This document shows positions 1-64,000 of a stretch of DNA of 64,000 nucleotides, piece after piece. A program made the translations under genes and the position numbers. The DNA is from Bacteroidota bacterium (GTDB lineage: Bacteria; Bacteroidota; Ignavibacteria; SZUA-365): positions 33,201-97,200 of the forward strand of contig QKAF01000027.1 of the NCBI GenBank assembly GCA_003246455.1, in the 5' to 3' direction. The first letter of the stretch is position 1. Each line of letters starts with the position of its first letter. Below the pieces are notes generated by a model, which did not search any database, was not told where the DNA came from, and saw only the letters and a program-made list of their open reading frames with translations.

Positions 1-926
1 ATCTGGTCCGCGGACCGGTGATCTTTTTCGACGATGTCCCACTTGTTGACGGCGATGACCACGCCCTTGTTGAAACGGACGGCTTCGCTGAGCACGTCGA
101 TGTCCTGGTGCGTCATCCCTTCACTTCCGTCGAGCAGGCAGAGCGCGACATCGCAGCGCTGAATGCTCTTGATCGTGCGAAGCGTGGAATAGAACTCCAC
201 ATTCTCCTTCACCCGGCTTTTCCGCCGCAGTCCGGCCGTATCGATGAGCGTGACCTTCTGCCCGTTGTATTCGAAGGTCGAGTCGATGGAATCGCGCGTG
301 GTGCCCGGCACGTCGGTGACGATCGACCGTTCCTTGCCCAGCAGCGCATTCGTGATCGAAGATTTCCCGACGTTGGGACGCCCGATGATGGCGAGCTGCA
401 TGTGTCCTGCGCTGTCGTCTTCGGTCGCTTCCGGGAATCCTTCCACGATGAGATCGAGCAGGTCTCCGGAATGGCGCCCGCTGATGGCGGATACCGGCTG
501 CGGATCGCCGAGACCGAGCTCGTAGAATTCCGTCCGATTCATTTCCCACTTCTGGCTGTCGATCTTGTTCACCGCGAGCACCACCTTCTTCTTCGAGCGG
601 CGGAGCATGTTGGCCAGTTCCATGTCCATGGGGATCAGTCCGTTCTGTCCGTCGACGACGAACACGATGACTTCCGCTTCTTCGATCGAGAGGCGGACCT
701 GTTCGCGAATCGCGCGTTCGAACACGTCCTCCGAAACCGGGACGTACCCGCCGGTATCGATGAGGACGAACTCCCGGCCTGACCAGTCCGTTTCCGCGTA
801 ATGCCGGTCGCGCGTGACGCCCGGTTCGTCATGGACGATGGCCTGGCGTGCGCCGACGATGCGGTTGAAGAGGGTGGACTTCCCGACGTTGGGGCGTCCG
901 ACGATTGCGACGATGGGTTTGTTCAT
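1..926 (-). CDS. der: Ribosome-associated GTPase Der/EngA, 5' part of gene in window. The C-terminal portion runs off the window start.
   Basis: Minus-strand translation starts MNKPIVAIVGRPNVGKSTLFNRIVG and contains a second G domain (IIGRPNVGKSSITNALLG...DVPGTTRD). Two tandem GTPase domains are diagnostic of Der. The listed + ORF 18..782 is its antisense shadow. Confidence 0.85.
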   Translation of the reverse strand, partial: MNKPIVAIVGRPNVGKSTLFNRIVGARQAIVHDEPGVTRDRHYAETDWSGREFVLIDTGGYVPVSEDVFERAIREQVRLSIEEAEVIVFVVDGQNGLIPMDMELANMLRRSKKKVVLAVNKIDSQKWEMNRTEFYELGLGDPQPVSAISGRHSGDLLDLIVEGFPEATEDDSAGHMQLAIIGRPNVGKSSITNALLGKERSIVTDVPGTTRDSIDSTFEYNGQKVTLIDTAGLRRKSRVKENVEFYSTLRTIKSIQRCDVALCLLDGSEGMTHQDIDVLSEAVRFNKGVVIAVNKWDIVEKDHRSADQ

Positions 927-931
927 GGTTT

Positions 932-1096
932 TCAGCTTTTGTCGGATTTGCGGCTGCCGAGCAGAACGCGGACCCCGACGTAAATCACCGCCGCCGCGAC
1001 GGCGAGGATGAGCACATTGGAAAACGCCCAGAAAAATACACGCAGGGCGATGAGGATGACGATTATCAGTGCGAAAACGAAAAGGAGATGTTTCAT
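932..1096 (-). CDS. Small hydrophobic hypothetical protein (~54 aa) between der and the ABC permease.
   Basis: Minus ORF MKHLLFVFALIIVILIALRVFFWAFSNVLILAVAAAVIYVGVRVLLGSRKSDKS with a single TM helix. Tightly spaced between flanking genes. Below the ORF-table size cutoff. Confidence 0.3.
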   Translation of the reverse strand: MKHLLFVFALIIVILIALRVFFWAFSNVLILAVAAAVIYVGVRVLLGSRKSDKS

Positions 1097-1103
1097 GGCT
1101 GCC

Positions 1104-2357
1104 TCACGAACGAATCCAGCGGAAAATTTCGTCGAGACTGGGCCGCTTGCCTGTCAGCAGAATGCCTGTACGGAACATCTTGCCCGCGATCCAGGTGACG
1201 CCGATGATGGAAAGTACGAGGATCAGCAGACTCAAAGCAATTTCCCACGTCGGCGGTGTGGTGATCGGCAGCCGCATGAACATCATCTGCGACGTCAGCG
1301 GCGGCAGCATCGTAAGGACGACCAGGATCGGATTGTTTGGACTCTGGGTCGCCATGAATGCGATGATGATCGGGAGCATGAGCAGCATCGTCAGGTACCC
1401 CGTCATCTGCTGCGCCTCCTGTTCGGTGGATGCCAGCGAGCCGAAAGCCACGAACACGGAGGCGTAAAACAGAAAGGCGAGAACGAAGTATACGAGCATC
1501 AGCCAGATGTTGTCGAGCGGGAGATTGCTCAGATCCGCGGCAAGTACGAGGATGGTTCCGATGACGGACCAGAAGAACACCTGCACGATGCCCAGCATGC
1601 TGATGCCCATGATCTTGCCGAACATCAGGTCCATCGGCGAGCACGACGAGACGAGAATCTCGACGATGCGGTTGCTCTTTTCCTCCACCATGCTGCGCAC
1701 GAGCATCTGGCCGGAGGTGAGGATCATGATCATCAGGAGGATCAGGAAGACGTACGAAATTCCGAACGATTCGAGGAAACCGGATTCTTCTTCACCTTCT
1801 TCGGAAACGCGGACCGTGCGGAGGTCGGTCGACCGCGTGAGTTCCCCGACATGTTCCGGATCGAGGCCCGCATGCGCGAGCCGGTATTCGCTGATGATGT
1901 CGGAGACACGGCGTTCGAGACGCGAGGTGGATTCGATATCCGAGACGTTTCGCGAACGGAATTCGACCTGGTGGGAGTCCAGCGCGGTTGCGGGAATGAT
2001 GAGCGCCGAGGAAATGCTGTTGCGCAGGAGCGCGGAATCGAGGTCGGCTTTCACTTCGGCGAGATTCCGTCCCGCGGCCCCCACGCGTTCGATCGTGAAC
2101 TTGGGCTTGCCGCTGGTCAGCAGGGGACCTCGCTTCATGGATGCATCGAGCGAGTCGAGGACAACCCCTGTCGCGTCGTGGACGGCGATCACCAGTGATT
2201 CCTTCTCCTCGAGCGAGCCCTGCAGAAGCCCGGGACCCGCGGCGAACAGCGCCATGATCGCGGGCGTGAGAAACAAACCGATAAGGTAGCTTTTCGTCTT
2301 GACGCGCTCGATGAATTCCCATCGGGCGACACGGAACGCTTTGGCGGTCATTCTCAT
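1104..2357 (-). CDS. ABC-2 family transporter permease (NatB-like).
   Basis: 417-aa polytopic membrane protein with an N-terminal TM, a large extracytoplasmic domain and six C-terminal TMs, typical of NatB/ABC-2 permeases. Its start overlaps the upstream ATPase stop (ATGA). Confidence 0.7.
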   Translation of the reverse strand: MRMTAKAFRVARWEFIERVKTKSYLIGLFLTPAIMALFAAGPGLLQGSLEEKESLVIAVHDATGVVLDSLDASMKRGPLLTSGKPKFTIERVGAAGRNLAEVKADLDSALLRNSISSALIIPATALDSHQVEFRSRNVSDIESTSRLERRVSDIISEYRLAHAGLDPEHVGELTRSTDLRTVRVSEEGEEESGFLESFGISYVFLILLMIMILTSGQMLVRSMVEEKSNRIVEILVSSCSPMDLMFGKIMGISMLGIVQVFFWSVIGTILVLAADLSNLPLDNIWLMLVYFVLAFLFYASVFVAFGSLASTEQEAQQMTGYLTMLLMLPIIIAFMATQSPNNPILVVLTMLPPLTSQMMFMRLPITTPPTWEIALSLLILVLSIIGVTWIAGKMFRTGILLTGKRPSLDEIFRWIRS

Positions 2358-3523
2358 TTCGCATCCTCCTCGGTGAGGTGCTCACCGTACAGGAGTTCCT
2401 TCTTCAGTCGGGAGAATTTCAGGAAGGAAAGCAGCGATCCGCCCAGCGCCGCGGCGACCAGGATCGCGGAGAAGGCGTCGATGCCGTTTCGCAGTTCGAG
2501 CGACAGAATTACGCCGGTGACGAGGAAGATCACTCCGTTGATAAACTGCTTCCGGACCTTCGGGTTTTTCATGACCGCCGGCCTTTGCGCCTTGGCAGGA
2601 GCGGATCTGGCAGCGGCCTCATGTTCGGCCTGGTTGTTTTTCCCCACGATGTCGATGAAGATGGACTGCAGGGAGGGCTCGATGCGAGCGACATGGTGCA
2701 ATTCGAGACGCGGGAGCATGGTTTCGATCACATCGTTGGTGCGGACCTCATCCGCGAGTTCGATCTCCGCGTAGTTCTGCGCGAGATCGATCGAGCGCAC
2801 CCCGGGCATCTCACGGAGGAATGTTCCGTCGCCGGTAAATTCGACGTGAAGCGCATTTTTTCCGAAGCGCTGCTTGATCATCGACGGCGATCCGTGCAGT
2901 ACCGTGCGTCCCTTGTCGATCATGAGCAGCTCGTCACAGAGCTTCTCCGCCTGTTCCATCTGATGCGTCGAAAAGATGATGGCGCGGTTCTCGCTTTTCA
3001 GCTGCAGGAGCGCTTCCTTCATCAGCACCTGGTTGATGGGATCGAGGCCGGAAAAAAGCTCGTCGAGGACGAGGAGGCGCGGATCGTGAAGGATCGAGAT
3101 GATGAACTGGACTTTCTGCTGGTTGCCCTTCGACAGTTCTTCGACGTTCCGTTTTTCATACTGTGTCAGTGAAAAGTGTTCGAGGAGCGGCCGCGCCTTT
3201 TCGCGCGCTTCGTCGGCACGGAGTCCTTTCAGGCTGCCGAAATAGGCGATCACGTTCCCCAGCTTGTTTTTCCGATAGAGCCCGCGCTCCTCCGGCAGAT
3301 AGCCGATGACGTTCTTGAGACGTTCGTTCATCGGCTGGCCGTCGATGAACACGCTGCCTGCATCCGGCTGGATGATATCCATGATCATCCGGATGGTCGT
3401 GGATTTGCCCGCGCCGTTCGGACCGATCAGACCGAAGATCTGTCCCGGCGCGACCGCGAAACTGACATCGTCCACTGCGCGCACGCCGGTGAAATCTTTG
3501 CGTAAATGTTGAACCTCGAGCAT
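2354..3523 (-). CDS. ABC transporter ATP-binding protein (NatA-like) with an unusual hydrophobic C-terminal extension.
   Basis: Walker A GPNGAGKST, signature LSKGNQQKV, Walker B LLVLDELFSGLD, H-loop. The real start MLEVQHLRKDF is at 3523. The longer table ORF to 3919 is a spurious N-extension. Confidence 0.85.
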   Translation of the reverse strand: MLEVQHLRKDFTGVRAVDDVSFAVAPGQIFGLIGPNGAGKSTTIRMIMDIIQPDAGSVFIDGQPMNERLKNVIGYLPEERGLYRKNKLGNVIAYFGSLKGLRADEAREKARPLLEHFSLTQYEKRNVEELSKGNQQKVQFIISILHDPRLLVLDELFSGLDPINQVLMKEALLQLKSENRAIIFSTHQMEQAEKLCDELLMIDKGRTVLHGSPSMIKQRFGKNALHVEFTGDGTFLREMPGVRSIDLAQNYAEIELADEVRTNDVIETMLPRLELHHVARIEPSLQSIFIDIVGKNNQAEHEAAARSAPAKAQRPAVMKNPKVRKQFINGVIFLVTGVILSLELRNGIDAFSAILVAAALGGSLLSFLKFSRLKKELLYGEHLTEEDAK

Positions 3524-3596
3524 GAATTTCCCAGATGAGAAAGGAATGTATCTACAAATGTACGGAAAAAGGGGCTGCGAGGTTGCGGTAATCGAA

Positions 3597-4670
3597 TTAC
3601 CCTTCGGGAAGCACTGCGCCGGTGGTCCAGTACAGGACGCGGTTGCGGAATCGCTGCTCGGTTTCATGCAGGAGCGGGTGGTCCTGCGGAAGCGGGGGGT
3701 GACTGCCGTCGAAGAAGCGGCCGACGGCATCGATGATTTCGGTGGCCTGGTCGTGCGAGAACAGCGCGGTTCGCAGTTCGTTCGCTCCGTCGAACCGCCG
3801 TGCGTACCAGAGGGCGTGCTTCCGCATGCGGGGGATGGCCCGGAAGGCGCCGAATTCGCGGAGCATGCTTTCGAGATGCCCCGTGGCCAGCTCCTGGATC
3901 GCGGCGATATCCGGCGCACTGTCCCCGACGCCGCAGCTGCGGCCCCGGGCGATGTCGTCGAAAATCCATGGCGTACCGAGGCAGCCGCGCGCCACCATCA
4001 CCGCGGTGCAGCCGGTTTCACGCATCATGCGGGCAGCGTCCGCGGAGGAGAAGACGTCTCCGTTCCCGACGACGGGGACTGAAACGGCGTCGACCGCTTC
4101 GGCGATCGCTTCCCATCGCGCCGCGACGTCATACGGAGTGTTCCGCGAGCGGGCGTGAACCGTGATCAGCGACGCGCCGCCATCCTCCGACGCACGGGCG
4201 ATATCGCGGACACCCTGCCGGGTGTCAGTGCCGCGCATGCGAATTTTTACCGAAATCGGAACCGACGAAGCATTTGCCGCCGCGCGGAGGATTGAGGCGA
4301 AGCGCGGAAGGTCGTCGAGGAGATCGGCCCCGGCCCCCGCCTCGCAGATTCGCTCGTTCGGGCATCCGCAGTTGATATCGAAGAGGTCGGGCTTGAACGG
4401 CAGCAGTTCACGTATGGCCGCTGCGGTTTTGTCGGGTTCGGCCGCCACGAGCTGGATGCCGATAGGGTGTTCTTCCGGAGTGAATACCGCGTTGCGGTAC
4501 GAGGTGGATGCGGCGCGCAAAATCCCCGCGGCACTGACCATCTCGGTGAACGTCAACGCTGCCCCGTAATTTCTGCAGACGTTACGGAAAGGGATATCCG
4601 TCGTCGCGAGCATCGGCGCGAGTATTCCTTTCCCCTTGATTTTATTGATGATATCTGCAGGTTCCATCAT
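3597..4670 (-). CDS. dus: tRNA-dihydrouridine synthase (Dus family).
   Basis: TIM-barrel Dus motifs: MLATTDIPFR, FDINCGCP, and a basic C-terminal tRNA-binding domain. Start chosen at MMEPAD. The longer table ORF start at 4865 is rejected. Confidence 0.8.
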   Translation of the reverse strand: MMEPADIINKIKGKGILAPMLATTDIPFRNVCRNYGAALTFTEMVSAAGILRAASTSYRNAVFTPEEHPIGIQLVAAEPDKTAAAIRELLPFKPDLFDINCGCPNERICEAGAGADLLDDLPRFASILRAAANASSVPISVKIRMRGTDTRQGVRDIARASEDGGASLITVHARSRNTPYDVAARWEAIAEAVDAVSVPVVGNGDVFSSADAARMMRETGCTAVMVARGCLGTPWIFDDIARGRSCGVGDSAPDIAAIQELATGHLESMLREFGAFRAIPRMRKHALWYARRFDGANELRTALFSHDQATEIIDAVGRFFDGSHPPLPQDHPLLHETEQRFRNRVLYWTTGAVLPEG

Positions 4671-4831
4671 TATGCAAAATAACGCGGACGGAGCAGCCGG
4701 ACAAGAGATTCGGAGTCGGCAATCAGGAACCCGGCCCCTGGAATTGCGCCGGTACCCTGCGGAATTGCACTGGAGTGGATTTTTATACCGGAATGTGCTA
4801 TTTATGACCATTCCATCATCGGAGGTCGCAT

Positions 4832-5284
4832 ATGTCCAGGATTTCCTTCGTACTGCTTTTCGCATATCTGTGCGCGTTCGCCGTGACCGCTGTCGCGCAG
4901 AATTCCGAGGCTGACCGTGTTATCGGGAACTGGCTCGTCCAGGATAAAAAGGCCAAGGTCCAGATCTTCAAGAAAGGGGACAAGTACTTCGGGAAGATCG
5001 TGTGGCTGAAGGAACCGAATGATGAGCAGGGGAACCCGAAGCATGACAAGGAAAATCCCGAGGAGAAACTGCAGAGCCGTCCGCTGATGGGGCTGGAGCT
5101 GCTTTCGGATTTCGTCTACGACGAGGATCTCGTCTGGGAGGACGGCGAGATTTACGATCCGAAAAACGGGAAAACCTACAGCTGTAAAATGACGCTGAGC
5201 GAGGACGGGAAAACGCTTGACGTCCGCGGCTACATCGGATTCTCACTCATCGGCCGCACGTCGGTATGGACGCGCGTGCGCTGA
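4832..5284 (+). CDS. DUF2147-family secreted protein.
   Basis: Signal peptide plus the motif GNWLVQDKKAKVQIFKKGDKYFGKIVWLKEPND...IYDPKNGKTYSCKM...VRGYIGFSLIGRTSVWTRV, characteristic of DUF2147. Confidence 0.65.
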   Translation: MSRISFVLLFAYLCAFAVTAVAQNSEADRVIGNWLVQDKKAKVQIFKKGDKYFGKIVWLKEPNDEQGNPKHDKENPEEKLQSRPLMGLELLSDFVYDEDLVWEDGEIYDPKNGKTYSCKMTLSEDGKTLDVRGYIGFSLIGRTSVWTRVR

Positions 5285-5357
5285 ACGCATAAAAACGATT
5301 TTTTTCGCACAGAGTTATCGTTTTTTCCTTGCGCAGGAGTGAGATTTGCTTTATCTT

Positions 5358-5380
5358 CTATTTAGATTTTATCTAAATAG
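5358..5380. promoter_or_regulatory. Perfect palindrome CTATTTAGAT-TTT-ATCTAAATAG immediately upstream of the fur-family gene. Candidate Fur-box operator (autoregulation or feoAB control).
   Basis: 10-3-10 inverted repeat, AT-rich, ending 4 nt before the ATG at 5384. Confidence 0.5.
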
Positions 5381-5383
5381 GTT

Positions 5384-5830
5384 ATGAAAACAACAGATCC
5401 CAAAGAATTCTTCACGCATTACCTGAAACGCAACAAGTACCGCATTACGCCGGAGCGTTTCGAGATTCTGGAGACGGTGCTGCATTGCGACGGGCACTTC
5501 GACGCGGACGAACTGTATCTCCGCATGAAAAACGCCGGGAGCAAGGTGTCCCGAGCCACGGTGTACAATACGCTGGACAAGCTGACCGAATGCGGCATCG
5601 TCGCGCGGTACCGATTCGGCGAACGGCTTGCCCGATACGAAATCATGTTCGGCAACGAGCATCATCATCACATCATCTGCCGTTCCTGCGGCAAGATCGA
5701 GGAATTCGTCGACAAGCGCGTCGAGCGCTTTGCGCGGGAGGCCGCGATGTCGATGCATTACGCCTTCGAAAACACGGTGCTCCATATCTACGGTATTTGC
5801 GGCGAATGCCAGCAGAACGGTGGTGAGTGA
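5384..5830 (+). CDS. fur: Fur-family metalloregulator (Fur/Zur/PerR family).
   Basis: 148 aa with a winged helix, an HHHH motif, and CxxC...CxxC (CRSCGKIEEF ... CGEC). First gene of the feoAB operon. Confidence 0.8.
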   Translation: MKTTDPKEFFTHYLKRNKYRITPERFEILETVLHCDGHFDADELYLRMKNAGSKVSRATVYNTLDKLTECGIVARYRFGERLARYEIMFGNEHHHHIICRSCGKIEEFVDKRVERFAREAAMSMHYAFENTVLHIYGICGECQQNGGE

Positions 5831-5831
5831 A

Positions 5832-6050
5832 ATGAGACTTGCCACAATGGCCAAGGGAACGCGGGGGCGAATCGAACGCCTCCCGGGGGGTGAGATCCGC
5901 TCGCACTTCATCCGCATCGGCCTGGTCGAAGGAGCCATTATATCCTGCATGGAGAAGCTGCCCGGCGGGACCATCGTTCTCGAGTTCAGCCGGCAGGAGG
6001 TCGCCCTGAGCGGCGACCTGGCACGAAGCATTGAAGTGAGTCAAATCTGA
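5832..6050 (+). CDS. feoA: Ferrous iron transport protein FeoA.
   Basis: 72-aa SH3-like protein (MRLATMAKGTRGRIERLPGG...) directly upstream of feoB. The start is 2 nt after the fur stop. Confidence 0.7.
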   Translation: MRLATMAKGTRGRIERLPGGEIRSHFIRIGLVEGAIISCMEKLPGGTIVLEFSRQEVALSGDLARSIEVSQI

Positions 6051-6077
6051 ACCGTTATACCCCAGGCGACGATACGC

Positions 6078-8105
6078 ATGTCCGAGGCATTGATACAGCA
6101 TAAACCGCACAAGCATCTGCGAACGGAAGCCATTCCCACCGATCCGCTGAAGACGAAGATCGTCCTCGTCGGCAATCCCAATGTGGGGAAGTCCGTCGTG
6201 TTCAATTATCTCAGCGGGCTCTATGTCGATGTCTCGAATTTCCCCGGAACCACGGTCGAGGTCTCGAAGGCCACCTATCTGCATTACGAACTGTACGATA
6301 CGCCCGGGATTTACGGGGTGTCGTCGTTCAACGACGAGGAACGCGTCGCGCGCGACATAATCCTCAACGGCGATATCATTCTGAATATCGTCGACGCGGT
6401 GCATCTCGAAAGGGATCTCTTTCTGACGCAGCAGCTGATCGACATGGGGAAACGTGTCGGTCTGATCGTCAACATGCTTGATGAGGCGAAGCGGCAGCGC
6501 GTTGCCATCGATCTGCACCGGCTGGAGGAAGAACTCGGCATCCCAGTCGTCGGTACCATCGCGACGAAAAAGAAGGGACTCGAAGGCATACACGAACTCA
6601 TCGTGCAGGCCCGCGAAGGAAAGCAGAGCCGGAGTCTGCACGCCGAACTGCACGGAATGCTGTCCACCGTGGGATCGCAGTCGGAAGCCATGCTTGTTCT
6701 CGAAGGCGATGAGGTCGTCGCGAAGCGGCATGGCGTGGCCGCCGCCGATGTCAGCCGGCGGGAGGAAATCTACATCGACCGGCGGAACCGGGTGAACAAG
6801 GTGCTGCAGCGCGTGGTCACCGATATCGAAACGGGGAAGCGCATCGCCTCGGTGTTCGGACGCTGGAGCGTGAACCCGATTCTCGGTTTCCCGATACTCG
6901 CTGTGATCCTCTATGCGCTGTATTTCTTCGTCGGCGTGTTCGTTGCGCAGGACGTGGTGAATTTTACGGAAACGACGATCGGACGAAACTTCGTCGAATT
7001 CCATATCAAATCCTGGGTCGCGCAGCATGCAGCCACACTCGTGACGGTCGACATCCTCGATGCCGACGGCGAGGTGACGGAGACCGGGAGTTTCCGCTTC
7101 GACGAAGGCACACGGAACGACTACGACCGCTGGGCGGCCGTGCGCGATTTCCCGCAGGGACGCGATGCCGAATTTACGTTTACCTACGACAATCCCTGGC
7201 TGACGCTGTTTTTCGGAGAGTTCGGTGCGGTGACCATGACGCTGACCTACCTGCTGTTTCTCCTGCTCCCGCTTGTGCTCGGATTTTATTTCGCCTTGTC
7301 GATTCTCGAAGACAGCGGCTACCTGCCCCGGCTGGCGACGCTGGTCGATCGCATGCTGCGCTATATCGGGCTGAACGGCCGCGCCGTGATTCCCCTCATT
7401 CTCGGGTTCGGCTGTGTGACGATGGCGACGATCACGACCCGTCTTCTTGGCAGCCAGAGGGAAAAAACCATCGCGACGACCATCCTGCAGCTCGCCATTC
7501 CGTGCTCGGCGCAGCTCGGCGTCATTGCGGCGCTGCTGGCCACCGCAGGGATGGTCGCCACACTGATCTATACCGCGGTGATCTTTTCCTTCCTGGTCCT
7601 GGTCGGCTCGGTGATGAACCGAAGTCTCCCGGGAGAGACCTCGCCCCTTTTGATCGACCTGCCTCGCATGCGTCTCCCTCAGCTCGACAATGTCGTCAAG
7701 AAAACGCTCTACAAGACCTGGTTCTTCATGAAGGAAGCGAGCCCGTGGTTTTTTGTCGGCGCGCTTACCGTCGGGATTCTCCAGGTGACCGGGGCGCTCG
7801 TCTGGATCATGGATGCAATGGAGCCGCTCGTCGTCAACTGGCTGCAGCTGCCGCGTGAGGCCGCGACCGCGTTCGTCATGGGACTGGTGCGCCGGGATTT
7901 CGGCGCCGCGGGACTTTATCACCTCGGACTGGATCCATTCCAGACCGTCGCCGCGCTTGTGACAATCACCCTTTTCGTGCCCTGTGTCGCCTCACTGATG
8001 GTCATGCTCAAGGAGCGCGGACCGCGCGAAGGCATGATTATCTGGGTCGGCAGCCTGATCCTCGCCCTGACCATCGGCGGCCTGGTCTCTCAGGCCCTGA
8101 TATAA
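6078..8105 (+). CDS. feoB: Ferrous iron transporter FeoB.
   Basis: N-terminal G domain (IVLVGNPNVGKSVVFN, DTPG) followed by a polytopic membrane domain. 675 aa. Confidence 0.9.
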   Translation: MSEALIQHKPHKHLRTEAIPTDPLKTKIVLVGNPNVGKSVVFNYLSGLYVDVSNFPGTTVEVSKATYLHYELYDTPGIYGVSSFNDEERVARDIILNGDIILNIVDAVHLERDLFLTQQLIDMGKRVGLIVNMLDEAKRQRVAIDLHRLEEELGIPVVGTIATKKKGLEGIHELIVQAREGKQSRSLHAELHGMLSTVGSQSEAMLVLEGDEVVAKRHGVAAADVSRREEIYIDRRNRVNKVLQRVVTDIETGKRIASVFGRWSVNPILGFPILAVILYALYFFVGVFVAQDVVNFTETTIGRNFVEFHIKSWVAQHAATLVTVDILDADGEVTETGSFRFDEGTRNDYDRWAAVRDFPQGRDAEFTFTYDNPWLTLFFGEFGAVTMTLTYLLFLLLPLVLGFYFALSILEDSGYLPRLATLVDRMLRYIGLNGRAVIPLILGFGCVTMATITTRLLGSQREKTIATTILQLAIPCSAQLGVIAALLATAGMVATLIYTAVIFSFLVLVGSVMNRSLPGETSPLLIDLPRMRLPQLDNVVKKTLYKTWFFMKEASPWFFVGALTVGILQVTGALVWIMDAMEPLVVNWLQLPREAATAFVMGLVRRDFGAAGLYHLGLDPFQTVAALVTITLFVPCVASLMVMLKERGPREGMIIWVGSLILALTIGGLVSQALI

Positions 8106-8246
8106 GCGGCGGCCTCCCGGGCTTTCCCCCTGTCTCCGCGCCCGCCGATTTCACGACTCCTTTCCAATCGACTTGCTTCTCTCATCGCTATCTGATATCG
8201 TGTGTGCGCGGTAAACCCCGCGCTGTTACCACGGATGGAAGGATAC

Positions 8247-8810
8247 ATGTTTCGCTTCGTCGTTCTCGTCGTGTTCGTCGTCGTGCCGGGGCTCCTGCTC
8301 GCTCAGGCACCGGCAAAAAACCAGGCCGCGTTGTCCCAGAAGGGAAGGGAGACAGCCAGCTTCGATCCTGCGGAATATTTCTCCTCGCTGCGCATCAATC
8401 AGATGTACGGGAACGGGGAATTCGCGAAACCCGAGGGCATGACGGTGGCGTTCGAAGACTCGATTCGTTCGAACGAGCGGGCGATCGGATTCAGCATGCA
8501 TTTCACCCCGCAAAGCGGAAGCGGCTGGCAGATCTGGCTGGACTTCGACGCGGACGTGTACTACCGTCCACGGCTGGTCAGGATGCTTGCGCAGCGCCCT
8601 CTCGCAGAAGGGGAAGACGGGACGTTCGCCGCATATCGCGAGCGGGTCTCGTCGGTGCTTGCGACGGACATCGGTGCCCCAGAAGATATCGACGACGGTT
8701 ATGTGCGGTGGCCCTGGCTTACCCGTACTTCCTATTACCTCTCTCTTCGCGAAACATCGCTCGACGAAACCCCCTGGCTGCTGCTTGTCCTGCAGCGGGA
8801 ACAACAGTGA
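8247..8810 (+). CDS. Hypothetical secreted protein.
   Basis: Signal peptide MFRFVVLVVFVVVPGLLLAQA with an RBS-like ggaagga upstream. No recognizable domain. Confidence 0.45.
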   Translation: MFRFVVLVVFVVVPGLLLAQAPAKNQAALSQKGRETASFDPAEYFSSLRINQMYGNGEFAKPEGMTVAFEDSIRSNERAIGFSMHFTPQSGSGWQIWLDFDADVYYRPRLVRMLAQRPLAEGEDGTFAAYRERVSSVLATDIGAPEDIDDGYVRWPWLTRTSYYLSLRETSLDETPWLLLVLQREQQ

Positions 8811-8820
8811 GGCAATTCCC

Positions 8821-9735
8821 ATGAAAGGACGCTACAACACGCTGATCGGTTCCTTTCTCGTCGCCAGTGCGTTCTGGTTCTCCGTGACGATGAGCGGGAC
8901 GTTTCGGACGCATTTCGATGTGCCGCTGATCGTTACCAACATGCCGCGCGATATCGCCCTGGTTTCGGCGCTGCCGAAAAGCGTGGACGTGCTCCTCCAG
9001 GCCAACGGCTGGCAGCTGTTGTTCATGACCGCCGGAAAGCAGATGGCGTTCGAGATTCCGGGGAGCCGGCTGCGCGCGGGAGTCATACAGACCAACCGCG
9101 CCCTGAACGAGGTGATGCAGCTGCCGGCAGGGGTGACGGCCATGCGCGTCTATCCGGAAACCCTGTTCGTGCAGGTCGACCGCTTCATGAAGAAGACCGT
9201 GCCGCTGCAGCACGCATCCGTTTCGATGAAATTCAAGGACGGGTTCGGCATGCTGGGCGAACCCGAGCTCACGCCGGACTCCGTCACGCTGAGCGGCGCC
9301 GAACGCATTCTCCGGCAAATCAAATCCTGGCCGGTGGAGAGCCGGAGCTACACCGAGCTTTCAATTCCGGTCGCGGAGGATATCAAAGTCAAGGATTCGC
9401 TTCCGGGCGTTATTCGATACAATCTCGACAAGGTCAATCTGTACATTCCGACCGAACAGCTTGCCGACATGTGGTTCCGCGGCGTCCGTGTTCAGGTGAA
9501 GCACGTGCCGGAAAACCGCGAGGTGCTGCTCGGGCAGCAGACGATAGACGTTTCCGTGCGTGGCGGCGTCAACGTGCTCTCCCTCTATACCGCACAGGAT
9601 ATTTCGGTCGCGATCGAGTTTGACGACATCGTCGCCGATACGTCCGGAACGATCATTCCGACCCTTACGCTTCCGGACAAGCTCCGGCTGCTGAAGATGG
9701 ATCCTCCCGCGATTCGCTATACGCTGCGGAAGTAG
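8821..9735 (+). CDS. YbbR-like domain protein (CdaR-like).
   Basis: N-terminal TM (LIGSFLVASAFWFSV) followed by repeated YbbR-type beta-rich modules. Start at MKGRYN. No diadenylate cyclase gene is adjacent. Confidence 0.55.
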   Translation: MKGRYNTLIGSFLVASAFWFSVTMSGTFRTHFDVPLIVTNMPRDIALVSALPKSVDVLLQANGWQLLFMTAGKQMAFEIPGSRLRAGVIQTNRALNEVMQLPAGVTAMRVYPETLFVQVDRFMKKTVPLQHASVSMKFKDGFGMLGEPELTPDSVTLSGAERILRQIKSWPVESRSYTELSIPVAEDIKVKDSLPGVIRYNLDKVNLYIPTEQLADMWFRGVRVQVKHVPENREVLLGQQTIDVSVRGGVNVLSLYTAQDISVAIEFDDIVADTSGTIIPTLTLPDKLRLLKMDPPAIRYTLRK

Positions 9736-9797
9736 GCAGGAGGCCGTGGTGACGTAGGGGCGAGCCAGCGGCTCGTCCATGCGCAGGAGGCAGGAGA
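9736..9797. repeat. REP-like intergenic element, copy 1 (core GTAGGGGCGAGCCAGCGGCTCGTCCATG).
   Basis: About 50 nt near-identical to 27283..27334. Contains a hairpin CGAGCC-agc-GGCTCG. Confidence 0.5.
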
Positions 9798-9832
9798 CTC
9801 GCGGCGGCGAGGAGGACGAGGACGCTGAAAGT

Positions 9833-9866
9833 AAAAAGGGCAACCTGGAACCAGGGTGCCCTTTCT
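9833..9866. terminator. Bidirectional rho-independent terminator-like hairpin between YbbR-like (+) and the DUF1015-like gene (-).
   Basis: AAGGGCAaCCTGG-aa-CCAGGgTGCCCTT. The T-run is on the minus-strand reading. Confidence 0.45.
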
Positions 9867-9883
9867 ACCGGGATGGTACAGGA

Positions 9884-11125
9884 TCAGTCGAGGAAATGCA
9901 CGAAAAGTCCGTCGCGCAGTTTCGGTTCGAACCAGGTCGATTTGGGAGGCATGACCTGTCCGGCATCCGCGATGGCCATCAGTTCGTTGATGGACGTCGG
10001 GTACATGCTGAAGGCGACTTTCATTTCGCCGGAGTCGACGCGGCGTTCGAGTTCGCCGAGGCCGCGGATTCCGCCGATGAAATCGATACGCTTGTCCGTA
10101 CGCGGATCCTGGATGCCCAGCACCGGGTTGAGAATATAATTCTGCATGATCGCGACATCGAGCCGCTGCACCGGATCCGGATTCTCGAGAAGAGCCGCAC
10201 CCGCTTCGAGCAGGTACCATTTCCCGTCCATGTACATGCCGAACGTTCCCTTCCTCGGAGGACGCACCTGGCCATCCGCGGGCGTGAGCGTGAAGCGTTC
10301 CCCGAGACTGGCCATGAACGCCTCCTCGGTCAGACCGTTGAGGTCCTTCACGACCCGGTTGTAGTCCATGATGCGGAGCTGCGCGGCAGGAAAAACGACG
10401 GCGAGATAGAAATTATATTCTTCGTCACCGGAATGCGCGGGATTCGCCTGCGCGCGTTCCCGCCCGACGATGGCGGCGGCGGCGGAACGGTGGTGTCCGT
10501 CGGCCACGTACAGATTCGGCACCGCGGCGAACAACTGCTGCAGGCGCGCGATGGTGTCTCTGTCGCTGATGACCCAGGTCTGATGGCGGATACCGTCGGC
10601 GGCGAGGTGGTCGGTGGTCGCGGGAGTGCTGCGTACCGTGTCGACAAGCGCGTCGATCTCCGGATTATCAGGATAGGTCAGGAAGATCGGTCCCGTGTGG
10701 GCATTGGTGACCCGCACGTGATTGCAGCGATCCTCTTCCTTGTCCTTGCGCGTGAATTCATGTTTTTTGATGGTGTCGTTCCAGTATTCTTCGACCGCGG
10801 CGCAGCCCACGAGGCCGTACTGCGTGTGCTCGCCCATGGTCTGCGCGTACAGATACATGTTCGCTTCGCTGTCCTGGAACAGGACGCCGTCATCGATCAG
10901 CTTCTGCAGATTCTCGCGGCCTTTTTCATAGACCTGCGCGTCATGAATATCGACGGCGGGATCGAGGTCCACTTCGGGTTTGCCGATGTGGAGGAAAGAG
11001 AGAGGATGTCCTTTTACTTCTTCCCGGGCTTCGTCGGAGTTGAGAACGTCATACGGTTTTGCGGCCACTTCCGCTGCAAATTCTGGTTTCGGACGAAACG
11101 CCCGAAAGGGACGAAATGTTGCCAT
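9884..11125 (-). CDS. Conserved hypothetical protein, DUF1015-like.
   Basis: 413 aa. The adjacency to serA/serC is typical for DUF1015 in the FCB group. Family assignment from memory only. Confidence 0.5.
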   Translation of the reverse strand: MATFRPFRAFRPKPEFAAEVAAKPYDVLNSDEAREEVKGHPLSFLHIGKPEVDLDPAVDIHDAQVYEKGRENLQKLIDDGVLFQDSEANMYLYAQTMGEHTQYGLVGCAAVEEYWNDTIKKHEFTRKDKEEDRCNHVRVTNAHTGPIFLTYPDNPEIDALVDTVRSTPATTDHLAADGIRHQTWVISDRDTIARLQQLFAAVPNLYVADGHHRSAAAAIVGRERAQANPAHSGDEEYNFYLAVVFPAAQLRIMDYNRVVKDLNGLTEEAFMASLGERFTLTPADGQVRPPRKGTFGMYMDGKWYLLEAGAALLENPDPVQRLDVAIMQNYILNPVLGIQDPRTDKRIDFIGGIRGLGELERRVDSGEMKVAFSMYPTSINELMAIADAGQVMPPKSTWFEPKLRDGLFVHFLD

Positions 11126-11149
11126 GTCTTGCCTTATTCTACGTGATCG

Positions 11150-12058
11150 TTAGGACTTCAGTGCGTCGATGATGCGTTCGGCGATTTCGACGCCGACGCG
11201 CGCCTGCCCCTCGACGGTGGAGGCACCGATGTGCGGAGTGACCGACACGTTCGGATGATTGATGAGTGCGGTCTGCGCTTCGGTCACGGGCTCGTTGACG
11301 TACACGTCGACACCCGCCGCGCGCACCTTGCCACTGTTGAGTGCATCGACGAGATCCGACTCGACCACGACGCCGCCGCGCGCGCAGTTGACGAGCAGCA
11401 CCCCGTCTTTCATCTTCGCGAATTCCGCCGCGCCGATGGTCGGACCTTCCTCTTTGATGAAGGGGATATGGAGGCTGATGACGTCGGCTTCCGCGAGGAG
11501 TTCATCCTTGCTCACAAGTCGGACATCCATGTCGGTTTCCTTCACGAACGGATCGACCGCCACGACCTTCATGCCGATACCGAGCGCCCGCTTCGCCGTT
11601 TCCCTGCCGATATTGCCGAAGCCGAACAGGCCGAGCGTTTTTCCGGTGAGTTCGATTCCCTTGCTGTACTCCTTCTTCGGCCACGCACCGTTGCGCATTT
11701 CGACGTTGCTGATGTGTACGAAGCGGCAGATGGCGAACATGTGCGCGATCGCAAGTTCGGCGACGGATATGGACGACGCACCCGGGGTGTTGACGATCTT
11801 GATTCCCTTGCTTTTTGCATAGGCGACGTCGATGTTGTCGAGTCCCACGCCGCCGCGGCCGATGACCTTGAGATTGACGCCGGCGTCGATGGCGTCCTGA
11901 CGTGCCTTTGTGGCGGAGCGGACAATCAGCGCATCGTACTTGCCGATTTCCTGGAGCAGTTCCTCGGGGGAAAGCTTTTGCTGAACAACTTCATGTCCGG
12001 CATCCTGAAGCATTTTTGCGCCGGTTTCCGAAATTCCGTCGGTGATGAGGATCTTCAT
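11150..12058 (-). CDS. serA: D-3-phosphoglycerate dehydrogenase (short form).
   Basis: D-isomer 2-hydroxyacid dehydrogenase fold with NAD motif GLFGFGNIGRETAKRA, catalytic R/E/H, 302 aa. Confidence 0.75.
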   Translation of the reverse strand: MKILITDGISETGAKMLQDAGHEVVQQKLSPEELLQEIGKYDALIVRSATKARQDAIDAGVNLKVIGRGGVGLDNIDVAYAKSKGIKIVNTPGASSISVAELAIAHMFAICRFVHISNVEMRNGAWPKKEYSKGIELTGKTLGLFGFGNIGRETAKRALGIGMKVVAVDPFVKETDMDVRLVSKDELLAEADVISLHIPFIKEEGPTIGAAEFAKMKDGVLLVNCARGGVVVESDLVDALNSGKVRAAGVDVYVNEPVTEAQTALINHPNVSVTPHIGASTVEGQARVGVEIAERIIDALKS

Positions 12059-12318
12059 GACGAACTCCGCGTCTGATGTGATGAATTGCGATTGAATGGG
12101 AAAGGAGACCTGTCATGGACTGCGTGCAAATAGCAACGTTTAAGGTCTCAATCCCGACTGTCTACAAAAGTAGCGAAAAGGGGCTGGAGGCACAAACGCG
12201 GGTGTCAAACCGGAGTACCGTATGGCGATGTCGGGAAAGATATGTATGTTTGTAATTAAGCCGCCTGAATCGGCCTTCATACGACAGTTTTTGCTCAATC
12301 CAATTGCAGGAGTTCTTC

Positions 12319-13404
12319 ATGGCTACGCGCGCACATAATTTCTTTGCCGGCCCCGCGATTCTTCCGGTGCCCGTCATCGAAGCCGCAAAGGAAGCAGCTT
12401 ACGATTTTGCCGGTCTCGGCATGTCCATCCTGGAGATCAGCCATCGCTCGAAGGAATTCGACGCCGTGGTGCAGAAAGCGCAGGCGGATGCGCTGGAGAT
12501 CATGGGCCTTTCGGCGGATGAATATGCCGTGCTCTTCCTCGGCGGCGGCGCCAGTACGCAGTTCGCGATGGTTCCGATGAACTTCCTCCGCACCAAGGCG
12601 GAGTATGTCAACACCGGTGAATGGTCGTCCAAGGCCATCAAGGAAGCGAAAATGATGGGTGAAACCATCGTCGCTGCTTCCAGCGAAGACGCCAACTTCA
12701 ACTACCTCCCGAAGAACATGGTGTTCTCCGGTGATGCGGACTACGTTCATTACACCTCGAACAACACGATCTACGGGACGGAATTCAAGGGAACGCCCGA
12801 AGTCGGGAACGTCCCGCTCGTCTGCGACATGTCGTCGGACATGCTGAGCCGCCAGCTCGATTACTCGAAATACAGCCTGATTTACGCCGGCGCGCAGAAG
12901 AATCTGGGCCCCGCGGGCGTGACGCTTGTCGTGATCAAAAAGGCGTGGGTCGAGGAGAAGGCGAAGACCGATATCCCGACGATGCTTCGCTACAAGACGC
13001 ATGTCGCGAAGGAATCCATGTTCAACACCCCGCCCGTGTTCCCGATCTACGTCGTCGGGCAGACGCTCGAGTGGATCAAGAACGAGGGCGGGCTCGCAGT
13101 GATCCAGGAACGCAACGAGAAGAAAGCCGCCCTGCTTTACGATCTTTTCGACGCCCACGCCGACTTCTATTCGGCCGCCGTTCCGAACAAGGAAGACCGC
13201 TCGCTGATGAACGTGACCTTCCGTCTCCCGAGCGAAGAGCTGGAAGTGAAGTTCATCGCCGAGGCGAAGGCGCAGCGGATGTACGGTCTCAAGGGACACC
13301 GTTCCGTCGGCGGCTGCCGTGCATCGATTTACAATGCCAGTCCCGTCGAGAGCGTCGAAGCCCTCGCGCGGTTCATGGAGAAATTCATGGCGGAGAACAA
13401 GTAA
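12319..13404 (+). CDS. serC: Phosphoserine aminotransferase.
   Basis: MATRAHNFFAGPAILP..., PLP class V. RBS aggag before the ATG. Confidence 0.85.
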   Translation: MATRAHNFFAGPAILPVPVIEAAKEAAYDFAGLGMSILEISHRSKEFDAVVQKAQADALEIMGLSADEYAVLFLGGGASTQFAMVPMNFLRTKAEYVNTGEWSSKAIKEAKMMGETIVAASSEDANFNYLPKNMVFSGDADYVHYTSNNTIYGTEFKGTPEVGNVPLVCDMSSDMLSRQLDYSKYSLIYAGAQKNLGPAGVTLVVIKKAWVEEKAKTDIPTMLRYKTHVAKESMFNTPPVFPIYVVGQTLEWIKNEGGLAVIQERNEKKAALLYDLFDAHADFYSAAVPNKEDRSLMNVTFRLPSEELEVKFIAEAKAQRMYGLKGHRSVGGCRASIYNASPVESVEALARFMEKFMAENK

Positions 13405-13443
13405 TCGCCCCGGCGCGAAGCGCATCCCAGTCATTCAAATGAA

Positions 13444-13485
13444 AAGCCGCCTTCCGGATTGACCCGGAAGGCGGCTTCGTTTTAT
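13444..13485. terminator. Rho-independent terminator (bidirectional) after serC.
   Basis: AAGCCGCCTTCCGG-attgac-CCGGAAGGCGGCTT followed by CGTTTTATT. Confidence 0.7.
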
Positions 13486-13495
13486 TCACCGGGGG

Positions 13496-14452
13496 TCAGA
13501 CCACGCGGTGCGAGGGCTCGCGACCGTCGAGTACCGCGATGAGGTTGTCCGCGGCCATCACCGCCATCCGGTCGCGCGTCTCGATGGATGCGCTGCCGAT
13601 ATGCGGGAGCAGCACCGTGTTGGGCAGGGAGATCAGTTCTTCCGGGATGCGGGGTTCGTTCTCATACACATCGAATCCCGCCGCGAATATGCGCCGCTCG
13701 CGGAGCGCCTCGATCAGCGCGGCTTCATCGACCACCGGACCTCTCGCGGTGTTGACGAATACCGCCGACGGCTTCATCAGCGACAGCGCCCGCGCGTCGA
13801 TCATGTGGCGGGTCTCGGGTGTGAGGGGAACGTGAATCGAGATGAAATCGCTTTCCTTCAGCAGCGTATCGAGATCGGCATACAGCGCTCCCGATTCCGT
13901 TTCAAACGCATCGCTGCGGGTCCGGTTGTGATAGAGGATGCGCATGTCGAATCCGCCTTTCGCCTTCTTTGCAAGGGCGCGGCCGATGCGTCCAGCCCCG
14001 ATGATGCCGAGAGTTTTCCCGACGAGGTCCTGTCCGAGGAACAGCTTCGGAGCCCAGCCGTCGAACGCGCCGTTCCTCAGCCACGCATCGCTTTCAACGA
14101 TGCGGCGCGCACACGCGATCATCAGGGCGAAGGCGATATCCGCCGTCGCTTCCGTGAGAACACCAGGCGTGTTCGTGACGGCGATGCGGCGCGATGCCGC
14201 GGCGTCGGTATCGATGTTGTTGTACCCGACTGCATAGGTCGAAATGCACCGCAGCCGCGATGCTGCGGCGATCACCCCGGCATCGATCGGATCGGAAAGC
14301 AGGCAGACGAGTCCGTCGACTTCCCGCACCGCGGCCAGCAGTTCCTCTTTGGTGATCTGGCGATCATGTTCGAATACCGTGACGTCGTGGCGTTCTCGCA
14401 GACGCGTGATCCCGGCATCGGGGATGCTGCGGGTGATGAATATGCGGGACAT
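13496..14452 (-). CDS. D-2-hydroxyacid dehydrogenase family (glyoxylate/hydroxypyruvate reductase-like).
   Basis: NAD motif [16 protein letters not shown], catalytic R...E...H. Start at MSRIFITRS. Confidence 0.8.
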
Positions 14453-14500
14453 TTCGGTCTGACGGTTGTGAAACGAATATTTCGAAATGTAGGGACCGCG

Positions 14501-14532
14501 GCACAAAGGCACAAAAGCACAAAGGCACAGAG
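14501..14532. repeat. Tandem octamer repeat (GCACAAAG)x4 with minor variants.
   Basis: GCACAAAG GCACAAAA GCACAAAG GCACAGAG, located upstream of the dehydrogenase start. Confidence 0.4.
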
Positions 14533-14545
14533 GTGATAAAACGGG

Positions 14546-14584
14546 ATAAAAAAAGCGCCCGCGGTGTGAGTACCGCCGGCGCTG
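14546..14584 (-). terminator. Rho-independent terminator for the 14605..16650 gene.
   Basis: Minus-strand hairpin AGCGCCGGCGG...CCGCGGGCGCT followed by TTTTTTT. Confidence 0.5.
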
Positions 14585-14604
14585 AAGTCAGGAAGTGACG
14601 AGGA

Positions 14605-16650
14605 TTATTTCATCACGGTCATCTTCTTCTGGGTGACCTGACCGGCGACGTTGATCTGATAGATGTACGTACCGGAAGGCAGGTTCTCGGAGCTCATGTG
14701 CACCTGATGCGCACCCGCGTCCTTCATTTCGTCGACGAGCGTTCCGACCTGTTCGCCGAGAGCATTGAAGACCTTGAGGGTCACGTGCCCGGCCTGCATC
14801 AGCTGGTAGCTGATGGTCGTCGTCGGATTGAACGGATTCGGGTAGTTCTGGTACAGCGTCACCGCCGTCGGTGCTGCTTCGAAGAACACGTCCACCATCG
14901 GGGAATAGGCAGAGGTGCCGTCGTTGTCGACCTGGCGGAGGCGGTACTTCACGTTGCCCACGTTGCGGTGGGTTTCGGTGATCGCGTCCTTGAAACCGTA
15001 TGTCATCGGTTCGGTGGTGGTCCCGCGACCTTCGACGAAGCCGATCTTTTCCCAGCTGTCGCCGTTGTTGAAGCTGCGCTCGACCTCGAAACCGAAGTTG
15101 TTGGTTTCCATCGTGATGTCCCAGGTCAGGTCCACGTTCTCACCGTTGACGACGGCTTTGAAGGTGGAGAGTTCGACCGGGATGGTACGGCGCGAGCGAT
15201 AGGCCGCGATACCGTTGTTGGACATCAGGACATACAGGATCACGTGCAGACCGGGGAAGTCGGGATCTTCTTCGATCGTGTAGTATTTGAGCTTGTAATC
15301 GACGTCGGAGATATAGTTTTCCTCAGCCGAGTTGTTGTTGAGCGTCTTGTTTCCGAGCTGCGGCGTGGCGCCCCAGAACGCGAAATCCTGGCCCGGCGTG
15401 GTCACGTCAAGGATGCGGGCAGTCGTGTTGTCATTGGGGATCGTGGGGTCGATGCCACCGGTGGGACGGCCGTCTGCCAGCACGAGGAATTTGCGTCCGT
15501 ACTGCGGAAGTTCGAAATACGCCAGGGTGCCGGAGGCGCCTGTGAGCGAAGTCGACAGGGAGCGGTTACCGGTTGCGTTCTGGCTGTAGGTCTGGGGCCA
15601 GCCGGCGTTGAGGTTCTGAATTTCGGATGCGGAGGTGACCAGGCGCGGATTCGAATCCATCCAGACGTCGCTGAACGCCACCGTCGACGTCGCATCGATC
15701 GGTGTCGCGGCAACGCCGTGGGAGGCCAGACCGCTGATCGAGTTGACGAGCCGCACGGCAAGGCGGTATTCGAGTTTTCCGCCGCCGGTGACGTCGCGGT
15801 TGGGACGCTGCGCAGTCGGGCGCAGATCGGCGAGGATTACATCCACTTCGCGGTTCCACTCCGGCTGCGTCGGCCACGAGCCGCCCGAGGCATAAATGCG
15901 TACCGAGTCGACCAGGTACGGAGGATCGGGTGCCGGCGGGGTGTACATTGCGCGCTTGCCGACGACATCAAAGGCATCGCCCCAGCGCGTATAGCTCATT
16001 TCACTGCTGTTGATGTTTCCGACGGCAGTACCGCCCCCATTGAGCGTCGCATATGTCAACATCGGGGTGGCTTTGTCATCGTCCCAGCGCCAGACACGGA
16101 AGGGACCCTGTCCGAGATACACGGGATCGCACTGGCCGCTCGGCAGAAGGATGCAGATACCCCAGACCGGAACAACGAGGTTGCAGGCGAAAATACGGCC
16201 TTCGTCATCAAGATCGATGCGATAGAGGCAATACGTATTCTGCGAATAGCCGCGATTGGTGGTCGTGGGTGTGATCGTATCGATGGGTACGGCGAGCTCG
16301 CCGCCGAGTCCGCGGTTGATGGCGTCGGCGGAACGGCCAACGTTCAGTGCCGGCTGCCCGTTTTCCGCATTCCATGCGTAAATGCGCGGGGTCTGCCAGA
16401 ACGTCGGACCGGAAACAGTCGTGTGCGGGTTGACGATGTACACCACATCCCGCCACTTGTCATAGGCAAGTCCGGTGAACGACTTGCTCGGAATCATCCA
16501 TGCGTTGGGGTGATTCGGTTGCGTCGGGGGAGGGGGGACGTTGCGCCACAGCTCTTCCCAATCGATGTTGCCCTGCGCACTCATCTGCGCGGGCAGCATC
16601 GCCATGAGCAATGCGAGCATGCAGCCAGTAGTCAGTAGAATTTTCCTCAT
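14605..16650 (-). CDS. T9SS C-terminal-sorting-domain secreted protein (681 aa), paralog A.
   Basis: Signal peptide, then a C-terminal ~80-aa domain LYQNYPNPFNPTTTISYQL...GTYIYQINVAGQVTQKKMTVMK (TIGR04183-type). Confidence 0.75.
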   Translation of the reverse strand: MRKILLTTGCMLALLMAMLPAQMSAQGNIDWEELWRNVPPPPTQPNHPNAWMIPSKSFTGLAYDKWRDVVYIVNPHTTVSGPTFWQTPRIYAWNAENGQPALNVGRSADAINRGLGGELAVPIDTITPTTTNRGYSQNTYCLYRIDLDDEGRIFACNLVVPVWGICILLPSGQCDPVYLGQGPFRVWRWDDDKATPMLTYATLNGGGTAVGNINSSEMSYTRWGDAFDVVGKRAMYTPPAPDPPYLVDSVRIYASGGSWPTQPEWNREVDVILADLRPTAQRPNRDVTGGGKLEYRLAVRLVNSISGLASHGVAATPIDATSTVAFSDVWMDSNPRLVTSASEIQNLNAGWPQTYSQNATGNRSLSTSLTGASGTLAYFELPQYGRKFLVLADGRPTGGIDPTIPNDNTTARILDVTTPGQDFAFWGATPQLGNKTLNNNSAEENYISDVDYKLKYYTIEEDPDFPGLHVILYVLMSNNGIAAYRSRRTIPVELSTFKAVVNGENVDLTWDITMETNNFGFEVERSFNNGDSWEKIGFVEGRGTTTEPMTYGFKDAITETHRNVGNVKYRLRQVDNDGTSAYSPMVDVFFEAAPTAVTLYQNYPNPFNPTTTISYQLMQAGHVTLKVFNALGEQVGTLVDEMKDAGAHQVHMSSENLPSGTYIYQINVAGQVTQKKMTVMK

Positions 16651-16951
16651 GGACAGCTCTCCGTACTGGTGAAATATGATGAAGAATCTCTTGACAAATT
16701 GAGTATCAGCGTCACGATTGTAGATTTTGACCTGATCCTAAAACATACCGAAAAGTGCAAGATGAATCAAGGTTGAATCAGCCCATCCAGTTTCGGCGAA
16801 AATGCCGTGTGTTTCGACGTTCACAACAAGAGACACACTGCCCCGGCGAATGTTACAGGAGACCGCGGAATCAGGATTTTTTCCTTTCCTGTCACAATTC
16901 CGCGTGCTGCGGTTCTATTGATGTATCTGATCACATCAACGCGGGGCAGTT

Positions 16952-18997
16952 ATGAACGCATGGTACAGGACCGTCGGGGTTTTCTCCCTTTTAGCGATAT
17001 TTCTGATTCAAAACGCCGCCGCTCAGGGCAACATCGACTGGGAGGAAGCTTGGAAACAGATGCCTCCCTTCGGACCGACGCCGCATCCCATGGCCTGGAT
17101 GAACGATTCCCTGTCCTACACCCGGCTGGCATACGACGAAACGCGCGACGTGCTGTACGTCGTGTCACCGCATCCAGCGGGGGGCGCGGGCTGGAGCGCG
17201 CCGGCAATCCACATCCTGGATCGACAGACCGGCCAACCGAGAATGGATATGGGACGCTCGGCCCATTTCGCGCGGCAGGGGCTGGGAGGAGAACTTCCCG
17301 TGCCGCTCGACACCTTCATCACAGTGAACAATAAAAACCTCGGCTTCGGAGATAACTGGTTCGCTCTCTACAGCATCGATGTGGACGAGGAGGGACGCAT
17401 CTATGCCTGCAATCTGGTCACGCCGGTCTGGGGTATCTGCAACCTTCTGCCCCAGGGCGGCTGCGACCCGATGTATCTCGGACAGGGACCTTTTCGCGTC
17501 TGGCGCTGGGATACCCCCACATCAACACCCGAACTGATCTATGCGACCTGTAACACGTCGCACACCGCGATCGGAAATATCAACTCGAGCGAAATGGCGT
17601 ATGCACGCTGGGGCGACACATTTTCCGTGACCGGGAAACGTGCGTGGTATCACCCCCCGCACGGCGGTCCCCCCGTCCTCGTTGACAGTACGCGCATCTA
17701 CGTGTCGGGGGGAGCCTCACCCGGCTCAGCGAATGGCCGCATCGCTGTCCTTCTCCCGGATGACCGCCCGGCGCCCCTGCGTCCAACACGTGATGTCATG
17801 GGAGGCGGAAACCTGAGTTTCAGGCTTGGTTTGCAGATCAACCTGCCCGCAAACTTTTTCGCCAACGGACTGGCTCCCGATCTGCTCACGGTTTCCGGGG
17901 ACACACTCGAACGGTGGATATGGCTTCAGAAGTACGGGCAAAACGTCATGAAAGTCCGGGAGCGACAGCTTCCCGGCGCACCCCTGCCGCAGACCCTTAC
18001 GCCGGCCGGCGGGGACGTCCTCATATACCCCGGCAGCTCGAGTCTTTTCGGTGCGAGCGGCGCGATGGAATTCATGCATCTCCCTCAATGGCAGCGCAGC
18101 TTCCTTGCGGTTGCCGACGGCCGTCCGACGGGAGGTTCGATTGTGTCGATTGCGAATGACAATACGACCGCACGATTCATAGATGTTACCGACTGGCGGG
18201 CTGCCTTCATGTTCTGGGGAGAGACGCCACAGCTCGGACAGGCGAATCAATGGTCCATCGAGCCGGATAATTATATCAGCGACGTGGATATGACGCTCTT
18301 CTATGACTCGGTGCACCCCGGACCGTACCCCCGGCTGCAGATGTTCGTGCTCATGACGAATAACGGCATTGCCTCATATCGCAGCAGGCCTCAATTTCCC
18401 GTGGAACTGCTGTCGCTCCGTGCACATCGCACGGCATCCGGGGCGGAAATTGAATGGACCGTCGCGGAGGAAGTGAACATCCAGCAGTACCAGGTGGAGC
18501 GGGGCGGGACGGAAAACGGCCCATGGGCGGTGGTCGGGACAGTCGCGGCGCGAGGCGGGACGGGGAACCTCTCGTATGCCATCGATGATGAAAATGCGGA
18601 GTGGAACGCGGGTCCTGCAGGCGACAAGGAACCGAGCGGGGGCATATGGTACCGTCTGACGGCGCTGCAATACGACGGATCGAAGCGGATATTCCCTCCC
18701 GTCATGGTGGAGCACACGGCGCAGCTTCTTCCGCTGCAGTGCGCGCTCTTCCCGCAGCCGGTTTCTTCGCAGGACGGTATGGTCTACCTGCGGCTGCAAT
18801 CGCCCGCAGCGGAGGATGTGTCGCTGCGCGTCGTCGATCTGCTCGGACAGGAAGTGCAGCCTGCACGCCAGTACACCGTCGGGGCAGGACGCACGCTTCT
18901 GCCGCTGCGGATCGGTGATGTTACGTCAGGGATTTATCTGATCGTCCTGAGAACGGGGAGCGGAGCGGTGCGAACGCAGCGCATGATCGTGCGTTAA
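16952..18997 (+). CDS. T9SS-type secreted protein (681 aa), paralog B of 14605..16650, divergently transcribed.
   Basis: Shared blocks QGNIDWEE, GRIxACNLVxPVWGICxLLPxGxCDPxYLGQGPFRVWRWD, INSSEM..RWGD. C-terminal CTD-like beta-sandwich ending LIVLRTGSGAVRTQRMIVR. Confidence 0.7.
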   Translation: MNAWYRTVGVFSLLAIFLIQNAAAQGNIDWEEAWKQMPPFGPTPHPMAWMNDSLSYTRLAYDETRDVLYVVSPHPAGGAGWSAPAIHILDRQTGQPRMDMGRSAHFARQGLGGELPVPLDTFITVNNKNLGFGDNWFALYSIDVDEEGRIYACNLVTPVWGICNLLPQGGCDPMYLGQGPFRVWRWDTPTSTPELIYATCNTSHTAIGNINSSEMAYARWGDTFSVTGKRAWYHPPHGGPPVLVDSTRIYVSGGASPGSANGRIAVLLPDDRPAPLRPTRDVMGGGNLSFRLGLQINLPANFFANGLAPDLLTVSGDTLERWIWLQKYGQNVMKVRERQLPGAPLPQTLTPAGGDVLIYPGSSSLFGASGAMEFMHLPQWQRSFLAVADGRPTGGSIVSIANDNTTARFIDVTDWRAAFMFWGETPQLGQANQWSIEPDNYISDVDMTLFYDSVHPGPYPRLQMFVLMTNNGIASYRSRPQFPVELLSLRAHRTASGAEIEWTVAEEVNIQQYQVERGGTENGPWAVVGTVAARGGTGNLSYAIDDENAEWNAGPAGDKEPSGGIWYRLTALQYDGSKRIFPPVMVEHTAQLLPLQCALFPQPVSSQDGMVYLRLQSPAAEDVSLRVVDLLGQEVQPARQYTVGAGRTLLPLRIGDVTSGIYLIVLRTGSGAVRTQRMIVR

Positions 18998-20931
18998 TCG
19001 ACGACCAGCTGCCGGATCTGCACGTCGCTGCCGCTGACAAGCTGAAGTGTATAGATGCCGCGTGAGAGTGCACGACCGTCAAACTGAATCGTGTGTGTCC
19101 CTGCGGTCAGATCGCCGCTGTGTATCATCGCCACCCGGCGGCCGAGGAGATCGCAGACGCAAAGCGAGGCGCGTAGGTTTCGGCCAGCTTCGAGGCGAAC
19201 GGCCAGCAGACCGTCCCGCTGCGGGGAGTAGGGGTGGGGATAGAGATCCGTCAGAAACACGTCCGGGCGCGGGACAGGGACGTCCTCGACGTTCACCGTG
19301 CGGTAGGAAAGCCGTTTGAGAACGATATTCCGCGGATCGAGGACGATATTCTTCACCTCTGTCGCGGGGATTTCGGGAAACGCGAATTCCTGCATATCGA
19401 CGGCGTCGGTGCTGATGCGCTTCCACAGCGTATCACCGGCATTGCGGATGATGATCAGATCCATCGGCATTCTGAAGAGAGGATACTTCGCCTGATCCTG
19501 CGTCTGGAGCAGGCGGACCCGGAGCGGCGCGCCGCTGTCATCGAGGACGCGCTGCAGCGTGTACTCCGGCCATCCGGCCGCGATCACCCATTCATCAAAG
19601 AACCACGCGAGATCCGCTCCGTGGAATTCTTCCATGACCTGACGGAGCGCACCGGTGGTCGCGTTTCCGTACGCATGGCGCTGGCCGTATGCACGAAGCC
19701 CGTCGAAAAAGTTCGCGTCACCCATGACGTCGCGAAGCATGGCCATCACGGCTCCGCCCTTGTGGTAGATCGTCGACGGGTAATTCGAGGAGGGAGCGGT
19801 TCGCGGGAAATCAAAGAGCGGGAAGACGCCCTCGTTGCGCGCATCGGAAATCCGATAGGTCTGGCCAGTGCTGCGAACGGCTTCGACATACGCGTCCGTT
19901 CCGCCAAGATGCTCGGCATACAGCATTTCGCTGAAAACGGCAAACCCTTCGTTCAGCCACACGTCGCGGAAGTCGGCACAGGTAACCCAGTCACCCCACC
20001 ACATGTGCGAAAGTTCGTGCGCCGCGGTCGTCCCTGCTTCGGAAAGGCCCGAAAACAGCTGCGCCGCGTAGCTGATCATCGTCTGGTGTTCCATCGATCC
20101 GATCGGGGTGATGCAGTACCCGATCTTGTCGAAGGGATACGCGCCGAAACGCTGCGTGAACACATCCATCATGCCGCCGACAGTGGCGAAATACTGCACG
20201 GCGCGCAGGGAATCCGCGCGGGGGACGTAGTACTGCATGGGGATGCCGTTCCACGCATCCTCGACGAGCGCGTAGTCGCTTATTGCGTAGGTGAAGAGAT
20301 AGGTGGCGGTCGGGTGATTCTCCGCCCAGCGCCAGGTGCTTCTGCCGCCGGCGGATGAATGGTCGACCATCAGCCCCGTGCCCGCGACGGTCATTCCGTC
20401 AGGCACGATGAAGGAGACGTCGAAGGTCGCCTTGTCGGCAGGGATGTCGTTTGACGGCAGCCACCGGCGCATCATCGATACGTCGGGATCGGTGAATCCC
20501 ACGCCCATGAAATACGTCACGCTGCCCCAGTGACAGCCGCCCCAGGGGAAGCTGCCGCCCTCGTTCCCGGGTGAACCCGAGTACTGGATCCGGATTTCCG
20601 TTGTGTCTCCCGGAGCGAGCGCCGCGGGGAGATCCACCGTGAGGACGATGCGATCATAGGTGTTGGGCGCAATCATCCCGTACACGAAGCTCTTTACCGT
20701 GGCCGTTTCCATATCAACCAGGTCGAGCGGAATCTGCTGCAGATCGCCGTTCGAAGCGTTGCGTATCGTGAGTGTCGCATCGCCGGTGATGCGATTCTGC
20801 GTGAGGTCGAAGTCGACCTCCGCGCGATAATGCACGACATCGATATCCGGCGACTCGGCGAGAAGCGGAAGGGGGCTCAGGAAAAGAACGAGGAGGATCT
20901 GGAGAATGCGCATGGCTGCAGGACTCTTCAT
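18994..20931 (-). CDS. M1-family zinc aminopeptidase with T9SS C-terminal sorting domain.
   Basis: HELSHMWWGD...NEGFA (HExxH-x18-E gluzincin motif). C-terminal CTD (HTIQFDGRALSRGIYTLQL...). Confidence 0.85.
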   Translation of the reverse strand: MKSPAAMRILQILLVLFLSPLPLLAESPDIDVVHYRAEVDFDLTQNRITGDATLTIRNASNGDLQQIPLDLVDMETATVKSFVYGMIAPNTYDRIVLTVDLPAALAPGDTTEIRIQYSGSPGNEGGSFPWGGCHWGSVTYFMGVGFTDPDVSMMRRWLPSNDIPADKATFDVSFIVPDGMTVAGTGLMVDHSSAGGRSTWRWAENHPTATYLFTYAISDYALVEDAWNGIPMQYYVPRADSLRAVQYFATVGGMMDVFTQRFGAYPFDKIGYCITPIGSMEHQTMISYAAQLFSGLSEAGTTAAHELSHMWWGDWVTCADFRDVWLNEGFAVFSEMLYAEHLGGTDAYVEAVRSTGQTYRISDARNEGVFPLFDFPRTAPSSNYPSTIYHKGGAVMAMLRDVMGDANFFDGLRAYGQRHAYGNATTGALRQVMEEFHGADLAWFFDEWVIAAGWPEYTLQRVLDDSGAPLRVRLLQTQDQAKYPLFRMPMDLIIIRNAGDTLWKRISTDAVDMQEFAFPEIPATEVKNIVLDPRNIVLKRLSYRTVNVEDVPVPRPDVFLTDLYPHPYSPQRDGLLAVRLEAGRNLRASLCVCDLLGRRVAMIHSGDLTAGTHTIQFDGRALSRGIYTLQLVSGSDVQIRQLVVD

Positions 20932-20945
20932 TGCGAGGTGACGAA

Positions 20946-21650
20946 TTAGTTTCTGCCGTGCGGCGCGGCCGCCGCATCGTTGGCTTCGAACACGGAATCG
21001 GGAATTCCCTTGTTGACCATGTAGCCGTGGTATTTCATGGTGATACGTGCCTTGCCGCCTTTCGATTTGTCCGCGGACGTCGATTTCTGTCCGGGACGCT
21101 GCATGTGCATGGGGGAATCCATTTCGATATCGATGCGGGACGGCAGGGAGTATTTCCCGTCCACGCGCTCATAGGTGAAATCGGCCGTTGCGGATGATCC
21201 GGTTCCCGGATCGAAATCCATGCGCATGATAAGGGATCGCTTCGAATCGACGTAAATCATCGCGCGCTGCAGCCGCAGGGTATCGGATTTTGCGAGCATT
21301 TTCACCTTCACGCATTCGACCGAACGGATGCGTTCGCTGCCCTGCATGACGAGGTCGTAATCGTTTTTGTTGAACATCGCAGGGTTGAATCCCACGGCAT
21401 CCCGCGGGAGCATCGCGAATCCGTCGCTTTTGAGCTGGACTTTATCCGGTTTCCTGAAGTACATCGTCGCGTTCATCGGGGGCACGCTCAGTCCCTTCAT
21501 GTTGATGGTCGCGCTGATCTGCACCTGATAGTCATGCACGCTTTCATACTGCGCAATGACACCGTCGAGGATCTCCCCGGCATTCTGCTGCGCCGGCGCG
21601 GACGCGGAAACGAGGAAAAGGGCAGCGGCAAGGAAAATCATGCGTGGCAT
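20946..21650 (-). CDS. Secreted LolA-like / outer-membrane lipoprotein-sorting-fold protein (putative).
   Basis: Signal peptide MPRMIFLAAALFLVSASAPAQ. Beta-rich, ~234 aa. Immediately downstream of an ABC-2 permease. Confidence 0.4.
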   Translation of the reverse strand: MPRMIFLAAALFLVSASAPAQQNAGEILDGVIAQYESVHDYQVQISATINMKGLSVPPMNATMYFRKPDKVQLKSDGFAMLPRDAVGFNPAMFNKNDYDLVMQGSERIRSVECVKVKMLAKSDTLRLQRAMIYVDSKRSLIMRMDFDPGTGSSATADFTYERVDGKYSLPSRIDIEMDSPMHMQRPGQKSTSADKSKGGKARITMKYHGYMVNKGIPDSVFEANDAAAAPHGRN

Positions 21651-21720
21651 ATCTGTACCGGTTGTATGAAAAAATGTAAGAAAGTTTGAGAGGAAAAACA
21701 GCGTGTTTCGCGGTGGGACA

Positions 21721-22560
21721 TCAGGACAGAATATCCTTGCGACTGAAGATGGCCCATGCGGCACCGAGAAACAGCAGGAAGAAGGCACTCAGCGCGAGCA
21801 CGTCCTTCCCGATCGAGAGCAAATCGATCGGGTCGCTGAAAGCCTTTCTCCAGACATCGGTGTATGTCGTGAAAAGGAACGGGCGGATGCTCTCGAAGAA
21901 ATCGAACGGCAGGTTTCCCAGAATCAGGAAGAGGATGATGACGGCGAAGGATCCCACGATGGGGCCGACCGCATTTTCGACGAAGGAGCTGAACAGCATT
22001 CCCAGCGCGGCGACGACGCACATCGCGCCGCCGGCGAGAAGATACGCGAAGAGGAAGCGCCACCACAGCTCGCCGCGTGCGATGATCGCGATGCCGTCGT
22101 CACGCATGGTGAACATGTCCCCATGACCGAAGAGGATCAATCCCAGCGTGATGCTGAAGGCCCCGAGGAAGAACACGAGCGAATAGGTATAAATGGCCGC
22201 GCTGAGAGCCTTGACGGAGAAGATGCGGGTGCGTGACGGAGGACGCGTCAGAAGGATGCGGTACGTTCCGCTGGTTGCCTCGCCGGCGAAAATATCCCCC
22301 GCGACGAGGAGAATGAGAAACGGGACATGGACGAACAGCGCGTTCATGACCATGTTGGAGACGAACCACCCGTTGAACAGGGAGCCGACGAACAGGAAAT
22401 TCTGCTGCAGTCCCCGGCTCATTCCGCGAACCATGTCGTCGCCGGCGGCCGAGAAGCCCCAGTACGCCAGGGGAATGAGCACCGCAATCAGGCCGAAACC
22501 GATGTAGGTGCGAAGCTTGCGGTAGGTCTTTGTCAGTTCGTAGCGTACCAGCGTGATCAT
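21721..22560 (-). CDS. ABC-2 type transporter permease (6 TM).
   Basis: 279-aa polytopic membrane protein with ABC-2 topology. No cognate ATPase adjacent. Confidence 0.6.
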   Translation of the reverse strand: MITLVRYELTKTYRKLRTYIGFGLIAVLIPLAYWGFSAAGDDMVRGMSRGLQQNFLFVGSLFNGWFVSNMVMNALFVHVPFLILLVAGDIFAGEATSGTYRILLTRPPSRTRIFSVKALSAAIYTYSLVFFLGAFSITLGLILFGHGDMFTMRDDGIAIIARGELWWRFLFAYLLAGGAMCVVAALGMLFSSFVENAVGPIVGSFAVIILFLILGNLPFDFFESIRPFLFTTYTDVWRKAFSDPIDLLSIGKDVLALSAFFLLFLGAAWAIFSRKDILS

Positions 22561-22624
22561 ACGGATTCCCCGAACGGATGGCCGGACAGATTCAGCGTAC
22601 CCGGGGCACGGGATGGCCGCGGTG

Positions 22625-23995
22625 TCAGCGTTTTCCGCGGACGAGATTTTTCAGCGCCCGCACTTCATTTTCATCGAGATAGCGCCATGCGCCGCGCTTG
22701 AGTCGGGCAAGCGACAGTCCCGCATAGCTGATGCGGTCGAGTTTACGCACGTCATACCCGAGTGTTTCAAACATGCGCCGCACCTGACGGTTTCGTCCTT
22801 CATGGATGGTCAGTCCCACGACCATGCCCTGCGGGCTGTCGAGAACCTCCGCATCGCAGGGTGCGGTCATGCCGTCTTCGAGCTTGATCCCTCTCCGCAG
22901 CGCCTGGATGTCCTGCGGTTTCACCTTCGTCGAGACCTCGACGATGTAGTTCTTCGGCGCATTGAAGCGCGGATGCATGAGCTTGTTCGCCAGGTCGCCG
23001 TCATTCGTCAGCAGCAGAGCGCCCGTGGTGTTGCGGTCGAGTCGGCCGACGGGATAGACATGATGCTCGGCGGGTATGAGCTCCATGACCGTGCGCCGTC
23101 CCATGTCATCGTCGGTGGTGGTGATGCAGTCTTTCGGCTTGTTGAGCAGGATGTAGTAAAGCTGCGACTGGATATACACCGGTGTGCCCCGGACGCTGAT
23201 CTCGTCCCGGTCAGGATGCACCTTCATTCCGAGTTCGGTCACCACCTTCCCGTTGACGCGAACCACACCCGCTTCGATCAGGCCGTCGGCCTTGCGCCGC
23301 GCTGCGACCCCTGCCTCGGCAAGAAACTTGTTGAGGCGCATCTCGCTTTCGACTTCCCGTACCGCTGCGGTCTGCCGACGCGGTCTGTTCTTGCCCGTCT
23401 CACGCTGAAGCCGGCTGTGTGCCTGCTCCGTCGATTTACGCTTGATGCCGTGGCCGCCCTGCGGTGCCTGCCGCTTCGCGCCGCCGCTCCTGGGAGCCGC
23501 CGCGTGCGTGCGTTTCGCCGCAACCTCGTGCGCAGCTGCGCCTCCGTGCGCCGCGGTTCCAGAAGATCGCCGCGGCCGGCTGCTGTGCTGCGTCGCAGCC
23601 GAAGACCGCCGGGTTCCGCCGTGCGAAGGGGATCCGGACGACCTCCGGGGACCGCCTGCATGCGGCCCCGTACCGGAAGATTTCCGGGGACCGCCTGTAT
23701 GCGACCCTGCGCCTGAGGAATGCCCGGGGCTGCCGCCATGCGGGCCCGCGCCGGAAGAATGCCTGGGACCGCCGCCGTGCGGTCTCGTACCGGAAGATTT
23801 CCGGGGACCGCCTGCATGCGACCCTGCGCCTGAGGAATGCCTGGGGCTGCCGCCGCGTGACGGGGTGCCGGAAGGGCGACGCGAACCGCCGCCGTGTGCT
23901 CCCGCACCGGACGAGCGTTTCGCTCCGCCGCCACGTGATGCGGTGCCGGAGCTTCGTTTGGGATTGCCGCGCGGTGCGTGGGGTTTGCCTGCCAT
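22625..23995 (-). CDS. rluB: 23S rRNA pseudouridine synthase RluB with a ~215-aa Arg/Gly/Ser-rich repetitive N-terminal extension.
   Basis: S4 domain plus RsuA/RluB catalytic core (MRLNKFLAEAGVASRR..., VGRLDRNTTGALLLTNDG). N-terminal region of degenerate tandem repeats (HSSGAGSHAGGPRKSSGT...). Confidence 0.8.
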   Translation of the reverse strand: MAGKPHAPRGNPKRSSGTASRGGGAKRSSGAGAHGGGSRRPSGTPSRGGSPRHSSGAGSHAGGPRKSSGTRPHGGGPRHSSGAGPHGGSPGHSSGAGSHTGGPRKSSGTGPHAGGPRRSSGSPSHGGTRRSSAATQHSSRPRRSSGTAAHGGAAAHEVAAKRTHAAAPRSGGAKRQAPQGGHGIKRKSTEQAHSRLQRETGKNRPRRQTAAVREVESEMRLNKFLAEAGVAARRKADGLIEAGVVRVNGKVVTELGMKVHPDRDEISVRGTPVYIQSQLYYILLNKPKDCITTTDDDMGRRTVMELIPAEHHVYPVGRLDRNTTGALLLTNDGDLANKLMHPRFNAPKNYIVEVSTKVKPQDIQALRRGIKLEDGMTAPCDAEVLDSPQGMVVGLTIHEGRNRQVRRMFETLGYDVRKLDRISYAGLSLARLKRGAWRYLDENEVRALKNLVRGKR

Positions 23996-25452
23996 CAGAT
24001 CATCTCCTGTTCGTCGGGACTTTCATCATCAAACGGCGTGTGCTCAGCGGAGAAGTCATCATCACCGCTGATATCGTCGTCAATCATCGTTTCGATTTCG
24101 TCGTCCGTTTCAGATTCGTCCGGCGGGTTGTTCATCCCGCTGGCTTCGTCTTCACCCACCGTTTCGGAATCTCCATCCGCGCCGTTCTCATCCGGCAGAT
24201 CGTCGAACTGCACGTGAAGCACCGGCGCCGAAATCGGGGCATCATCTTCCTGGGCGCCGCTGTCGATCGCCGGATCCTCATCCGTTTCCGCGTCATCGGC
24301 GACAGCGTCATCAGCGACAGCGTCATCGGCGACAGCGTCATCGGCGACAGCGTCATCGGCGACAGCGTCTTCCGGATCACCACTGCGGTCCTGTTCCCGC
24401 AGGCGCGCGTTGTCAAAGAGACGCTCGAGTTCCTGCGAGGATACGCGGGTGAGTGCCGCAGCCTTGTCCGGATCCATCTCGTCGATCGGATTGACCGACA
24501 GCTCTTCCTCGGAGGAAAGCAGGTCCTTGATCTCCCGGGGTTTCGGGAGATCGTTGATGCTGCTGAGGCCGAAGTGCTTCAGGAAGGTTTTCGTTGTGCC
24601 GTAGAGCAGCGGACGTCCCGGACTGTCTTCGCGCCCGACAATGGAAATGAGATTCCGCTCGAGCAGGGATTTGACCACATGGTCGGCATTCACACCGCGG
24701 ATGCCTTCCACCGCGGGCTTGCTGATCGGCTGACGGAAGGCGATGATCGACAGGGTTTCGAGCGCGCTCTGGGTGAGGCGCCGGCGCGAACGTTCCGCGA
24801 ACAGGCGGCCGACCCACGCCCCGTACTCACCGGTGGTCTGAAACGCGAAGCCGCCGGAAACCTCGATGATACGGAACGACCGGCCGCTGTCTGAATACGC
24901 GTCATTGAGCCAGTCGATCGCGCGTTTGACCCGCGTGATCGTCAGCCGCGGCGTTTTCCTTCGCCGCCCGCGCGTGGGCGCGGTTTCTTCCTCGACAGTT
25001 TCCTCGTCCCCGGTTTCATTCGGGGCAAGCAGTTCCTTGATCTGCTTGAATGTCAGAGGCTCATCCGAGGCGAAGATCAGTGCCTCGAGAATGCCGCGGA
25101 ATTCCGGATCCTCTTCGGCATCGTCGTCATCCTCCGCGCCGTCCTCGTCCGCGACTCCTTCCGGAGCAGGGGCTGTCGGTTTCGCATCCGCGGTCTCCTC
25201 CGCGGCCGGCGCCGCTTCTTCGACGAGCGCGTCCGAGACGGAATCCTCTTCCGGAGCCGGTTCCGTTTCTTCCGCCTGCGCGGGTTCGGCGTTTGCTTCC
25301 TGCGCCGGGACGGGCGCGGTTTCTTCCGCCGGCGTCATGTCGACGCTTTCGGCGGCGTCGGTGCCCGGGACGATTTCCGTCACGGCGGCATCTTCCGCCG
25401 CGGCGTTCACATCAGGCCGTTGGGGCTTCAGTTTTTTCTTTTTCTTCTTCAT
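23995..25452 (-). CDS. scpB: Segregation and condensation protein B with long acidic N- and C-terminal extensions.
   Basis: Core LEALIFASDEPL...SGGFAFQT...RPISKPAVEGIRGVNADHVVKSLLERNLI...GRPLLYGTTKTFLKHFGL. Contains a (DDAVA)x5 pentapeptide repeat. Its stop overlaps the rluB start (TGATG). Confidence 0.75.
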   Translation of the reverse strand: MKKKKKKLKPQRPDVNAAAEDAAVTEIVPGTDAAESVDMTPAEETAPVPAQEANAEPAQAEETEPAPEEDSVSDALVEEAAPAAEETADAKPTAPAPEGVADEDGAEDDDDAEEDPEFRGILEALIFASDEPLTFKQIKELLAPNETGDEETVEEETAPTRGRRRKTPRLTITRVKRAIDWLNDAYSDSGRSFRIIEVSGGFAFQTTGEYGAWVGRLFAERSRRRLTQSALETLSIIAFRQPISKPAVEGIRGVNADHVVKSLLERNLISIVGREDSPGRPLLYGTTKTFLKHFGLSSINDLPKPREIKDLLSSEEELSVNPIDEMDPDKAAALTRVSSQELERLFDNARLREQDRSGDPEDAVADDAVADDAVADDAVADDAVADDAETDEDPAIDSGAQEDDAPISAPVLHVQFDDLPDENGADGDSETVGEDEASGMNNPPDESETDDEIETMIDDDISGDDDFSAEHTPFDDESPDEQEMI

Positions 25453-26206
25453 TGTTCTCTATGGGGACGTCAATGTCCGCCGTTTCATTTCTGATTATTT
25501 CGAAGTCGTTGAACGGTCCGAAGATTTCGACGCGAATGCGCCGCGCCCGGATCAGCTCGAGCATTGCGACAAAAGTGACGACCACCTGAACCTTCTCAGT
25601 CATCTCCCGCATGATTTCGAGGAAGTTGTATTTCGGCCTTCCGTCGAAACGCTTCATCAGCCAGCTTCCCTGTTCCTCGATGCTCCACGGAATCGCGCGC
25701 ACTTCATGCACGGTTTTCTTCGGGATGTTCATCATGGCGCGCTGGAAGGCCTTGATGAGCTGATACATGGTGACGTCTTCGAGAATGTCTTCGTCGTTCG
25801 CCACCGGGGTTTTCTTCACATCGTACTTGAACAGGCCGCGGTAGTGGCGCTCGCGCTGCTCGAGTTCGAGCTTCTGCAGCTCCTCCGCGGATTCCTTGTA
25901 CCGCTTGTATTCGAGCAGGCGCTGGGTGAGTTCGGCGCGAGGATCGATTTCTTCCTCCCCTTCCTCGCCCACGGTCTGCGGCAGCAGCATGCGCACCTTG
26001 ATGTGCATGAGCGTCGACGCCATGACGATGAACTCCCCGGCGAGCTCGAGATCCAGCATCTGCATCACGCGGATATAACTGAGAAATTCCTGCGTGATGT
26101 AAGCGATCGGGATGTTGTAGACGTCGAGTTCGTCGCGCCGGATGAAGAAGAGGAGAAGGTCGAGCGGCCCCTCGAAATCGGGTATTCTGACTTTAAACGT
26201 GCCCAC
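25412..26206 (-). CDS. scpA: Segregation and condensation protein A.
   Basis: FKVRIPDFEGPLDLLLFFIRRDELDVYNIPIAYITQEFLSYI is the ScpA N-terminal signature. Likely GTG start (VGTFKV) 2-3 nt after the trpS stop. The longer TTG-start table ORF is rejected. Confidence 0.7.
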   Translation of the reverse strand: MGTFKVRIPDFEGPLDLLLFFIRRDELDVYNIPIAYITQEFLSYIRVMQMLDLELAGEFIVMASTLMHIKVRMLLPQTVGEEGEEEIDPRAELTQRLLEYKRYKESAEELQKLELEQRERHYRGLFKYDVKKTPVANDEDILEDVTMYQLIKAFQRAMMNIPKKTVHEVRAIPWSIEEQGSWLMKRFDGRPKYNFLEIMREMTEKVQVVVTFVAMLELIRARRIRVEIFGPFNDFEIIRNETADIDVPIENNEEEKEKTEAPTA

Positions 26207-26208
26207 GC

Positions 26209-27201
26209 TCAGCCCAGTTTCATTGCATCGTGGACGGCGGCCATCGTTTCTCGCGCGACGGTGCGCGCGCGTTCCTCGCCGCTTCGGAGGATGTCCTCGA
26301 CGAGCGCCGGATTTTCCTCGTACGGTTTCCGCCTTTCGATATGCGGAGCAAGGAATTCGTTGATCGTCGCGCCGCAGCGTTTTTTGCAATCGACGCAGCC
26401 GAGCTCTCCGGATTCGCAGCCCTGGCGGATCTCCGCGGTTTCGCCGGGATTGAATTTCTCATGATACGTGAAAATGAGACAGACGTCGGGACGGCCCGGA
26501 TCGTTGCGCCGCACTTTCTGAACGTCCGTCGGGGCCTTGCGGAGCTTCTGCTCGACGATTGCCGGCTCGTCAGACAGAAGGATCGTGTTGTTCATGGACT
26601 TGGACATCTTCCGGTCCTTGCCGTCGAGTCCCGGCAGCCGTGCGAACTTCGTCAGCTTGGGCTCCGGTTCCGGAAACACCTCACCCCAGGTGCTGTTGAA
26701 CCGGCGCGCGATCTCGCGCGTGATCTCCACGTGCGACAGCTGGTCTTCGCCCACCGGGACGAGTTCGCCGCGATACAGAAGAATGTCGGCGGCCTGCAGC
26801 ACGGGATACCCGAGATGGCCGTACACGATGTTTTCGATTTCGAGATCGCGCACCTGTTCCTTGATGGAAGGATTGCGCTCGAGCCGGCTTTTCGTGATCA
26901 GCATGGAGAAGATCAGGTGCAGCTCCGTGTGCTCCTTGATCTGCGACTGCCGGAACACCGGGCTCTTCTCCGGATCGATCCCGCCCGCCAGCCAGTCGAT
27001 CACCATATCCACGGTATTCTGATACAGTCCGCTGGTGTCAAGATTGGTGGTCAGCGCGTGATAGTCGGCGACCAGGTGATAGTTGTTATAGGACTCCTGC
27101 AGGGCGACCCAGTTCTCCAGCGCTCCGGTCCAGTGGCCGAGGTGCAGTTTGCCCGTAGGGCGCATCCCGCTCAGGATGGTTTTTTTTCGCGGTTCATTCA
27201 T
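26209..27201 (-). CDS. trpS: Tryptophan--tRNA ligase.
   Basis: HIGH-type motif GKLHLGHW and KMSKS. 330 aa. Confidence 0.9.
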   Translation of the reverse strand: MNEPRKKTILSGMRPTGKLHLGHWTGALENWVALQESYNNYHLVADYHALTTNLDTSGLYQNTVDMVIDWLAGGIDPEKSPVFRQSQIKEHTELHLIFSMLITKSRLERNPSIKEQVRDLEIENIVYGHLGYPVLQAADILLYRGELVPVGEDQLSHVEITREIARRFNSTWGEVFPEPEPKLTKFARLPGLDGKDRKMSKSMNNTILLSDEPAIVEQKLRKAPTDVQKVRRNDPGRPDVCLIFTYHEKFNPGETAEIRQGCESGELGCVDCKKRCGATINEFLAPHIERRKPYEENPALVEDILRSGEERARTVARETMAAVHDAMKLG

Positions 27202-27282
27202 GGCGTAAGATTGTCAGCGGAACATACATCTTGTAAAGATATGAAACCGAAGGGCAGAGTTGAAAGGGGAAAGGAAGTTTGG

Positions 27283-27334
27283 CAGCAGGCCGTAGGGGCG
27301 AGCCAGCGGCTCGTCCATGGGCAGGAGGTCAGGC
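27283..27334. repeat. REP-like intergenic element, copy 2.
   Basis: Near-identical to 9736..9797. Overlaps the HNH gene stop codon. Confidence 0.5.
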
Positions 27335-27832
27335 CATGAAGAGATAGGGTTTCCAGAGTTCCTCGACGGCGTGGGCCGACTGGACGATGAAGGACACGCG
27401 TGACGGACGGCGCGGGACGCTTTTGAGGGTCATGCCGGCGCGTTCCGGTGTATGATCGCGTTTGCGGTTGTTGCAGGGCAGGCAGGCGGTGACGAGGTTT
27501 TCCCAGCTGTCCTTTCCGCCGCGCGCGCGGGGGATAATGTGGTCGACAGTCAGCGGAGCACTGGTCCCGCCGCAGTACTGGCAGCGATGGCCGTCGCGCC
27601 GCAGAATGTTTTTCCGCGAAAGGATGACATTCTTGAACGGGACGCGTTTGTAATGGGAGAGACGGATGACACTGGGGAAGGGGTAGGGGGCGTTGACGGT
27701 GCGGATTTTGCGAAGGGGGTTCTCGATGACGATATCCGCTTTTTCGAGATACAGAAGAATTACGGCCTTCTGCACGCTGCAGACACTGAGCGGTTCGTAA
27801 CTCTGGTTCAGGACGAGAACGCGACCGCTGAT
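27329..27832 (-). CDS. Small HNH endonuclease (cyanobacterial-type HNH family). N-terminus extends upstream of the first canonical start.
   Basis: HRCQYCG...LTVDHIIPRARGG..WENLVTACLPCN. The conserved N-terminal block RVLVLNQSYEPLSVCSVQKA continues in-frame upstream of the GTG at 27775. The only family-consistent initiator is an ATC at ~27832. The in-frame stop is at ~27887. Confidence 0.65.
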   Translation of the reverse strand: MSGRVLVLNQSYEPLSVCSVQKAVILLYLEKADIVIENPLRKIRTVNAPYPFPSVIRLSHYKRVPFKNVILSRKNILRRDGHRCQYCGGTSAPLTVDHIIPRARGGKDSWENLVTACLPCNNRKRDHTPERAGMTLKSVPRRPSRVSFIVQSAHAVEELWKPYLFMA

Positions 27833-27929
27833 TGACGAGGTTCTTTTCTCCGCGACTTCGAAGACCTGCTCCGCATTGGTGGCATATCAGAATAACATAG
27901 CGGATGAAACGGAGAAAGGCAATGCAAAA

Positions 27930-29417
27930 TCAGCGTCGCGTCAGGCGACGGAGCAGCAGGCGTATCTCGTCTCGCTCCTGAGGCAGGAAAAATCCGCTTG
28001 CCCAGAGTACCCCGCAGAAGAGGGCAATGAGCAGCAGCTGCCAGATCATTGCGGGGAGGAACGCCGGGACGGGAACGAGATACCAGAGCAGTGCGCTGAC
28101 GGTGAGCGCGGCGGTGATGCGAAGCAGGCGCCCGGTTTCGTATTGGATCGGATAGATCCGGCGGCCGGCCACGGCGTAGAAGACCGCGATGCTGAAGTAG
28201 GCGGCGAAGGTCGCGAAGGCGCCGCCGTAGAGGCCCCAGACCGGAATGAGGAGGTAGTTGCAGGCGATGTTGATCACTGCCCCCATGCCCGTGGCATAGA
28301 GCACGTGCATGGTTTTCCGTTCGATGTAGATCCCGGCATTGAGAATCTGTCCGACCCCCGCCCAGAGGTAGCTGAAAAGGATGATGGGGACTATCCCGAT
28401 ACCGCTCCAGTAATCCTGCTGGATCAGTACGCGGCCGCCCGGCAGCGGGATGCGGACGATGTCGCCGATGAACAGCGAGAGTGTGAGTACGATCAGCGCG
28501 CCCGCAAGGACGAAGTAGGTGAGGACCCGCGCGAAAAGGCGCTTGGCTTCCTCGCTGGATGCCAGCTGCAGATAGAACGGCTGCCAGGCATAGCGAAACA
28601 TCGAAACCACCAGCATCATGAAAATGCCCAGTTTGTAGTTCGCCTGGTAGATTGCGACAGTCGACCAGTCGGTGAGCTGCTTCATGATCGGCTTGTCGAT
28701 GATTTCGATGAGCATGATCGCCATGGCGCCCGGCATGGTGGGCAATCCGTATACCAGGAGATCGCGGAGCAGGCGCCTGTCCATCCCGCCGCGTCCGTGC
28801 GAGACGATGGTGGGAATCAGAAGGAGGGTCGAACTCAGCGAGGCGATCACACCGGAGAGAAACACCGTGCTGACGGACCAGTGCAGGAAGCCGATGAACA
28901 GCACGTTGAGCGCGACGTTGATGACGATGGACACCAGCTTGACCGACGCAAAGAAGCGCGGCCGGTTTCCCATCCGCAGAGCGGCGAAAGGAATGATGTT
29001 GAACGCGTCGAGCACCACCATCGCGATGGCAAGCGGCACGACGTCCCCGAGATTGCTTCCGATATCCAGGAGTGACTGTACCCGGGGTCCCAGCAGAAGG
29101 ATCACGCCCCCGAACAGCACCGAGGCAATGCCGATAAACCATATCGAGCTGCTGAAAATGCGATTGCGGCCGTTGACGTCGGATCCGGAGACGAATCGCA
29201 TGTATGCCGGTTCGAGCCCGAAAGTGAATACGGCGTTGAGAAAGGCGATGTAGGAGTATACGACGGCGACGATGCCGTATTCCGCCTGCGGCAGCGTGTG
29301 CGTATAGAACGGCACGAGCAGGAAGGTGATGAATCGTCCCAGCACGTTGCTGATGCCGTAAAACGCGGAATCGGATGTCAGTCGCTTCAGCTGTTCTTTC
29401 ACCCAGGCAAGATACAT
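27930..29417 (-). CDS. Polysaccharide/oligosaccharide flippase (MOP superfamily, Wzx-like).
   Basis: About 495 aa with ~14 TM and typical Wzx hydrophobic periodicity. Start taken at MYLAWVKEQ. Confidence 0.6.
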   Translation of the reverse strand: MYLAWVKEQLKRLTSDSAFYGISNVLGRFITFLLVPFYTHTLPQAEYGIVAVVYSYIAFLNAVFTFGLEPAYMRFVSGSDVNGRNRIFSSSIWFIGIASVLFGGVILLLGPRVQSLLDIGSNLGDVVPLAIAMVVLDAFNIIPFAALRMGNRPRFFASVKLVSIVINVALNVLFIGFLHWSVSTVFLSGVIASLSSTLLLIPTIVSHGRGGMDRRLLRDLLVYGLPTMPGAMAIMLIEIIDKPIMKQLTDWSTVAIYQANYKLGIFMMLVVSMFRYAWQPFYLQLASSEEAKRLFARVLTYFVLAGALIVLTLSLFIGDIVRIPLPGGRVLIQQDYWSGIGIVPIILFSYLWAGVGQILNAGIYIERKTMHVLYATGMGAVINIACNYLLIPVWGLYGGAFATFAAYFSIAVFYAVAGRRIYPIQYETGRLLRITAALTVSALLWYLVPVPAFLPAMIWQLLLIALFCGVLWASGFFLPQERDEIRLLLRRLTRR

Positions 29418-29522
29418 AAGCGAAACGTCACGGCGAAAGCGCAGGAATCGCCCCGGTCGCCTTTGCTGCATGCGCGGCGATTTCATACATTAGGGTATGT
29501 TTCATCTTTGCAGAAAGCGCGC

Positions 29523-30455
29523 ATGAATATTCTTATCACAGGGGGAGCCGGTTTTATCGGTTCGAGCATCGCGGATGCATACCGCGAGCGCGGGCACGAA
29601 ATCGTGATCGTCGACAATCTGTCGACAGGGAAGCTGGAGAATGTTCCGCGGGGGGCCGCGTTTTACCAGATGGACATCCGGGATGAAGGTTTCGCCGACA
29701 TCGTGCGCGAACACAACATCGACGTGATCAATCACCATGCCGCGCAGATCGACGTGCGACGCTCGGTGGAAGATCCGCGCTACGATCTGTCGGTCAACGT
29801 CCTCGGTTCGCTGAACGTCATCGAATCCGGTCTGCGCAATAACGTGCGCCGGATCATCTTCGCCAGTTCGGGCGGCGCGGGCTACGGAGAACAGGAGTAC
29901 TACCCGGCCGACGAAAATCACCCAATCGCACCTTGTTCTCCTTATGGCATCACCAAGGTGACCGTGGAACGCTACCTCCATTACTACCACGTGGTGAACG
30001 GCCTCAGCTATACCGTGCTCCGCTATACCAACGTATACGGTCCGCGGCAGAATCCCCATGGCGAAGCCGGCGTCGTCGCCATCTTCACCGACAAGCTGCT
30101 GCGCAGGGAACAGCCCGTCATCAACGGTGACGGACTGCAGACGCGCGACTACGTCTTCGTCGATGATGTGGTGCAGGCCAATCTCCTCGCGCTCGACATG
30201 GAGGGCAGCGACACCTTCAATGTCAGCACGAACGTCGAAACGACGGTGAATACCATTTTCCGCGTCCTCAATGAAGCGCTCGAATCGCCCGCCGACGAAA
30301 AGCACGGCGAGGCGAAAGCCGGTGAGCAGCAGCGGAGCGTCTGCTCGTACGAAAAGATCAAGGCCCGGTTCGGCTGGGAACCGCGGACCCCGATCGAAGC
30401 GGGTCTGCGGCAGACCGTCGCATGGTTTCGCGAACGTTTCGAAGAGGATGAATAA
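29523..30455 (+). CDS. NAD-dependent epimerase/dehydratase (UDP-glucose 4-epimerase-like).
   Basis: MNILITGGAGFIGS Rossmann motif and YxxxK (PYGITK). Confidence 0.8.
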   Translation: MNILITGGAGFIGSSIADAYRERGHEIVIVDNLSTGKLENVPRGAAFYQMDIRDEGFADIVREHNIDVINHHAAQIDVRRSVEDPRYDLSVNVLGSLNVIESGLRNNVRRIIFASSGGAGYGEQEYYPADENHPIAPCSPYGITKVTVERYLHYYHVVNGLSYTVLRYTNVYGPRQNPHGEAGVVAIFTDKLLRREQPVINGDGLQTRDYVFVDDVVQANLLALDMEGSDTFNVSTNVETTVNTIFRVLNEALESPADEKHGEAKAGEQQRSVCSYEKIKARFGWEPRTPIEAGLRQTVAWFRERFEEDE

Positions 30456-30555
30456 TCCCCAGTATTTCCGTGGGGTATCCGGAATCCAACATGATCCGCG
30501 GTGCCCCTTCCCCCCGCCTTCTGAGCGAAAAAATCGTATGTGAATCATTCGCACG

Positions 30556-30578
30556 TCGCGTGAATTTATTTCACGCGA
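30556..30578. promoter_or_regulatory. Inverted repeat TCGCGTGAA-tttat-TTCACGCGA inside an AT-rich island upstream of the motor-like cluster. Candidate operator.
   Basis: 9-5-9 perfect inverted repeat. The surrounding 30540-30700 is ~60% AT in a ~62% GC genome. Confidence 0.4.
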
Positions 30579-30601
30579 ATAGTGCGATAATCGGACACTT
30601 T

Positions 30602-30625
30602 GGCGTTTTTTTAAGTAAAAACGCC
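30602..30625 (+). terminator. Hairpin GGCGTTTTT-ttaagt-AAAAACGCC followed by a T-rich tract. Probable terminator of the epimerase gene.
   Basis: Perfect 9-bp stem, followed by GATTTTCATTT. Confidence 0.45.
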
Positions 30626-30699
30626 GATTTTCATTTGGCATGATTTGTGAACGATAATTAGCGATTGATTTAGCTCCTCACCATCTAGCCAACACGCAT

Positions 30700-31467
30700 T
30701 TGCTGAGTACATCAGAAACAGTCAAGGATCTCGAGGTATTCGAAGGCCGACGCCTGCTGCGCGACTTCTATCATGAGCGCAGAGTAAAGAATGCCATCGA
30801 GGCCAAGACGCTGCTCGAATGCTGGAAACTGTGCCGCCGGGGTACCGAGGTTCATTTCAGCGACGGACGGCGCGTTCGGCTGGAGACCAATCTCGGCGTA
30901 CGGCTGGGCACCCGCATTTTTCTCGAGGAGATCGTCAGCAGGAACCATTACAATTCCATCCAGGGGCTGGTGTACGCCGGCGCGATGATCGTCCTCCTGG
31001 CGGTTGCGATGTATCTCGCAGGGTATACGCTGTGGATCGCAATGGGGGCGTTTCTGCTCGAGGCGCTTTTCCTGCTGCTCCTGGCGATGGTGACGGCCTA
31101 CAGTCCCGTTGACGACACCGCCGCGAGCGGCGTCTCCCTGGGCCTGTCGGAGAATCTGCTGACCTCGATCAACAGTTCGATCCACGAAATGACCAACGCG
31201 GTATCAGATCTTTTTCGGCTGATCTCGCAGACGGATATCCGGCAGGATGTGCTGCTGACACGGCTCACCGAGAACATCAGCAAGCTCAACGCCGAAAACA
31301 CGCGCAAGTATTCCGAGAAGCTGGAGCAGACCAACGCGCTGCTGCGGGAGCTCAATGAGAATTCCCGCGCGCAGCTGCAGAGCATTCTCCAGCAGCAGCA
31401 GCAGTCGATGCAGCAGACGCGCCGCCTCATCGCCCTCATGGACCATAACGACGAGGAACCGGCATGA
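30700..31467 (+). CDS. GldL/PorL-like (ExbB/TolQ-superfamily-like) inner-membrane motor subunit, copy 1 (L1).
   Basis: Two adjacent TM helices (LVYAGAMIVLLAVAMYLAGY / WIAMGAFLLEALFLLLLAMVTAY) with a Glu in the second TM, matching the GldL VYGxGAA / G..EAL pattern. Long coiled-coil Q-rich cytoplasmic tail. The table start is a TTG. The true start is uncertain. Confidence 0.5.
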   Translation: MLSTSETVKDLEVFEGRRLLRDFYHERRVKNAIEAKTLLECWKLCRRGTEVHFSDGRRVRLETNLGVRLGTRIFLEEIVSRNHYNSIQGLVYAGAMIVLLAVAMYLAGYTLWIAMGAFLLEALFLLLLAMVTAYSPVDDTAASGVSLGLSENLLTSINSSIHEMTNAVSDLFRLISQTDIRQDVLLTRLTENISKLNAENTRKYSEKLEQTNALLRELNENSRAQLQSILQQQQQSMQQTRRLIALMDHNDEEPA

Positions 31468-31538
31468 CGGCCGCCGGCGCAGCCCCGGGTAACGCCGCCA
31501 TCAACAGTCCGCGCGGCCGCGCCGCGGAGGTTTGACGT

Positions 31539-33044
31539 GTGGCACAGCGGAAACGGATCGACATCTTCTTCATTCTCTACCTCACCGCGATACTCGGTTT
31601 CGTGGTTGTTTCGAGGGAACGCGATAAAATCGATGAAGGAATGCATGAACTGAACGAACAGATCGTCCGGACGTTTGTCCCCCCTGTTCCGCTGAGACCG
31701 GAGGGCGACACGCTGCGTTGCTATGTCGACGCCGATTCGAACGGCATCGTCATCGGCGACCCGCGGGTGTTCGAGACGAAAGTGTTCGCTGGCGACATCA
31801 CCCCGGACGATGCGGTTTCCCTCTCCCTGCACAGTGTCATTCACGACGGGACGCTGACCACGCCCGATATCGTCTCGATCGGACCGCGCACGGCCGCGGG
31901 CGAAATAGCCGACCAGGAAGTGTTTTTCCCCGTCACCGGACTGTTCCCGCGTACCGGCGTCTATCATGTCAACATCGCGGCGAAGGCCCGACGGGTGCAT
32001 GAAAGCAGCCCGGGCGTGTTCGTCTACCGCGGAAAGCAGTTTGACACGTCGCTCGTCAGCCGGGAGATGATCGCTTCGGTGGAACAGTCGCGGCTGACGA
32101 TGACCGTGGTCGTCGAAGACACCTCGCTCGATCATATGACCTCCCTCCAGAGCCTGCAGATCGAGGCGGCGCGTGCGGAGATCACCTCCGCGATCGGATT
32201 CGAAGAGCGCAACACAGTCACGATCAATCTCGGCTGGGCCGCGCCGACGATGACCATCGTGCGCGGGGGAGGGCAGCTTCGCGAACTCACCCGCACTGAT
32301 CGCATGGTGGAATATGTCTGGAGCGGCGCGGTCACGAGCATGCCGTATACCGTCGAGATCGAGGCGCGCGCGAACCGCGGCGCCGGCGGTCGGGACATTG
32401 CCCGCACGCGTTTTTCCGTGTCCGGAATTCAGCCGTTTCTGCGTATGGCTCCTCCCGACATGGTGTTCGCCGGGGAGGATATCAATTTCGATATCAGCGT
32501 CGAGGGACTCGATAATCCGGCCCAGTACAGCTGGCGGCTGTTCGAGGAAGTCGGGCAGGGAGAACCCCTGCTGAAAATGGAGGGGCGCGGTTCACGGGTC
32601 GCCTACCGTATCCCGAACTCCTACGCCGACAAGCATCTCGTGGTCGAGGCCCGGTATAACGGCCGTCCCTATCGTTTCATCTCCCGCGCGTCGTATGCCT
32701 CGGGCAGCTCCCGCTTTGCCCTGCCGGTTGTCGAACCGCCCACGCGCATCGGGCTGGACCTGCCCGCGCGCGCAGCCGCGACGGCATCGTTCCGTTTCAC
32801 CGCATCGAAATACAATGACATCCGTTTCCGCGGCGAGCAGCCGATCGACCGCCTCGCCGACGTGCAGGTGGAACTCACCAATGAGGAAGGGAACGTGCTC
32901 GCCTCGGACGTATGGATGATGCGGAAAGGAGAATTCGAGTTTTCGCTCGAAAATCGTACGTCCATCCGCAAAGGCGGAGAGAGAATTATCGTCCGGATTC
33001 ACGCCGGTGGAAACACCGCGCAGCGCAGCATTCAGCTGTATTAA
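31539..33044 (+). CDS. GldM/PorM-sized bitopic periplasm-spanning protein with an ExbD/TolR-like acidic TM residue, copy 1 (M1).
   Basis: 501 aa. N-terminus MAQRKRIDIFFILYLTAILGFVVV is a single TM resembling the ExbD/TolR IDV-hydrophobic motif. Followed by a ~450-aa periplasmic beta-rich region. Confidence 0.5.
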   Translation: MAQRKRIDIFFILYLTAILGFVVVSRERDKIDEGMHELNEQIVRTFVPPVPLRPEGDTLRCYVDADSNGIVIGDPRVFETKVFAGDITPDDAVSLSLHSVIHDGTLTTPDIVSIGPRTAAGEIADQEVFFPVTGLFPRTGVYHVNIAAKARRVHESSPGVFVYRGKQFDTSLVSREMIASVEQSRLTMTVVVEDTSLDHMTSLQSLQIEAARAEITSAIGFEERNTVTINLGWAAPTMTIVRGGGQLRELTRTDRMVEYVWSGAVTSMPYTVEIEARANRGAGGRDIARTRFSVSGIQPFLRMAPPDMVFAGEDINFDISVEGLDNPAQYSWRLFEEVGQGEPLLKMEGRGSRVAYRIPNSYADKHLVVEARYNGRPYRFISRASYASGSSRFALPVVEPPTRIGLDLPARAAATASFRFTASKYNDIRFRGEQPIDRLADVQVELTNEEGNVLASDVWMMRKGEFEFSLENRTSIRKGGERIIVRIHAGGNTAQRSIQLY

Positions 33045-33287
33045 CAGTACTGAGAAATAGAAAACATGTCTGACGGATTTGACTTGAATATGAAGATTGT
33101 GCGAGATTGTTGTGATAGTGAATGCGCGACAGCAACCCGCACGTCCTTTCGCCCTCGGACAAGAGCATTTCCCAATACGGCAGTTCATGCAACAACGCTT
33201 CAAATCGACACAGTACATATACAAATTAACAGTGTCCCGCTCCCGGCGGTGACAGCTCATCCTATGTCTTGTTAGGAGGTTTTCCTT

Positions 33288-34121
33288 ATGAAGAGTAGTG
33301 GATTCATTCGCCACCTGTTGCTCGGTACTCTGCTGATCGCAATCGTCACTGTTTTCGCGGCTCCGGTCGTGCACGCGCAGGGCGATGAAATGATGACGCT
33401 TGAGCAAATGAAAATGAAGCTGCGTGACGAAGGCAAGGGTCGCGACCTGAGCCAGCTCACGCATCAAGAGCTCGAGATGATCAAGAAAAGCGACAACGGA
33501 CTGTTCGGCAACCTGTTCAACACCGAATTCGTGATGAAGATCGGAAACTCCACCTTCATCCTGAACATGCTCGCAATCACACTCGTCATCGTCATCGCCG
33601 GGTTTGTCGTTCTCTTCTTCTTTACCCCCATCGGTCTGTTCCTCTTCAGGGGCAGTCTGCATGCCTTCGTCGGTGCGCTGCTGAAGGCATCCGGTGTCTC
33701 GAAGAAATTCGGCGATCACCTGATGAAGGAGCCGAAGAAGTGGCTGCAGAAAGAGAAGAGCGTCCGTCAGGCGTTCGCACTCTACATGCACAACGAATTC
33801 ATCCCCGAGTACAAGAACAACATCACCGCCATTGCCTTCATGGGTACGGCATTCCTTATTCTCAACATCGGTCTCCGCGGCGTGAAGTTCATGACCGCCC
33901 ACCAGCCTGACCTGATCGTTATCGCAATCGTCGTCGAAATCACCGTGCTCCTTCTGCTCGGTATGACGACCTGGTACGAGAAGGAAGAAGAAGAAGAAGC
34001 AGGCGCAGGTGCAGGCATGCCCGGGAAGCAGCTTTCGCTCGCCGACGTCGAACGTCGTCTCGATGCCCTCAAGGCAGAACTCGAGACTTCCGTTCGGACC
34101 GAATCCGGTCTCCGTCAGTAA
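33288..34121 (+). CDS. GldL/ExbB-like motor subunit paralog, copy 2 (L2), with an extra N-terminal signal/TM region.
   Basis: Last two TMs (AIAFMGTAFLILNIGL / LIVIAIVVEITVLLLLGMTTWY) are paralogous to the L1 TMs and include the TM Glu. There is an additional upstream TM, giving an ExbB/TolQ-like 3-TM topology. C-terminal coiled coil. Strong RBS ttaggagg. Confidence 0.5.
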   Translation: MKSSGFIRHLLLGTLLIAIVTVFAAPVVHAQGDEMMTLEQMKMKLRDEGKGRDLSQLTHQELEMIKKSDNGLFGNLFNTEFVMKIGNSTFILNMLAITLVIVIAGFVVLFFFTPIGLFLFRGSLHAFVGALLKASGVSKKFGDHLMKEPKKWLQKEKSVRQAFALYMHNEFIPEYKNNITAIAFMGTAFLILNIGLRGVKFMTAHQPDLIVIAIVVEITVLLLLGMTTWYEKEEEEEAGAGAGMPGKQLSLADVERRLDALKAELETSVRTESGLRQ

Positions 34122-34168
34122 GCAGTTCGCGGACTATGCCAATCAGTAAGAAGAAGGAGTAAGCAACA

Positions 34169-35776
34169 ATGGCTCATACTGCCGACCACTATAAAAAATA
34201 CCAGGTTTACTTCTTCCTGTATCTGGCTGTGATCTGCGAGCTTCTCATCATCATCGTGGAACGCGATGATGCGGAAGCCGACCTGCTTATGCAGCAGCGG
34301 ATGCTGGAAGAAAAGAATCGTAAGATCATTCTCGAGCTCCTCAAGAACATGCCCGCGGTGGCCGCGGCCGGTGACAACCAGCTGAAGGTCAACGAAGAGC
34401 GCAAGTTCACGATCAACGTGAAGGGTCTTGGCGAGAACGATGAAGTGACGACGCCCCCGGAAGTCAAGGTGTTCAAGGACGGTACCGAGATGGGTACCCT
34501 CAAGTACCCGCAGGACATCCAGGATTCCATCGTGCACGGCACGACCGGCGAACGTCTCTATCGCTTCACATGGAAGGCCGAAAGCGGTCCCGGCACCTAC
34601 GAACTGTGGGTGCAGGCCGGAACCAACCGCGTGTCCCTGACTCCGGATCTCGAGCAGGGCGAGGCGAAAATCAAGGTCGGAACGCTCGAATTCTCCCGCA
34701 AGGAGATCCGCTCCGCTCTCGATTCCGACCCGGATCTTCGCGGAACGCCGGTGGAGCACTTCATCGAGAAATCGGAAAATCTGATGCCCGATAAATTCGT
34801 TGTCGAAGTGGTTTCCGAGGAATACGATCAGCTGCAGATTCAGGCAGATCCGATCGTGACCGCCGTCGGCTTCCCGACCTTCAACGAAATCAAGGTTCGC
34901 GGTACCACCGTGGACAAGATCTCCAACATGAATATCGTCGGCGGCGGCGTCGCCCTGCGTCCTGACAACCAGCGCAACCCGTATTACAGCCCGGATCCCG
35001 AGCGCGGCAAGTGGGTGTGGTCCAACACCTACAATGACGCCGGCACGAAGTCCGTCAGTGTCGATGCGCGTGACAACCGCTCCGCGGGCGTCAAGAGCGT
35101 TTCCCGTCCCATCAGCTTCGATGTCATCGTGAAGGAGCCGTACCTGAGCCGCCGCAAACCGAGCGGTGCGTTTTCCGGCGAAATCTTCGAAATGAACATC
35201 AACGTCGCCGGTCTCGAAGACGTCGGTTCCTACGACTGGACCATCGAGATCGACAACGCGCAGGTGGAGAAGGGCAAAGGCAACGTGGTCAAGTACAAGG
35301 TGCCGGAAGATGCGCTGGGCAAGACCTTGACCATCAAGTCAACCTACAGGAACCGGGTGTACCAGGTACTGGTCGATTCTTCAGCGACGAACCTGACCTC
35401 TTCCGAATTCCTGTTCAACATCACCGCCCCTATCGACCGAATTGGATCGCAGTCCTTCGCGAATGGCGGCGAATACCCGATCAATAACGTCTTCCAGTTT
35501 GTCGCAGCCCGCTGCGGCCGGTGTATCGGATCCAATATCCGTAACATCCAGCCTTCCGACATCCGTGTGGAAGTGGAATCTGAAGACGGTCAGGATCTGC
35601 TTGCCGATACTCCCGAGGTTTTCCAGCGGACGAACCCGAATACCGGGGCAGACCAGGGCAGCCTTGTGAAATTCTATCTGAAGGGCAAAGTCGGCCGCGA
35701 CGGAACCGAGGCGACGATCACAATCCGTTACGGTGCCGTCAATGAGCGTTACACGGTCATGCTCTATCAGGAGTAA
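34169..35776 (+). CDS. GldM/PorM-sized bitopic periplasm-spanning protein, copy 2 (M2).
   Basis: 535 aa. N-terminus HYKKYQVYFFLYLAVICELLIIIVERDD is a single TM containing Glu. Large periplasmic region with Ig-like beta repeats. Confidence 0.5.
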   Translation: MAHTADHYKKYQVYFFLYLAVICELLIIIVERDDAEADLLMQQRMLEEKNRKIILELLKNMPAVAAAGDNQLKVNEERKFTINVKGLGENDEVTTPPEVKVFKDGTEMGTLKYPQDIQDSIVHGTTGERLYRFTWKAESGPGTYELWVQAGTNRVSLTPDLEQGEAKIKVGTLEFSRKEIRSALDSDPDLRGTPVEHFIEKSENLMPDKFVVEVVSEEYDQLQIQADPIVTAVGFPTFNEIKVRGTTVDKISNMNIVGGGVALRPDNQRNPYYSPDPERGKWVWSNTYNDAGTKSVSVDARDNRSAGVKSVSRPISFDVIVKEPYLSRRKPSGAFSGEIFEMNINVAGLEDVGSYDWTIEIDNAQVEKGKGNVVKYKVPEDALGKTLTIKSTYRNRVYQVLVDSSATNLTSSEFLFNITAPIDRIGSQSFANGGEYPINNVFQFVAARCGRCIGSNIRNIQPSDIRVEVESEDGQDLLADTPEVFQRTNPNTGADQGSLVKFYLKGKVGRDGTEATITIRYGAVNERYTVMLYQE

Positions 35777-35839
35777 TCGGTCGTTCGCCTATCATTCATA
35801 CGCGAAGTGGAATATTCAATTCGATTAGAGGATAAGTTC

Positions 35840-37885
35840 ATGAGCAAACAATTTCTTTTACGTGCCTTTCTCTTCGTGGCACTCGTTGTAGGCCTCATGC
35901 CGCAGCTTTTTGCTCAGACCGACCGTGAGGTAAAGAGCAAACAGACGGATCTGAAGCACGAATACAACGACGCCTCTGAGAAAAACCAGATCATCAAGTC
36001 GGCGGCAGAGGACAAGCCGCGTGCGACGACCGGCCGCCGGCGCAGTTCGGCCACGACCGGTTACGATTACACGCAGGTGAAGGGATTTGCCCTTCGCCAG
36101 TTCAACGATCGCATCGACAAGGTGTTCGCCCGCGCCAACGATCTCGGCCTGTTCGAGGAAGAGTACCGTCTCGACGGTACCTTCCCGGTCCCCGGCCGCC
36201 AGGGCAAGGGCAGCGCGCAGATGCGCAAAATCGAGGTGTACTACGTCGAAGCAACGCCCGAGGAACAGGAACAGTTCGATATCGAGCCGTTCCAGATCAT
36301 CGAGGTGTATGTGGAAAAGCTGGAAACCCTGCCGCCTGAGGAAACCGCGGGCGAAACGGAAGAAGGCGGTCTCGGCCTCGGCTTCGACGCAAGCGCGTCC
36401 GAGCCGATCGCAAAGGGATATTCCCTTGCCGGAACCGATCTGACCAGCGTCCTGCAGCTTGCCGACGAAGCACTGTATGACGATATCCTTGCGAAGCGCA
36501 GCCAATCCAATCCGATTCCGCTTCCGGAACGCGGCGACTGGATGCCCGGCAAGGTCGGTCCTTTCATCGTCATGACCCAGCGCGAACTGGAAACCACCAC
36601 GAGTCGTTTCCGTGACTTCTGGAACATGCGCGATACGCTTGAAAGCGCGATCATCCCGCCGCAGTTCGAAGCGGCCGGTCCTTTCTATACCGGCAGCATT
36701 CCGATGTTCTACCCGGAAGCGAGCAAGGTGCGTGTCCGCAACCCGGAACGCAATCAGCCGCTGAAGATCACCAGCGCCGTCTTCGTTGGCGACAATGCCG
36801 ACAAGTGGGAAATCCGCACCAAGCTTCCGAAGGTTCTCGCCGGCAAGGGCGAAGCCAATGACAAGGAAGACATCGAATTCGCCTATATCGGCGGATCGGA
36901 ATACGAAACCCGCGGACAGCTGCTCATCGACGCAAAGGAAGCCAACCTCCAGCAGATCGTCGAGATCGTGTCCAACCCCGGACGGTATCCGGCCGACGTC
37001 GTGACGCTCGATGCGTCGCTCGACCGCGTCGAACTCCGCTCGCCCGCACGTTCCGGCTTCGCCCCGAACTGGAAGCTGGCCTATGTCATCGGCAACGATG
37101 AAGTCGGTCTGCCTCGCTGGTCCACGGGCATTTCCTCCCTCAGCGTGGGATACAAGAATCAGATGAGCGTCGGCGTCGTGCTTCCGATGAACATGACGGC
37201 TCCCGACCTTCCGACGCCGCTGGCGTTCGAGAAGAACCTGATGTCGTCGCCGAGCGGTTACAACGTCGCCTTCGATTTCACGTTCGGCTTCCCCTTCTCC
37301 CTCGGCGGAAACCTGACGGTCATCAACGATTATTCCGCGCAGGATGCGTACGATCACCTGAAGGTCATGCATATGAACTTCGATCCGCAGGTTGACCTGA
37401 AAGACTATGACAACGATTTCTTCCATATCTCCACGATCGCGCAGGTGTACTACCCGATCATGTTCAAGGATAATGCGGTCAATCCCAGTCTCGCATTCCG
37501 TCTGAACCTTGGTGGTGCCTTCATGCAGATCAAGCGAGATCACCTGGTCACCGATGCAGATCCGCTCGGCATGGGCAAGGAAGGCCGCATCTTCAAGACC
37601 GAAGAGATCGGCAAAATGGTCACGCTCGGCAAGGAAAAAGATCTCGTAGACGTGTACATTCGCATGTCCTTTATCAATCTGCGTTCCGCCAACAAGTACG
37701 GCATGGGCATTCAGTATTTCGCCGGCCGCATGATGGCGGATGCCTTCCTTGAACTCACCGAATGGCTGCGCGTGGACGCGAAGTACTCCTTCCTGCTCCG
37801 CGACCAGGAGATCTGGGAGACCGAAAGCAGTTACTTCCTCATCACTCCGCGCCTGCGTATCGGGCTGCCCTCCATTTTTAACTGA
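35840..37885 (+). CDS. Putative outer-membrane beta-barrel protein (OMP-A, ~680 aa).
   Basis: Signal peptide MSKQFLLRAFLFVALVVGLMPQLFAQ. C-terminal alternating hydrophobic beta-strands ending ...RLRIGLPSIFN. C-terminal block paralogous to the next gene. Confidence 0.45.
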   Translation: MSKQFLLRAFLFVALVVGLMPQLFAQTDREVKSKQTDLKHEYNDASEKNQIIKSAAEDKPRATTGRRRSSATTGYDYTQVKGFALRQFNDRIDKVFARANDLGLFEEEYRLDGTFPVPGRQGKGSAQMRKIEVYYVEATPEEQEQFDIEPFQIIEVYVEKLETLPPEETAGETEEGGLGLGFDASASEPIAKGYSLAGTDLTSVLQLADEALYDDILAKRSQSNPIPLPERGDWMPGKVGPFIVMTQRELETTTSRFRDFWNMRDTLESAIIPPQFEAAGPFYTGSIPMFYPEASKVRVRNPERNQPLKITSAVFVGDNADKWEIRTKLPKVLAGKGEANDKEDIEFAYIGGSEYETRGQLLIDAKEANLQQIVEIVSNPGRYPADVVTLDASLDRVELRSPARSGFAPNWKLAYVIGNDEVGLPRWSTGISSLSVGYKNQMSVGVVLPMNMTAPDLPTPLAFEKNLMSSPSGYNVAFDFTFGFPFSLGGNLTVINDYSAQDAYDHLKVMHMNFDPQVDLKDYDNDFFHISTIAQVYYPIMFKDNAVNPSLAFRLNLGGAFMQIKRDHLVTDADPLGMGKEGRIFKTEEIGKMVTLGKEKDLVDVYIRMSFINLRSANKYGMGIQYFAGRMMADAFLELTEWLRVDAKYSFLLRDQEIWETESSYFLITPRLRIGLPSIFN

Positions 37886-37899
37886 AAGGAGGCAGCACC

Positions 37900-39612
37900 A
37901 TGAAGAACCACACAGTATCAAGCACGGAACAACACGGCATGCAGATGAAAAACCGACTTCTTTCGATTCTCGCAGCACTTCTCGTTCTCGCCTGGCTCGC
38001 TCCCAATGCGGCACAGGCCCAGAGCTCGGATGATGCCCTGACGAGCGTCGAGCAGATCATGCGATACATGAAGAGCGCGAATTACTCGGAAGACGATATG
38101 CTCCAGCGCATGGCCTGGGGCGACCAGATCGTCAACGAACTCGTTTCCTTCAAGGCGTCTGAAGACGATCGTCAGAACTATCTCCGTCTTCTCGATATCG
38201 CCATCGATCATTACAAGGACGAGAACGACCGCCTCCGCATTCTTCTGCGTGCGCTCACCACCCTCGATCCCCTGGTGGCGAAGTACTTCCCGCAGTGGGT
38301 GATCCAGGACGAACCGATGATTCTCGAAGTCATGCGCAAGGTCCGTGATAACCGCGACGATCTGCTCGATGCGGACGCCGTCGGTATCGCCGAGCGCGTG
38401 CTCACCGGCAAGGCCCGGATGCGCGTCATCCAGAGCCCGAAAGACGATCAGAACCTGATCGCCATCTACATCGAAAAGGCGCGTCCCCATGACGACGAAA
38501 AGCTTTCTGCCGGCTTCCTGCCGAACAAGGACAACGGCGATTTCGACGACTATCGTATCGTCGGCCGCCGCAACCTTCGTGAGATCCTCACTCCGGACCT
38601 CTACGACGCAGTGGTCGCCAAGCAGTCGTATGCGCATCTCGACGAAACGGGCGCGGTCAAACCGCAGCCGTACGTTGCCGAAGCGACGATCAGCGTTCCT
38701 TTCGGCGGTGGTTTCATGTGGACCCTGGATTCGGACGAGCGCATCGGCGACGGCGTCACGCTGCAGCCTTCGCGCATCCGCGCCGGGTTCGAACTGAAAA
38801 TCGGCAACGACTGGGTGAACCTGCCGTTCCTGTACGGCGCGCAGTGGAATACGCTGTTCGTCTACGAGCCGTCCGCTACCGAGCGGGTCAAGATCGGTCC
38901 GTCCATTCCCTTCACCTGGGGTGACAAGAGCATCTCGGAGAATTTCCCGATCTTCAAACCGCGTACCCTCAACGGGACGTGGGGCGCGGCCGGTGAATAC
39001 TACAAGCAGCTCTCCAACGTCGCGGGCGCACCGGGCGTGGACGCAGACGGAATCGGCGCCGCCGCCTTCGTCTCCTTCGGCCTGAAGACCCTCGGCAACA
39101 AGAAGATCACCAACCTCGACGGTACCATCATCAACGGCGACGGTGCGGAAGCCGCGCTGCAGCTGCCGCTGACCCCGGCGGATGCCCAGAAAGCGCATTT
39201 CTACTACCTCGCGAATTCCGCGAACCTGTTCTACTGGCGTGACCTCGGCTTCATGCTCAGCGGTCTCCGCCTGCATGCCGGTCTCGGATATCAGAAGACC
39301 GTCGAAGCCGTTCGCCAGAATCCGTTCGACCAGCCCAACCAGTCCGCATGGAATCCTGACAGCGTCAGCATCGTCAGCGACAACAGCGTCCTGGATGCGT
39401 TCGTGCGCCTTTCCTACGATCACGGCGGCAAGACCACGTACGGCGTGGCGCTGCAGTATTTCAACGGCGGCGTGATGGGCGAGGTGTACCTCAACATCTT
39501 CAGCTGGATGCGCGCGGAAGTCAAGTACTCGCGCATGCTGTTCCGCGATCCGGAAGTCTGGGAACACGAAGAAATGATCGTGCCCGGCCTTCGCTTTGGC
39601 TTCGCATTCTAA
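37900..39612 (+). CDS. Putative outer-membrane beta-barrel protein (OMP-B, 570 aa), paralog of OMP-A.
   Basis: RBS aaggagg. Signal peptide ...LAWLAPNAAQAQ. C-terminus ...WMRAEVKYSRMLFRDPEVWEHEEMIVPGLRFGFAF ends in Phe (beta-signal). Aligns with the OMP-A C-terminus WLRVDAKYSFLLRDQEIWETESSYFLITPRLRIGL. Confidence 0.45.
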   Translation: MKNHTVSSTEQHGMQMKNRLLSILAALLVLAWLAPNAAQAQSSDDALTSVEQIMRYMKSANYSEDDMLQRMAWGDQIVNELVSFKASEDDRQNYLRLLDIAIDHYKDENDRLRILLRALTTLDPLVAKYFPQWVIQDEPMILEVMRKVRDNRDDLLDADAVGIAERVLTGKARMRVIQSPKDDQNLIAIYIEKARPHDDEKLSAGFLPNKDNGDFDDYRIVGRRNLREILTPDLYDAVVAKQSYAHLDETGAVKPQPYVAEATISVPFGGGFMWTLDSDERIGDGVTLQPSRIRAGFELKIGNDWVNLPFLYGAQWNTLFVYEPSATERVKIGPSIPFTWGDKSISENFPIFKPRTLNGTWGAAGEYYKQLSNVAGAPGVDADGIGAAAFVSFGLKTLGNKKITNLDGTIINGDGAEAALQLPLTPADAQKAHFYYLANSANLFYWRDLGFMLSGLRLHAGLGYQKTVEAVRQNPFDQPNQSAWNPDSVSIVSDNSVLDAFVRLSYDHGGKTTYGVALQYFNGGVMGEVYLNIFSWMRAEVKYSRMLFRDPEVWEHEEMIVPGLRFGFAF

Positions 39613-39739
39613 CGCGAACGCCTTTTCGAACGATTGACATACGTGCAGGCGGTGGACACATCCCATCGCCTGCACATGTTTTTAACCGTGATTTTTTCGA
39701 CAAGGTGGAACCAGCCCGCGATTCAATCCGTTCCGTTCA

Positions 39740-41119
39740 TTGAAACCGCGTGCCGAATCAAGCGTTATGCCCGTTAATACGTTCGTTCCATTATACATTG
39801 TCATCGCCGTTCTTCTCGCCCTGCCGGGAGGGCAGGACCTGTACTCCGCGCCCCAGGCGACAGGGATCCAGCCGGGCGACAGCCTGCGCAAACCGACCAT
39901 CATCTCCGCTCGCAGCAAACACCCCGAAGCCGTTACCGTCTCCATCCGCGCCGTCGACATCAGCCGCTACCCCGAGGTCAGCGTCATTCTCGATGCGCGC
40001 GACTCACTCGGAAATCACTTCCCGAGCCTGAGGAAGAGCGACATGGTGATCTACCAGGACAGCGCGCCGGTGGAAGTGGAATCGCTCGAGAAGATTTCCG
40101 CGAACAACAGTTTCCCCGTCGATATTGCGTTCATCATCGATCAGACGGGAAGCATGTCGCAGGAGGTCTACGAAGTCAAGGCCAACATCATTGATTTCAC
40201 GCAGCGCCTTGCATCCCGCGGAGTGGACTATCGTCTCGCGCTGCTGACATTCAGCGACCGGATCGAACGCTACAAGGATTTCACCGAGGACGTGAAAACC
40301 TTCATCGGATGGATCGACGGGCTGAAGATCGGCGGGGGGATGGACGACAACGAGAATGCGCTGGAAGGGATGTTCGAAGCCACGTCATTCAAATTCCGTC
40401 AGAGTGCGCAGAGGATCTTCATCCTCATCACCGACGCGATGTTCCATCAGAAAGGGGACAAGGGGTACGGGAAAACCGATTTTACCGCGAAGACGATGAC
40501 GGACTTCCTTCTCAAACAGAACATCAAGCTCTTCGCAATCACTCCGCCGCAGATCTCTGAATACAAGTACATGACCGAGGCGACCCGAGGAAAGCGCTTC
40601 AACATCATCGAAGATTTCAGTTCCATCCTCGACGAATTCAGCGAGTCGCTGACGAATCTCTACGCCATCCGGTATCACATCACCGAGGAAGTCCCTCCGG
40701 AAAAAATGAACCTGGAGATTCGCAACTCCCAGGACGAGGTCGTGCTGCAGGAAGAGGTCACCGTGCTCGACGTCGACAAGAAATTCGTGCTGGAGAACAT
40801 CCTGTTCGATTTCAATCGCGCCACCTTCGATATGTCCTATACCGACGAATTGAAGAACATTCTCGCGATGCTGCGCAAGTACGAGAACATTCACATCGAG
40901 ATCCGCGGACACACCGATTTCATCGGAAGCGACGAGTACAATATCGCGCTCTCCGACGCACGCGCCCGCGCAGTGAAGAAATACCTTGTGGACCGCGGTA
41001 TCGGCGAGATGCGGATAACGACGCGCGGCATGGGGAAATCGCAGCCCATCGCGCCAAACGACACCGAACTCGGCCGCCGTCTCAATCGTCGTACGGAAGT
41101 CATCATCACGCGGAAGTGA
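39740..41119 (+). CDS. vWA-domain protein with C-terminal OmpA-like peptidoglycan-binding domain.
   Basis: MIDAS motif DIAFIIDQTGSM...T...D (vWA). C-terminal NILFDFNRATF...HIEIRGHTDFIGSDEYNIALSDARARAV...TRGMGKSQPIAPNDTELGRRLNRRTEV (OmpA_C). Confidence 0.8.
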   Translation: MKPRAESSVMPVNTFVPLYIVIAVLLALPGGQDLYSAPQATGIQPGDSLRKPTIISARSKHPEAVTVSIRAVDISRYPEVSVILDARDSLGNHFPSLRKSDMVIYQDSAPVEVESLEKISANNSFPVDIAFIIDQTGSMSQEVYEVKANIIDFTQRLASRGVDYRLALLTFSDRIERYKDFTEDVKTFIGWIDGLKIGGGMDDNENALEGMFEATSFKFRQSAQRIFILITDAMFHQKGDKGYGKTDFTAKTMTDFLLKQNIKLFAITPPQISEYKYMTEATRGKRFNIIEDFSSILDEFSESLTNLYAIRYHITEEVPPEKMNLEIRNSQDEVVLQEEVTVLDVDKKFVLENILFDFNRATFDMSYTDELKNILAMLRKYENIHIEIRGHTDFIGSDEYNIALSDARARAVKKYLVDRGIGEMRITTRGMGKSQPIAPNDTELGRRLNRRTEVIITRK

Positions 41120-41155
41120 TTGTTACCCGGCAGCAATTGCGCTGGGGCGCAGCTC

Positions 41156-41569
41156 CTATTCACCCATGATTTTAATGATAAGCCGCTTGGGCCGCCGACC
41201 GTCGAACTCGGCGTAGTAAATCTGCTGCCACGGACCGAAGTCGAGGGCGCCCGCCGTGACCGGGACGATCACTTCATGATGCACGAGCAGGCTTTTGAGG
41301 TGCGCGTCCCCGTTTGTCTCGCCCGTCCGATGATGGCGGTAATCGCGACGGAACGGAGCGAGGTATTCGAGCCAGTCGTCGATGTCCTGCAGGAGCCCGT
41401 TCTCGGCATCGTTGACCCAGACGCCGGCGGTAATATGCATTGCGGAAACCAGGATCATTCCCTCGCGGATGCCGCTTTTTCGCAGCGCGTCTTCGACCTC
41501 CGAGGTGATATTGACATACTCCCGCTTCTGCGGGGTGTTGAATGTCAGGTATTCAGTGTGGAATTTCAT
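41156..41569 (-). CDS. YjbQ/UPF0047-family protein (secondary thiamine-phosphate synthase-like).
   Basis: [25 protein letters not shown]...[17 protein letters not shown]...[16 protein letters not shown]. It is only the C-terminal part of the 898-aa table ORF; the remainder of that ORF is an antisense shadow of recD2. Confidence 0.7.
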
Positions 41570-41605
41570 GAACATTCTCCTCAGGCGTGAACGATAGTCA
41601 GAACC

Positions 41606-43816
41606 ATGGGCAAAAAGATCCCGGATCATGATAGGCGCGGCGGTGATGAAACGCAAGGCGAGCAGTCGCTCGAGGCAGTGCTCGAACGGGTCATCTGGTC
41701 GGCGCCCGACAGCGCATTCGTCGTCTGCAGCATAAAGGTCGAGGGTGAACTGTTCCCGCTGACCGCCGTGGGAGAAATGGTATCGCCGTCGCCCGGTGAC
41801 CGCTACGTACTGCACGGCCGCTGGGACGAGCACCCGCGCTACGGGAGGCAGTTCCAGTTTTCCTCCTACGATGTTCAGTACCCGGTGACTCCCGAAGGGA
41901 TCGAGCGCTATCTCGGATCGGGACTGATCCGCGGCCTCGGGAAAGGTACGGCCCGGCGGATCGTCGATCGCTTCGGTACAAGGACGCTCGACGTGATGAA
42001 CAATGAAATCGAGCGCCTGCTCGAGGTCGAAGGTATCGGGGAAAAAAAACTCGATGCCATCCAGCATGAATGGGAGAAGCAGCGGGGGGTGCAGACCGTC
42101 ATGCTCTTTCTCAAGGCGCATAACATCAGCAGTGCATGGGCGGTGCGGATATATCGCGCCTACGGGAACGAGGCGATCACCGTCATGCATGACAATCCGT
42201 ATCGCCTGATCGACGATATCGAAGGAATCGGATTCATGACCGCGGATTCCATCGCACGGTCGCTGGGCATTGCCGCGGGCGATGCGCGCCGTGTCCTGGC
42301 CGGCATGAGCTACGCGCTCAAGGAAGCGGCGCGTCGCTACGGGCATACCTGCGTCCCGGAAAGCGAGTTTCTTCGTCATGCCGCCACGGTCCTTGAAGTG
42401 GAGCTTGACGAGGCATACGCCGCGCTCCGTCTTGCCATCGAGTCGGGGAGGGCGTTCCTGTATGACGATCACGTGTACCTGCCCGAACTGATGCACGCGG
42501 AGGAGGCGATCGCCGATTCGCTCCGCACCGCGTTCCGGGAAGAGTGGGACGATCTCGATCATCTCGGACTGGACAGACGACTCGCGGATGTCGAGGCCGC
42601 ACGGGGAATCCGTCTCAACGCGCAGCAGGTGGAAGCGGTGCACAAATGCCTCTCCGGACCGGTCTGCATTCTCACGGGCGGTCCGGGTACGGGAAAAACC
42701 ACGACGCTCACCGGCGTCCTCGATCTTGCCCGTCAGCTCGAATGGAGTATCGCGATCTGTGCGCCAACGGGACGCGCGGCCAAGCGTATCACCGAGGTCA
42801 CGGGTCACGACGCGAAGACGATACACCGTCTGCTGGAGTTCGATCCGTCCGTGATGGCCTTTCAGCGGAACGAGGACAACGTCCTCGAGGCCGATATCCT
42901 CGTTGTAGACGAGATGTCCATGGTAGACGTTTCGCTGATGGCCGCGCTTCTCCGTGCCCGCCGTCCGGGCTGCCGTCTCGTACTGGTGGGCGACGCGGAC
43001 CAGCTTCCGTCGGTCGGTCCGGGGACGGTCCTGCGAGATCTGATCAGCTGCGGCGAATTCGACACCGTCGTGCTGCGGCTCGTGTTTCGGCAGGCCGCGC
43101 ACTCGAGCATCGTCAGCAATGCGCACCGCATGCGTCAGGGATACATGCCCGTGTTCGACACGCGAATCGTCGACGGCGGAGAAACGTTCTTTCGCGAAGT
43201 CGGTCCCGAAGAAAACCTCGGTGCGCTCGTGCGCGATCTCGTCGCCACCCGCCTGCCGCAGGAACTGGGCTGCGACCCGATGCGCGACATCCAGGTGCTT
43301 TCCCCGATGTACGACACTCCCGCGGGAGTGACCCACTTGAACCACGTTCTGCAGCAGGCGGTGAACGGCAGCGCCCGCGTGGTGTTTCAGCGCGGGGACC
43401 GCAGTTTCCGTGCCGGAGACAAGGTGATGCAGACGCGGAACGATTACGGGAAGGATGTCTACAACGGCGACATCGGGTATGTGCAGCGGTACGACGAAGA
43501 AGAGAATCTTCTGTTCATCGATTTCGACGGCAGGGCGGCAGGATACGCGCCGGAGGAAACGGATGAACTCGTGCTCGCCTATGCCATCACGGTCCACAAG
43601 AGCCAGGGAAACGAATACGAGATCGTGATCGTCCCTGTCGTCATGCAGCATCGGGTCATGCTGCGGCGCAATCTCATGTACACGGCGATGACACGTGCCA
43701 AACGGATGATGGTGTTTCTCGGGCAGCGGAGCGCGCTCGCGATGGCGGTGGAAAACTCGCGCGAGCAGCGCCGCTTCGGTCTGCTGCCCCAGCGGCTGCA
43801 GGAGGCGCTGCGTTGA
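41606..43816 (+). CDS. recD2: RecD2-type ATP-dependent DNA helicase (SF1, RecD-like).
   Basis: Walker [21 protein letters not shown]-terminal OB/HhH region, C-terminal SH3-like. 736 aa. Confidence 0.85.
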
Positions 43817-43997
43817 GCATCTCCCGAGAGTAATTTCTTCATCGTCCTTCACCCCGCGCAGCGGAATTGTCAGGTTCAGGCGGGAGGATACGGGATTCGC
43901 CCGTAGGTTTCCTGCCGAGGTTTATGTAAATTAAGAAGTCATTTGCGAATCGATTTTCCTCTCATTTGGATTTGCGCAGCAAGTTCAGAACAGAGCA

Positions 43998-44858
43998 ATG
44001 CCCGTTGACATGATTCGGAAGAAAAAAGCCCCATCCATAGATAAACTTGGTCTCTCGAACCCACAGAAAGCGGCGGTCAACCGTCTCCTCACCGGGGTGA
44101 AGAACAAGTACAAGAAGCTTCTGCATGAGACGCATGAGCGCATGCACATCATTGCGGATCTCACCAGCAGCCTCGAGTTCTGGTACAACGTCAACGGGAG
44201 CTACGAGTATGTTTCGCCCTCATGCAAGGAAGTGCTGGGCTACGACCCCGACGAATTCGTGCATAACGGGCTGCTGATCGAAAATATCGTTCACGAGGAT
44301 TATCTCGAGCAGTTTCGTCAGGACCGCGCGCGGGCATACGCGGGCGAGTCGGGAGTGGACCTCGAGTACCGGATGAATACCAAGGATGGCGACACGCGGT
44401 ACATGCTGATGAGCTGGAGTCCCGTGCGCACCCGGAAAGGGAAGCACATCGGAATCCGCATCAGTCTGCGCGACATCTCGGAGTACAAACGCTGCAGGCA
44501 TTTCTCCGAAGCCTACGAACAGCTCACGCTCGCGATCGCAGATGAACTCCCTCAGACCGGCGTCTTTTCCCTGACACCGGATCGCATCCTGAAATCATGG
44601 AGTGCTACGTCGGCGCGTCTCTTCGGGTGGACGAAGGAGGAGGCCATCGGCAGGAGTCTGCCCGAGCTCTTCCCCGGGCAGGTCGACTCCATCCTCGAGG
44701 GGCTCGATGCGCTCGAATGCGCGGGCCGCTTCAACACGAATCTGCTTCTGAAGACGCGCGACGGGAAGGAGATCGGCGTGCGGGTCATCGTCCTCTCGCT
44801 CTGTGATGTGGAGCGGATCCTCCATCAGTACACCTTTCTCATCTACCCCCTCACCTGA
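43998..44858 (+). CDS. Tandem PAS-domain protein without an output domain.
   Basis: Two PAS-like blocks (...FWYNVNGSYEYVSPSCKEVLGYDPDEF... and ...ARLFGWTKEEAIGRSLPELFPG...). Confidence 0.55.
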   Translation: MPVDMIRKKKAPSIDKLGLSNPQKAAVNRLLTGVKNKYKKLLHETHERMHIIADLTSSLEFWYNVNGSYEYVSPSCKEVLGYDPDEFVHNGLLIENIVHEDYLEQFRQDRARAYAGESGVDLEYRMNTKDGDTRYMLMSWSPVRTRKGKHIGIRISLRDISEYKRCRHFSEAYEQLTLAIADELPQTGVFSLTPDRILKSWSATSARLFGWTKEEAIGRSLPELFPGQVDSILEGLDALECAGRFNTNLLLKTRDGKEIGVRVIVLSLCDVERILHQYTFLIYPLT

Positions 44859-44876
44859 GGCCCGACAGTACACGCC

Positions 44877-46160
44877 ATGCGCGCTGCCAGAAGAATTCTC
44901 CCGTTACAGAACGGACAGTCACCAGCGGATTGCACGACACTGCGGAAATCCGTGCTGAGCTCCGGCCTGCGCGTCATCACCGAGACCGTCCCTTCGGCGC
45001 ATTCCCTCGCGCTCGGCGTCTGGATCGATACCGGCAGCCGCGACGAGACGCCCGAGGAAAACGGGATTTCCCACTTTATCGAGCACTGCGTGTTCAAAGG
45101 GACGAAGCGTCGCCGCACGCATCACATCGCGCAGTATCTCGAAAGCGTGGGAGGGTATCTCAACGCCTTCACCACGAAGGACAATACCTGCTTCTACGCG
45201 CGGGTGCTCGAGCCCCATGTCGATCGCGCAGTGCACCTGCTCGCCGATATCGTGCTCCATTCGACTTTCCCCGAACGGGAAGTGGAAAAGGAAAAGCAGG
45301 TCATCATCGAGGAAATGCACGGCGCGGAAGACGATCCGGAGGATCTTGTCCACGATCAGTTCGAGCAGCAGCTTTTCGGGAAACATCCCCTCGGACAGCC
45401 GATCATCGGGCAGGAGCCGCAGGTGCTTTCCTTCACCAGGGAGATGCTGCATGCGTTCGTCCAGCGTCATTACGTCGCGGAAAACATGGTGATCGCGGCT
45501 GCCGGGGCGGTTGATCACGACACGCTGCTCGCGATCTGTGAACGGGAGTTTGCGGACATCCCGCACGGGGGCGCGGAACGGCGGCGCAAGCCCCGGCTGC
45601 TTGGCCCGAAACACATATCCGCCGAACGTCCCATCCAGCAGGCGCATCTCGTCATGGGGACCGCGGCGGTCGGATATCACGACCGGCAGCGGCACGCGCT
45701 TGCCGTTCTCAACGCCGTGCTCGGCGAAGGGATGAGTTCCCGGCTGTTCCAGCGGGTGCGGGAGCGTCACGGGTACGCGTACAACATCTACTCGTTCGTT
45801 TCGATGTTCACCGACATTTCGACTTTCGGCGTGTACGCCGCGATCGAACCGGGCCGTATCGAGCGCGCCCGCGACGTCCTGCTTCGCGAGTTCGCGCTTC
45901 TCCAGGAGGATGAAGTCCCGGCGCGGGAGCTGAACCGCGCGAAGGAACAGATCATCGGTGCAATGGTGCTCGGACTCGAAAGCATGACCAATCGCATGAG
46001 CCGGCTCGGCCGGGACGAGCTCGTTTACGGCCGGGATGTGCCCGTGGAGGACCTGATCGTGCAGATTCGCGACGTTCGCGCCGAGGACATCCGCCTTCTC
46101 GCGCAGAAAGTCTTCGCCGGGGAGGCACTGTCGAGCCGGATCCTTCTCCCTTCCTCATAA
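44877..46160 (+). CDS. M16-family zinc peptidase (pitrilysin/insulinase-like).
   Basis: Inverted zinc motif HFIEHCVFKGT (HxxEH) with downstream E. 427 aa. Confidence 0.8.
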   Translation: MRAARRILPLQNGQSPADCTTLRKSVLSSGLRVITETVPSAHSLALGVWIDTGSRDETPEENGISHFIEHCVFKGTKRRRTHHIAQYLESVGGYLNAFTTKDNTCFYARVLEPHVDRAVHLLADIVLHSTFPEREVEKEKQVIIEEMHGAEDDPEDLVHDQFEQQLFGKHPLGQPIIGQEPQVLSFTREMLHAFVQRHYVAENMVIAAAGAVDHDTLLAICEREFADIPHGGAERRRKPRLLGPKHISAERPIQQAHLVMGTAAVGYHDRQRHALAVLNAVLGEGMSSRLFQRVRERHGYAYNIYSFVSMFTDISTFGVYAAIEPGRIERARDVLLREFALLQEDEVPARELNRAKEQIIGAMVLGLESMTNRMSRLGRDELVYGRDVPVEDLIVQIRDVRAEDIRLLAQKVFAGEALSSRILLPSS

Positions 46161-46364
46161 TCCCGATTCCGGACGTTCGGTGAGCGCCGGGAGAGAGGGC
46201 GGCGGCCATTCTCCCCGGGGGCGGAGACCGCGGTGCGTTTTGGTTATTCTTCTCTATGTCCGTACATTTGTCAGGATTACACCATTCTGTCCAATCCCGC
46301 TGCTGAAACGCAACCGCACGGGGGACACTTCAGCGTTTCCCGGTTTATTCCCGAGATTCAACCT

Positions 46365-47576
46365 ATGTCATCCGCACCTCAGCTTTCCCGCCGCGCTTCC
46401 ATCATGCCTGCTTCGCCGATCCGTAAACTCGTGCCGCTTGGCGACGATGCGAAGAAACGCGGAACACACGTCTATCACCTCAATATCGGTCAGCCCGACA
46501 TCGAGACTCCGCCCGAGTTTTACGATGCGGTCCGCTCCTACCAGGAAAAAGTGATTGCCTACGGAAATTCGCAGGGAATCCGCCTGTTCATCGAGAGCAT
46601 GCAGCAGTACTACGACTCGCTGTCCATCCCGCTTGGCTACAACGACATTGTCATCACCACGGGCGGCTCCGAAGCCATCATGTTCGCGATGATGGCCGTG
46701 GCGCAGCCGGGCGACGAGATCCTGGTATTCGAACCCTTTTATACGAATTACAACGGCTTCGCCATCATGTCCGGCATCACCCTGGTGCCGGTCGCCACGC
46801 AGGCCGAAGACGGCTTCCACCTGCCGCCCGCCGAGGAAATCGCGCGTCACATCACGCCGCGAACCCGCGCAATGATCATCTGCAATCCCAACAATCCGAC
46901 GGGGACCGTGCTGCGCGACGACGAACTCGATGCGGTGCGCGATATCGCCCTCCGGCATGATATCTTCGTCCTGTCGGATGAGGTGTATCGTGAATTCGTC
47001 TACGAAGGCCGGACGAAATCCGTACTCGAAATCGACGGGCTCGAGCAGCACGCGGTCGTCATGGACAGCCTGTCGAAGCGTTACAGCCTCTGCGGCGGAC
47101 GCATGGGCGCGGTGATCAGCCGGAACCGTTCGTTCATGGATGTGATGCTGCGCTTCGGCCAGGCGCGTCTGTGCGCGGCGACACTCGAGCAGATCGGGTC
47201 GGCGGCGCTCGTCGCCGAAGGCGCGAAATACTTCGACGGCATGATCAGCGAATACCGGCAGCGACGCGATGCGACCTTCGACGCACTGCAGAATATCCCC
47301 GGGATACTCTGCCGCAAGCCGAGCGGTGCGTTTTATATCATGGCGCAGTTCCCGGTCGACGACATCGAACGTTTCGCCTCGTGGATGCTGACGGATTTCA
47401 GCGACGGCAACGAAACGACGATGCTCGCACCCGGTCCGGGGTTTTATGCCACGCCGGGACGCGGCATGAACGAGGCGCGTCTCGCCTACGTCCTCAACGC
47501 GCCGGAATGCCGCCGCGCCGTCGAACTGGTGGCCCGCGGTATCGAAGAATACAACAGTGTGAACAGAAAGGATTAA
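46365..47576 (+). CDS. PLP-dependent aminotransferase class I/II (aspartate/aromatic aminotransferase-like).
   Basis: NPNNPTG motif and PLP-Lys region SLSKRYSLCGGRMG. Start at MSSAPQL. Confidence 0.8.
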   Translation: MSSAPQLSRRASIMPASPIRKLVPLGDDAKKRGTHVYHLNIGQPDIETPPEFYDAVRSYQEKVIAYGNSQGIRLFIESMQQYYDSLSIPLGYNDIVITTGGSEAIMFAMMAVAQPGDEILVFEPFYTNYNGFAIMSGITLVPVATQAEDGFHLPPAEEIARHITPRTRAMIICNPNNPTGTVLRDDELDAVRDIALRHDIFVLSDEVYREFVYEGRTKSVLEIDGLEQHAVVMDSLSKRYSLCGGRMGAVISRNRSFMDVMLRFGQARLCAATLEQIGSAALVAEGAKYFDGMISEYRQRRDATFDALQNIPGILCRKPSGAFYIMAQFPVDDIERFASWMLTDFSDGNETTMLAPGPGFYATPGRGMNEARLAYVLNAPECRRAVELVARGIEEYNSVNRKD

Positions 47577-47586
47577 CAGTCGTCCT

Positions 47587-49290
47587 ATGATTACCATCAC
47601 GATCGACGGCAAGGAAATTCAGACCGATCCTTCAAAGACCATCATCGAGGCGGCCTTCGAGAACGGGATTTACGTGCCGCATTTCTGCTGGCATCCCGCG
47701 CTCTCCATCAGCGGCAACTGCCGCATGTGCCTGGTGGAAGTGGAGAAGATGCCGAAGCAGGTGATCGCCTGCTCCACGCGATGCATGGACGGAATGGTCG
47801 TGCATGTGAATTCCGAAAAAGCGATCCAGGCCCGCGAAGCGGTCATGGAATTCATCCTCATCAATCATCCGCTTGACTGCCCGATCTGCGATGAAGCAGG
47901 GGAGTGCAAACTCCAGGACTACGCCTATCGCTTCAGCGTGGGAGAAAGCCGGTTCGACGAGGAAAAGCAGCACAAGCACAAACGGGTCGAACTCGGGCCG
48001 CAGGTCATGTTCGACGGCGAGCGCTGCATCTCCTGTTCCCGCTGTATCCGTTTCTGTGAGGACATCGTCGGGTACCCGCAGCTCACTTTCGTCGAACGCG
48101 GCGACAACGTGACGATCGAAACATTCCCGGGCAAGAAGCTGGACAATCCCTACTCGATGAACGTCGTCGATATCTGTCCCGTCGGTGCGCTGACCAGCAG
48201 GGACTTCCGTTTCAAGGCCCGCGCATGGGACATGTCGGACACCGCAGGCGTGTGTCCGGGCTGCGCGCGCGGCTGCAACATGGACATGTGGGTGCGGCAG
48301 AACACCATTCTTCGGCTGACACCGCGCGAAAACCAGGAAGTGAACAATTTCTGGATGTGCGACAAGGGGCGTCTCGACAGCTTCGCAGCCGTCAGCGCCG
48401 AGAGCCGCATCGAACAGCCGCTGCTCCGCAAGGAAGGCGTACAGACTCCGGTGGGCTGGGACGAAGCGCTGGCATCCGCCGCCTCGGACCTGCGCACATA
48501 CAAGAGCGAGCAGATCGCGGTCATCGCCTCCGGGCATGACACCTGCGAGGACAATTACCTCGCCGCCCGTTTCGCCAAGGAAGTGCTCAAGACGCCGTAT
48601 CTCGACGTTCTCCCGCATGTGCAGCCGGGCGATCAGGATGAGTTCCTGCTTCGCGAGGACAAGACGCCGAATACCGCGGGCGCGCGCCTCGCGGGGGTGG
48701 TCCCCGCGGATGCCGACCACGGGCTTGCGCAGATCATCGAAGGGCTTCGTCAGGGACGCATCAAGGCAGTGGTCGTCAGTGACGTCCAGGCCGCTTCGCA
48801 TCCCGAGTTCATGGAAGCACTGGGCAAGGCCCAGTACGTCCTTGCGATCGTAAGCAATCAGTCCGCTCTGACTGATCGTGCCGATGCCGTGCTCAGCGCC
48901 TCCACGTTCGCGGAAAAGCTGGGCACCTTCCTCAACTTCGAACAGCAGCTGCAGCTGATCCGTCCTTCGATCACGACATCGGAGAACGCGCGGTGGACGG
49001 GAGCATTTTCCGTCAGCCGTCTCGACAAGTTCGCCAGTGAATTCGATCGCTGGGGCCGTGCGAAAAAATACGACGCACGTTCGGCCGGACGCATCTATGC
49101 CAATCTCGGCATGCTGATGGGCGCCAAATGGAAATACGATCATCCTGAAGATATCTTTGAAGAAATGACCGGACGCATCGAAGCTCTCAAAGGGCTTTCG
49201 TACGAGCGGCTCGGACGCTGGGGCGTGCGCCTTTCGGGTGCGCAGCCTTCGCACATGCTTCCGTACGTGTACAGTGACGTTCGATCATAA
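47587..49290 (+). CDS. nuoG: NADH-quinone oxidoreductase subunit G-like (short form).
   Basis: N-terminal 2Fe-2S (CRMCLVEV) and HPLDCPICDEAGECKLQD [4Fe-4S] motifs typical of NuoG/Nqo3. Positioned directly before nuoH. Confidence 0.75.
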   Translation: MITITIDGKEIQTDPSKTIIEAAFENGIYVPHFCWHPALSISGNCRMCLVEVEKMPKQVIACSTRCMDGMVVHVNSEKAIQAREAVMEFILINHPLDCPICDEAGECKLQDYAYRFSVGESRFDEEKQHKHKRVELGPQVMFDGERCISCSRCIRFCEDIVGYPQLTFVERGDNVTIETFPGKKLDNPYSMNVVDICPVGALTSRDFRFKARAWDMSDTAGVCPGCARGCNMDMWVRQNTILRLTPRENQEVNNFWMCDKGRLDSFAAVSAESRIEQPLLRKEGVQTPVGWDEALASAASDLRTYKSEQIAVIASGHDTCEDNYLAARFAKEVLKTPYLDVLPHVQPGDQDEFLLREDKTPNTAGARLAGVVPADADHGLAQIIEGLRQGRIKAVVVSDVQAASHPEFMEALGKAQYVLAIVSNQSALTDRADAVLSASTFAEKLGTFLNFEQQLQLIRPSITTSENARWTGAFSVSRLDKFASEFDRWGRAKKYDARSAGRIYANLGMLMGAKWKYDHPEDIFEEMTGRIEALKGLSYERLGRWGVRLSGAQPSHMLPYVYSDVRS

Positions 49291-49304
49291 GCCGGGCAGG
49301 AACC

Positions 49305-50333
49305 ATGGAATTTACCGACATCCTCATATCCCTGATCAAGATCATCGTCATGTTCGTGGTGGTGCTGGTCACCGTTGCGGAGCTTGTCTACACCGAGCGC
49401 AAGATCAGCGCGTGGATTCAGAACCGCATCGGTCCGAACCGGGTGGGGTGGAAAGGACTGCTTCAGCCCTACGCGGACGTGATCAAGCTCCTGCTCAAGG
49501 AAGACATCGTCCCGACCGCCGCGAACAAATTCATCCACACGCTAGCGCCGGTCATTTCGATCGGGGTCGCGTTCAGCACGCTCGCCGTCGTTCCCATCGC
49601 GGGAGAAACCATTTCCATGTTCGGGCGTGAGGTCCAGATGGTGATTGCCGACGTGAACATCGGCATCCTTTACATCCTGGCGCTGACATCCATGGGCGTT
49701 TACGGACTGACGCTCAGCGGCTGGTCATCGAACAACAAGTACTCCCTGCTCGGCGGACTTCGTTCGTCCGCACAGATGATTTCATACGAACTTTCGATGG
49801 GCCTGAGTGTCATCGGGGTCGTCATGGTCACCGGTTCGCTGCAGCTCACCGACGTAGTGACGCATCAGGCGGGCTGGATGTGGAACATGGTCTTGCAGCC
49901 GGTCGGCTTCATCACCTTCGTGGTCGCCGCGTTCGCGGAGACGAATCGCACCCCGTTCGACCTCCCTGAAGCGGAGCCGGAACTGGTGGGCGGCTACCAT
50001 ACCGAGTACAGCAGTTTCAAATTCGCGCTCTTTTTCCTCGCCGAGTATGCAAACATGATCACGGCCAGTGCGGTGATCACCACGCTCTATCTCGGTGGGT
50101 GGCAGGTGCCGTACCTTGAGCTGCTGCAGCTTCCGTCGGGCATCGTCGTCGCATTGCAGATTCTGGCCTTCGTCGTCAAGGTCGCGTTCATGCTCTTCGT
50201 CTTCCAGTGGGTCCGCTGGACCGTGCCCCGTTTCCGCTACGACCAGCTGATGGATCTCGGCTGGAAAGTCATGCTCCCGATCGCACTCGCGAATGTGATC
50301 GCCACGGGAATTGTCATTCTGCTGATTTCGTGA
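49305..50333 (+). CDS. nuoH: NADH-quinone oxidoreductase subunit H.
   Basis: Polytopic. Conserved WIQNRIGPNRVGWKGLLQPYADVIKLLLKED and EAEPELVGGYHTEYS blocks. Confidence 0.9.
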   Translation: MEFTDILISLIKIIVMFVVVLVTVAELVYTERKISAWIQNRIGPNRVGWKGLLQPYADVIKLLLKEDIVPTAANKFIHTLAPVISIGVAFSTLAVVPIAGETISMFGREVQMVIADVNIGILYILALTSMGVYGLTLSGWSSNNKYSLLGGLRSSAQMISYELSMGLSVIGVVMVTGSLQLTDVVTHQAGWMWNMVLQPVGFITFVVAAFAETNRTPFDLPEAEPELVGGYHTEYSSFKFALFFLAEYANMITASAVITTLYLGGWQVPYLELLQLPSGIVVALQILAFVVKVAFMLFVFQWVRWTVPRFRYDQLMDLGWKVMLPIALANVIATGIVILLIS

Positions 50334-50354
50334 TTCGAGAAGAAAGGACAGGCC

Positions 50355-50852
50355 ATGCAAGCGCAGACGCAAGATAAATACACGCTAACCTTCTGGGAGA
50401 AGCTCTACATTCCCGAGATTCTCAAAGGGATGAAGCTGACGTTCGGCCAGATGGTGAAGAAGAAAGACACCCGCGAGTATCCCGAAGAAAAGTGGATTCC
50501 GCCTGCATCATACCGCGGTGCGCCCGTCCTCGTGCAGGAGGAAAACGGCATCGAGCGCTGTGTCGCCTGCGGACTCTGTTCGCGGGTCTGCCCCGCGCTC
50601 GCGATCGAGGTGCAGGCCGCGGAAACCGCGGATGAGAAAGAGCGCTATCCCGAGCGTTTCGAGATCAACATGCTTCGCTGCATTTTCTGCGGATTCTGCG
50701 AAGAAGTGTGTCCCGAGGAAGCGATCGTCATGAGTCCCACCTACGAAATGGTGTTCACCGACTACGAAGACGCCATTCTCGGAAAGGATAAACTGCTCAC
50801 GCCGGTGGAGAAGCTTCGTCCCCGCCTTGAATTTCTCCGCGAGCACCGTTAA
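50355..50852 (+). CDS. nuoI: NADH-quinone oxidoreductase subunit I (2x[4Fe-4S]).
   Basis: CVACGLCSRVCP and CIFCGFCEEVCP motifs. Confidence 0.9.
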   Translation: MQAQTQDKYTLTFWEKLYIPEILKGMKLTFGQMVKKKDTREYPEEKWIPPASYRGAPVLVQEENGIERCVACGLCSRVCPALAIEVQAAETADEKERYPERFEINMLRCIFCGFCEEVCPEEAIVMSPTYEMVFTDYEDAILGKDKLLTPVEKLRPRLEFLREHR

Positions 50853-50862
50853 TCGCATCCCG

Positions 50863-52635
50863 GTGGCCTCCGCGGTTCCCCGCATATATCGATTTCTGGT
50901 AATATCGTCCCTTCTCGGGGCGATATTCCTTTTTCATGGCTGTCTCAGTCTCATCGACGGTATTATCATTCCCGCCCAGGTCAGTCTCGATCAGGAATTC
51001 CTGGTCGCGGTGGACGGCTCCGTGATCGGACACGGGGGCGGAATGGCAGGGCTTGTGGTCCAGGTGCCGGAGAGTTTCGAATTCCTGGGAGCGACGTACG
51101 TCACCTCGTCCGCCAGAAGGGTGCTTCGCCGAAACGGAAACGTGGCCGCGCGCTATCGCGCCGAGAAGGGACACGTGGTGATCGCGGTGGGAGACAGCAT
51201 TCCCTCGAGCAGGGAAACCGACGCGGACGTCCGTGTGCTGCTGCGCTTCGTGCCGAAACAGGCAGGACCTTTTACCGTCAAGTTTGCCAGCGGCGTCGTC
51301 GTCATGCAGAACGGCCGTCTTGCGTGGCGGAGCACGGATCCGGCGGATCTCCGGGATTTCGGCGAGTTGACGGACGAGCGCCTCGTGCGCACGCTGCAGG
51401 TGGTGTACGCGGAGCGGAACGGGACGGCGGCCATCGAACTGGCCGGAAACCGCCAGCATCTGCTGTGTCCCGACAGCGGGCTTTTCCGTCTGCCGCTCGA
51501 CCGCGATTTCACCATCGAGACCTGGTGTGCGACCGTTTCGACAGATGCGCCGCTGATCAGTTCGCGTCCTGACGATTTCAACACGGCCTTCCCGTTCGAA
51601 CTGCGCATATCATCATGGGGAGAAGCGCAGGTGCGCTGTGCCGACGGGCACCACTCGTGGTCGAGTGAGCGGGGGCCTTTCATCGCCGACGGAATGTGGC
51701 ATCATCTTGCGGTCTCATGGTGCAGCGACAGTCTCCGCTACGTGCTCTACGTCGACGGCCACGCGGCAGATACGCTCGCGGTCCCTGAACTGATGCGGGG
51801 AGTTTCCGCAGACCAGCTCGTCATCGGGACAAATCTTCCCCGCACCCAGTTCGTCCGTGCGTCGTTCGACGAACTTCGTCTGTGGGAAACCTGTCGCAAC
51901 GAGCAGGAAATAGCGTATTACCGCGACCTCGCCCTGAGCGGATACGAAACCAACCTCTACGTGCTCTTTTCGTTCGATAACGGGACAGACGGGCACATCG
52001 CCGGGCAGTCGCAGCTCGACAGCCTGTGGCTCTTCGCGTACAACAAACCGCGCCTGGTCGTTTCCACCACGCCGCTGCGCATCGAGCTTCTTGCATTCAA
52101 TGCGGTTCTCGACGAAGACAGCGTCCGGATGAGCTGGGAGACCTACGACGAATCGAAGGTTCGCGGATACGAGGTCGAGAAGCGGCTCGAATCGGGAAAG
52201 TACACCGTGATACATCACATCGAGCCGCTGCGGACGGCGGAACGGCATCAGGAGTACGCCGTCACCGACAACTGGCGGGGGCGCGAAATCGCTTACTACC
52301 GGCTGCGGAAGCTCAATACTGACGGGACCGTTCTGTTTTCCGAGGAGGTCCCGATCGGCACGGAGACCATCCTGAATTTCGTGCTGGAGGACAACGTGCC
52401 GAATCCGTTCACCGAGAGCACGGAAATCCGCTACACGCTGTCGAAGCGCACGCGTGTCGACCTCACCGTGTACGACATCATGGGCAGTGAAATCCGGGTG
52501 CTGGTTTCGGAACGGCAGGAGGCCGGCAGTTACACCGTCGCCTTTGACGGGAGCGATCTTCCGGGCGGGATGTATTTTTACAAAATGCGTACAAGTACTG
52601 GTTCCCAAACAAAAAAGATGTATCTTGCCAAGTGA
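50863..52635 (+). CDS. LamG/concanavalin-A-like-lectin-domain protein with T9SS C-terminal sorting domain.
   Basis: Probable GTG start (VASAVPRIYRFLVISSLLGAIFLFHGC). The LamG-like block contains WHHLAVSW. CTD LEDNVPNPFTESTEIRYTL...GMYFYKMRT. The table ORF start inside nuoI is rejected. Confidence 0.55.
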   Translation: MASAVPRIYRFLVISSLLGAIFLFHGCLSLIDGIIIPAQVSLDQEFLVAVDGSVIGHGGGMAGLVVQVPESFEFLGATYVTSSARRVLRRNGNVAARYRAEKGHVVIAVGDSIPSSRETDADVRVLLRFVPKQAGPFTVKFASGVVVMQNGRLAWRSTDPADLRDFGELTDERLVRTLQVVYAERNGTAAIELAGNRQHLLCPDSGLFRLPLDRDFTIETWCATVSTDAPLISSRPDDFNTAFPFELRISSWGEAQVRCADGHHSWSSERGPFIADGMWHHLAVSWCSDSLRYVLYVDGHAADTLAVPELMRGVSADQLVIGTNLPRTQFVRASFDELRLWETCRNEQEIAYYRDLALSGYETNLYVLFSFDNGTDGHIAGQSQLDSLWLFAYNKPRLVVSTTPLRIELLAFNAVLDEDSVRMSWETYDESKVRGYEVEKRLESGKYTVIHHIEPLRTAERHQEYAVTDNWRGREIAYYRLRKLNTDGTVLFSEEVPIGTETILNFVLEDNVPNPFTESTEIRYTLSKRTRVDLTVYDIMGSEIRVLVSERQEAGSYTVAFDGSDLPGGMYFYKMRTSTGSQTKKMYLAK

Positions 52636-52923
52636 AATTCTCGGGGAAAATAGGACGTACCGCGGTACACCCGTGTGCTGTTTTCCCGCAGAAAAACAGC
52701 TTGACATTCGTAGCCCCCGTGGTTAATTTTATCTTTATTATACTTACATGACGTTTATTTGCGGAGATGCAGCAACAATATTTCGGAGAAGCGAATGTTT
52801 GGGACTCCCGTTTCAATCATTCTTCATGGCGCATCTTCGCCGACATGCTGAATCTGCGAGCGATACAAGTAAAGTGATGAACCATATCAGCTCAATTATT
52901 CCCCAACTGCCAGGAGGTATTTC

Positions 52924-55900
52924 ATGAGGAAGTTGACTCTTCTTTCAGCAGTATTTCTTCTCGGCGTACTGCTTACGCAGGTGGGCTTTGCGAACGGAAC
53001 GTACAAGTACGTAAGCAAACCGCACCTTCGTATCCAAGCCGGCCAGACGACTATCGACGCCATCTACGTTCCCGTGAACGTCGCGGTGTCCGATGTGCGT
53101 GTCGGTGTGTACGCCAAGACCATCATGTATTCTTCGTTGCGTATCACGCTCGTTTCGCCGTACGGCAACGAAGTGGTACTGAAGCAGGAGAGCGGAAATC
53201 CCGCGGCGACGCCGCTGTTTGGTTCGCTCGGTTCGAGCCGTTCGATGGCTCTTTTCCAGCAGGGTGGCAATCCTCTTGGCGCTCAGCCCAACGATCGCAC
53301 GCTCAACACCGCAACTTCGCTGAGCGCGCTCAACGGCGTGCTCTCCGCAGGCTGGTGGCAGATCAAGGTGGTTGACGAGCGTAATTATGCAGCATCTGCT
53401 CCTCCGCAGGATGGTTTCCTCGAAGAGTGGAGCCTGATGTTCAACCGCCAGATCATCGAAGCGGTGCAGCCGTTCAATCCCCCCGTCAATCTCGTGTTCC
53501 CGGGCGGTTCCACCATCCGTGGCCAGCTCAACGGTACGACCGCGACGCAGACGAATCCGAACCGCGCACAGATCCCCAATGAAAGCGGCAACCCCGGTCT
53601 CCTCTGCAACGGTGTCGGAAACGATCCGAGTGTCGTTCTCGGCGTGAACGGCGATGCATTCCCTGTCGTGATTTCCGGTCACCCCGGCGCGATCATCGGC
53701 CAGAATGCAAATGGGTATCCCGCGGGTCGCTTCCGCGTGACCATCACTGTCGAGACCAACTTTGCTCCCGGCAGCACGTTCATTACCGGTCTTACCGAAG
53801 ATATCGCGATTTATTTCGGTCGCGTCGCTGACGGTCCCGGAATCCTGCCGCTTCCCGCGCCTCCCGGCGTTGGCGATCCCGGCTTCCAGGCAAAGAATGC
53901 CTCCGGTTGGCCGACTGGCGCCGGCACCGTCAACACCCTTCAGGGTGGTGCCAGCGGTCTGTACGGCGGCGTGCGTCTCGCAGCCTGCATCTCCCCGGTC
54001 CCCGGTGTTGATGAGTACGGTTACGATCGCGTGACCTTCGACGACTATGCATTCGATCAGATTGCTGAAAATCTGCCCGCAGGCCCGAACGGCGGTTTCG
54101 CCGGTACGTACCGTGGCGAGCAGATGCTGAACACCCTCAACGGCCAGCCCGTTGACGGACTCTACTATGTCTCCGTGTACGACTGCTTCAACGATGCGCA
54201 GCTTGGTTTCGGCCACATCCGTGTGACCTACCTCCAGGTCGAGTACATCGTCGGCGGCGGCGAAGTTTCCGATCCGACCCGCCATCAGGGCTTTGTCGGT
54301 CCGCTCATGGGCGTGCCCATTCCGGGTGGGTTCACGGGTTCGGCACTCGGCTACCTGACGGATGTCGTTGGCGTGGTTCCGCCGTACAAGGAAAACGCAA
54401 AGGACCAGGATCCGATCCTCGTTTTCTGGGCAACCCAGAAGATGTATCCGAAGGATGCGACCGGTACCGAGCGTATCATGGCCGTTGATCAGAACAACTA
54501 TGCGCCGCCTTCGGCAACGCATTATCATGGTCCCTACGCATACCCGGGCGCGCTTGACGCAGATCCTCTCGTCGCCGGCGCATTCGTGAACGCGGACGTG
54601 CTCATTGTTCCGAAGGGCGATTATAATCTGCGCGTGAACCTCATGCAGGCACGCTATGATGACGACCTCGCCGACAACGAATTCGAGTCTTCGATGATCA
54701 ATGTCAACGACGTCTCTCTTTCGTACCACGGCAATCAGGTTGTTCAGTGGAACAGCTTCATCAATCCGCTCAACACCGGCGTGCTCGCCTCTGCGACGCT
54801 CGCTCCGGGCCAGGGCCTTGGTGATGCATTCACGCTGTTCAAATACCCGACCACGCAGGTTGCCAGCGTTGATTACCGCTTTGACCGCGGTCTGGTTCTC
54901 ACCCCGCGTGCACGCGTCCGCGCGACCGTCTGGGCATGCAACAACGGCTACGCCGGAGCGCCGACCACAGTCGTCGCCCGTTCGCCGTACGTCAACATGA
55001 ACGAGTACATTGAAGGCAACTGGCGCACCTTCCCGATCTACCCGATCGACGCCAACGGCAATGCGGACATCGCAGCCGGCGGTTCGGTGAACCTCGCCCC
55101 GGGTACCTACGTTGTCACCATCGACAACGGCGATAACCAGGGTGGCCTGTTCCTCGTGTACCCGTACACCTACGGTGTCATCCCCGCACTCGCGGATCGC
55201 TACGAGGATTATCTCTTCGGCGACCTGTTCGGTCCGCTCGGTCCGTACTCGACGCTCGGAACCCGTATGACCTATATCAACACGGACAATACCTCGGCCC
55301 CGAATCTTTCGTTCGGTACCGCCAACACGACGTATGCAAACTTCGTCGCTCCGATCCGTGTCAATATGACTTCCCTTAATGACTTTGCAGTCAACTACGT
55401 GCGCTGGTCGAGCCAGACCTCGCATGACGAAGCCATCACTGTTGGTCAGCCCGTTACCCCGATCGTCAACGTGACCGCCGCTTCGACGCAGAACGGTCTC
55501 ACCAAGGACTTCAACATTTACCTGGCGGTGTACGACGGCGGGAACAACCTGCTGTACAGCGACATGGTGAACGTCGCCAATACCGGCGGTATCAACGGTT
55601 ACCAGACCCTTTCGATCAACCTGGATCCGTGGACGCCGCAGACCGGTGGCGTGTACAAAGTCAAGGCGTACTTCACGCGCAATCCTGACGATCAGAACCC
55701 GGTGAACGACATGGTCGAGTATGACCTCACGGTGCTTGCACAGCCCGTCGTCATGTTCGATCCCGGTGTGAGCTCTTCGCAGCTCAACGAGATGGTCGAG
55801 ATCCTCCGCAGCCGCGGTACCAATCCGGTGCTCGTCAATGCCAGCGAAGGCAATCTCTCCGCGTACAAGAACAGCACGATTTATGTTCTCGGCAATGTGA

Positions 55901-56658
55901 ACAGTGACCTCCTCACTCCTGCAATTGCCGCGGGCAACGATATCGCGTTCGTGTACGATCGCAGCGAAAAGGTCGGAACCACGATCCAGGCGATCGACGG
56001 TCTCTACGGCATCACTCGTGCCGCCAAGGTCGATTACTCCAACCTCGAGCTCGCAGCAACCCTGAAGGTCGATCCCAATGCGGTTCCTGACCAGCAGGTG
56101 AAGACCATCGAGCTTCCCGAATTCAGTTCCAAGGAAGATGTGCTGTCCTACATCGCCTCCCAGGATCTGAAGGTCGAAGCACCGGCATCCATGAAGAAGG
56201 ATCGCGTCAATGCAACCAGCTTTGACAACGTGATCTCTGTTGCGACCGGAAGCAAGTACGGTGATATCCGCTTTACCAGCGAGAACATGGGTTCCCTGGG
56301 TGTGATCTACACCTTCCCGGCAAACCGTACGGCGACCGTTGGTCAGCCGCCGGTTACCCCGTCGGGCTTTGCTCTCGAGCAGAACTTCCCGAACCCGTTC
56401 AATCCCTCGACCGTCATTACCTACGCACTGCCTGAGGCAAGTGTCGTGACCCTGCGCATCATCGATGTGCTCGGCCGCGATATCGCGACCCTCGTCAGCA
56501 GCACGCAGAATGCCGGTACCTATTCCATCAACTGGAAGGGTATGGATCAGAACGGCGTCGACGTTCCCTCCGGCAGCTACTTCTACCGTCTCGACGCGAC
56601 GCCGACCTCCGGTGCCGCTGCCTTCTCGAGCACGAAGAAGATGGTGCTGTCCAAGTAA
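52924..56658 (+). CDS. Giant (1244 aa) secreted T9SS C-terminal-sorting-domain protein.
   Basis: Signal peptide MRKLTLLSAVFLLGVLLTQVGFA. CTD LEQNFPNPFNPSTVITYAL...GSYFYRLDAT. RBS ccaggagg. Confidence 0.7.
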   Translation: MRKLTLLSAVFLLGVLLTQVGFANGTYKYVSKPHLRIQAGQTTIDAIYVPVNVAVSDVRVGVYAKTIMYSSLRITLVSPYGNEVVLKQESGNPAATPLFGSLGSSRSMALFQQGGNPLGAQPNDRTLNTATSLSALNGVLSAGWWQIKVVDERNYAASAPPQDGFLEEWSLMFNRQIIEAVQPFNPPVNLVFPGGSTIRGQLNGTTATQTNPNRAQIPNESGNPGLLCNGVGNDPSVVLGVNGDAFPVVISGHPGAIIGQNANGYPAGRFRVTITVETNFAPGSTFITGLTEDIAIYFGRVADGPGILPLPAPPGVGDPGFQAKNASGWPTGAGTVNTLQGGASGLYGGVRLAACISPVPGVDEYGYDRVTFDDYAFDQIAENLPAGPNGGFAGTYRGEQMLNTLNGQPVDGLYYVSVYDCFNDAQLGFGHIRVTYLQVEYIVGGGEVSDPTRHQGFVGPLMGVPIPGGFTGSALGYLTDVVGVVPPYKENAKDQDPILVFWATQKMYPKDATGTERIMAVDQNNYAPPSATHYHGPYAYPGALDADPLVAGAFVNADVLIVPKGDYNLRVNLMQARYDDDLADNEFESSMINVNDVSLSYHGNQVVQWNSFINPLNTGVLASATLAPGQGLGDAFTLFKYPTTQVASVDYRFDRGLVLTPRARVRATVWACNNGYAGAPTTVVARSPYVNMNEYIEGNWRTFPIYPIDANGNADIAAGGSVNLAPGTYVVTIDNGDNQGGLFLVYPYTYGVIPALADRYEDYLFGDLFGPLGPYSTLGTRMTYINTDNTSAPNLSFGTANTTYANFVAPIRVNMTSLNDFAVNYVRWSSQTSHDEAITVGQPVTPIVNVTAASTQNGLTKDFNIYLAVYDGGNNLLYSDMVNVANTGGINGYQTLSINLDPWTPQTGGVYKVKAYFTRNPDDQNPVNDMVEYDLTVLAQPVVMFDPGVSSSQLNEMVEILRSRGTNPVLVNASEGNLSAYKNSTIYVLGNVNSDLLTPAIAAGNDIAFVYDRSEKVGTTIQAIDGLYGITRAAKVDYSNLELAATLKVDPNAVPDQQVKTIELPEFSSKEDVLSYIASQDLKVEAPASMKKDRVNATSFDNVISVATGSKYGDIRFTSENMGSLGVIYTFPANRTATVGQPPVTPSGFALEQNFPNPFNPSTVITYALPEASVVTLRIIDVLGRDIATLVSSTQNAGTYSINWKGMDQNGVDVPSGSYFYRLDATPTSGAAAFSSTKKMVLSK

Positions 56659-56697
56659 GCGGCGGATTCCCCGCATACTAGACAGGAACAGCTGATT

Positions 56698-56733
56698 GAA
56701 AGCGCCTCCGGTTACCGGAGGCGCTTTCGTTTT
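56698..56733 (+). terminator. Rho-independent terminator after the giant T9SS cargo gene.
   Basis: AGCGCCTCCGG-tta-CCGGAGGCGCT plus TTCGTTTT. Confidence 0.7.
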
Positions 56734-56860
56734 GTACGGGGAAGATTGCGCGTCGCGATGCGTCGTGCAGGGACGGAAGGTGCGCGTATTCAGATTGGTT
56801 TGGCAAGTTTACCGGGGAATGCGTACTTTTAATTTTTCGAGTACCAATGATGGATCCCGC

Positions 56861-58081
56861 ATGCGTATAGGAATTCTTGTCGCTGTTTTCTGCGGCCTTC
56901 TGCCGTCCTTCTCAGCATCCTCCCAGGTTCTCTGTGACCCGCTCTCGTACTACAATACGAACGGGCAGGAGGTCGTATACCGGCACGCCGTTCCCACGCC
57001 CTGGTTCGCTGTCCGTATGTCGGCGGAATGGGTTGCGACAGTGGACACAGCCTATATCGGCATGGGGGTCGAGCGCGGCCCGTCGAGCGGAAGCAGACCC
57101 GACACGCTGGAAGTGCGCGTTCTCGGGAATCAGCTCCCGTCGGTTTTCGTTCTCGATCAGTTCCTCGCCCTGGTCACACCCAACATCCAGGGACAGGTTC
57201 CGGATGCCATGTATATTATCGAGTTCATCGTCGACAGTCCCATCGCATGGGTCGGACCGATGGAGGATTTCTATCTTGCCTGGCGTGTTCGCGGACCTTC
57301 AGGCGATATCGCGCGGACGCTGATGGTCAAGCCCGCGCTGGAGCCGCTCCGTTCCGTCGTCATCAATCCGAACAACAGTACCACGCTCGCGACCGATTTC
57401 ATGCGGACACAGCTGCAGCTCGCGATCCCGGATTCGGTAGAGTTCAAGTCCAACACGCATGTGTGCTGGCCGAACGGGAAACCGGTGGAACTGACGGCGT
57501 TTACCGCCAGATACGCAGACGGTGCGGCCGTTCTCGAATGGCTGACCGCCACCGAGGTCAACAACAGCGGCTTCAGCATCGAACGTCTGGCAGCGACTTC
57601 GGACCTGGGATCCATGAGACTCTGGCAGCGCATCGGGTTTGTCACGGGGAACGGCACAACCACGGAAGCCCAGTCCTATGCGTTCATCGACCCGCGTCCC
57701 GAGGAAGCGGCCGACAGCGAAGGGCTGGTGCACTACCGCCTGCGGCAGATCGACTATGACGGCACGGCGGAGACCTTTCCCGAAGTGGAGATACGGCTCC
57801 CGATATCAGCTGAATTCACGCTCGATCAGAGCTACCCGAACCCGGTTCAAGCGACGGCAGGGAGCGCGATCGTGACCTTCAACCTCCCGACCGCGCGCAC
57901 CGCCCGCCTCGAACTCTTCGACGCGCTGGGACGCTCGCTCAACGTGGTCGCAGACCGGAATTTCCCTGCGGGGAAACACTCACTCGATATTCCCGTCGGC
58001 GGACTCCGAAGCGGCCTGTATTTCTACCGTCTGACCTCGAGCGGCAAGACACTCACACGCCGTCTCACGGTCGTTGAGTAA
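56861..58081 (+). CDS. Secreted T9SS C-terminal-sorting-domain protein (406 aa).
   Basis: Signal peptide MRIGILVAVFCGLLPSFSASSQ. CTD LDQSYPNPVQATAGSAIVTFNL...GLYFYRLTSSGKTLTRRLTVVE. The upstream table start lies inside the terminator hairpin and is rejected. Confidence 0.65.
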   Translation: MRIGILVAVFCGLLPSFSASSQVLCDPLSYYNTNGQEVVYRHAVPTPWFAVRMSAEWVATVDTAYIGMGVERGPSSGSRPDTLEVRVLGNQLPSVFVLDQFLALVTPNIQGQVPDAMYIIEFIVDSPIAWVGPMEDFYLAWRVRGPSGDIARTLMVKPALEPLRSVVINPNNSTTLATDFMRTQLQLAIPDSVEFKSNTHVCWPNGKPVELTAFTARYADGAAVLEWLTATEVNNSGFSIERLAATSDLGSMRLWQRIGFVTGNGTTTEAQSYAFIDPRPEEAADSEGLVHYRLRQIDYDGTAETFPEVEIRLPISAEFTLDQSYPNPVQATAGSAIVTFNLPTARTARLELFDALGRSLNVVADRNFPAGKHSLDIPVGGLRSGLYFYRLTSSGKTLTRRLTVVE

Positions 58082-58090
58082 ATCCAGAAA

Positions 58091-59941
58091 ATGAAGCGGG
58101 CGACACCGCAAGGAGACCATCCTTCCCGGAAGCGAACGGGACCGTCCGCCGGGGGGCGTTATCTGCTTCCGGCGCTTATTGCAGCAGCCGCGGTGACGCT
58201 GCGACTGTTTTTCGTCTTCTCTCTGAAAGACACCCCGTTTTTCCTTCAGCATTTTTCCGACTCCCGCCTGTACATGCAGCTGGCGGCACAGATCAATGCA
58301 GGCGGTATTCCTCACGCCTACTTCATGTCGCCGCTGTATCCCTACATCATCGCGATCACCGCGTCGATAACCGGAAATCCCGAACTCTGGGTACGCGTGC
58401 TGCAGAGTATTCTGGGCGGAACGACGGTTTTCGTCACGTACCTTCTCGGACGTGAACTGTTCGATCGCAGCACCGGCCTTGCTGCCGCAGCCATCGCCGC
58501 GGTGTATGCGCCGTTCATTTACTACGATGGGCTTCTGCTGACAGAATCCCTGCAGACGCTGCTGATCACGGCGCACCTATACGTGCTCGTGACGGGATTT
58601 CGCCGCAGGGAACTGCAGTACTGGGTCGCTGCAGGCATGCTGTTCGGACTTTCTGTGATTACCCGTGCGTCCATCATCGCTTTTCTGCCTGCCGTTTTCG
58701 TTGTCTGGTTTTTCCTCCGGGAGGGGACACGTCCTCCGCTGCGAAACATGCTTGTCTATGCTCTGACGACACTGGCGATGCTGATTCCGACGGCAATGCA
58801 CAACGCCACCGTCGAAGGGGTGTTCATGCCGGTGACTTCCTCGTTCGGTTTCAACCTGTTTGCCGGGAACAACGAGTCGGCGACCGGACTGTACTCGATG
58901 CCCGAGGATATCGATCTCGAGAAAGATCCCAACGGAGCCCGGTGGGTCGAGCACAAGACCGGACGCGAGATGAATGCCGCGGAGATCTCGGCGTTCTGGC
59001 GCGATCGCGCCATCGCGTGGATGACCGCGCACCCCGGACAGACGGTTTCTCTGTTGTTCAGAAAGGCGCTTCTGTTCTTTTACCCGGGTGAAATCGATCA
59101 GCTGGGTCTCAGCATGCGCTTCTATACGCAGGAATATGGGCCGGTAATAGGACTTCCCGCCGGGGTGTTCCCGATCCTCTTGATTCTCGCTGCCATCGGT
59201 GGCCTCATTGCTCTGCGGACGCACAGCGGGAGCTGGATTCCTCCCGCCTTCTTTTCTGTGCATGTTGTTTCGACGGTAATCTTTTTTGTCAGCGCCCGTC
59301 TCCGTCTTCCGATCATGCCTGTGCTTATGCTGTATGCCGCGTTTGCGGTGACCTCGGCCATCCGGATGACAAGGGAAGGGAAGCTGCTCGCGCTTCGCCT
59401 GCCCGTGGGTGTCGGCACGGGTGTCGTGCTCGGTCTCTTTCTCCTGCAGCCGTCGGTTCAGCAGGGATTCGAACAGGAATACCTCAAGCTCGGCAAAGCG
59501 GCTTTCGCAGACGGGGATTACCCGGAAGCGGAAACGCGCTTTCGCGCGTCGCTGAAGGAGGAGGTGACGGTGGACGGCCTCGTCAATCTCGGAAATGCCC
59601 TGGCGGCGCAGGGGCAGTCAGCGGAAGCCGCCTCGGAGTACCGCGAGGCTTTGAGGCGCGACTCGACAAATGCCCTGGCCTGGTTCAATTTCGGGAATCT
59701 GCGCATGCAGACGGGGAGCCCGCAGTACGCGTATGGATACTGGAAGAAAGCCGTCGCGTGCGACCCGTTGTTTGCCGAAGCACGGCGGAACCTGGGGCTT
59801 CTGCTCATGCGCGTCGGCCGGCTCCGGGAAGCGCAGGAGCAGCTTGAGTCCTACCTCACGCTCGAACCCGATGCGGGGCGACGCGCGGAAATCGAGAAGG
59901 ATCTCGAGACGCTGCAGGGAATGCTCCGCTCGGGCGGATGA
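58091..59941 (+). CDS. Glycosyltransferase family 39 (PMT/ArnT-like) membrane protein fused to C-terminal TPR repeats.
   Basis: About 11 TM with a GT-C-type N-terminus. C-terminal TPR-like repeats (AEAASEYREALRRDSTNALAWFNFGNL...). Confidence 0.65.
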   Translation: MKRATPQGDHPSRKRTGPSAGGRYLLPALIAAAAVTLRLFFVFSLKDTPFFLQHFSDSRLYMQLAAQINAGGIPHAYFMSPLYPYIIAITASITGNPELWVRVLQSILGGTTVFVTYLLGRELFDRSTGLAAAAIAAVYAPFIYYDGLLLTESLQTLLITAHLYVLVTGFRRRELQYWVAAGMLFGLSVITRASIIAFLPAVFVVWFFLREGTRPPLRNMLVYALTTLAMLIPTAMHNATVEGVFMPVTSSFGFNLFAGNNESATGLYSMPEDIDLEKDPNGARWVEHKTGREMNAAEISAFWRDRAIAWMTAHPGQTVSLLFRKALLFFYPGEIDQLGLSMRFYTQEYGPVIGLPAGVFPILLILAAIGGLIALRTHSGSWIPPAFFSVHVVSTVIFFVSARLRLPIMPVLMLYAAFAVTSAIRMTREGKLLALRLPVGVGTGVVLGLFLLQPSVQQGFEQEYLKLGKAAFADGDYPEAETRFRASLKEEVTVDGLVNLGNALAAQGQSAEAASEYREALRRDSTNALAWFNFGNLRMQTGSPQYAYGYWKKAVACDPLFAEARRNLGLLLMRVGRLREAQEQLESYLTLEPDAGRRAEIEKDLETLQGMLRSGG

Positions 59942-59993
59942 GAATCGCCGAGAGCAGGCACTTCACGCATTGCAGTACGAAGCCCCCATATTG

Positions 59994-60021
59994 AAAAACG
60001 CCCCATGACGGGGCGTTTTTT
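59994..60021. terminator. Bidirectional rho-independent terminator between the GT39 gene (+) and the CBS gene (-).
   Basis: AAAAACGCCCC-atga-CGGGGCGTTTTTT. A/T runs on both sides. Confidence 0.7.
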
Positions 60022-60040
60022 CGTGATAATGTCGGGAGAG

Positions 60041-60610
60041 CTATCCCTCGTCGTCCGCCAGCAGATCGGGTTCGTCGGGCAGGACGATTTCCTCTTCCGC
60101 GGAGGCAAAGGGATGCGGCGGAAGGTTCAGCACCTCGTCGGCGAAATGCTGGACGAGGTAGGAGATGATATCCTTGATCGAACAGAGGCCGACGGGTTCG
60201 AAGAGATCGTTCACCAGCGGGATATGACGGTAACCGCCGAGATCCATGAAGTTGAGCGCGTACGCGATGGTATCATCTTCGTTGAGCGCCTGCGGATTGA
60301 TGGTCATCACTTCCGTGATCGGAGTGGTGCGCAGATCAAACGATGTCCCGACAATTTTTTTCAGAACATCACGTTCCGTGAAAATCCCCAGCAGTTTGCG
60401 ATGACTCGTGACGAGCACACAACCGATGCGCTTGCTCTGCATCAGGTGGATTGCATCGCGTATCGGCGTGTCGATATCAACCGTGATGGCCGGTTTCATG
60501 ATGCTGTGCAGAGACCGGCGCAGATCGCTCACCTCCAGCGCTGGAGTATAGGGATCTTCTTCCTCGCTGAAAACGGTATCCGGATCGTCCTTCCTGTTCA
60601 TCACAACCAC
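60041..60610 (-). CDS. CBS-pair domain protein.
   Basis: Two CBS motifs (VMKPAITVDIDTPIRDAIHLMQSKRIGCVLV; VMTINPQALNEDDTIAYALNFMDLGGYRHIPLV). Confidence 0.7.
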   Translation of the reverse strand: MVVMNRKDDPDTVFSEEEDPYTPALEVSDLRRSLHSIMKPAITVDIDTPIRDAIHLMQSKRIGCVLVTSHRKLLGIFTERDVLKKIVGTSFDLRTTPITEVMTINPQALNEDDTIAYALNFMDLGGYRHIPLVNDLFEPVGLCSIKDIISYLVQHFADEVLNLPPHPFASAEEEIVLPDEPDLLADDEG

Positions 60611-60627
60611 TTTCGCTGGTGAAAAAA

Positions 60628-62160
60628 CTATTCGAGAGTTCCGATGCTACGTTCGACGTGCTCTAAGATAGTATTTTTTTGCACGAGTTCAGCGGTGCGC
60701 CGGAGATCTTCGAACATCAGCCGGTCGGCGTCGATATGCGGGACATGCTGTCGTACCACCGTGTGCGCGACGCGTGTCCCGCGTCCGCGTTCCATCGGGG
60801 CGTGAAAATCAAGCGCCTGCGCGGCAGTCATGAACTCCACGGCGAGGACGTTTTCAACGTTTCGCATGATCTGCCAGGCTTTCCTTGCGCCGATGGAACC
60901 CATGCTGTTGTGGTCTTCCTGGTTCGCCGAGGTCGGAATCGAGTCGACGCTCGCGGGATGCGCGAGCACCTTGTTTTCCGATACCAGCGACGCCGCGGTG
61001 TACTGGGCGATCATCAGTCCGCTGTTGAGTCCGCCCTGCGGCGTGAGGAAACGCGGCAGACCGCTCAGCTTGCCGTTCACCATCCGTTCCGTCCGGCGCT
61101 CGGAGATGTTGGCGAGTTCCGACAGTGCGATACCGAGGAAATCCGCGGCGAGCGCGACCGGCTGTCCATGGAAATTCCCTCCTTCGATCAGTGCCTCCGA
61201 TTCGGCGAAGATCAGGGGATTGTCCGTCGCGGCATTGATTTCCCGGAGAAGCACACCTTCGACATAGGCGACCGCATCCCGGGATGCGCCGTGCACCTGG
61301 GGCATGCAGCGAAGGGAGTATGCGTCCTGTACGGCGTCATGTCCTTCGCGATGGGATTCACGGATCTCGCTGTCCTCGAGCAGCCGCAGGATATTCCGTG
61401 CGACCATCTGCTGACCGGGATGGGGCCGAACCGCATGCAGACGTGGATCGCAGGCGTTGGTGGTGCCCAGCAGTCCTTCGAGCGTCATCGCGCCGGCGAT
61501 GTCGCACTGACGGATCAGCGACTTTGCGCGGGCGGTGGTCCATGTCAGGTATGCCGTCATCATCTGCGTCCCGTTGATCAGGGCGAGACCTTCCTTCGCG
61601 GCAAGCACGACCGGGAGGAGCCCTTTCTCCTTCAGCGCGTCGGCCGCGGGGCGTTTTCCGTCGCCCTCCCATACCGACTCGAGTCCCATCATGCCGCAGA
61701 CCAGGTGGGCAAGCTGCACGAGATCGCCGCTCGATCCGACCGATCCCTGCGAGGGGATGACGGGTACGATATCCTCATTGAGCATGGCGAGGAGCAGTTC
61801 GACAGTGCTGATACGGATACCGGAATACCCTTTCGCCAGGGCGTTCGCGCGCAGCAGCATCAGGATTCGCGTGATATGTTTCGGGATGGGATCTCCGCAG
61901 CCGACGGCATGGCTCACGATCAGGTTATACTGGAGCTGCTCGAGCTGATCGCCGCCGATATTCACGTTGCTGAACTCTCCGAATCCCGTGGTGATCCCGT
62001 ACATGACCTTGTTGTCGCGTACCCACGCGTCGACGAGGTCACGTGAGGCCTGCATGCGCGGAAGCGCTTCGTCCGCCAGCGCGACGCGGCATTCTCCCGC
62101 GGCGACAGCCATCACGTCGTCAAGGGTGAGAGAGTTTCCGTCGATTTTCAGTGTCGTCAT
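60628..62160 (-). CDS. hutH: Histidine ammonia-lyase.
   Basis: MTTLKIDGNSLTLDDV..., MIO region GSVGSSGDLVQLAH, YGITTGFG. Start at 62160. The longer table ORF is rejected. Confidence 0.85.
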   Translation of the reverse strand: MTTLKIDGNSLTLDDVMAVAAGECRVALADEALPRMQASRDLVDAWVRDNKVMYGITTGFGEFSNVNIGGDQLEQLQYNLIVSHAVGCGDPIPKHITRILMLLRANALAKGYSGIRISTVELLLAMLNEDIVPVIPSQGSVGSSGDLVQLAHLVCGMMGLESVWEGDGKRPAADALKEKGLLPVVLAAKEGLALINGTQMMTAYLTWTTARAKSLIRQCDIAGAMTLEGLLGTTNACDPRLHAVRPHPGQQMVARNILRLLEDSEIRESHREGHDAVQDAYSLRCMPQVHGASRDAVAYVEGVLLREINAATDNPLIFAESEALIEGGNFHGQPVALAADFLGIALSELANISERRTERMVNGKLSGLPRFLTPQGGLNSGLMIAQYTAASLVSENKVLAHPASVDSIPTSANQEDHNSMGSIGARKAWQIMRNVENVLAVEFMTAAQALDFHAPMERGRGTRVAHTVVRQHVPHIDADRLMFEDLRRTAELVQKNTILEHVERSIGTLE

Positions 62161-62239
62161 TGTCCTTACCGTTTGAATGCAAAAAAGCACATCAATAAAA
62201 ATACGGAGATCTGCCGAGAGGGGAAAGGCAGGATCGCAC

Positions 62240-62268
62240 TTGACATTGCGGAAACGGGGGGTTATATT
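62240..62268 (+). promoter_or_regulatory. Sigma-70-like promoter TTGACA-N17-TATATT upstream of the MarR/GbsR-type regulator.
   Basis: Consensus -35/-10 with 17-nt spacing. Followed by the direct repeat AAATATTccAAATATT (62281..62300), a possible operator. Confidence 0.4.
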
Positions 62269-62308
62269 TTCCCAACGTTTGAAATATTCCAAATATTATC
62301 GATGTCAG

Positions 62309-62800
62309 ATGGATCATGATCCCTCGGAACTCCAGAAGGAATTTGTCGAGGCCTTTGGCGGTCTTTACGCGGCATACGGTTGGAAACGGCTCGACGGGCT
62401 CATCATCGGGCTGATGCTCGCAAAGGCGGAGACGCTCTCCCTCGATGAGATCTGTGCGGCTCTCGGACGCAGCAAAGGACCGATTTCCGAGAGCGTTCGT
62501 CAGCTCGCGGAGAAGGGTCTCCTGCAGAAAATGGCCGGGAGGGAGAATCGCCGCGACTATTATGCCATCGACCCCGAGGTTTTTCATCACAACCACCTTC
62601 TCAACATGCAGGCGGTGCGGAAGAACCGGGAAATCGCGGAGCGATTTCTCGCCCTCGAATCCGGTGCCGACGAGCATGCGGGAATGCGGCGGAGTCTTCG
62701 CGAGATGCACGCGTTCTACACGCTGATGGAAAGCTTCTACAGTGACTTCACCGTGAAATGGGTCGAAGAAAAACAACGTCTCCGGGATCATGAGCGCTGA
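62309..62800 (+). CDS. MarR/GbsR-type winged-helix transcriptional regulator.
   Basis: wHTH region LSLDEICAALGRSKGPISESVRQLAEKGLLQK. 163 aa. Confidence 0.55.
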   Translation: MDHDPSELQKEFVEAFGGLYAAYGWKRLDGLIIGLMLAKAETLSLDEICAALGRSKGPISESVRQLAEKGLLQKMAGRENRRDYYAIDPEVFHHNHLLNMQAVRKNREIAERFLALESGADEHAGMRRSLREMHAFYTLMESFYSDFTVKWVEEKQRLRDHER

Positions 62801-62860
62801 GTTTCCAGTCGGTGCGACAGTGAACGGCGCTTCGGTCTTCGCAGAGAAAAGGAATGGACT

Positions 62861-63871
62861 ATGCGCAATGCGATAATAACCGGTACCGGGCTGTACGCGC
62901 CCGGAGAACCGATTCCCAACGCGGTATTTGATCAGCGGCACGGGCAGGAAATCGATGCCTTTCTCCGCGAAAACCGCAACATCTATCAGCGATACTACAT
63001 GGCGGAGGACCAGGCGACGTCGGATCTCGTCGTCCCTGCCGCGCGGGAGGCTCTGGCGGAAGCCGGGATTACGGCGGATGCGCTGGATCTTGTGATCGTC
63101 TCGACGGATACGCCGGACTACATCTCTCCCAGCACGGCCGCCGTCGTTCAGTACCGGATCGGTGCGGTGAACGCGGGTGTTTTCGATGTGAACACCGCCT
63201 GTGCGGGCTTCGTCACCGCCCTTGATATCGCCTGGAAGTACATTCGGTCGGACGAGCGATACCGGCACATCCTCGTCGTCGGCGCCTACGGGATGAGCAA
63301 GTACCTGGATCAGGATGATTATAAAATCGCCACGCTCTTCGCGGACGGTGCCGGTGCGGTCGTGCTTTCCACGGCGGATGCCGTCGTCGGAGGCGGTCAG
63401 GGCATTCTCACGTCGGAATTGTATGCCGACGGCAGCTATCACGATTACATGGGGATCTACGGGGGAGGAACGCGGATCCCGGCGACGCACGCGAGTGTCG
63501 ATGCGAAGGATACGCTTCTCCGCTTCGCAAAGAAAATCCCCCCGGAGACGAATCCCCGGCATTGGCCCCGGCTTGTGCGGAACGTGCTGGAGAAAATCGG
63601 GAAGACGCCGCAGGACGTGAAGAAGTATTTCTTCACCCAGATCAACATCAACAGTATCCGGCAGACCCTGGATATTCTCGATGTGCCGCATGACCGCGCG
63701 CATAATGTCATGGACAAATTCGCCTATACCGGCAGCGCCTGCATCCCGATGGCTATTGCAGATGCGGTTGATGCCCACGCGCTCGACGCGGGGGACCTGG
63801 TGATGCTCGTCGGATCGGGCGGAGGGATCGCCATGGCCGCGCTTGCCCTTGAATGGTCCTACAGCAGCTGA
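62861..63871 (+). CDS. 3-oxoacyl-ACP synthase III-like (FabH-type KAS III / thiolase-fold condensing enzyme).
   Basis: Active-site Cys (NTACAGF). C-terminal His/Asn region (HNVMDKFAYTGSACIP, GSGGG). Confidence 0.75.
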   Translation: MRNAIITGTGLYAPGEPIPNAVFDQRHGQEIDAFLRENRNIYQRYYMAEDQATSDLVVPAAREALAEAGITADALDLVIVSTDTPDYISPSTAAVVQYRIGAVNAGVFDVNTACAGFVTALDIAWKYIRSDERYRHILVVGAYGMSKYLDQDDYKIATLFADGAGAVVLSTADAVVGGGQGILTSELYADGSYHDYMGIYGGGTRIPATHASVDAKDTLLRFAKKIPPETNPRHWPRLVRNVLEKIGKTPQDVKKYFFTQININSIRQTLDILDVPHDRAHNVMDKFAYTGSACIPMAIADAVDAHALDAGDLVMLVGSGGGIAMAALALEWSYSS

Positions 63872-63889
63872 GACAGCAAGATGAACGGT

Positions 63890-64000
63890 GAAACGTACTA
63901 CGCCTGGTTCGCCTTCAGCGCCTATGCCATTGCCATAGCGGGTATCGCCGTGTGGTCGCGGAAACGGGCGCGGTCGATGGAGTCCTTCTCCGTCGGGACC
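63890..64000 (+). CDS. Start of a membrane protein, possibly a solute:sodium symporter family N-terminus. Truncated by the window end.
   Basis: MNGETYYAWFAFSAYAIAIAGIAVWSRKRARSMESFSVG, hydrophobic with an RK motif resembling the SSS-family TM1 region. Confidence 0.25.

Follow-up and report, generated by a model that had tools for sequence, protein, structure and literature searches.

A tandem pair of paralogous proteins with predicted C-terminal beta-barrels, encoded beside conserved inner-membrane and peptidoglycan-binding genes

The window analysed here is a 64,000-nucleotide stretch of a Bacteroidota genome, and it contains seven genes in the order L1-M1-L2-M2-A-B-VWA/OmpA (Table 1). Two of them, A and B, are the focus of this report. 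A preliminary description made from the DNA alone gave their products as 692 and 570 aa; the length of B stands, while that of A counts from an upstream GTG at 35807 and public gene calls give 681 aa. Both proteins begin with cleavable Sec-type signal peptides of the kind expected of outer-membrane barrels (MSKQFLLRAFLFVALVVGLMPQLFA followed by Q in A; a sequence ending in MKNRLLSILAALLVLAWLAPNAAQA followed by Q in B), with Ala-Gln cleavage sites as had been proposed, and in ortholog comparisons Q26 of A and A40/Q41 of B are nearly invariant. A terminal Phe had been claimed for both proteins. B does end in one (LRFGFAF, with F568 and F570 invariant), whereas in A (RIGLPSIFN) the Phe is the penultimate residue. 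The hairpin that begins 30 nt 3′ of the B stop codon can be put forward as a terminator by way of suggestion, such sites in the region being no more frequent than expected from shuffling. A sigma-70 promoter scan of the region was uninformative, as expected for Bacteroidota.

Table 1. Genes, protein segments and other features of the A/B locus (positions are those of the window; residues are those of each protein)
Feature	Position	Strand	Description
L1	30700..31467	+	255 aa; first gene of the conserved cluster
M1	31539..33044	+	501 aa; one N-terminal TM helix, large beta-rich periplasmic part
L2	33288..34121	+	277 aa; cleavable signal peptide (VHA/Q), then 3 TM helices
M2	34169..35776	+	535 aa; beta-rich periplasmic region of ~500 aa
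Gene A	35840..37885	+	681 aa from ATG
A, signal peptide	residues 1-25		cleavage LFA/Q26
A, helix/low-confidence segment	residues 26-78		conserved
A, alpha/beta domain	residues ~79-222
A, linker	residues 223-285		low-confidence yet conserved
A, PapD/ASH-like Ig sandwich	residues ~286-405
A, C-terminal beta-barrel (predicted)	residues ~406-677
A, equivalent motif block	37694-37861	+	residues ~619-674
Gene B	37900..39612	+	570 aa
B, signal peptide			cleavage AQA/Q41
B, N-terminal domain	residues 41-255		helical/alpha-beta, highly conserved
B, strands	residues 261-569		14 long strands, predicted
B, shared C-terminal motif block	39424..39591	+	residues ~509-564; YGxxLQYFxGxxMxExYLxIFxWMRAEVKYSxxxFRDPExWExEE...P
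Terminator-like hairpin	39643..39675	+	13-bp stem, 9 G-C pairs, T-rich tail
VWA + OmpA_C protein	39740..41119	+	450-459 aa; N-terminal signal/anchor; last gene of the conserved cluster

A and B are paralogues, as the preliminary description had it. BLASTP aligns their last 84 residues (A 605-687 with B 489-568) at 35% identity (E 7e-14), and profile-profile comparison (hhalign) of the two ortholog families carries the homology across the whole C-terminal domain (214 columns, probability 98.8%, E 5e-17). The barrel domains can be placed in a joint alignment, B ~290-570 against A ~400-681, in which Y260, G261, Q265, Y266, W282, R284, R295, E301 and P308 are invariant (numbered after the alignment's first sequence). 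The motif WxRxxxKYSxxLxRDxExWExE, first described as common to both, is literal in B (WMRAEVKYSRMLFRDPEVWEHEE); A carries it with a one-residue deletion (WLRVDAKYSFLLRDQEIWETES). Across the barrel family the conserved motif reads QYF.G..M...L...W.R.E.KYS...RD.E.WE, and it recurs as QY...WL...LE.KY..P..RD..PWE in a consensus built from 65 distant relatives, most of which terminate in F.

An exhaustive profile search recovered 179 clusters with the A/B barrel at E<=1e-3. The barrel is C-terminal in every one, and each full-length distant match with a neighbouring gene in view (6/6) is a tandem barrel pair; all hosts of the family are uncultured MAGs. The family is without a representative in Pfam, NCBIfam or the PDB: A and B matched no family in Pfam at E<=1 or in NCBIfam, 31 barrel domains matched none in either collection at E<=10, and PDB sequence-profile searches with the A and B families gave 0 matches at E<=10. 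Among the models with no match were those for FadL/Toluene_X (PF03349; E<=10 for the 31 barrel domains), PorP/SprF (PF11751, TIGR03519), PorV (NCBIfam and Pfam) and Autotransporter (Pfam PF03797), which bears out the earlier judgement that the two proteins are not recognizable as PorK, PorN, PorP or PorV. The 65 distant relatives likewise gave no FadL/Toluene_X (PF03349) match in Pfam at E<=0.01; one of them (1/65) has a single weak match to OMP_b-brl.

The predicted structures of A and B each end in a transmembrane-type beta-barrel, a closed antiparallel one of amphipathic strands, which we predict to number about 12-14 per protein. Hydrophobic and polar residues alternate in most of the predicted strands, so the amphipathic periodicity noted earlier is there. 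Local confidence in the barrel regions is good, most pLDDT values lying at 80-93 and falling lower at some loops; uncertainty over how the domains are placed relative to one another keeps pTM down at 0.50-0.52. Every structural neighbour of B is an outer-membrane barrel, and most of those of A are barrels too, joined by Ig-like sandwiches that match its middle domain. Structure prediction thus agrees with the barrels first proposed and did not give a soluble periplasmic fold devoid of one, nor was there a confident assignment to an unrelated known family in Pfam, NCBIfam or the PDB. Closest by fold are the 14-stranded barrels of the FadL/PorV/BamG type (PDB 1t16, 6h3i chain F, 9n2d chain B), with 8-13% identity in structural alignments and no HMM match, and Foldseek searches of the PDB added only generic porins with low TM-scores. 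The likeness to FadL and PorV looks generic, because OmpG scores equally well. What sets A and B apart is the part that precedes the barrel, 210-380 conserved extra residues per protein, which in A include an Ig-like domain. PorV lacks anything of the kind, and FadL has at its N-terminus a small hatch plugging its barrel. In B the N-domain is as conserved as the barrel (entropy 0.89 vs 1.03 bits), and variability peaks in two segments placed at predicted extracellular loops. We infer that A and B reside in the outer membrane, with their N-domains probably facing the periplasm.

The genes that surround A and B encode two L/M pairs and a VWA-OmpA protein. L1 has a cytoplasmic N-domain, 2 TM helices (Glu/Gln in the second) and a coiled-coil tail, and L2, whose topology is ExbB/TolQ-like by inspection, has an invariant Glu217 in its last TM helix and an acidic cytoplasmic tail. 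M1 and M2 are paralogous (BLASTP E 2e-21). The TM helix of M2 (YFFLYLAVICELLIIIVERDDAE; near-invariant pattern YFFLYLAVxCELLIIIVERD) is nearly invariant and contains a membrane-embedded Glu23. The last protein of the cluster has Pfam matches to OmpA (2.8e-21) and VWA (3.8e-11), and the OmpA_C domain is a peptidoglycan-binding one. The complete gene order is shared across the lineage: it is found in the window and in loci L001, L003, L005, L009 and L010, and it recurs, identical over all seven genes, in the distant locus L038. Other distant loci keep parts of it: L011 has an L2-like gene (probability 98.9%), an M-like gene and two barrels; L039, whose flank is unrelated, has an M-like gene, two barrels and VWA-OmpA but no adjacent L gene; and L013 has two barrels, preceded by a gene for whose product no link to the M family was found. 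A VWA-OmpA gene comes after the two barrels in L001-L010, L038 and L039. Synteny inside one lineage could come partly from shared ancestry; this cause is disfavoured because the barrels and their partners stay together in distant loci whose flanks differ. In L041, a third L-TPR-M locus, L2 has its counterpart in a third paralogue (probability 100%), the locus has no barrels and the ORF after M3 is not a barrel; therefore the L/M pairs are not strictly dependent on adjacent A/B genes.

Because A and B are encoded beside the same uncharacterised inner-membrane and cell-wall-binding genes, they probably form the outer end of an envelope-spanning machine. The reading we favour, with moderate confidence, is that they anchor in the outer membrane a conserved envelope-spanning apparatus of seven genes and act together, probably as a heteromeric pair. 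Two inner-membrane pairs, each of a polytopic L and a bitopic M, would span the periplasm toward the A and B N-terminal domains, with the ~500-aa periplasmic region of M as the reaching part, and the VWA-OmpA protein would tie the assembly to peptidoglycan. The conserved gene neighbourhood suggests physical contact of A and B with the M proteins, and contact with the VWA-OmpA protein is likewise presumed; the invariant membrane-embedded Glu in the M2-type and L2-type helices would be consistent with energy coupling.

An envelope machine of partly similar plan is the T9SS, whose cargo is used by the host lineage. Its envelope core consists of a PorL/PorM motor, a PorK/PorN ring, a PorP barrel and the OmpA-type anchor PorE (cf. 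PMC8754138 and PMC12365241). The A/B cluster shares with this core a polytopic protein of the inner membrane, followed by a bitopic one whose long periplasmic region is rich in beta structure, as well as barrel(s) of the outer membrane and an OmpA_C protein that binds peptidoglycan. A and B might be diverged T9SS or gliding barrels (PorV/PorP/PorQ-like), with L/M as diverged PorL/PorM motors and VWA-OmpA as a PorE-like anchor. We regard this as improbable. No component is recognisably homologous: A, B, L1, L2, M1 and M2 gave no accepted match to T9SS models of Pfam and NCBIfam even at E<=1-10, PDB profile searches with M, L2 and L1 returned noise and missed the GldL, GldM, PorL and PorM chains present there, and phmmer with the L1 TM region also yielded only noise. 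A weak NCBIfam match of L1 to GldL (E 0.09) was set aside, since it falls within the coiled-coil tail and only 1/5 L1 orthologs shows it. GldL/GldM homology of the L and M proteins is not supported, because hhalign of L1, L2 and M against alignments of the PDB GldL/GldM chains gave probabilities of 4.6%, 1.1% and 0.3%, the last for M vs GldM; nor, then, is the GldM/PorM identity first implied for the M proteins. As a separate observation, the L alignments do coincide with the expected TM hairpin. No FGE-sulfatase or PorN domain, the mark of the operon partners gldK/porK and gldN/porN, was found in the clusters examined, and no type-B CTD cargo gene, as would accompany PorP/SprF, lies beside A/B, where the neighbours are L/M proteins and VWA-OmpA. 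The place of PorK/PorN is occupied instead by two paralogous barrels with putative periplasmic domains, the L/M pair is tandem-duplicated and the anchor carries a VWA domain. PorV scores as a fold no better than OmpG or FadL, and PorV and PorP are without large N-terminal domains.

The fold itself would fit a transport channel equally well. A and B could be autonomous FadL/OmpG-type channels for hydrophobic or other solutes, next to which L/M and VWA-OmpA lie with no functional meaning; FadL, TodX, OmpG, KdgM and general porins are among their best matches by fold, and the 14 strands predicted for B match FadL and OmpG. Against this quite improbable account stand the persistence of the paired barrels and their neighbours at distant loci where the flanks differ, conserved N-terminal residues that simple channels do not have, and the lack of any sequence match to Toluene_X/FadL. 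Export of the N-domains as passengers through the C-terminal barrel for surface display, as in type V autotransporters, is very unlikely, since conservation of the N-domains equals or exceeds that of the barrel, which is not the pattern of surface passengers, the barrels matched best have 14 strands (as B is predicted to have) and not 12, no Autotransporter model matches and the operon partners face the periplasm.

With A and B read as the anchor of an envelope-spanning apparatus, two further systems invite comparison. The Agl-Glt gliding complex of Myxococcus and its Nfs paralogue have paired outer-membrane barrels, GltA/GltB. This is also a trans-envelope machine, with two paralogous barrels in its outer-membrane platform that are encoded beside inner-membrane and periplasmic partners, although its motor is TolQR-like (AglRQS) and Pfam-recognisable, whereas L and M of the A/B cluster match nothing. 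The A/B cluster resembles the Tol-Pal and ExbB-ExbD-TonB systems in the topology of L2 (N-out, 3 TM helices, cytoplasmic tail), in the one TM helix of M2, which like that of ExbD and TolR holds a conserved acidic residue, and in the OmpA-type peptidoglycan binder downstream. It differs in that TolR/ExbD are much smaller than the M proteins, no L or M protein has a MotA_ExbB or ExbD match in Pfam, there is no TolB or TonB-box partner and the outer-membrane partners are two dedicated barrels. A bolder reading, which we hold to be doubtful, is that the cluster encodes, in Ignavibacteria-like Bacteroidota, an ion-driven trans-envelope machine of a class not recognised before, with two stator-like L/M pairs driving a braced A/B heterodimer. 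The L/M pairs would pass force across the periplasm by way of the invariant Glu helices of M2 and L2, the receiver would be the dedicated barrel heterodimer braced to peptidoglycan by VWA-OmpA, and the whole would be an analogue, not a homologue, of GldLM-PorKN, Tol-Pal and Agl-Glt. Our search of the literature on GldL/GldM-like systems and T9SS in Ignavibacteria found nothing that describes the cluster.

Outer-membrane barrels are otherwise a well-known kind of protein; those of the A/B family come as an obligate-looking tandem pair with conserved putative periplasmic domains, genetically tied to a VWA protein that binds peptidoglycan and to inner-membrane proteins, likewise unannotated, in which acidic residues are buried. 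Should the cluster prove to be the lineage's T9SS core in much diverged form, it would reveal the extent to which such a core can drift and that barrels can stand in for PorK/PorN. If it is one machine, it would be a new entry beside the flagellar stator, Tol/Ton, GldLM and Agl-Glt among envelope-spanning, possibly ion-driven systems, with seven concrete genes to test.

Structure prediction and fold comparison support the main reading of the preliminary description, that A and B, the products of directly consecutive + strand genes separated by 14 nt, are two paralogous outer-membrane beta-barrels. AlphaFold2 models, for which the family alignments served as input (A1, 45 B orthologs; A2, 47 A orthologs), gave mean pLDDT values of 75.8 for B and 72.8 for A, with the C-terminal parts mostly at 80–93. 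The B model contains 14 long strands (residues 261–569) and the A model 12–14 (residues ~387–677). Hydrophobic and polar residues alternate in most of the predicted strands, in line with the periodicity noted earlier, so that support for the predicted barrels is good. A and B resemble PorV and FadL no more closely than they resemble OmpG, and the likeness is thus generic. A highly conserved RD.E.WE segment is placed in the loop preceding the last strand.

By BLASTP, only the final ~84 residues of A and B align (35% identity, E 7e-14), and the C-terminal motif earlier noted as shared lies inside this block, with a one-residue deletion in the A copy. Comparison of the two families with hhalign detects homology over 214 columns (probability 98.8%, E 5e-17), and when the C-terminal domains are aligned jointly (A3), conserved positions run from B ~290 and A ~400 to the C-terminus. 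Paralogy consequently covers essentially the entire C-terminal domain, and the observation of two adjacent paralogues is confirmed. The proposed signal peptides also stand: both are cut between Ala and Gln, after LFA in A (Gln at residue 26) and after AQA in B (Gln at residue 41), at nearly invariant residues. A Gln at +1 agrees with the 'Q-rule' that describes signal-peptidase-I substrates in Bacteroidetes. One further detail holds in part: the terminal Phe ascribed to both proteins is present in B (GFAF) but not in A, which ends PSIFN. The 692 aa reported for A are reached from an upstream in-frame GTG at 35807; counting from the ATG gives 681 aa, and public gene calls on identical contigs have 681 and 570 aa. 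G+C content of the window is 56–64% (2-kb windows), and the long antisense ORFs were rejected as shadow ORFs, which are typical of DNA rich in G+C. For the + strand products A and B there are 54 and 63 clusters of conserved orthologs.

Positions and properties of features in the window and at one related locus
Feature	Position	Strand	Description
ABC-transporter ATPase	2354-3919	-	
T9SS sorting-domain protein cluster	14605-18997		
Hairpin before L1	30600-30627		terminator-like
L1	30700-31467	+	
M1	31539-33044	+	
L2	33288-34121	+	
M2	34169-35776	+	
A	35840-37885	+	681 aa from ATG
Linker of A	36506-36694		residues 223-285
B	37900-39612	+	570 aa
Antisense ORF over A	35858-38014	-	718 aa
Antisense ORF over B	37918-39675	-	585 aa
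Hairpin after B	39643-39675		terminator-like; 13-bp stem, 9 G-C pairs
VWA-OmpA	39740-41119	+	VWA + OmpA_C
Antisense ORF over + strand gene	41156-43852	-	898 aa
T9SS sorting-domain protein cluster	50827-58081		
L3-TPR-M3	L041 6273-9488 (JGI Ga0208462_1000264)		no adjacent barrels

Neither protein matched a Pfam or NCBIfam family at E<=1, nor did any of 31 barrel domains at E<=10; 65 distant relatives matched no Pfam family except for one weak OMP_b-brl match, and profile searches with both families over all PDB sequences found nothing. By sequence, A and B therefore fall outside PorP/SprF, PorV and FadL/Toluene_X, the families named earlier for comparison, and outside the autotransporters. Run exhaustively with HMMER against 1.84 billion representative proteins, the joint barrel profile picked up 179 clusters at E<=1e-3 (85 at E<=1e-10), and in every full-length match listed (420–735 aa) the barrel is C-terminal. 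The barrel family of A and B is undescribed, and its predicted periplasmic domains are conserved. Scanning one genome per species located 24 barrel loci in ~20 metagenome-assembled genomes, mostly labelled Bacteroidota, Bacteroidetes or Ignavibacteria bacterium, and no cultured carrier. Several TPA MAG records (L015, L026, L028, L029, L031, L034) whose cluster is of the Bacteroidota/Ignavibacteria type are titled 'uncultured Chromatiales bacterium', probably a taxonomic mislabel.

The gene order L1, M1, L2, M2, A, B, VWA-OmpA, all on the + strand, is identical in relatives down to ~56% identity (L001, L003, L005, L009, L010). L1 and L2 are polytopic inner-membrane proteins, M1 and its paralogue M2 (E 2e-21) each have one TM helix and a large beta-rich periplasmic part, and VWA-OmpA, which has a peptidoglycan-binding OmpA_C domain, carries a MIDAS-like motif, DQTGS. 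The distant loci to which the barrel profile led are more telling. L038 shows all seven genes in this order, though its flank differs; L011 encodes L2-like (probability 98.9%) and M-like (99.2%) proteins and two barrels, the second at 99.7%; L013 has two barrels in tandem; and L039, with unrelated neighbours and no L gene, combines two barrels and VWA-OmpA with an M-like protein (probability 96.4%; its N-terminal helix is 52% identical). From these loci, the core that recurs consists of a protein of the M type, the two barrels and VWA-OmpA. In all full loci examined, VWA-OmpA comes directly after the two barrels. Terminator-like hairpins, which in this region are not enriched over shuffles, lie before L1 and, a strong one, after B; they are a hint that L1 to B make up one six-gene transcription unit, VWA-OmpA being transcribed separately or by read-through.

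Upstream of A, L1/M1 and L2/M2 form tandem pairs of inner-membrane proteins that carry no annotation, and none of the four matched a Pfam, NCBIfam or PDB-profile family. The sole GldL match (E 0.09) lay within a coiled coil, was seen in one of five orthologs, and was rejected. When genuine GldL and GldM from several species, taken from the PDB search, were compared by hhalign, the probabilities were 4.6% (L1 vs GldL), 1.1% (L2 vs GldL) and 0.3% (M vs GldM), and the GldM/PorM identity that the earlier term 'M subunits' suggests is not supported. The best local L alignments hit the GldL TM hairpin and place a conserved Glu on GldL Glu49, which statistically is no evidence. At least five window proteins carry T9SS C-terminal sorting domains (Por_Secre_tail), in two clusters, among them a Laminin_G_3 protein and one of 1244 aa that bears a proprotein-convertase P-domain, so the host uses type IX secretion; that the A/B cluster itself encodes T9SS components appears improbable. 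For the ABC-transporter ATPase, GldA, a gliding-associated protein, ranks second among the NCBIfam matches (E 7.8e-51, below cutoff); the ATPase is probably just a generic member of the ABC class.

In B, conservation of the N-terminal domain (residues 41–255) is on a par with that of the barrel (0.89 vs 1.03 bits entropy per column). The most variable stretches of B (395–433 and 473–487) lie on loops that are extracellular given periplasmic barrel termini, and the homologous stretches of A (496–525 and 570–591) behave alike. Outer-membrane proteins whose N-terminal domain is periplasmic usually show this pattern, which argues against the N-domains being autotransporter-like surface passengers. 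The linker of A is well conserved (entropy ~1.2 bits; 0.8 for residues 241–255) despite a pLDDT of <50, and may need a partner in order to fold.

L2 has a cleavable signal peptide and three TM helices, with an invariant Glu217 in the last. The M2-type TM helix, YFFLYLAVxCELLIIIVERD (YFFLYLAVICELLIIIVERDDAE in the window), contains a buried Glu and is almost invariant across distant relatives. ExbBD, TolQR, MotAB and GldLM are ion-conducting stators, of which these features are reminiscent, by analogy rather than demonstrated relationship. MAGs holding the main cluster encode a third M paralogue of ~495 aa (e.g. WBQ23_13355, KQI65_15735, HY962_13980); in L041 this paralogue is M3 of the L3-TPR-M3 arrangement, and a few kb upstream are genes for an OmpA-domain protein and an Ig/SprB-like protein. 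It is a tentative and rather doubtful idea that the cluster encodes an ion-driven trans-envelope machine of a new class, and any mechanism beyond the placement of A and B we can only infer. The conserved neighbourhood makes it fairly likely that A and B are the outer-membrane end of an envelope-spanning complex, so far uncharacterised, to which the L and M proteins and VWA-OmpA would also belong.

Follow-up and report, generated by a model that had tools for sequence, protein, structure and literature searches.

[quoted passage not shown] The open reading frame extends from a TTG at position 39740 to 41119 (coordinates are window positions on the plus strand unless stated otherwise). The first-pass annotation of this DNA had taken 39740 as the start of the gene; the ATG at 39767, called on two identical metagenome contigs, is likelier, and gives a coding sequence of 450 residues (39767–41119) with Pfam matches and an AF2 model (pLDDT 83.4) that confidently displays a β-sandwich, the vWA domain and the OmpA_C domain. 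The next gene, a UPF0047 member at 41156–41572, is convergent on the minus strand.

vWA-OmpA_C is predicted to be exported and to bind peptidoglycan

The N-terminus of the protein (about residues 1–30, 39767–39856, MPVNTFVPLYIVIAVLLALPGGQDLYSAPQ) has the character of a hydrophobic signal peptide, for which cleavage is predicted, and is followed by a low-confidence linker to approximately residue 54 (pLDDT <50 at residues 19–41). Homologues have N-termini that are similarly hydrophobic and not conserved, with no conserved transmembrane (TM) Asp or Cys. The translation contains no cysteine at all, and the protein is therefore not a lipoprotein; we infer a Sec-exported, soluble protein of the periplasm.

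Both halves of the fusion originally described are found above cut-off by Pfam domain HMMs, and both are conserved. The OmpA_C domain (residues 339–449, 40781–41113) matches Pfam OmpA (PF00691) over residues 346–441 (E 2.7e-21; 76.2 bits against a cut-off of 27.2), covering model positions 1–98 of 98. Its peptidoglycan (DAP)-binding motif, TDFIGSDEYNIALSDARA (40913–40966), is canonical as first reported: across the conservation set of 46 homologues (35–92% identity), D384, R399, N440, R441, R442 and E444 of the TD...LSxxRA and NRRxE motifs are invariant, as is the adjoining T383. The role of this Asp/Arg pair in peptidoglycan binding is established from structures of OmpA-like domains with peptidoglycan, and the domain is predicted to bind the wall non-covalently. 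Anchors of the OmpA_C type, as in Pal, MotB, PorE and TagL, are the diderm means of fixing envelope machines to peptidoglycan.

The vWA cassette resembles an integrin β headpiece

The vWA domain (residues 116–296, 40112–40654) matches PF00092 over residues 119–286 (E 3.6e-11; 44 bits against a cut-off of 23.8) and has the expected Rossmann-like α/β fold. Metal binding is predicted from its MIDAS residues, which comprise D125-x-T127-x-S/T129 and D223, set against the DxSxS...T...D pattern of the family. Loop 1 (DQTGS, 40139–40153) is intact, as the first-pass annotation had it, and aligns with DVSAS of integrin β8; D125 and T127 are invariant in the 46 homologues, whereas residue 129 varies between Ser (32 sequences) and Thr (14 sequences). 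In place of the classical MIDAS Thr there is an integrin-β-type D193/E196 loop (GGMDDNENALE, 40334–40366, with D193, E196 and N197 all invariant), comparable to the D-x-P-E metal-binding loop of integrins. The third element, T222-D223-A-x-x-H227-Q (40430–40450), provides the invariant D223 in a setting like the MTDQ of integrins; M130 is also invariant. The predicted MIDAS is thus of the integrin β type (DxTxS...D/E...D), not of the classical DxSxS..T..D type, and in a phmmer alignment DQTGSM, GGMDDNENALE and ITDA fall on the metal-site loops of integrin β8.

The likeness extends beyond the metal site. β-strands lie on both sides of the vWA domain, as in the integrin hybrid domain: an N-terminal half-sandwich (residues 55–110, 39929–40096; DSSP strands at 55–109; conserved motif IRNVDISRFPEV) and a second set at residues 299–332 (40661–40762; DSSP strands at 299–332). 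In the model the latter strands probably complete the sandwich, such that the vWA domain would be an insertion akin to the hybrid/β-I arrangement. Alignments run to 207–226 residues for integrin chains with the hybrid domain included, compared with 177–179 for β-I alone. No structure matches the vWA domain better than the integrin β headpiece, with its β-I domain inserted in the hybrid domain, and among PDB sequences it is the sole match; the two have in common the D-x-[ST]-x-S-M, D-x-x-E and TD motifs of the metal sites.

This resemblance does not make the protein an integrin. Identity is 15–18%, the Asn of the integrin synergistic site is Gly here, the ADMIDAS Asp pair is absent, and vWA-OmpA_C differs from integrin β in having no PSI or EGF domains, TM segment, cytoplasmic tail or α-subunit partner. 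The integrin β chain profile (PF00362) reaches 35 bits over profile positions 89–153 of 248 only, and no other integrin domains were found.

vWA-OmpA_C as the probable fourth member of a conserved envelope module

Six proteins encoded upstream returned nothing useful from Pfam (E up to 10) or NCBIfam (E up to 1). Nearest is OMPB (OMP2, 570 residues, 37900–39612), an exported protein of no known family ending in ...GLRFGFAF, preceded by its paralogue OMPA (OMP1, 681 residues, 35840–37885), with which it has a C-terminal region of ~330 residues in common. We regard both as putative outer-membrane proteins from their signal peptides, the β-rich conservation of their C-termini and the terminal aromatic residue only; OMP profiles matched nothing significant among all PDB sequences, and Pfam scans of the individual members of the OMP alignment yielded nothing. 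Before these lies M2 (535 residues, 34169–35776; AF2 pLDDT 88.3), a bitopic inner-membrane protein in which an extremely conserved, charged TM helix (YFFLYLAVICELLIIIVERDDAE) leads into a long helix and approximately five Ig-like domains, and whose paralogue M1 (501 residues, 31539–33044; 24% identity, E 1e-20) is encoded further upstream. Each M gene follows an L gene: L1 (255 residues, 30700–31467), a hairpin of two TM helices followed by a coiled-coil tail, with Glu121 invariant, and L2 (277 residues, 33288–34121), the multi-TM product of a lineage-specific accessory gene, whose intramembrane Glu217 is nearly invariant. L1 and L2 are paralogous (hhalign probability 83%), and profiles of M, L1 and L2 found nothing significant among all PDB sequences.

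If the gene were an unrelated neighbour, as the first-pass annotation had recognized, it should fail to co-occur with these upstream genes in related genomes. Instead, 60 of the 62 genome loci have an OMP homologue as the immediate upstream neighbor of the gene, and a homologue of M is encoded upstream at 53 of 55; the adjacency with OMP holds down to 37% protein identity. The recurring order is M, the paralogous OMP1 and OMP2, then vWA-OmpA_C. Searching in the reverse direction with the M alignment (the OMP alignment had no stretch conserved enough), we found that vWA-OmpA_C ends 22–23 of about 27 M-OMP-OMP metagenome loci. Exceptions occur both ways: three Kapaibacterium loci (L039, L049 and L050) have the gene without M or OMPs, and four soil loci have M-OMP-OMP without the gene. 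L genes are found near vWA-OmpA_C in only 12 of 55 loci, with none nearby in the Kapabacteria loci. On this comparative evidence vWA-OmpA_C would be the fourth component of an envelope module conserved in Ignavibacteria and Kapabacteria; that it closes a conserved cluster, as first proposed, is confirmed, although "motor" was an unverified label for that cluster.

We therefore favor, at a probability of roughly 55%, a reading in which vWA-OmpA_C is a periplasmic, peptidoglycan-bound adaptor or wall anchor of the M-OMP1-OMP2 module, expressed separately from it and with its MIDAS directed toward a partner. The N-terminal β-sandwich and vWA cassette would turn a MIDAS face with bound metal toward a protein partner, and an acidic side chain, from the periplasmic domain of an OMP or the distal domain of M, could complete the metal coordination. 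The OmpA_C domain would then act as a static anchor, fixing the complex to the cell wall in the manner of Pal, PorE and MotB-type domains; the partner, the metal dependence and the anchoring role are all parts that we infer. As the probable wall anchor of a hitherto undescribed envelope complex, the protein would unite an OmpA_C-type anchor with an integrin-β-like, metal-dependent adhesion cassette, and would link three families without known relatives (M and OMP1/2, with L in some lineages) in a module that spans two classes of the Bacteroidota/Chlorobi group with few cultured members. No cultured isolate is represented among the best 80 genome hits. Since vWA-OmpA_C is the only annotated member, it offers a handle for finding the function of the module.

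A bolder extension of this reading, which we advance tentatively and consider rather improbable, takes the module to be a new trans-envelope machine of Ignavibacteria and Kapabacteria, in which the extremely conserved M helix, charged at E24 and E31-R32-D33, would couple to an ion-driven partner (L where present, otherwise another stator) and vWA-OmpA_C would be the wall anchor gripping the OMP pair through its MIDAS. Were this so, a bacterial integrin-type anchor would operate inside the periplasm. Two described systems offer partial parallels. CglB and CglD are integrin-like vWA adhesins with a functional MIDAS at the surface of the Glt gliding apparatus of Myxococcus xanthus, which is likewise trans-envelope, with bitopic inner-membrane and paralogous outer-membrane proteins (bioRxiv 10.1101/2023.10.19.562135); they differ in being surface-exposed outer-membrane lipoproteins of another phylum with no OmpA_C domain, and the likeness of that apparatus to M/OMP1/OMP2 is by description only. 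The TM-tethered vWA "force transducers" encoded beside TolQR-like motors are also proposed to place a periplasmic vWA domain in an energised trans-envelope system, and lack an OmpA_C domain, their inner-membrane tether being either a TonB-like SHLS helix or one of TolR type with an Asp (PMC12204202), whereas vWA-OmpA_C lacks a helix of this sort and carries a signal peptide and a peptidoglycan-binding domain. We rejected a parallel with the FtsZl1/vWA/OmpA operons for "membrane remodelling" (PMC2875224), there being no FtsZ-like, GTPase or kinase gene here.

A terminator-like hairpin separates the gene from OMPB

The junction between OMPB and the vWA gene contains a terminator-like hairpin (39643–39685, from a consensus scan and RNA folding), with a 13-bp stem including 9 G-C pairs, a 7-nt loop and a following ATGTTTTTAA (folding energy −27.8 kcal/mol, z −5.9). 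A hairpin followed by a T-run occurs at the OMP/vWA junction of 43 of the 69 related loci: close relatives have the same hairpin, and distant clades have ones of unrelated sequence. The sole Rfam match in the intergenic region was to tpke11, below threshold (28 bits against 43) and on the opposite strand of the hairpin, and is taken as a resemblance between hairpins. Downstream of the hairpin, comparison of close relatives reveals a candidate ECF-sigma-type promoter (GGAAC-N17-CGTT, 39707–39732) that ends ~35 nt before the ATG; of 17 intergenic regions from close relatives, 7 have the motif GGAA[CG]-N17-CGT at this same place, where shuffled sequences would lead one to expect 0.18. Across the window the ECF-like pattern shows no enrichment, and a sigma-70 consensus scan before the vWA gene found no promoter. 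The hairpin would end the OMP transcript, and transcription of the vWA gene in the clade of the window probably starts from an ECF-type promoter, putative in both identity and function, whereas in other clades it may come from read-through.

Separation by a hairpin with a candidate promoter beyond it makes separate transcription probable, and vWA-OmpA_C may accordingly be regulated independently of the module. A terminator together with a promoter of its own had been proposed as the sign of an unrelated gene; the strong terminator-like hairpin and the candidate promoter are indeed present, but the conserved synteny shows that the gene is no unrelated neighbor, and it is linked to the module in function while probably being transcribed separately. 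An intrinsic terminator between neighbors is, in this case at least, by itself no disproof of functional linkage.

The same junction lends some weight to an alternative that we consider unlikely, namely that vWA-OmpA_C is a general housekeeping envelope tether of the OmpA/Pal kind, under its own promoter, which merely adjoins M-OMP-OMP and has no dedicated partner. The loci that have the gene without the module, or the module without the gene, agree with this, as does one longer homologue of the protein. The best 150 library representatives include 40 longer proteins that combine the vWA cassette with OmpA_C, so that the fusion, which the first-pass annotation had called unusual, is not; all three that were scanned also contain a CarboxypepD_reg domain, and the one homologue of this longer vWA+CarboxypepD_reg+OmpA_C form whose surroundings were examined is a monocistronic, stand-alone gene with no M or OMP neighbors, leaving room for a general tether role without a dedicated partner. 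Longer proteins of the Chlorobi group (for example, MBK8911457.1, 943 residues) have, arranged as here, the β-sandwich and vWA cassette (~35% identity) followed by OmpA_C, and differ by an extra N-terminal region of ~350 residues of no known family. In a Rosetta-stone comparison, the N-terminal 400 residues of 16 long-form proteins gave no significant match to M, L or OMP proteins and no Pfam family. Against a housekeeping tether, however, the short form of vWA-OmpA_C occurs almost only in the module context, and adjacency and order are retained down to 37% protein identity and across unrelated intergenic sequences, which would be unusual for unrelated neighbors.

Comparison with motor proteins and known wall anchors

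More doubtful again is the role originally suggested for this gene, in which the L and M genes would encode a GldLM-like rotary motor driven by protons, with vWA-OmpA_C as its PorE- or MotB-like stator anchor. Several features invite the comparison: L1 and L2 both have a hairpin of two TM helices in which an intramembrane Glu is invariant; M, a bitopic protein whose charged TM helix is extremely conserved and whose Ig-like rod would span the periplasm, is GldM-like in outline; L-M pairs are also found alone, on one occasion adjoining two proteins with T9SS sorting tails; and the OmpA_C domain of our protein is 37% identical to the C-domain of PorE. The co-occurrence that this reading predicts is nevertheless poor, L genes accompanying the vWA gene at so few loci, and no profile or fold comparison ties L or M to GldL or GldM. 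No Pfam, NCBIfam or PDB-sequence link was found for either. The sole GldL match (TIGR03513), in a member-wise NCBIfam scan of the L1 alignment, had E 0.09 in one of nine members and fell in the coiled coil, and hhalign against the TM region of genuine GldL (from 6YS8, 7SAZ and 7SAU) returned probabilities of 0.3% for L1 and 0.2% for L2; a TM Glu alone does not define the GldL family. For M, the member-wise NCBIfam scan gave no GldM match, and the top 50 Foldseek matches of the M2 model are generic tandem-Ig proteins with GldM/PorM absent; the outline in common, a single TM helix followed by an Ig rod, does not mark a protein as a member of that family. There is no MotA-like Pfam match in the cluster, and a literature search for GldL/GldM in Ignavibacteria found nothing. 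Nothing in the evidence shows the envelope complex to be a motor.

The anchor itself departs from both named models. PorE (PG1058) of the T9SS is an outer-membrane lipoprotein with TPR, WD40 β-propeller and CRD domains (PMC5053529, PMC12773672); vWA-OmpA_C has none of these, no lipobox and no Cys, and carries the vWA cassette instead, scoring 84 bits against a cut-off of 600 on the NCBIfam PorE model (NF052230), in the OmpA_C region only. Stator subunits of the MotB/PomB kind possess a TM helix with an Asp where our protein has an unconserved signal-type segment without one, and NCBIfam MotB models give 42–67 bits against cut-offs of at least 250. What survives of the suggested PorE/MotB-like role is that a peptidoglycan anchor or adaptor fits the anatomy of the protein; membership of either family fails, with only the OmpA_C domain in common.

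The peptidoglycan-binding fold and motif are equally those of Pal, MotB/PomB and YiaD-type proteins. The best NCBIfam matches are to YiaD (125 bits), PA1041 (106) and Pal (75), all below curated cut-offs and confined to residues ~315–450, and the protein differs from Pal and YiaD in having no lipobox. Assignment to Pal (TIGR02802; 75.3 bits against 125) is further opposed by the absence of tol genes among the immediate neighbors scanned.

The cassette is repeated in giant proteins

The β-sandwich and vWA cassette (residues about 55–310) is found as a single unit in other proteins, and is repeated in giant ones, of which we scanned three. P0217 combines cohesin and PKD domains with no sorting-tail match; P0221 and P0263 have a T9SS C-terminal sorting domain together with cohesin, and one of them also has PKD. 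With two of the three giants bearing a sorting tail, the cassette alone does not imply a periplasmic partner. This finding, together with the action of CglB and CglD at the surface of the Glt apparatus (bioRxiv 10.1101/2023.10.19.562135), might suggest that the cassette of vWA-OmpA_C works outside the periplasm or only transiently, as a secreted or surface adhesin, a substrate, an assembly factor or a plug of an OMP-pair channel, with OmpA_C holding the protein at the wall only before export; we judge this the least probable of the readings, since vWA-OmpA_C has neither a T9SS sorting domain nor a lipobox, and its OmpA_C domain has every peptidoglycan-binding residue, invariant across the family, which argues for a resident periplasmic protein.

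Domain architecture and conservation of vWA-OmpA_C

The window holds an open reading frame at 39740..41119 (+), whose start we place at ATG 39767; this gives a protein of 450 residues (vWA-OmpA_C), in agreement with the gene calls of two metagenome contigs that carry an identical protein, and is favored by a candidate promoter ending at 39732. An intact MIDAS and a canonical OmpA_C motif had been proposed on first reading, and both are borne out by Pfam (VWA, residues 119–286, E 3.6e-11; OmpA, residues 346–441, E 2.7e-21; each well over the curated cut-off), by translation of the MIDAS motif DQTGS (40139–40153, +) and the peptidoglycan-binding motif TDFIGSDEYNIALSDARA (40913–40966, +), and by an alignment of 46 homologues (35–92% identity). 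Invariant in this alignment are MIDAS residues D125, T127, and D223, vWA loop residues D193, E196, and N197, and the peptidoglycan-binding D384 and R399 together with an NRRxE motif; at position 129 either Ser or Thr occurs.

An AF2 model (pLDDT 83.4, pTM 0.76) comprises four parts: beta strands (residues 55–109), a vWA fold (116–296), further strands (299–332), and an OmpA_C fold (339–449). When searched by phmmer against all PDB sequences, the vWA region matched integrin beta8 only (E 6e-4), with DVSASM, GNIDTPEGGFD, and MTDQ of the integrin aligning with DQTGSM, GGMDDNENALE, and ITDA of vWA-OmpA_C, respectively; because these loops align, the predicted metal site is assigned to the integrin-beta type.

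Since its N-terminus is hydrophobic, with no charged residue conserved there among homologues, and the protein is without cysteine, vWA-OmpA_C is predicted to be exported and soluble, neither a lipoprotein nor a MotB-type anchor. The first-pass annotation had likened its role to those of PorE and MotB. Its nearest known counterparts are PorE, Pal/MotB-type anchors, integrin beta I domains, the CglB/CglD vWA adhesins of the Myxococcus Glt apparatus (bioRxiv 10.1101/2023.10.19.562135), and TM-tethered vWA force transducers (PMC12204202); vWA-OmpA_C is a member of the OmpA_C and vWA superfamilies but falls in none of these particular families.

Constant partners of the vWA gene

Six same-strand genes lie upstream, none with a Pfam or NCBIfam family: L1 (30700–31467, +), M1 (31539–33044, +), L2 (33288–34121, +), M2 (34169–35776, +), OMPA (35840–37885, +), and OMPB (37900–39612, +). 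M1/M2 and OMPA/OMPB are paralogue pairs; L1 and L2 each contain a hairpin of two TM helices with an invariant Glu, and profile comparison marks them as distant paralogues (hhalign probability 83%, E 9e-6). M2 is predicted (pLDDT 88.3) to form a TM helix, a long helix, and then ~5 Ig-like domains. The cluster is preceded by epimerase and flippase genes (the epimerase gene is kept there in close relatives), and the vWA gene is followed by a convergent UPF0047 gene, then by RecD2, PAS, and M16 peptidase genes. A terminator-like hairpin with T-run (30600–30627) stands after the epimerase gene, just 5′ of L1, so a separate transcription unit appears to begin with the cluster.

Searching one genome per species turned up 79 vWA-OmpA_C loci, every one of them in Ignavibacteria, Kapabacteria, or Chlorobi-group MAGs. 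An OMP homologue on the same strand ends at most 900 nt upstream of the vWA gene in 60/62 loci and an M homologue (the inner-membrane Ig-rod protein) lies 3–8 kb upstream in 53/55, as against an L homologue in only 12/55; it is thus M and the OMP pair, rather than the L genes, that stay constant as partners. From the opposite direction, M-OMP-OMP is terminated by the vWA gene in 22–23 of ~27 M-anchored metagenome loci, and distant Kapabacteria-type loci carry a bare M-OMP1-OMP2-vWA unit with unrelated genes before M. The module may be new. Several cluster-bearing TPA MAG records (L005, L014, L016, L017, L019–L022, L037, and others) have titles ("uncultured Chromatiales", "Hyphomicrobiales", "Ectothiorhodospiraceae", "Alphaproteobacteria") that look wrong for clusters of Ignavibacteria/Kapabacteria type.

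We favor, at a probability of roughly 0.55, a reading in which vWA-OmpA_C is a periplasmic, peptidoglycan-bound adaptor that anchors a trans-envelope assembly to the wall. In this reading its integrin-type MIDAS face would bind an acidic residue, supplied either by a periplasmic domain of an OMP or by the tip of M, and the assembly would thereby be fixed.

An independent general tether, which we regard as unlikely, would sit well with three loci of one Kapaibacterium clade (L039, L049, L050) that have the vWA gene with neither M nor OMP nearby (L049 7847–11272, orthologue of 38% identity), and poorly with the synteny of the remainder. There it follows a DegT-type aminotransferase gene and a gene for a 292-residue exported protein; the stop of the latter overlaps the start of the vWA gene. 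Conversely, four soil-clade loci (L110, L116, L117, L121; ~14950–16000) have M-OMP1-OMP2 without the vWA gene, which is present in their sister loci L105 and L107; after OMP2, the last three encode a C-terminally TM-anchored protein of ~260–280 residues (...LQRWSIFALLREAGIEPKRKNF...), and L110 has a similar tail-anchored protein ~4 kb further on.

Relation of L and M to GldL and GldM

The cluster had been called a GldLM-like motor cluster, yet none of the tests gave support for L or M being homologous to GldL or GldM. The lone NCBIfam GldL match (E 0.09, in 1/9 members) is located in coiled coil, hhalign put L1 and L2 at 0.3% and 0.2% probability against genuine GldL, the M2 model resembles tandem-Ig proteins of a generic kind, and searches of PDB with L and M profiles found nothing. 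What is motor-like is the outline only: L with an intramembrane Glu, and M with a charged TM helix and a predicted periplasm-spanning rod. The M TM helix (GKVYFVLYLAVILELLIIIVERDEAEE) lies in a 33-residue N-terminal tblastn segment of ~70% identity between clades, against ~20% for whole M proteins (window 34169–34290, the M2 N-terminus; L032 4236–4350; alignment A3), with conserved charges E24 and E31-R32-D33; this suggests, from sequence, a specific intramembrane partner. The cluster might still encode an energised machine, but most loci lack an L gene in cis, and a role for vWA-OmpA_C as stator anchor of a GldLM-like motor, to which that outline would lend itself, is accordingly judged quite improbable. 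Paralogous L-M pairs also occur on their own, with neither OMPs nor vWA gene (L084, L098–L102); at L084 534–7422 (MAG JBATDG010000109.1, with at least 3 M paralogues) the pair is directly followed by two BNR/sortilin beta-propeller proteins, both with T9SS C-terminal sorting domains.

Distribution of the vWA cassette

Exhaustive phmmer against 1.84 billion representatives yielded 152 proteins with E no higher than 1e-30. Among the best 150, 12 join a short cassette (beta-sandwich plus vWA) to OmpA_C, as in the window, 40 are longer cassette-plus-OmpA_C proteins (650–1100 residues), 40 have the cassette only, often in tandem, and 58 have OmpA_C only. By these counts the fusion, previously thought unusual, is a recurrent architecture in the lineage of the window; the short form is set apart by its attachment to the M-OMP-OMP module. 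The longer forms show VWA, CarboxypepD_reg, and OmpA in 3/3 scanned, a PorE-like tail. The one examined for context (MBK8911457.1, 943 residues, Chlorobi bacterium, L166/L167 10001–12832) stands alone in Chlorobi-group genomes; ahead of its vWA cassette, CarboxypepD_reg, and OmpA_C it has ~350 N-terminal residues with no Pfam match, whose alternating hydrophobic pattern is suggestive of a beta-barrel.

In P0217, P0218, P0221, and P0263 (up to 3306 residues) the cassette is repeated two to five times at about 35% identity to residues 55–305 of vWA-OmpA_C. Two of three cassette-only proteins scanned (P0221, P0263) have a T9SS sorting tail (Por_Secre_tail) and cohesin, P0263 also PKD; P0217 has cohesin, PKD, BNR, and FlgD_ig and no sorting-tail match. 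That vWA-OmpA_C is itself secreted, or serves as a substrate or in assembly, is very unlikely: it carries no T9SS sorting domain, and the peptidoglycan-binding residues of its OmpA_C domain never vary.

The OMPB–vWA junction

The 154-nt gap between OMPB and the vWA gene holds a 13-bp G+C-rich hairpin (−27.8 kcal/mol, z −5.9) followed by ATGTTTTTAA. Close relatives keep this hairpin, in more distant genomes its place at the junction is taken by hairpins of unrelated sequence with T-runs (e.g., CCCTCTGAC...GAGGG-T7 in Kapabacteria), and a crude scan finds hairpin plus T-run at 43/69 loci. A candidate promoter, GGAA[CG]-N17-CGT, lies 30–37 nt before the ATG in the window's clade (7/17 relatives against 0.18 expected in shuffles, a count that is not an independent statistic as the sequences are related). 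In Kapabacteria the T-run is only 30–40 nt from the ATG, so in that group the gene may be expressed by read-through. A terminator with its own promoter had been named as the mark of an unrelated gene; terminator-like hairpin and candidate promoter are largely there, but unrelatedness is contradicted by the synteny, and the expression level of the module's fourth component is likely tuned separately.

The 10-mer GCAGGCGRTG has 6 copies in the window against 0.55 expected (27482, 28260, 39645, 39664(−), 43354, 62608); only those at 39645 and 39664 form a hairpin, and the two others read (27482, 62608) have none. A sub-threshold Rfam match to tpke11 (39618–39691, minus strand; 28.1 bits against a gathering score of 43, E 2.8e-4) overlaps the intercistronic hairpin and is probably mere hairpin resemblance.
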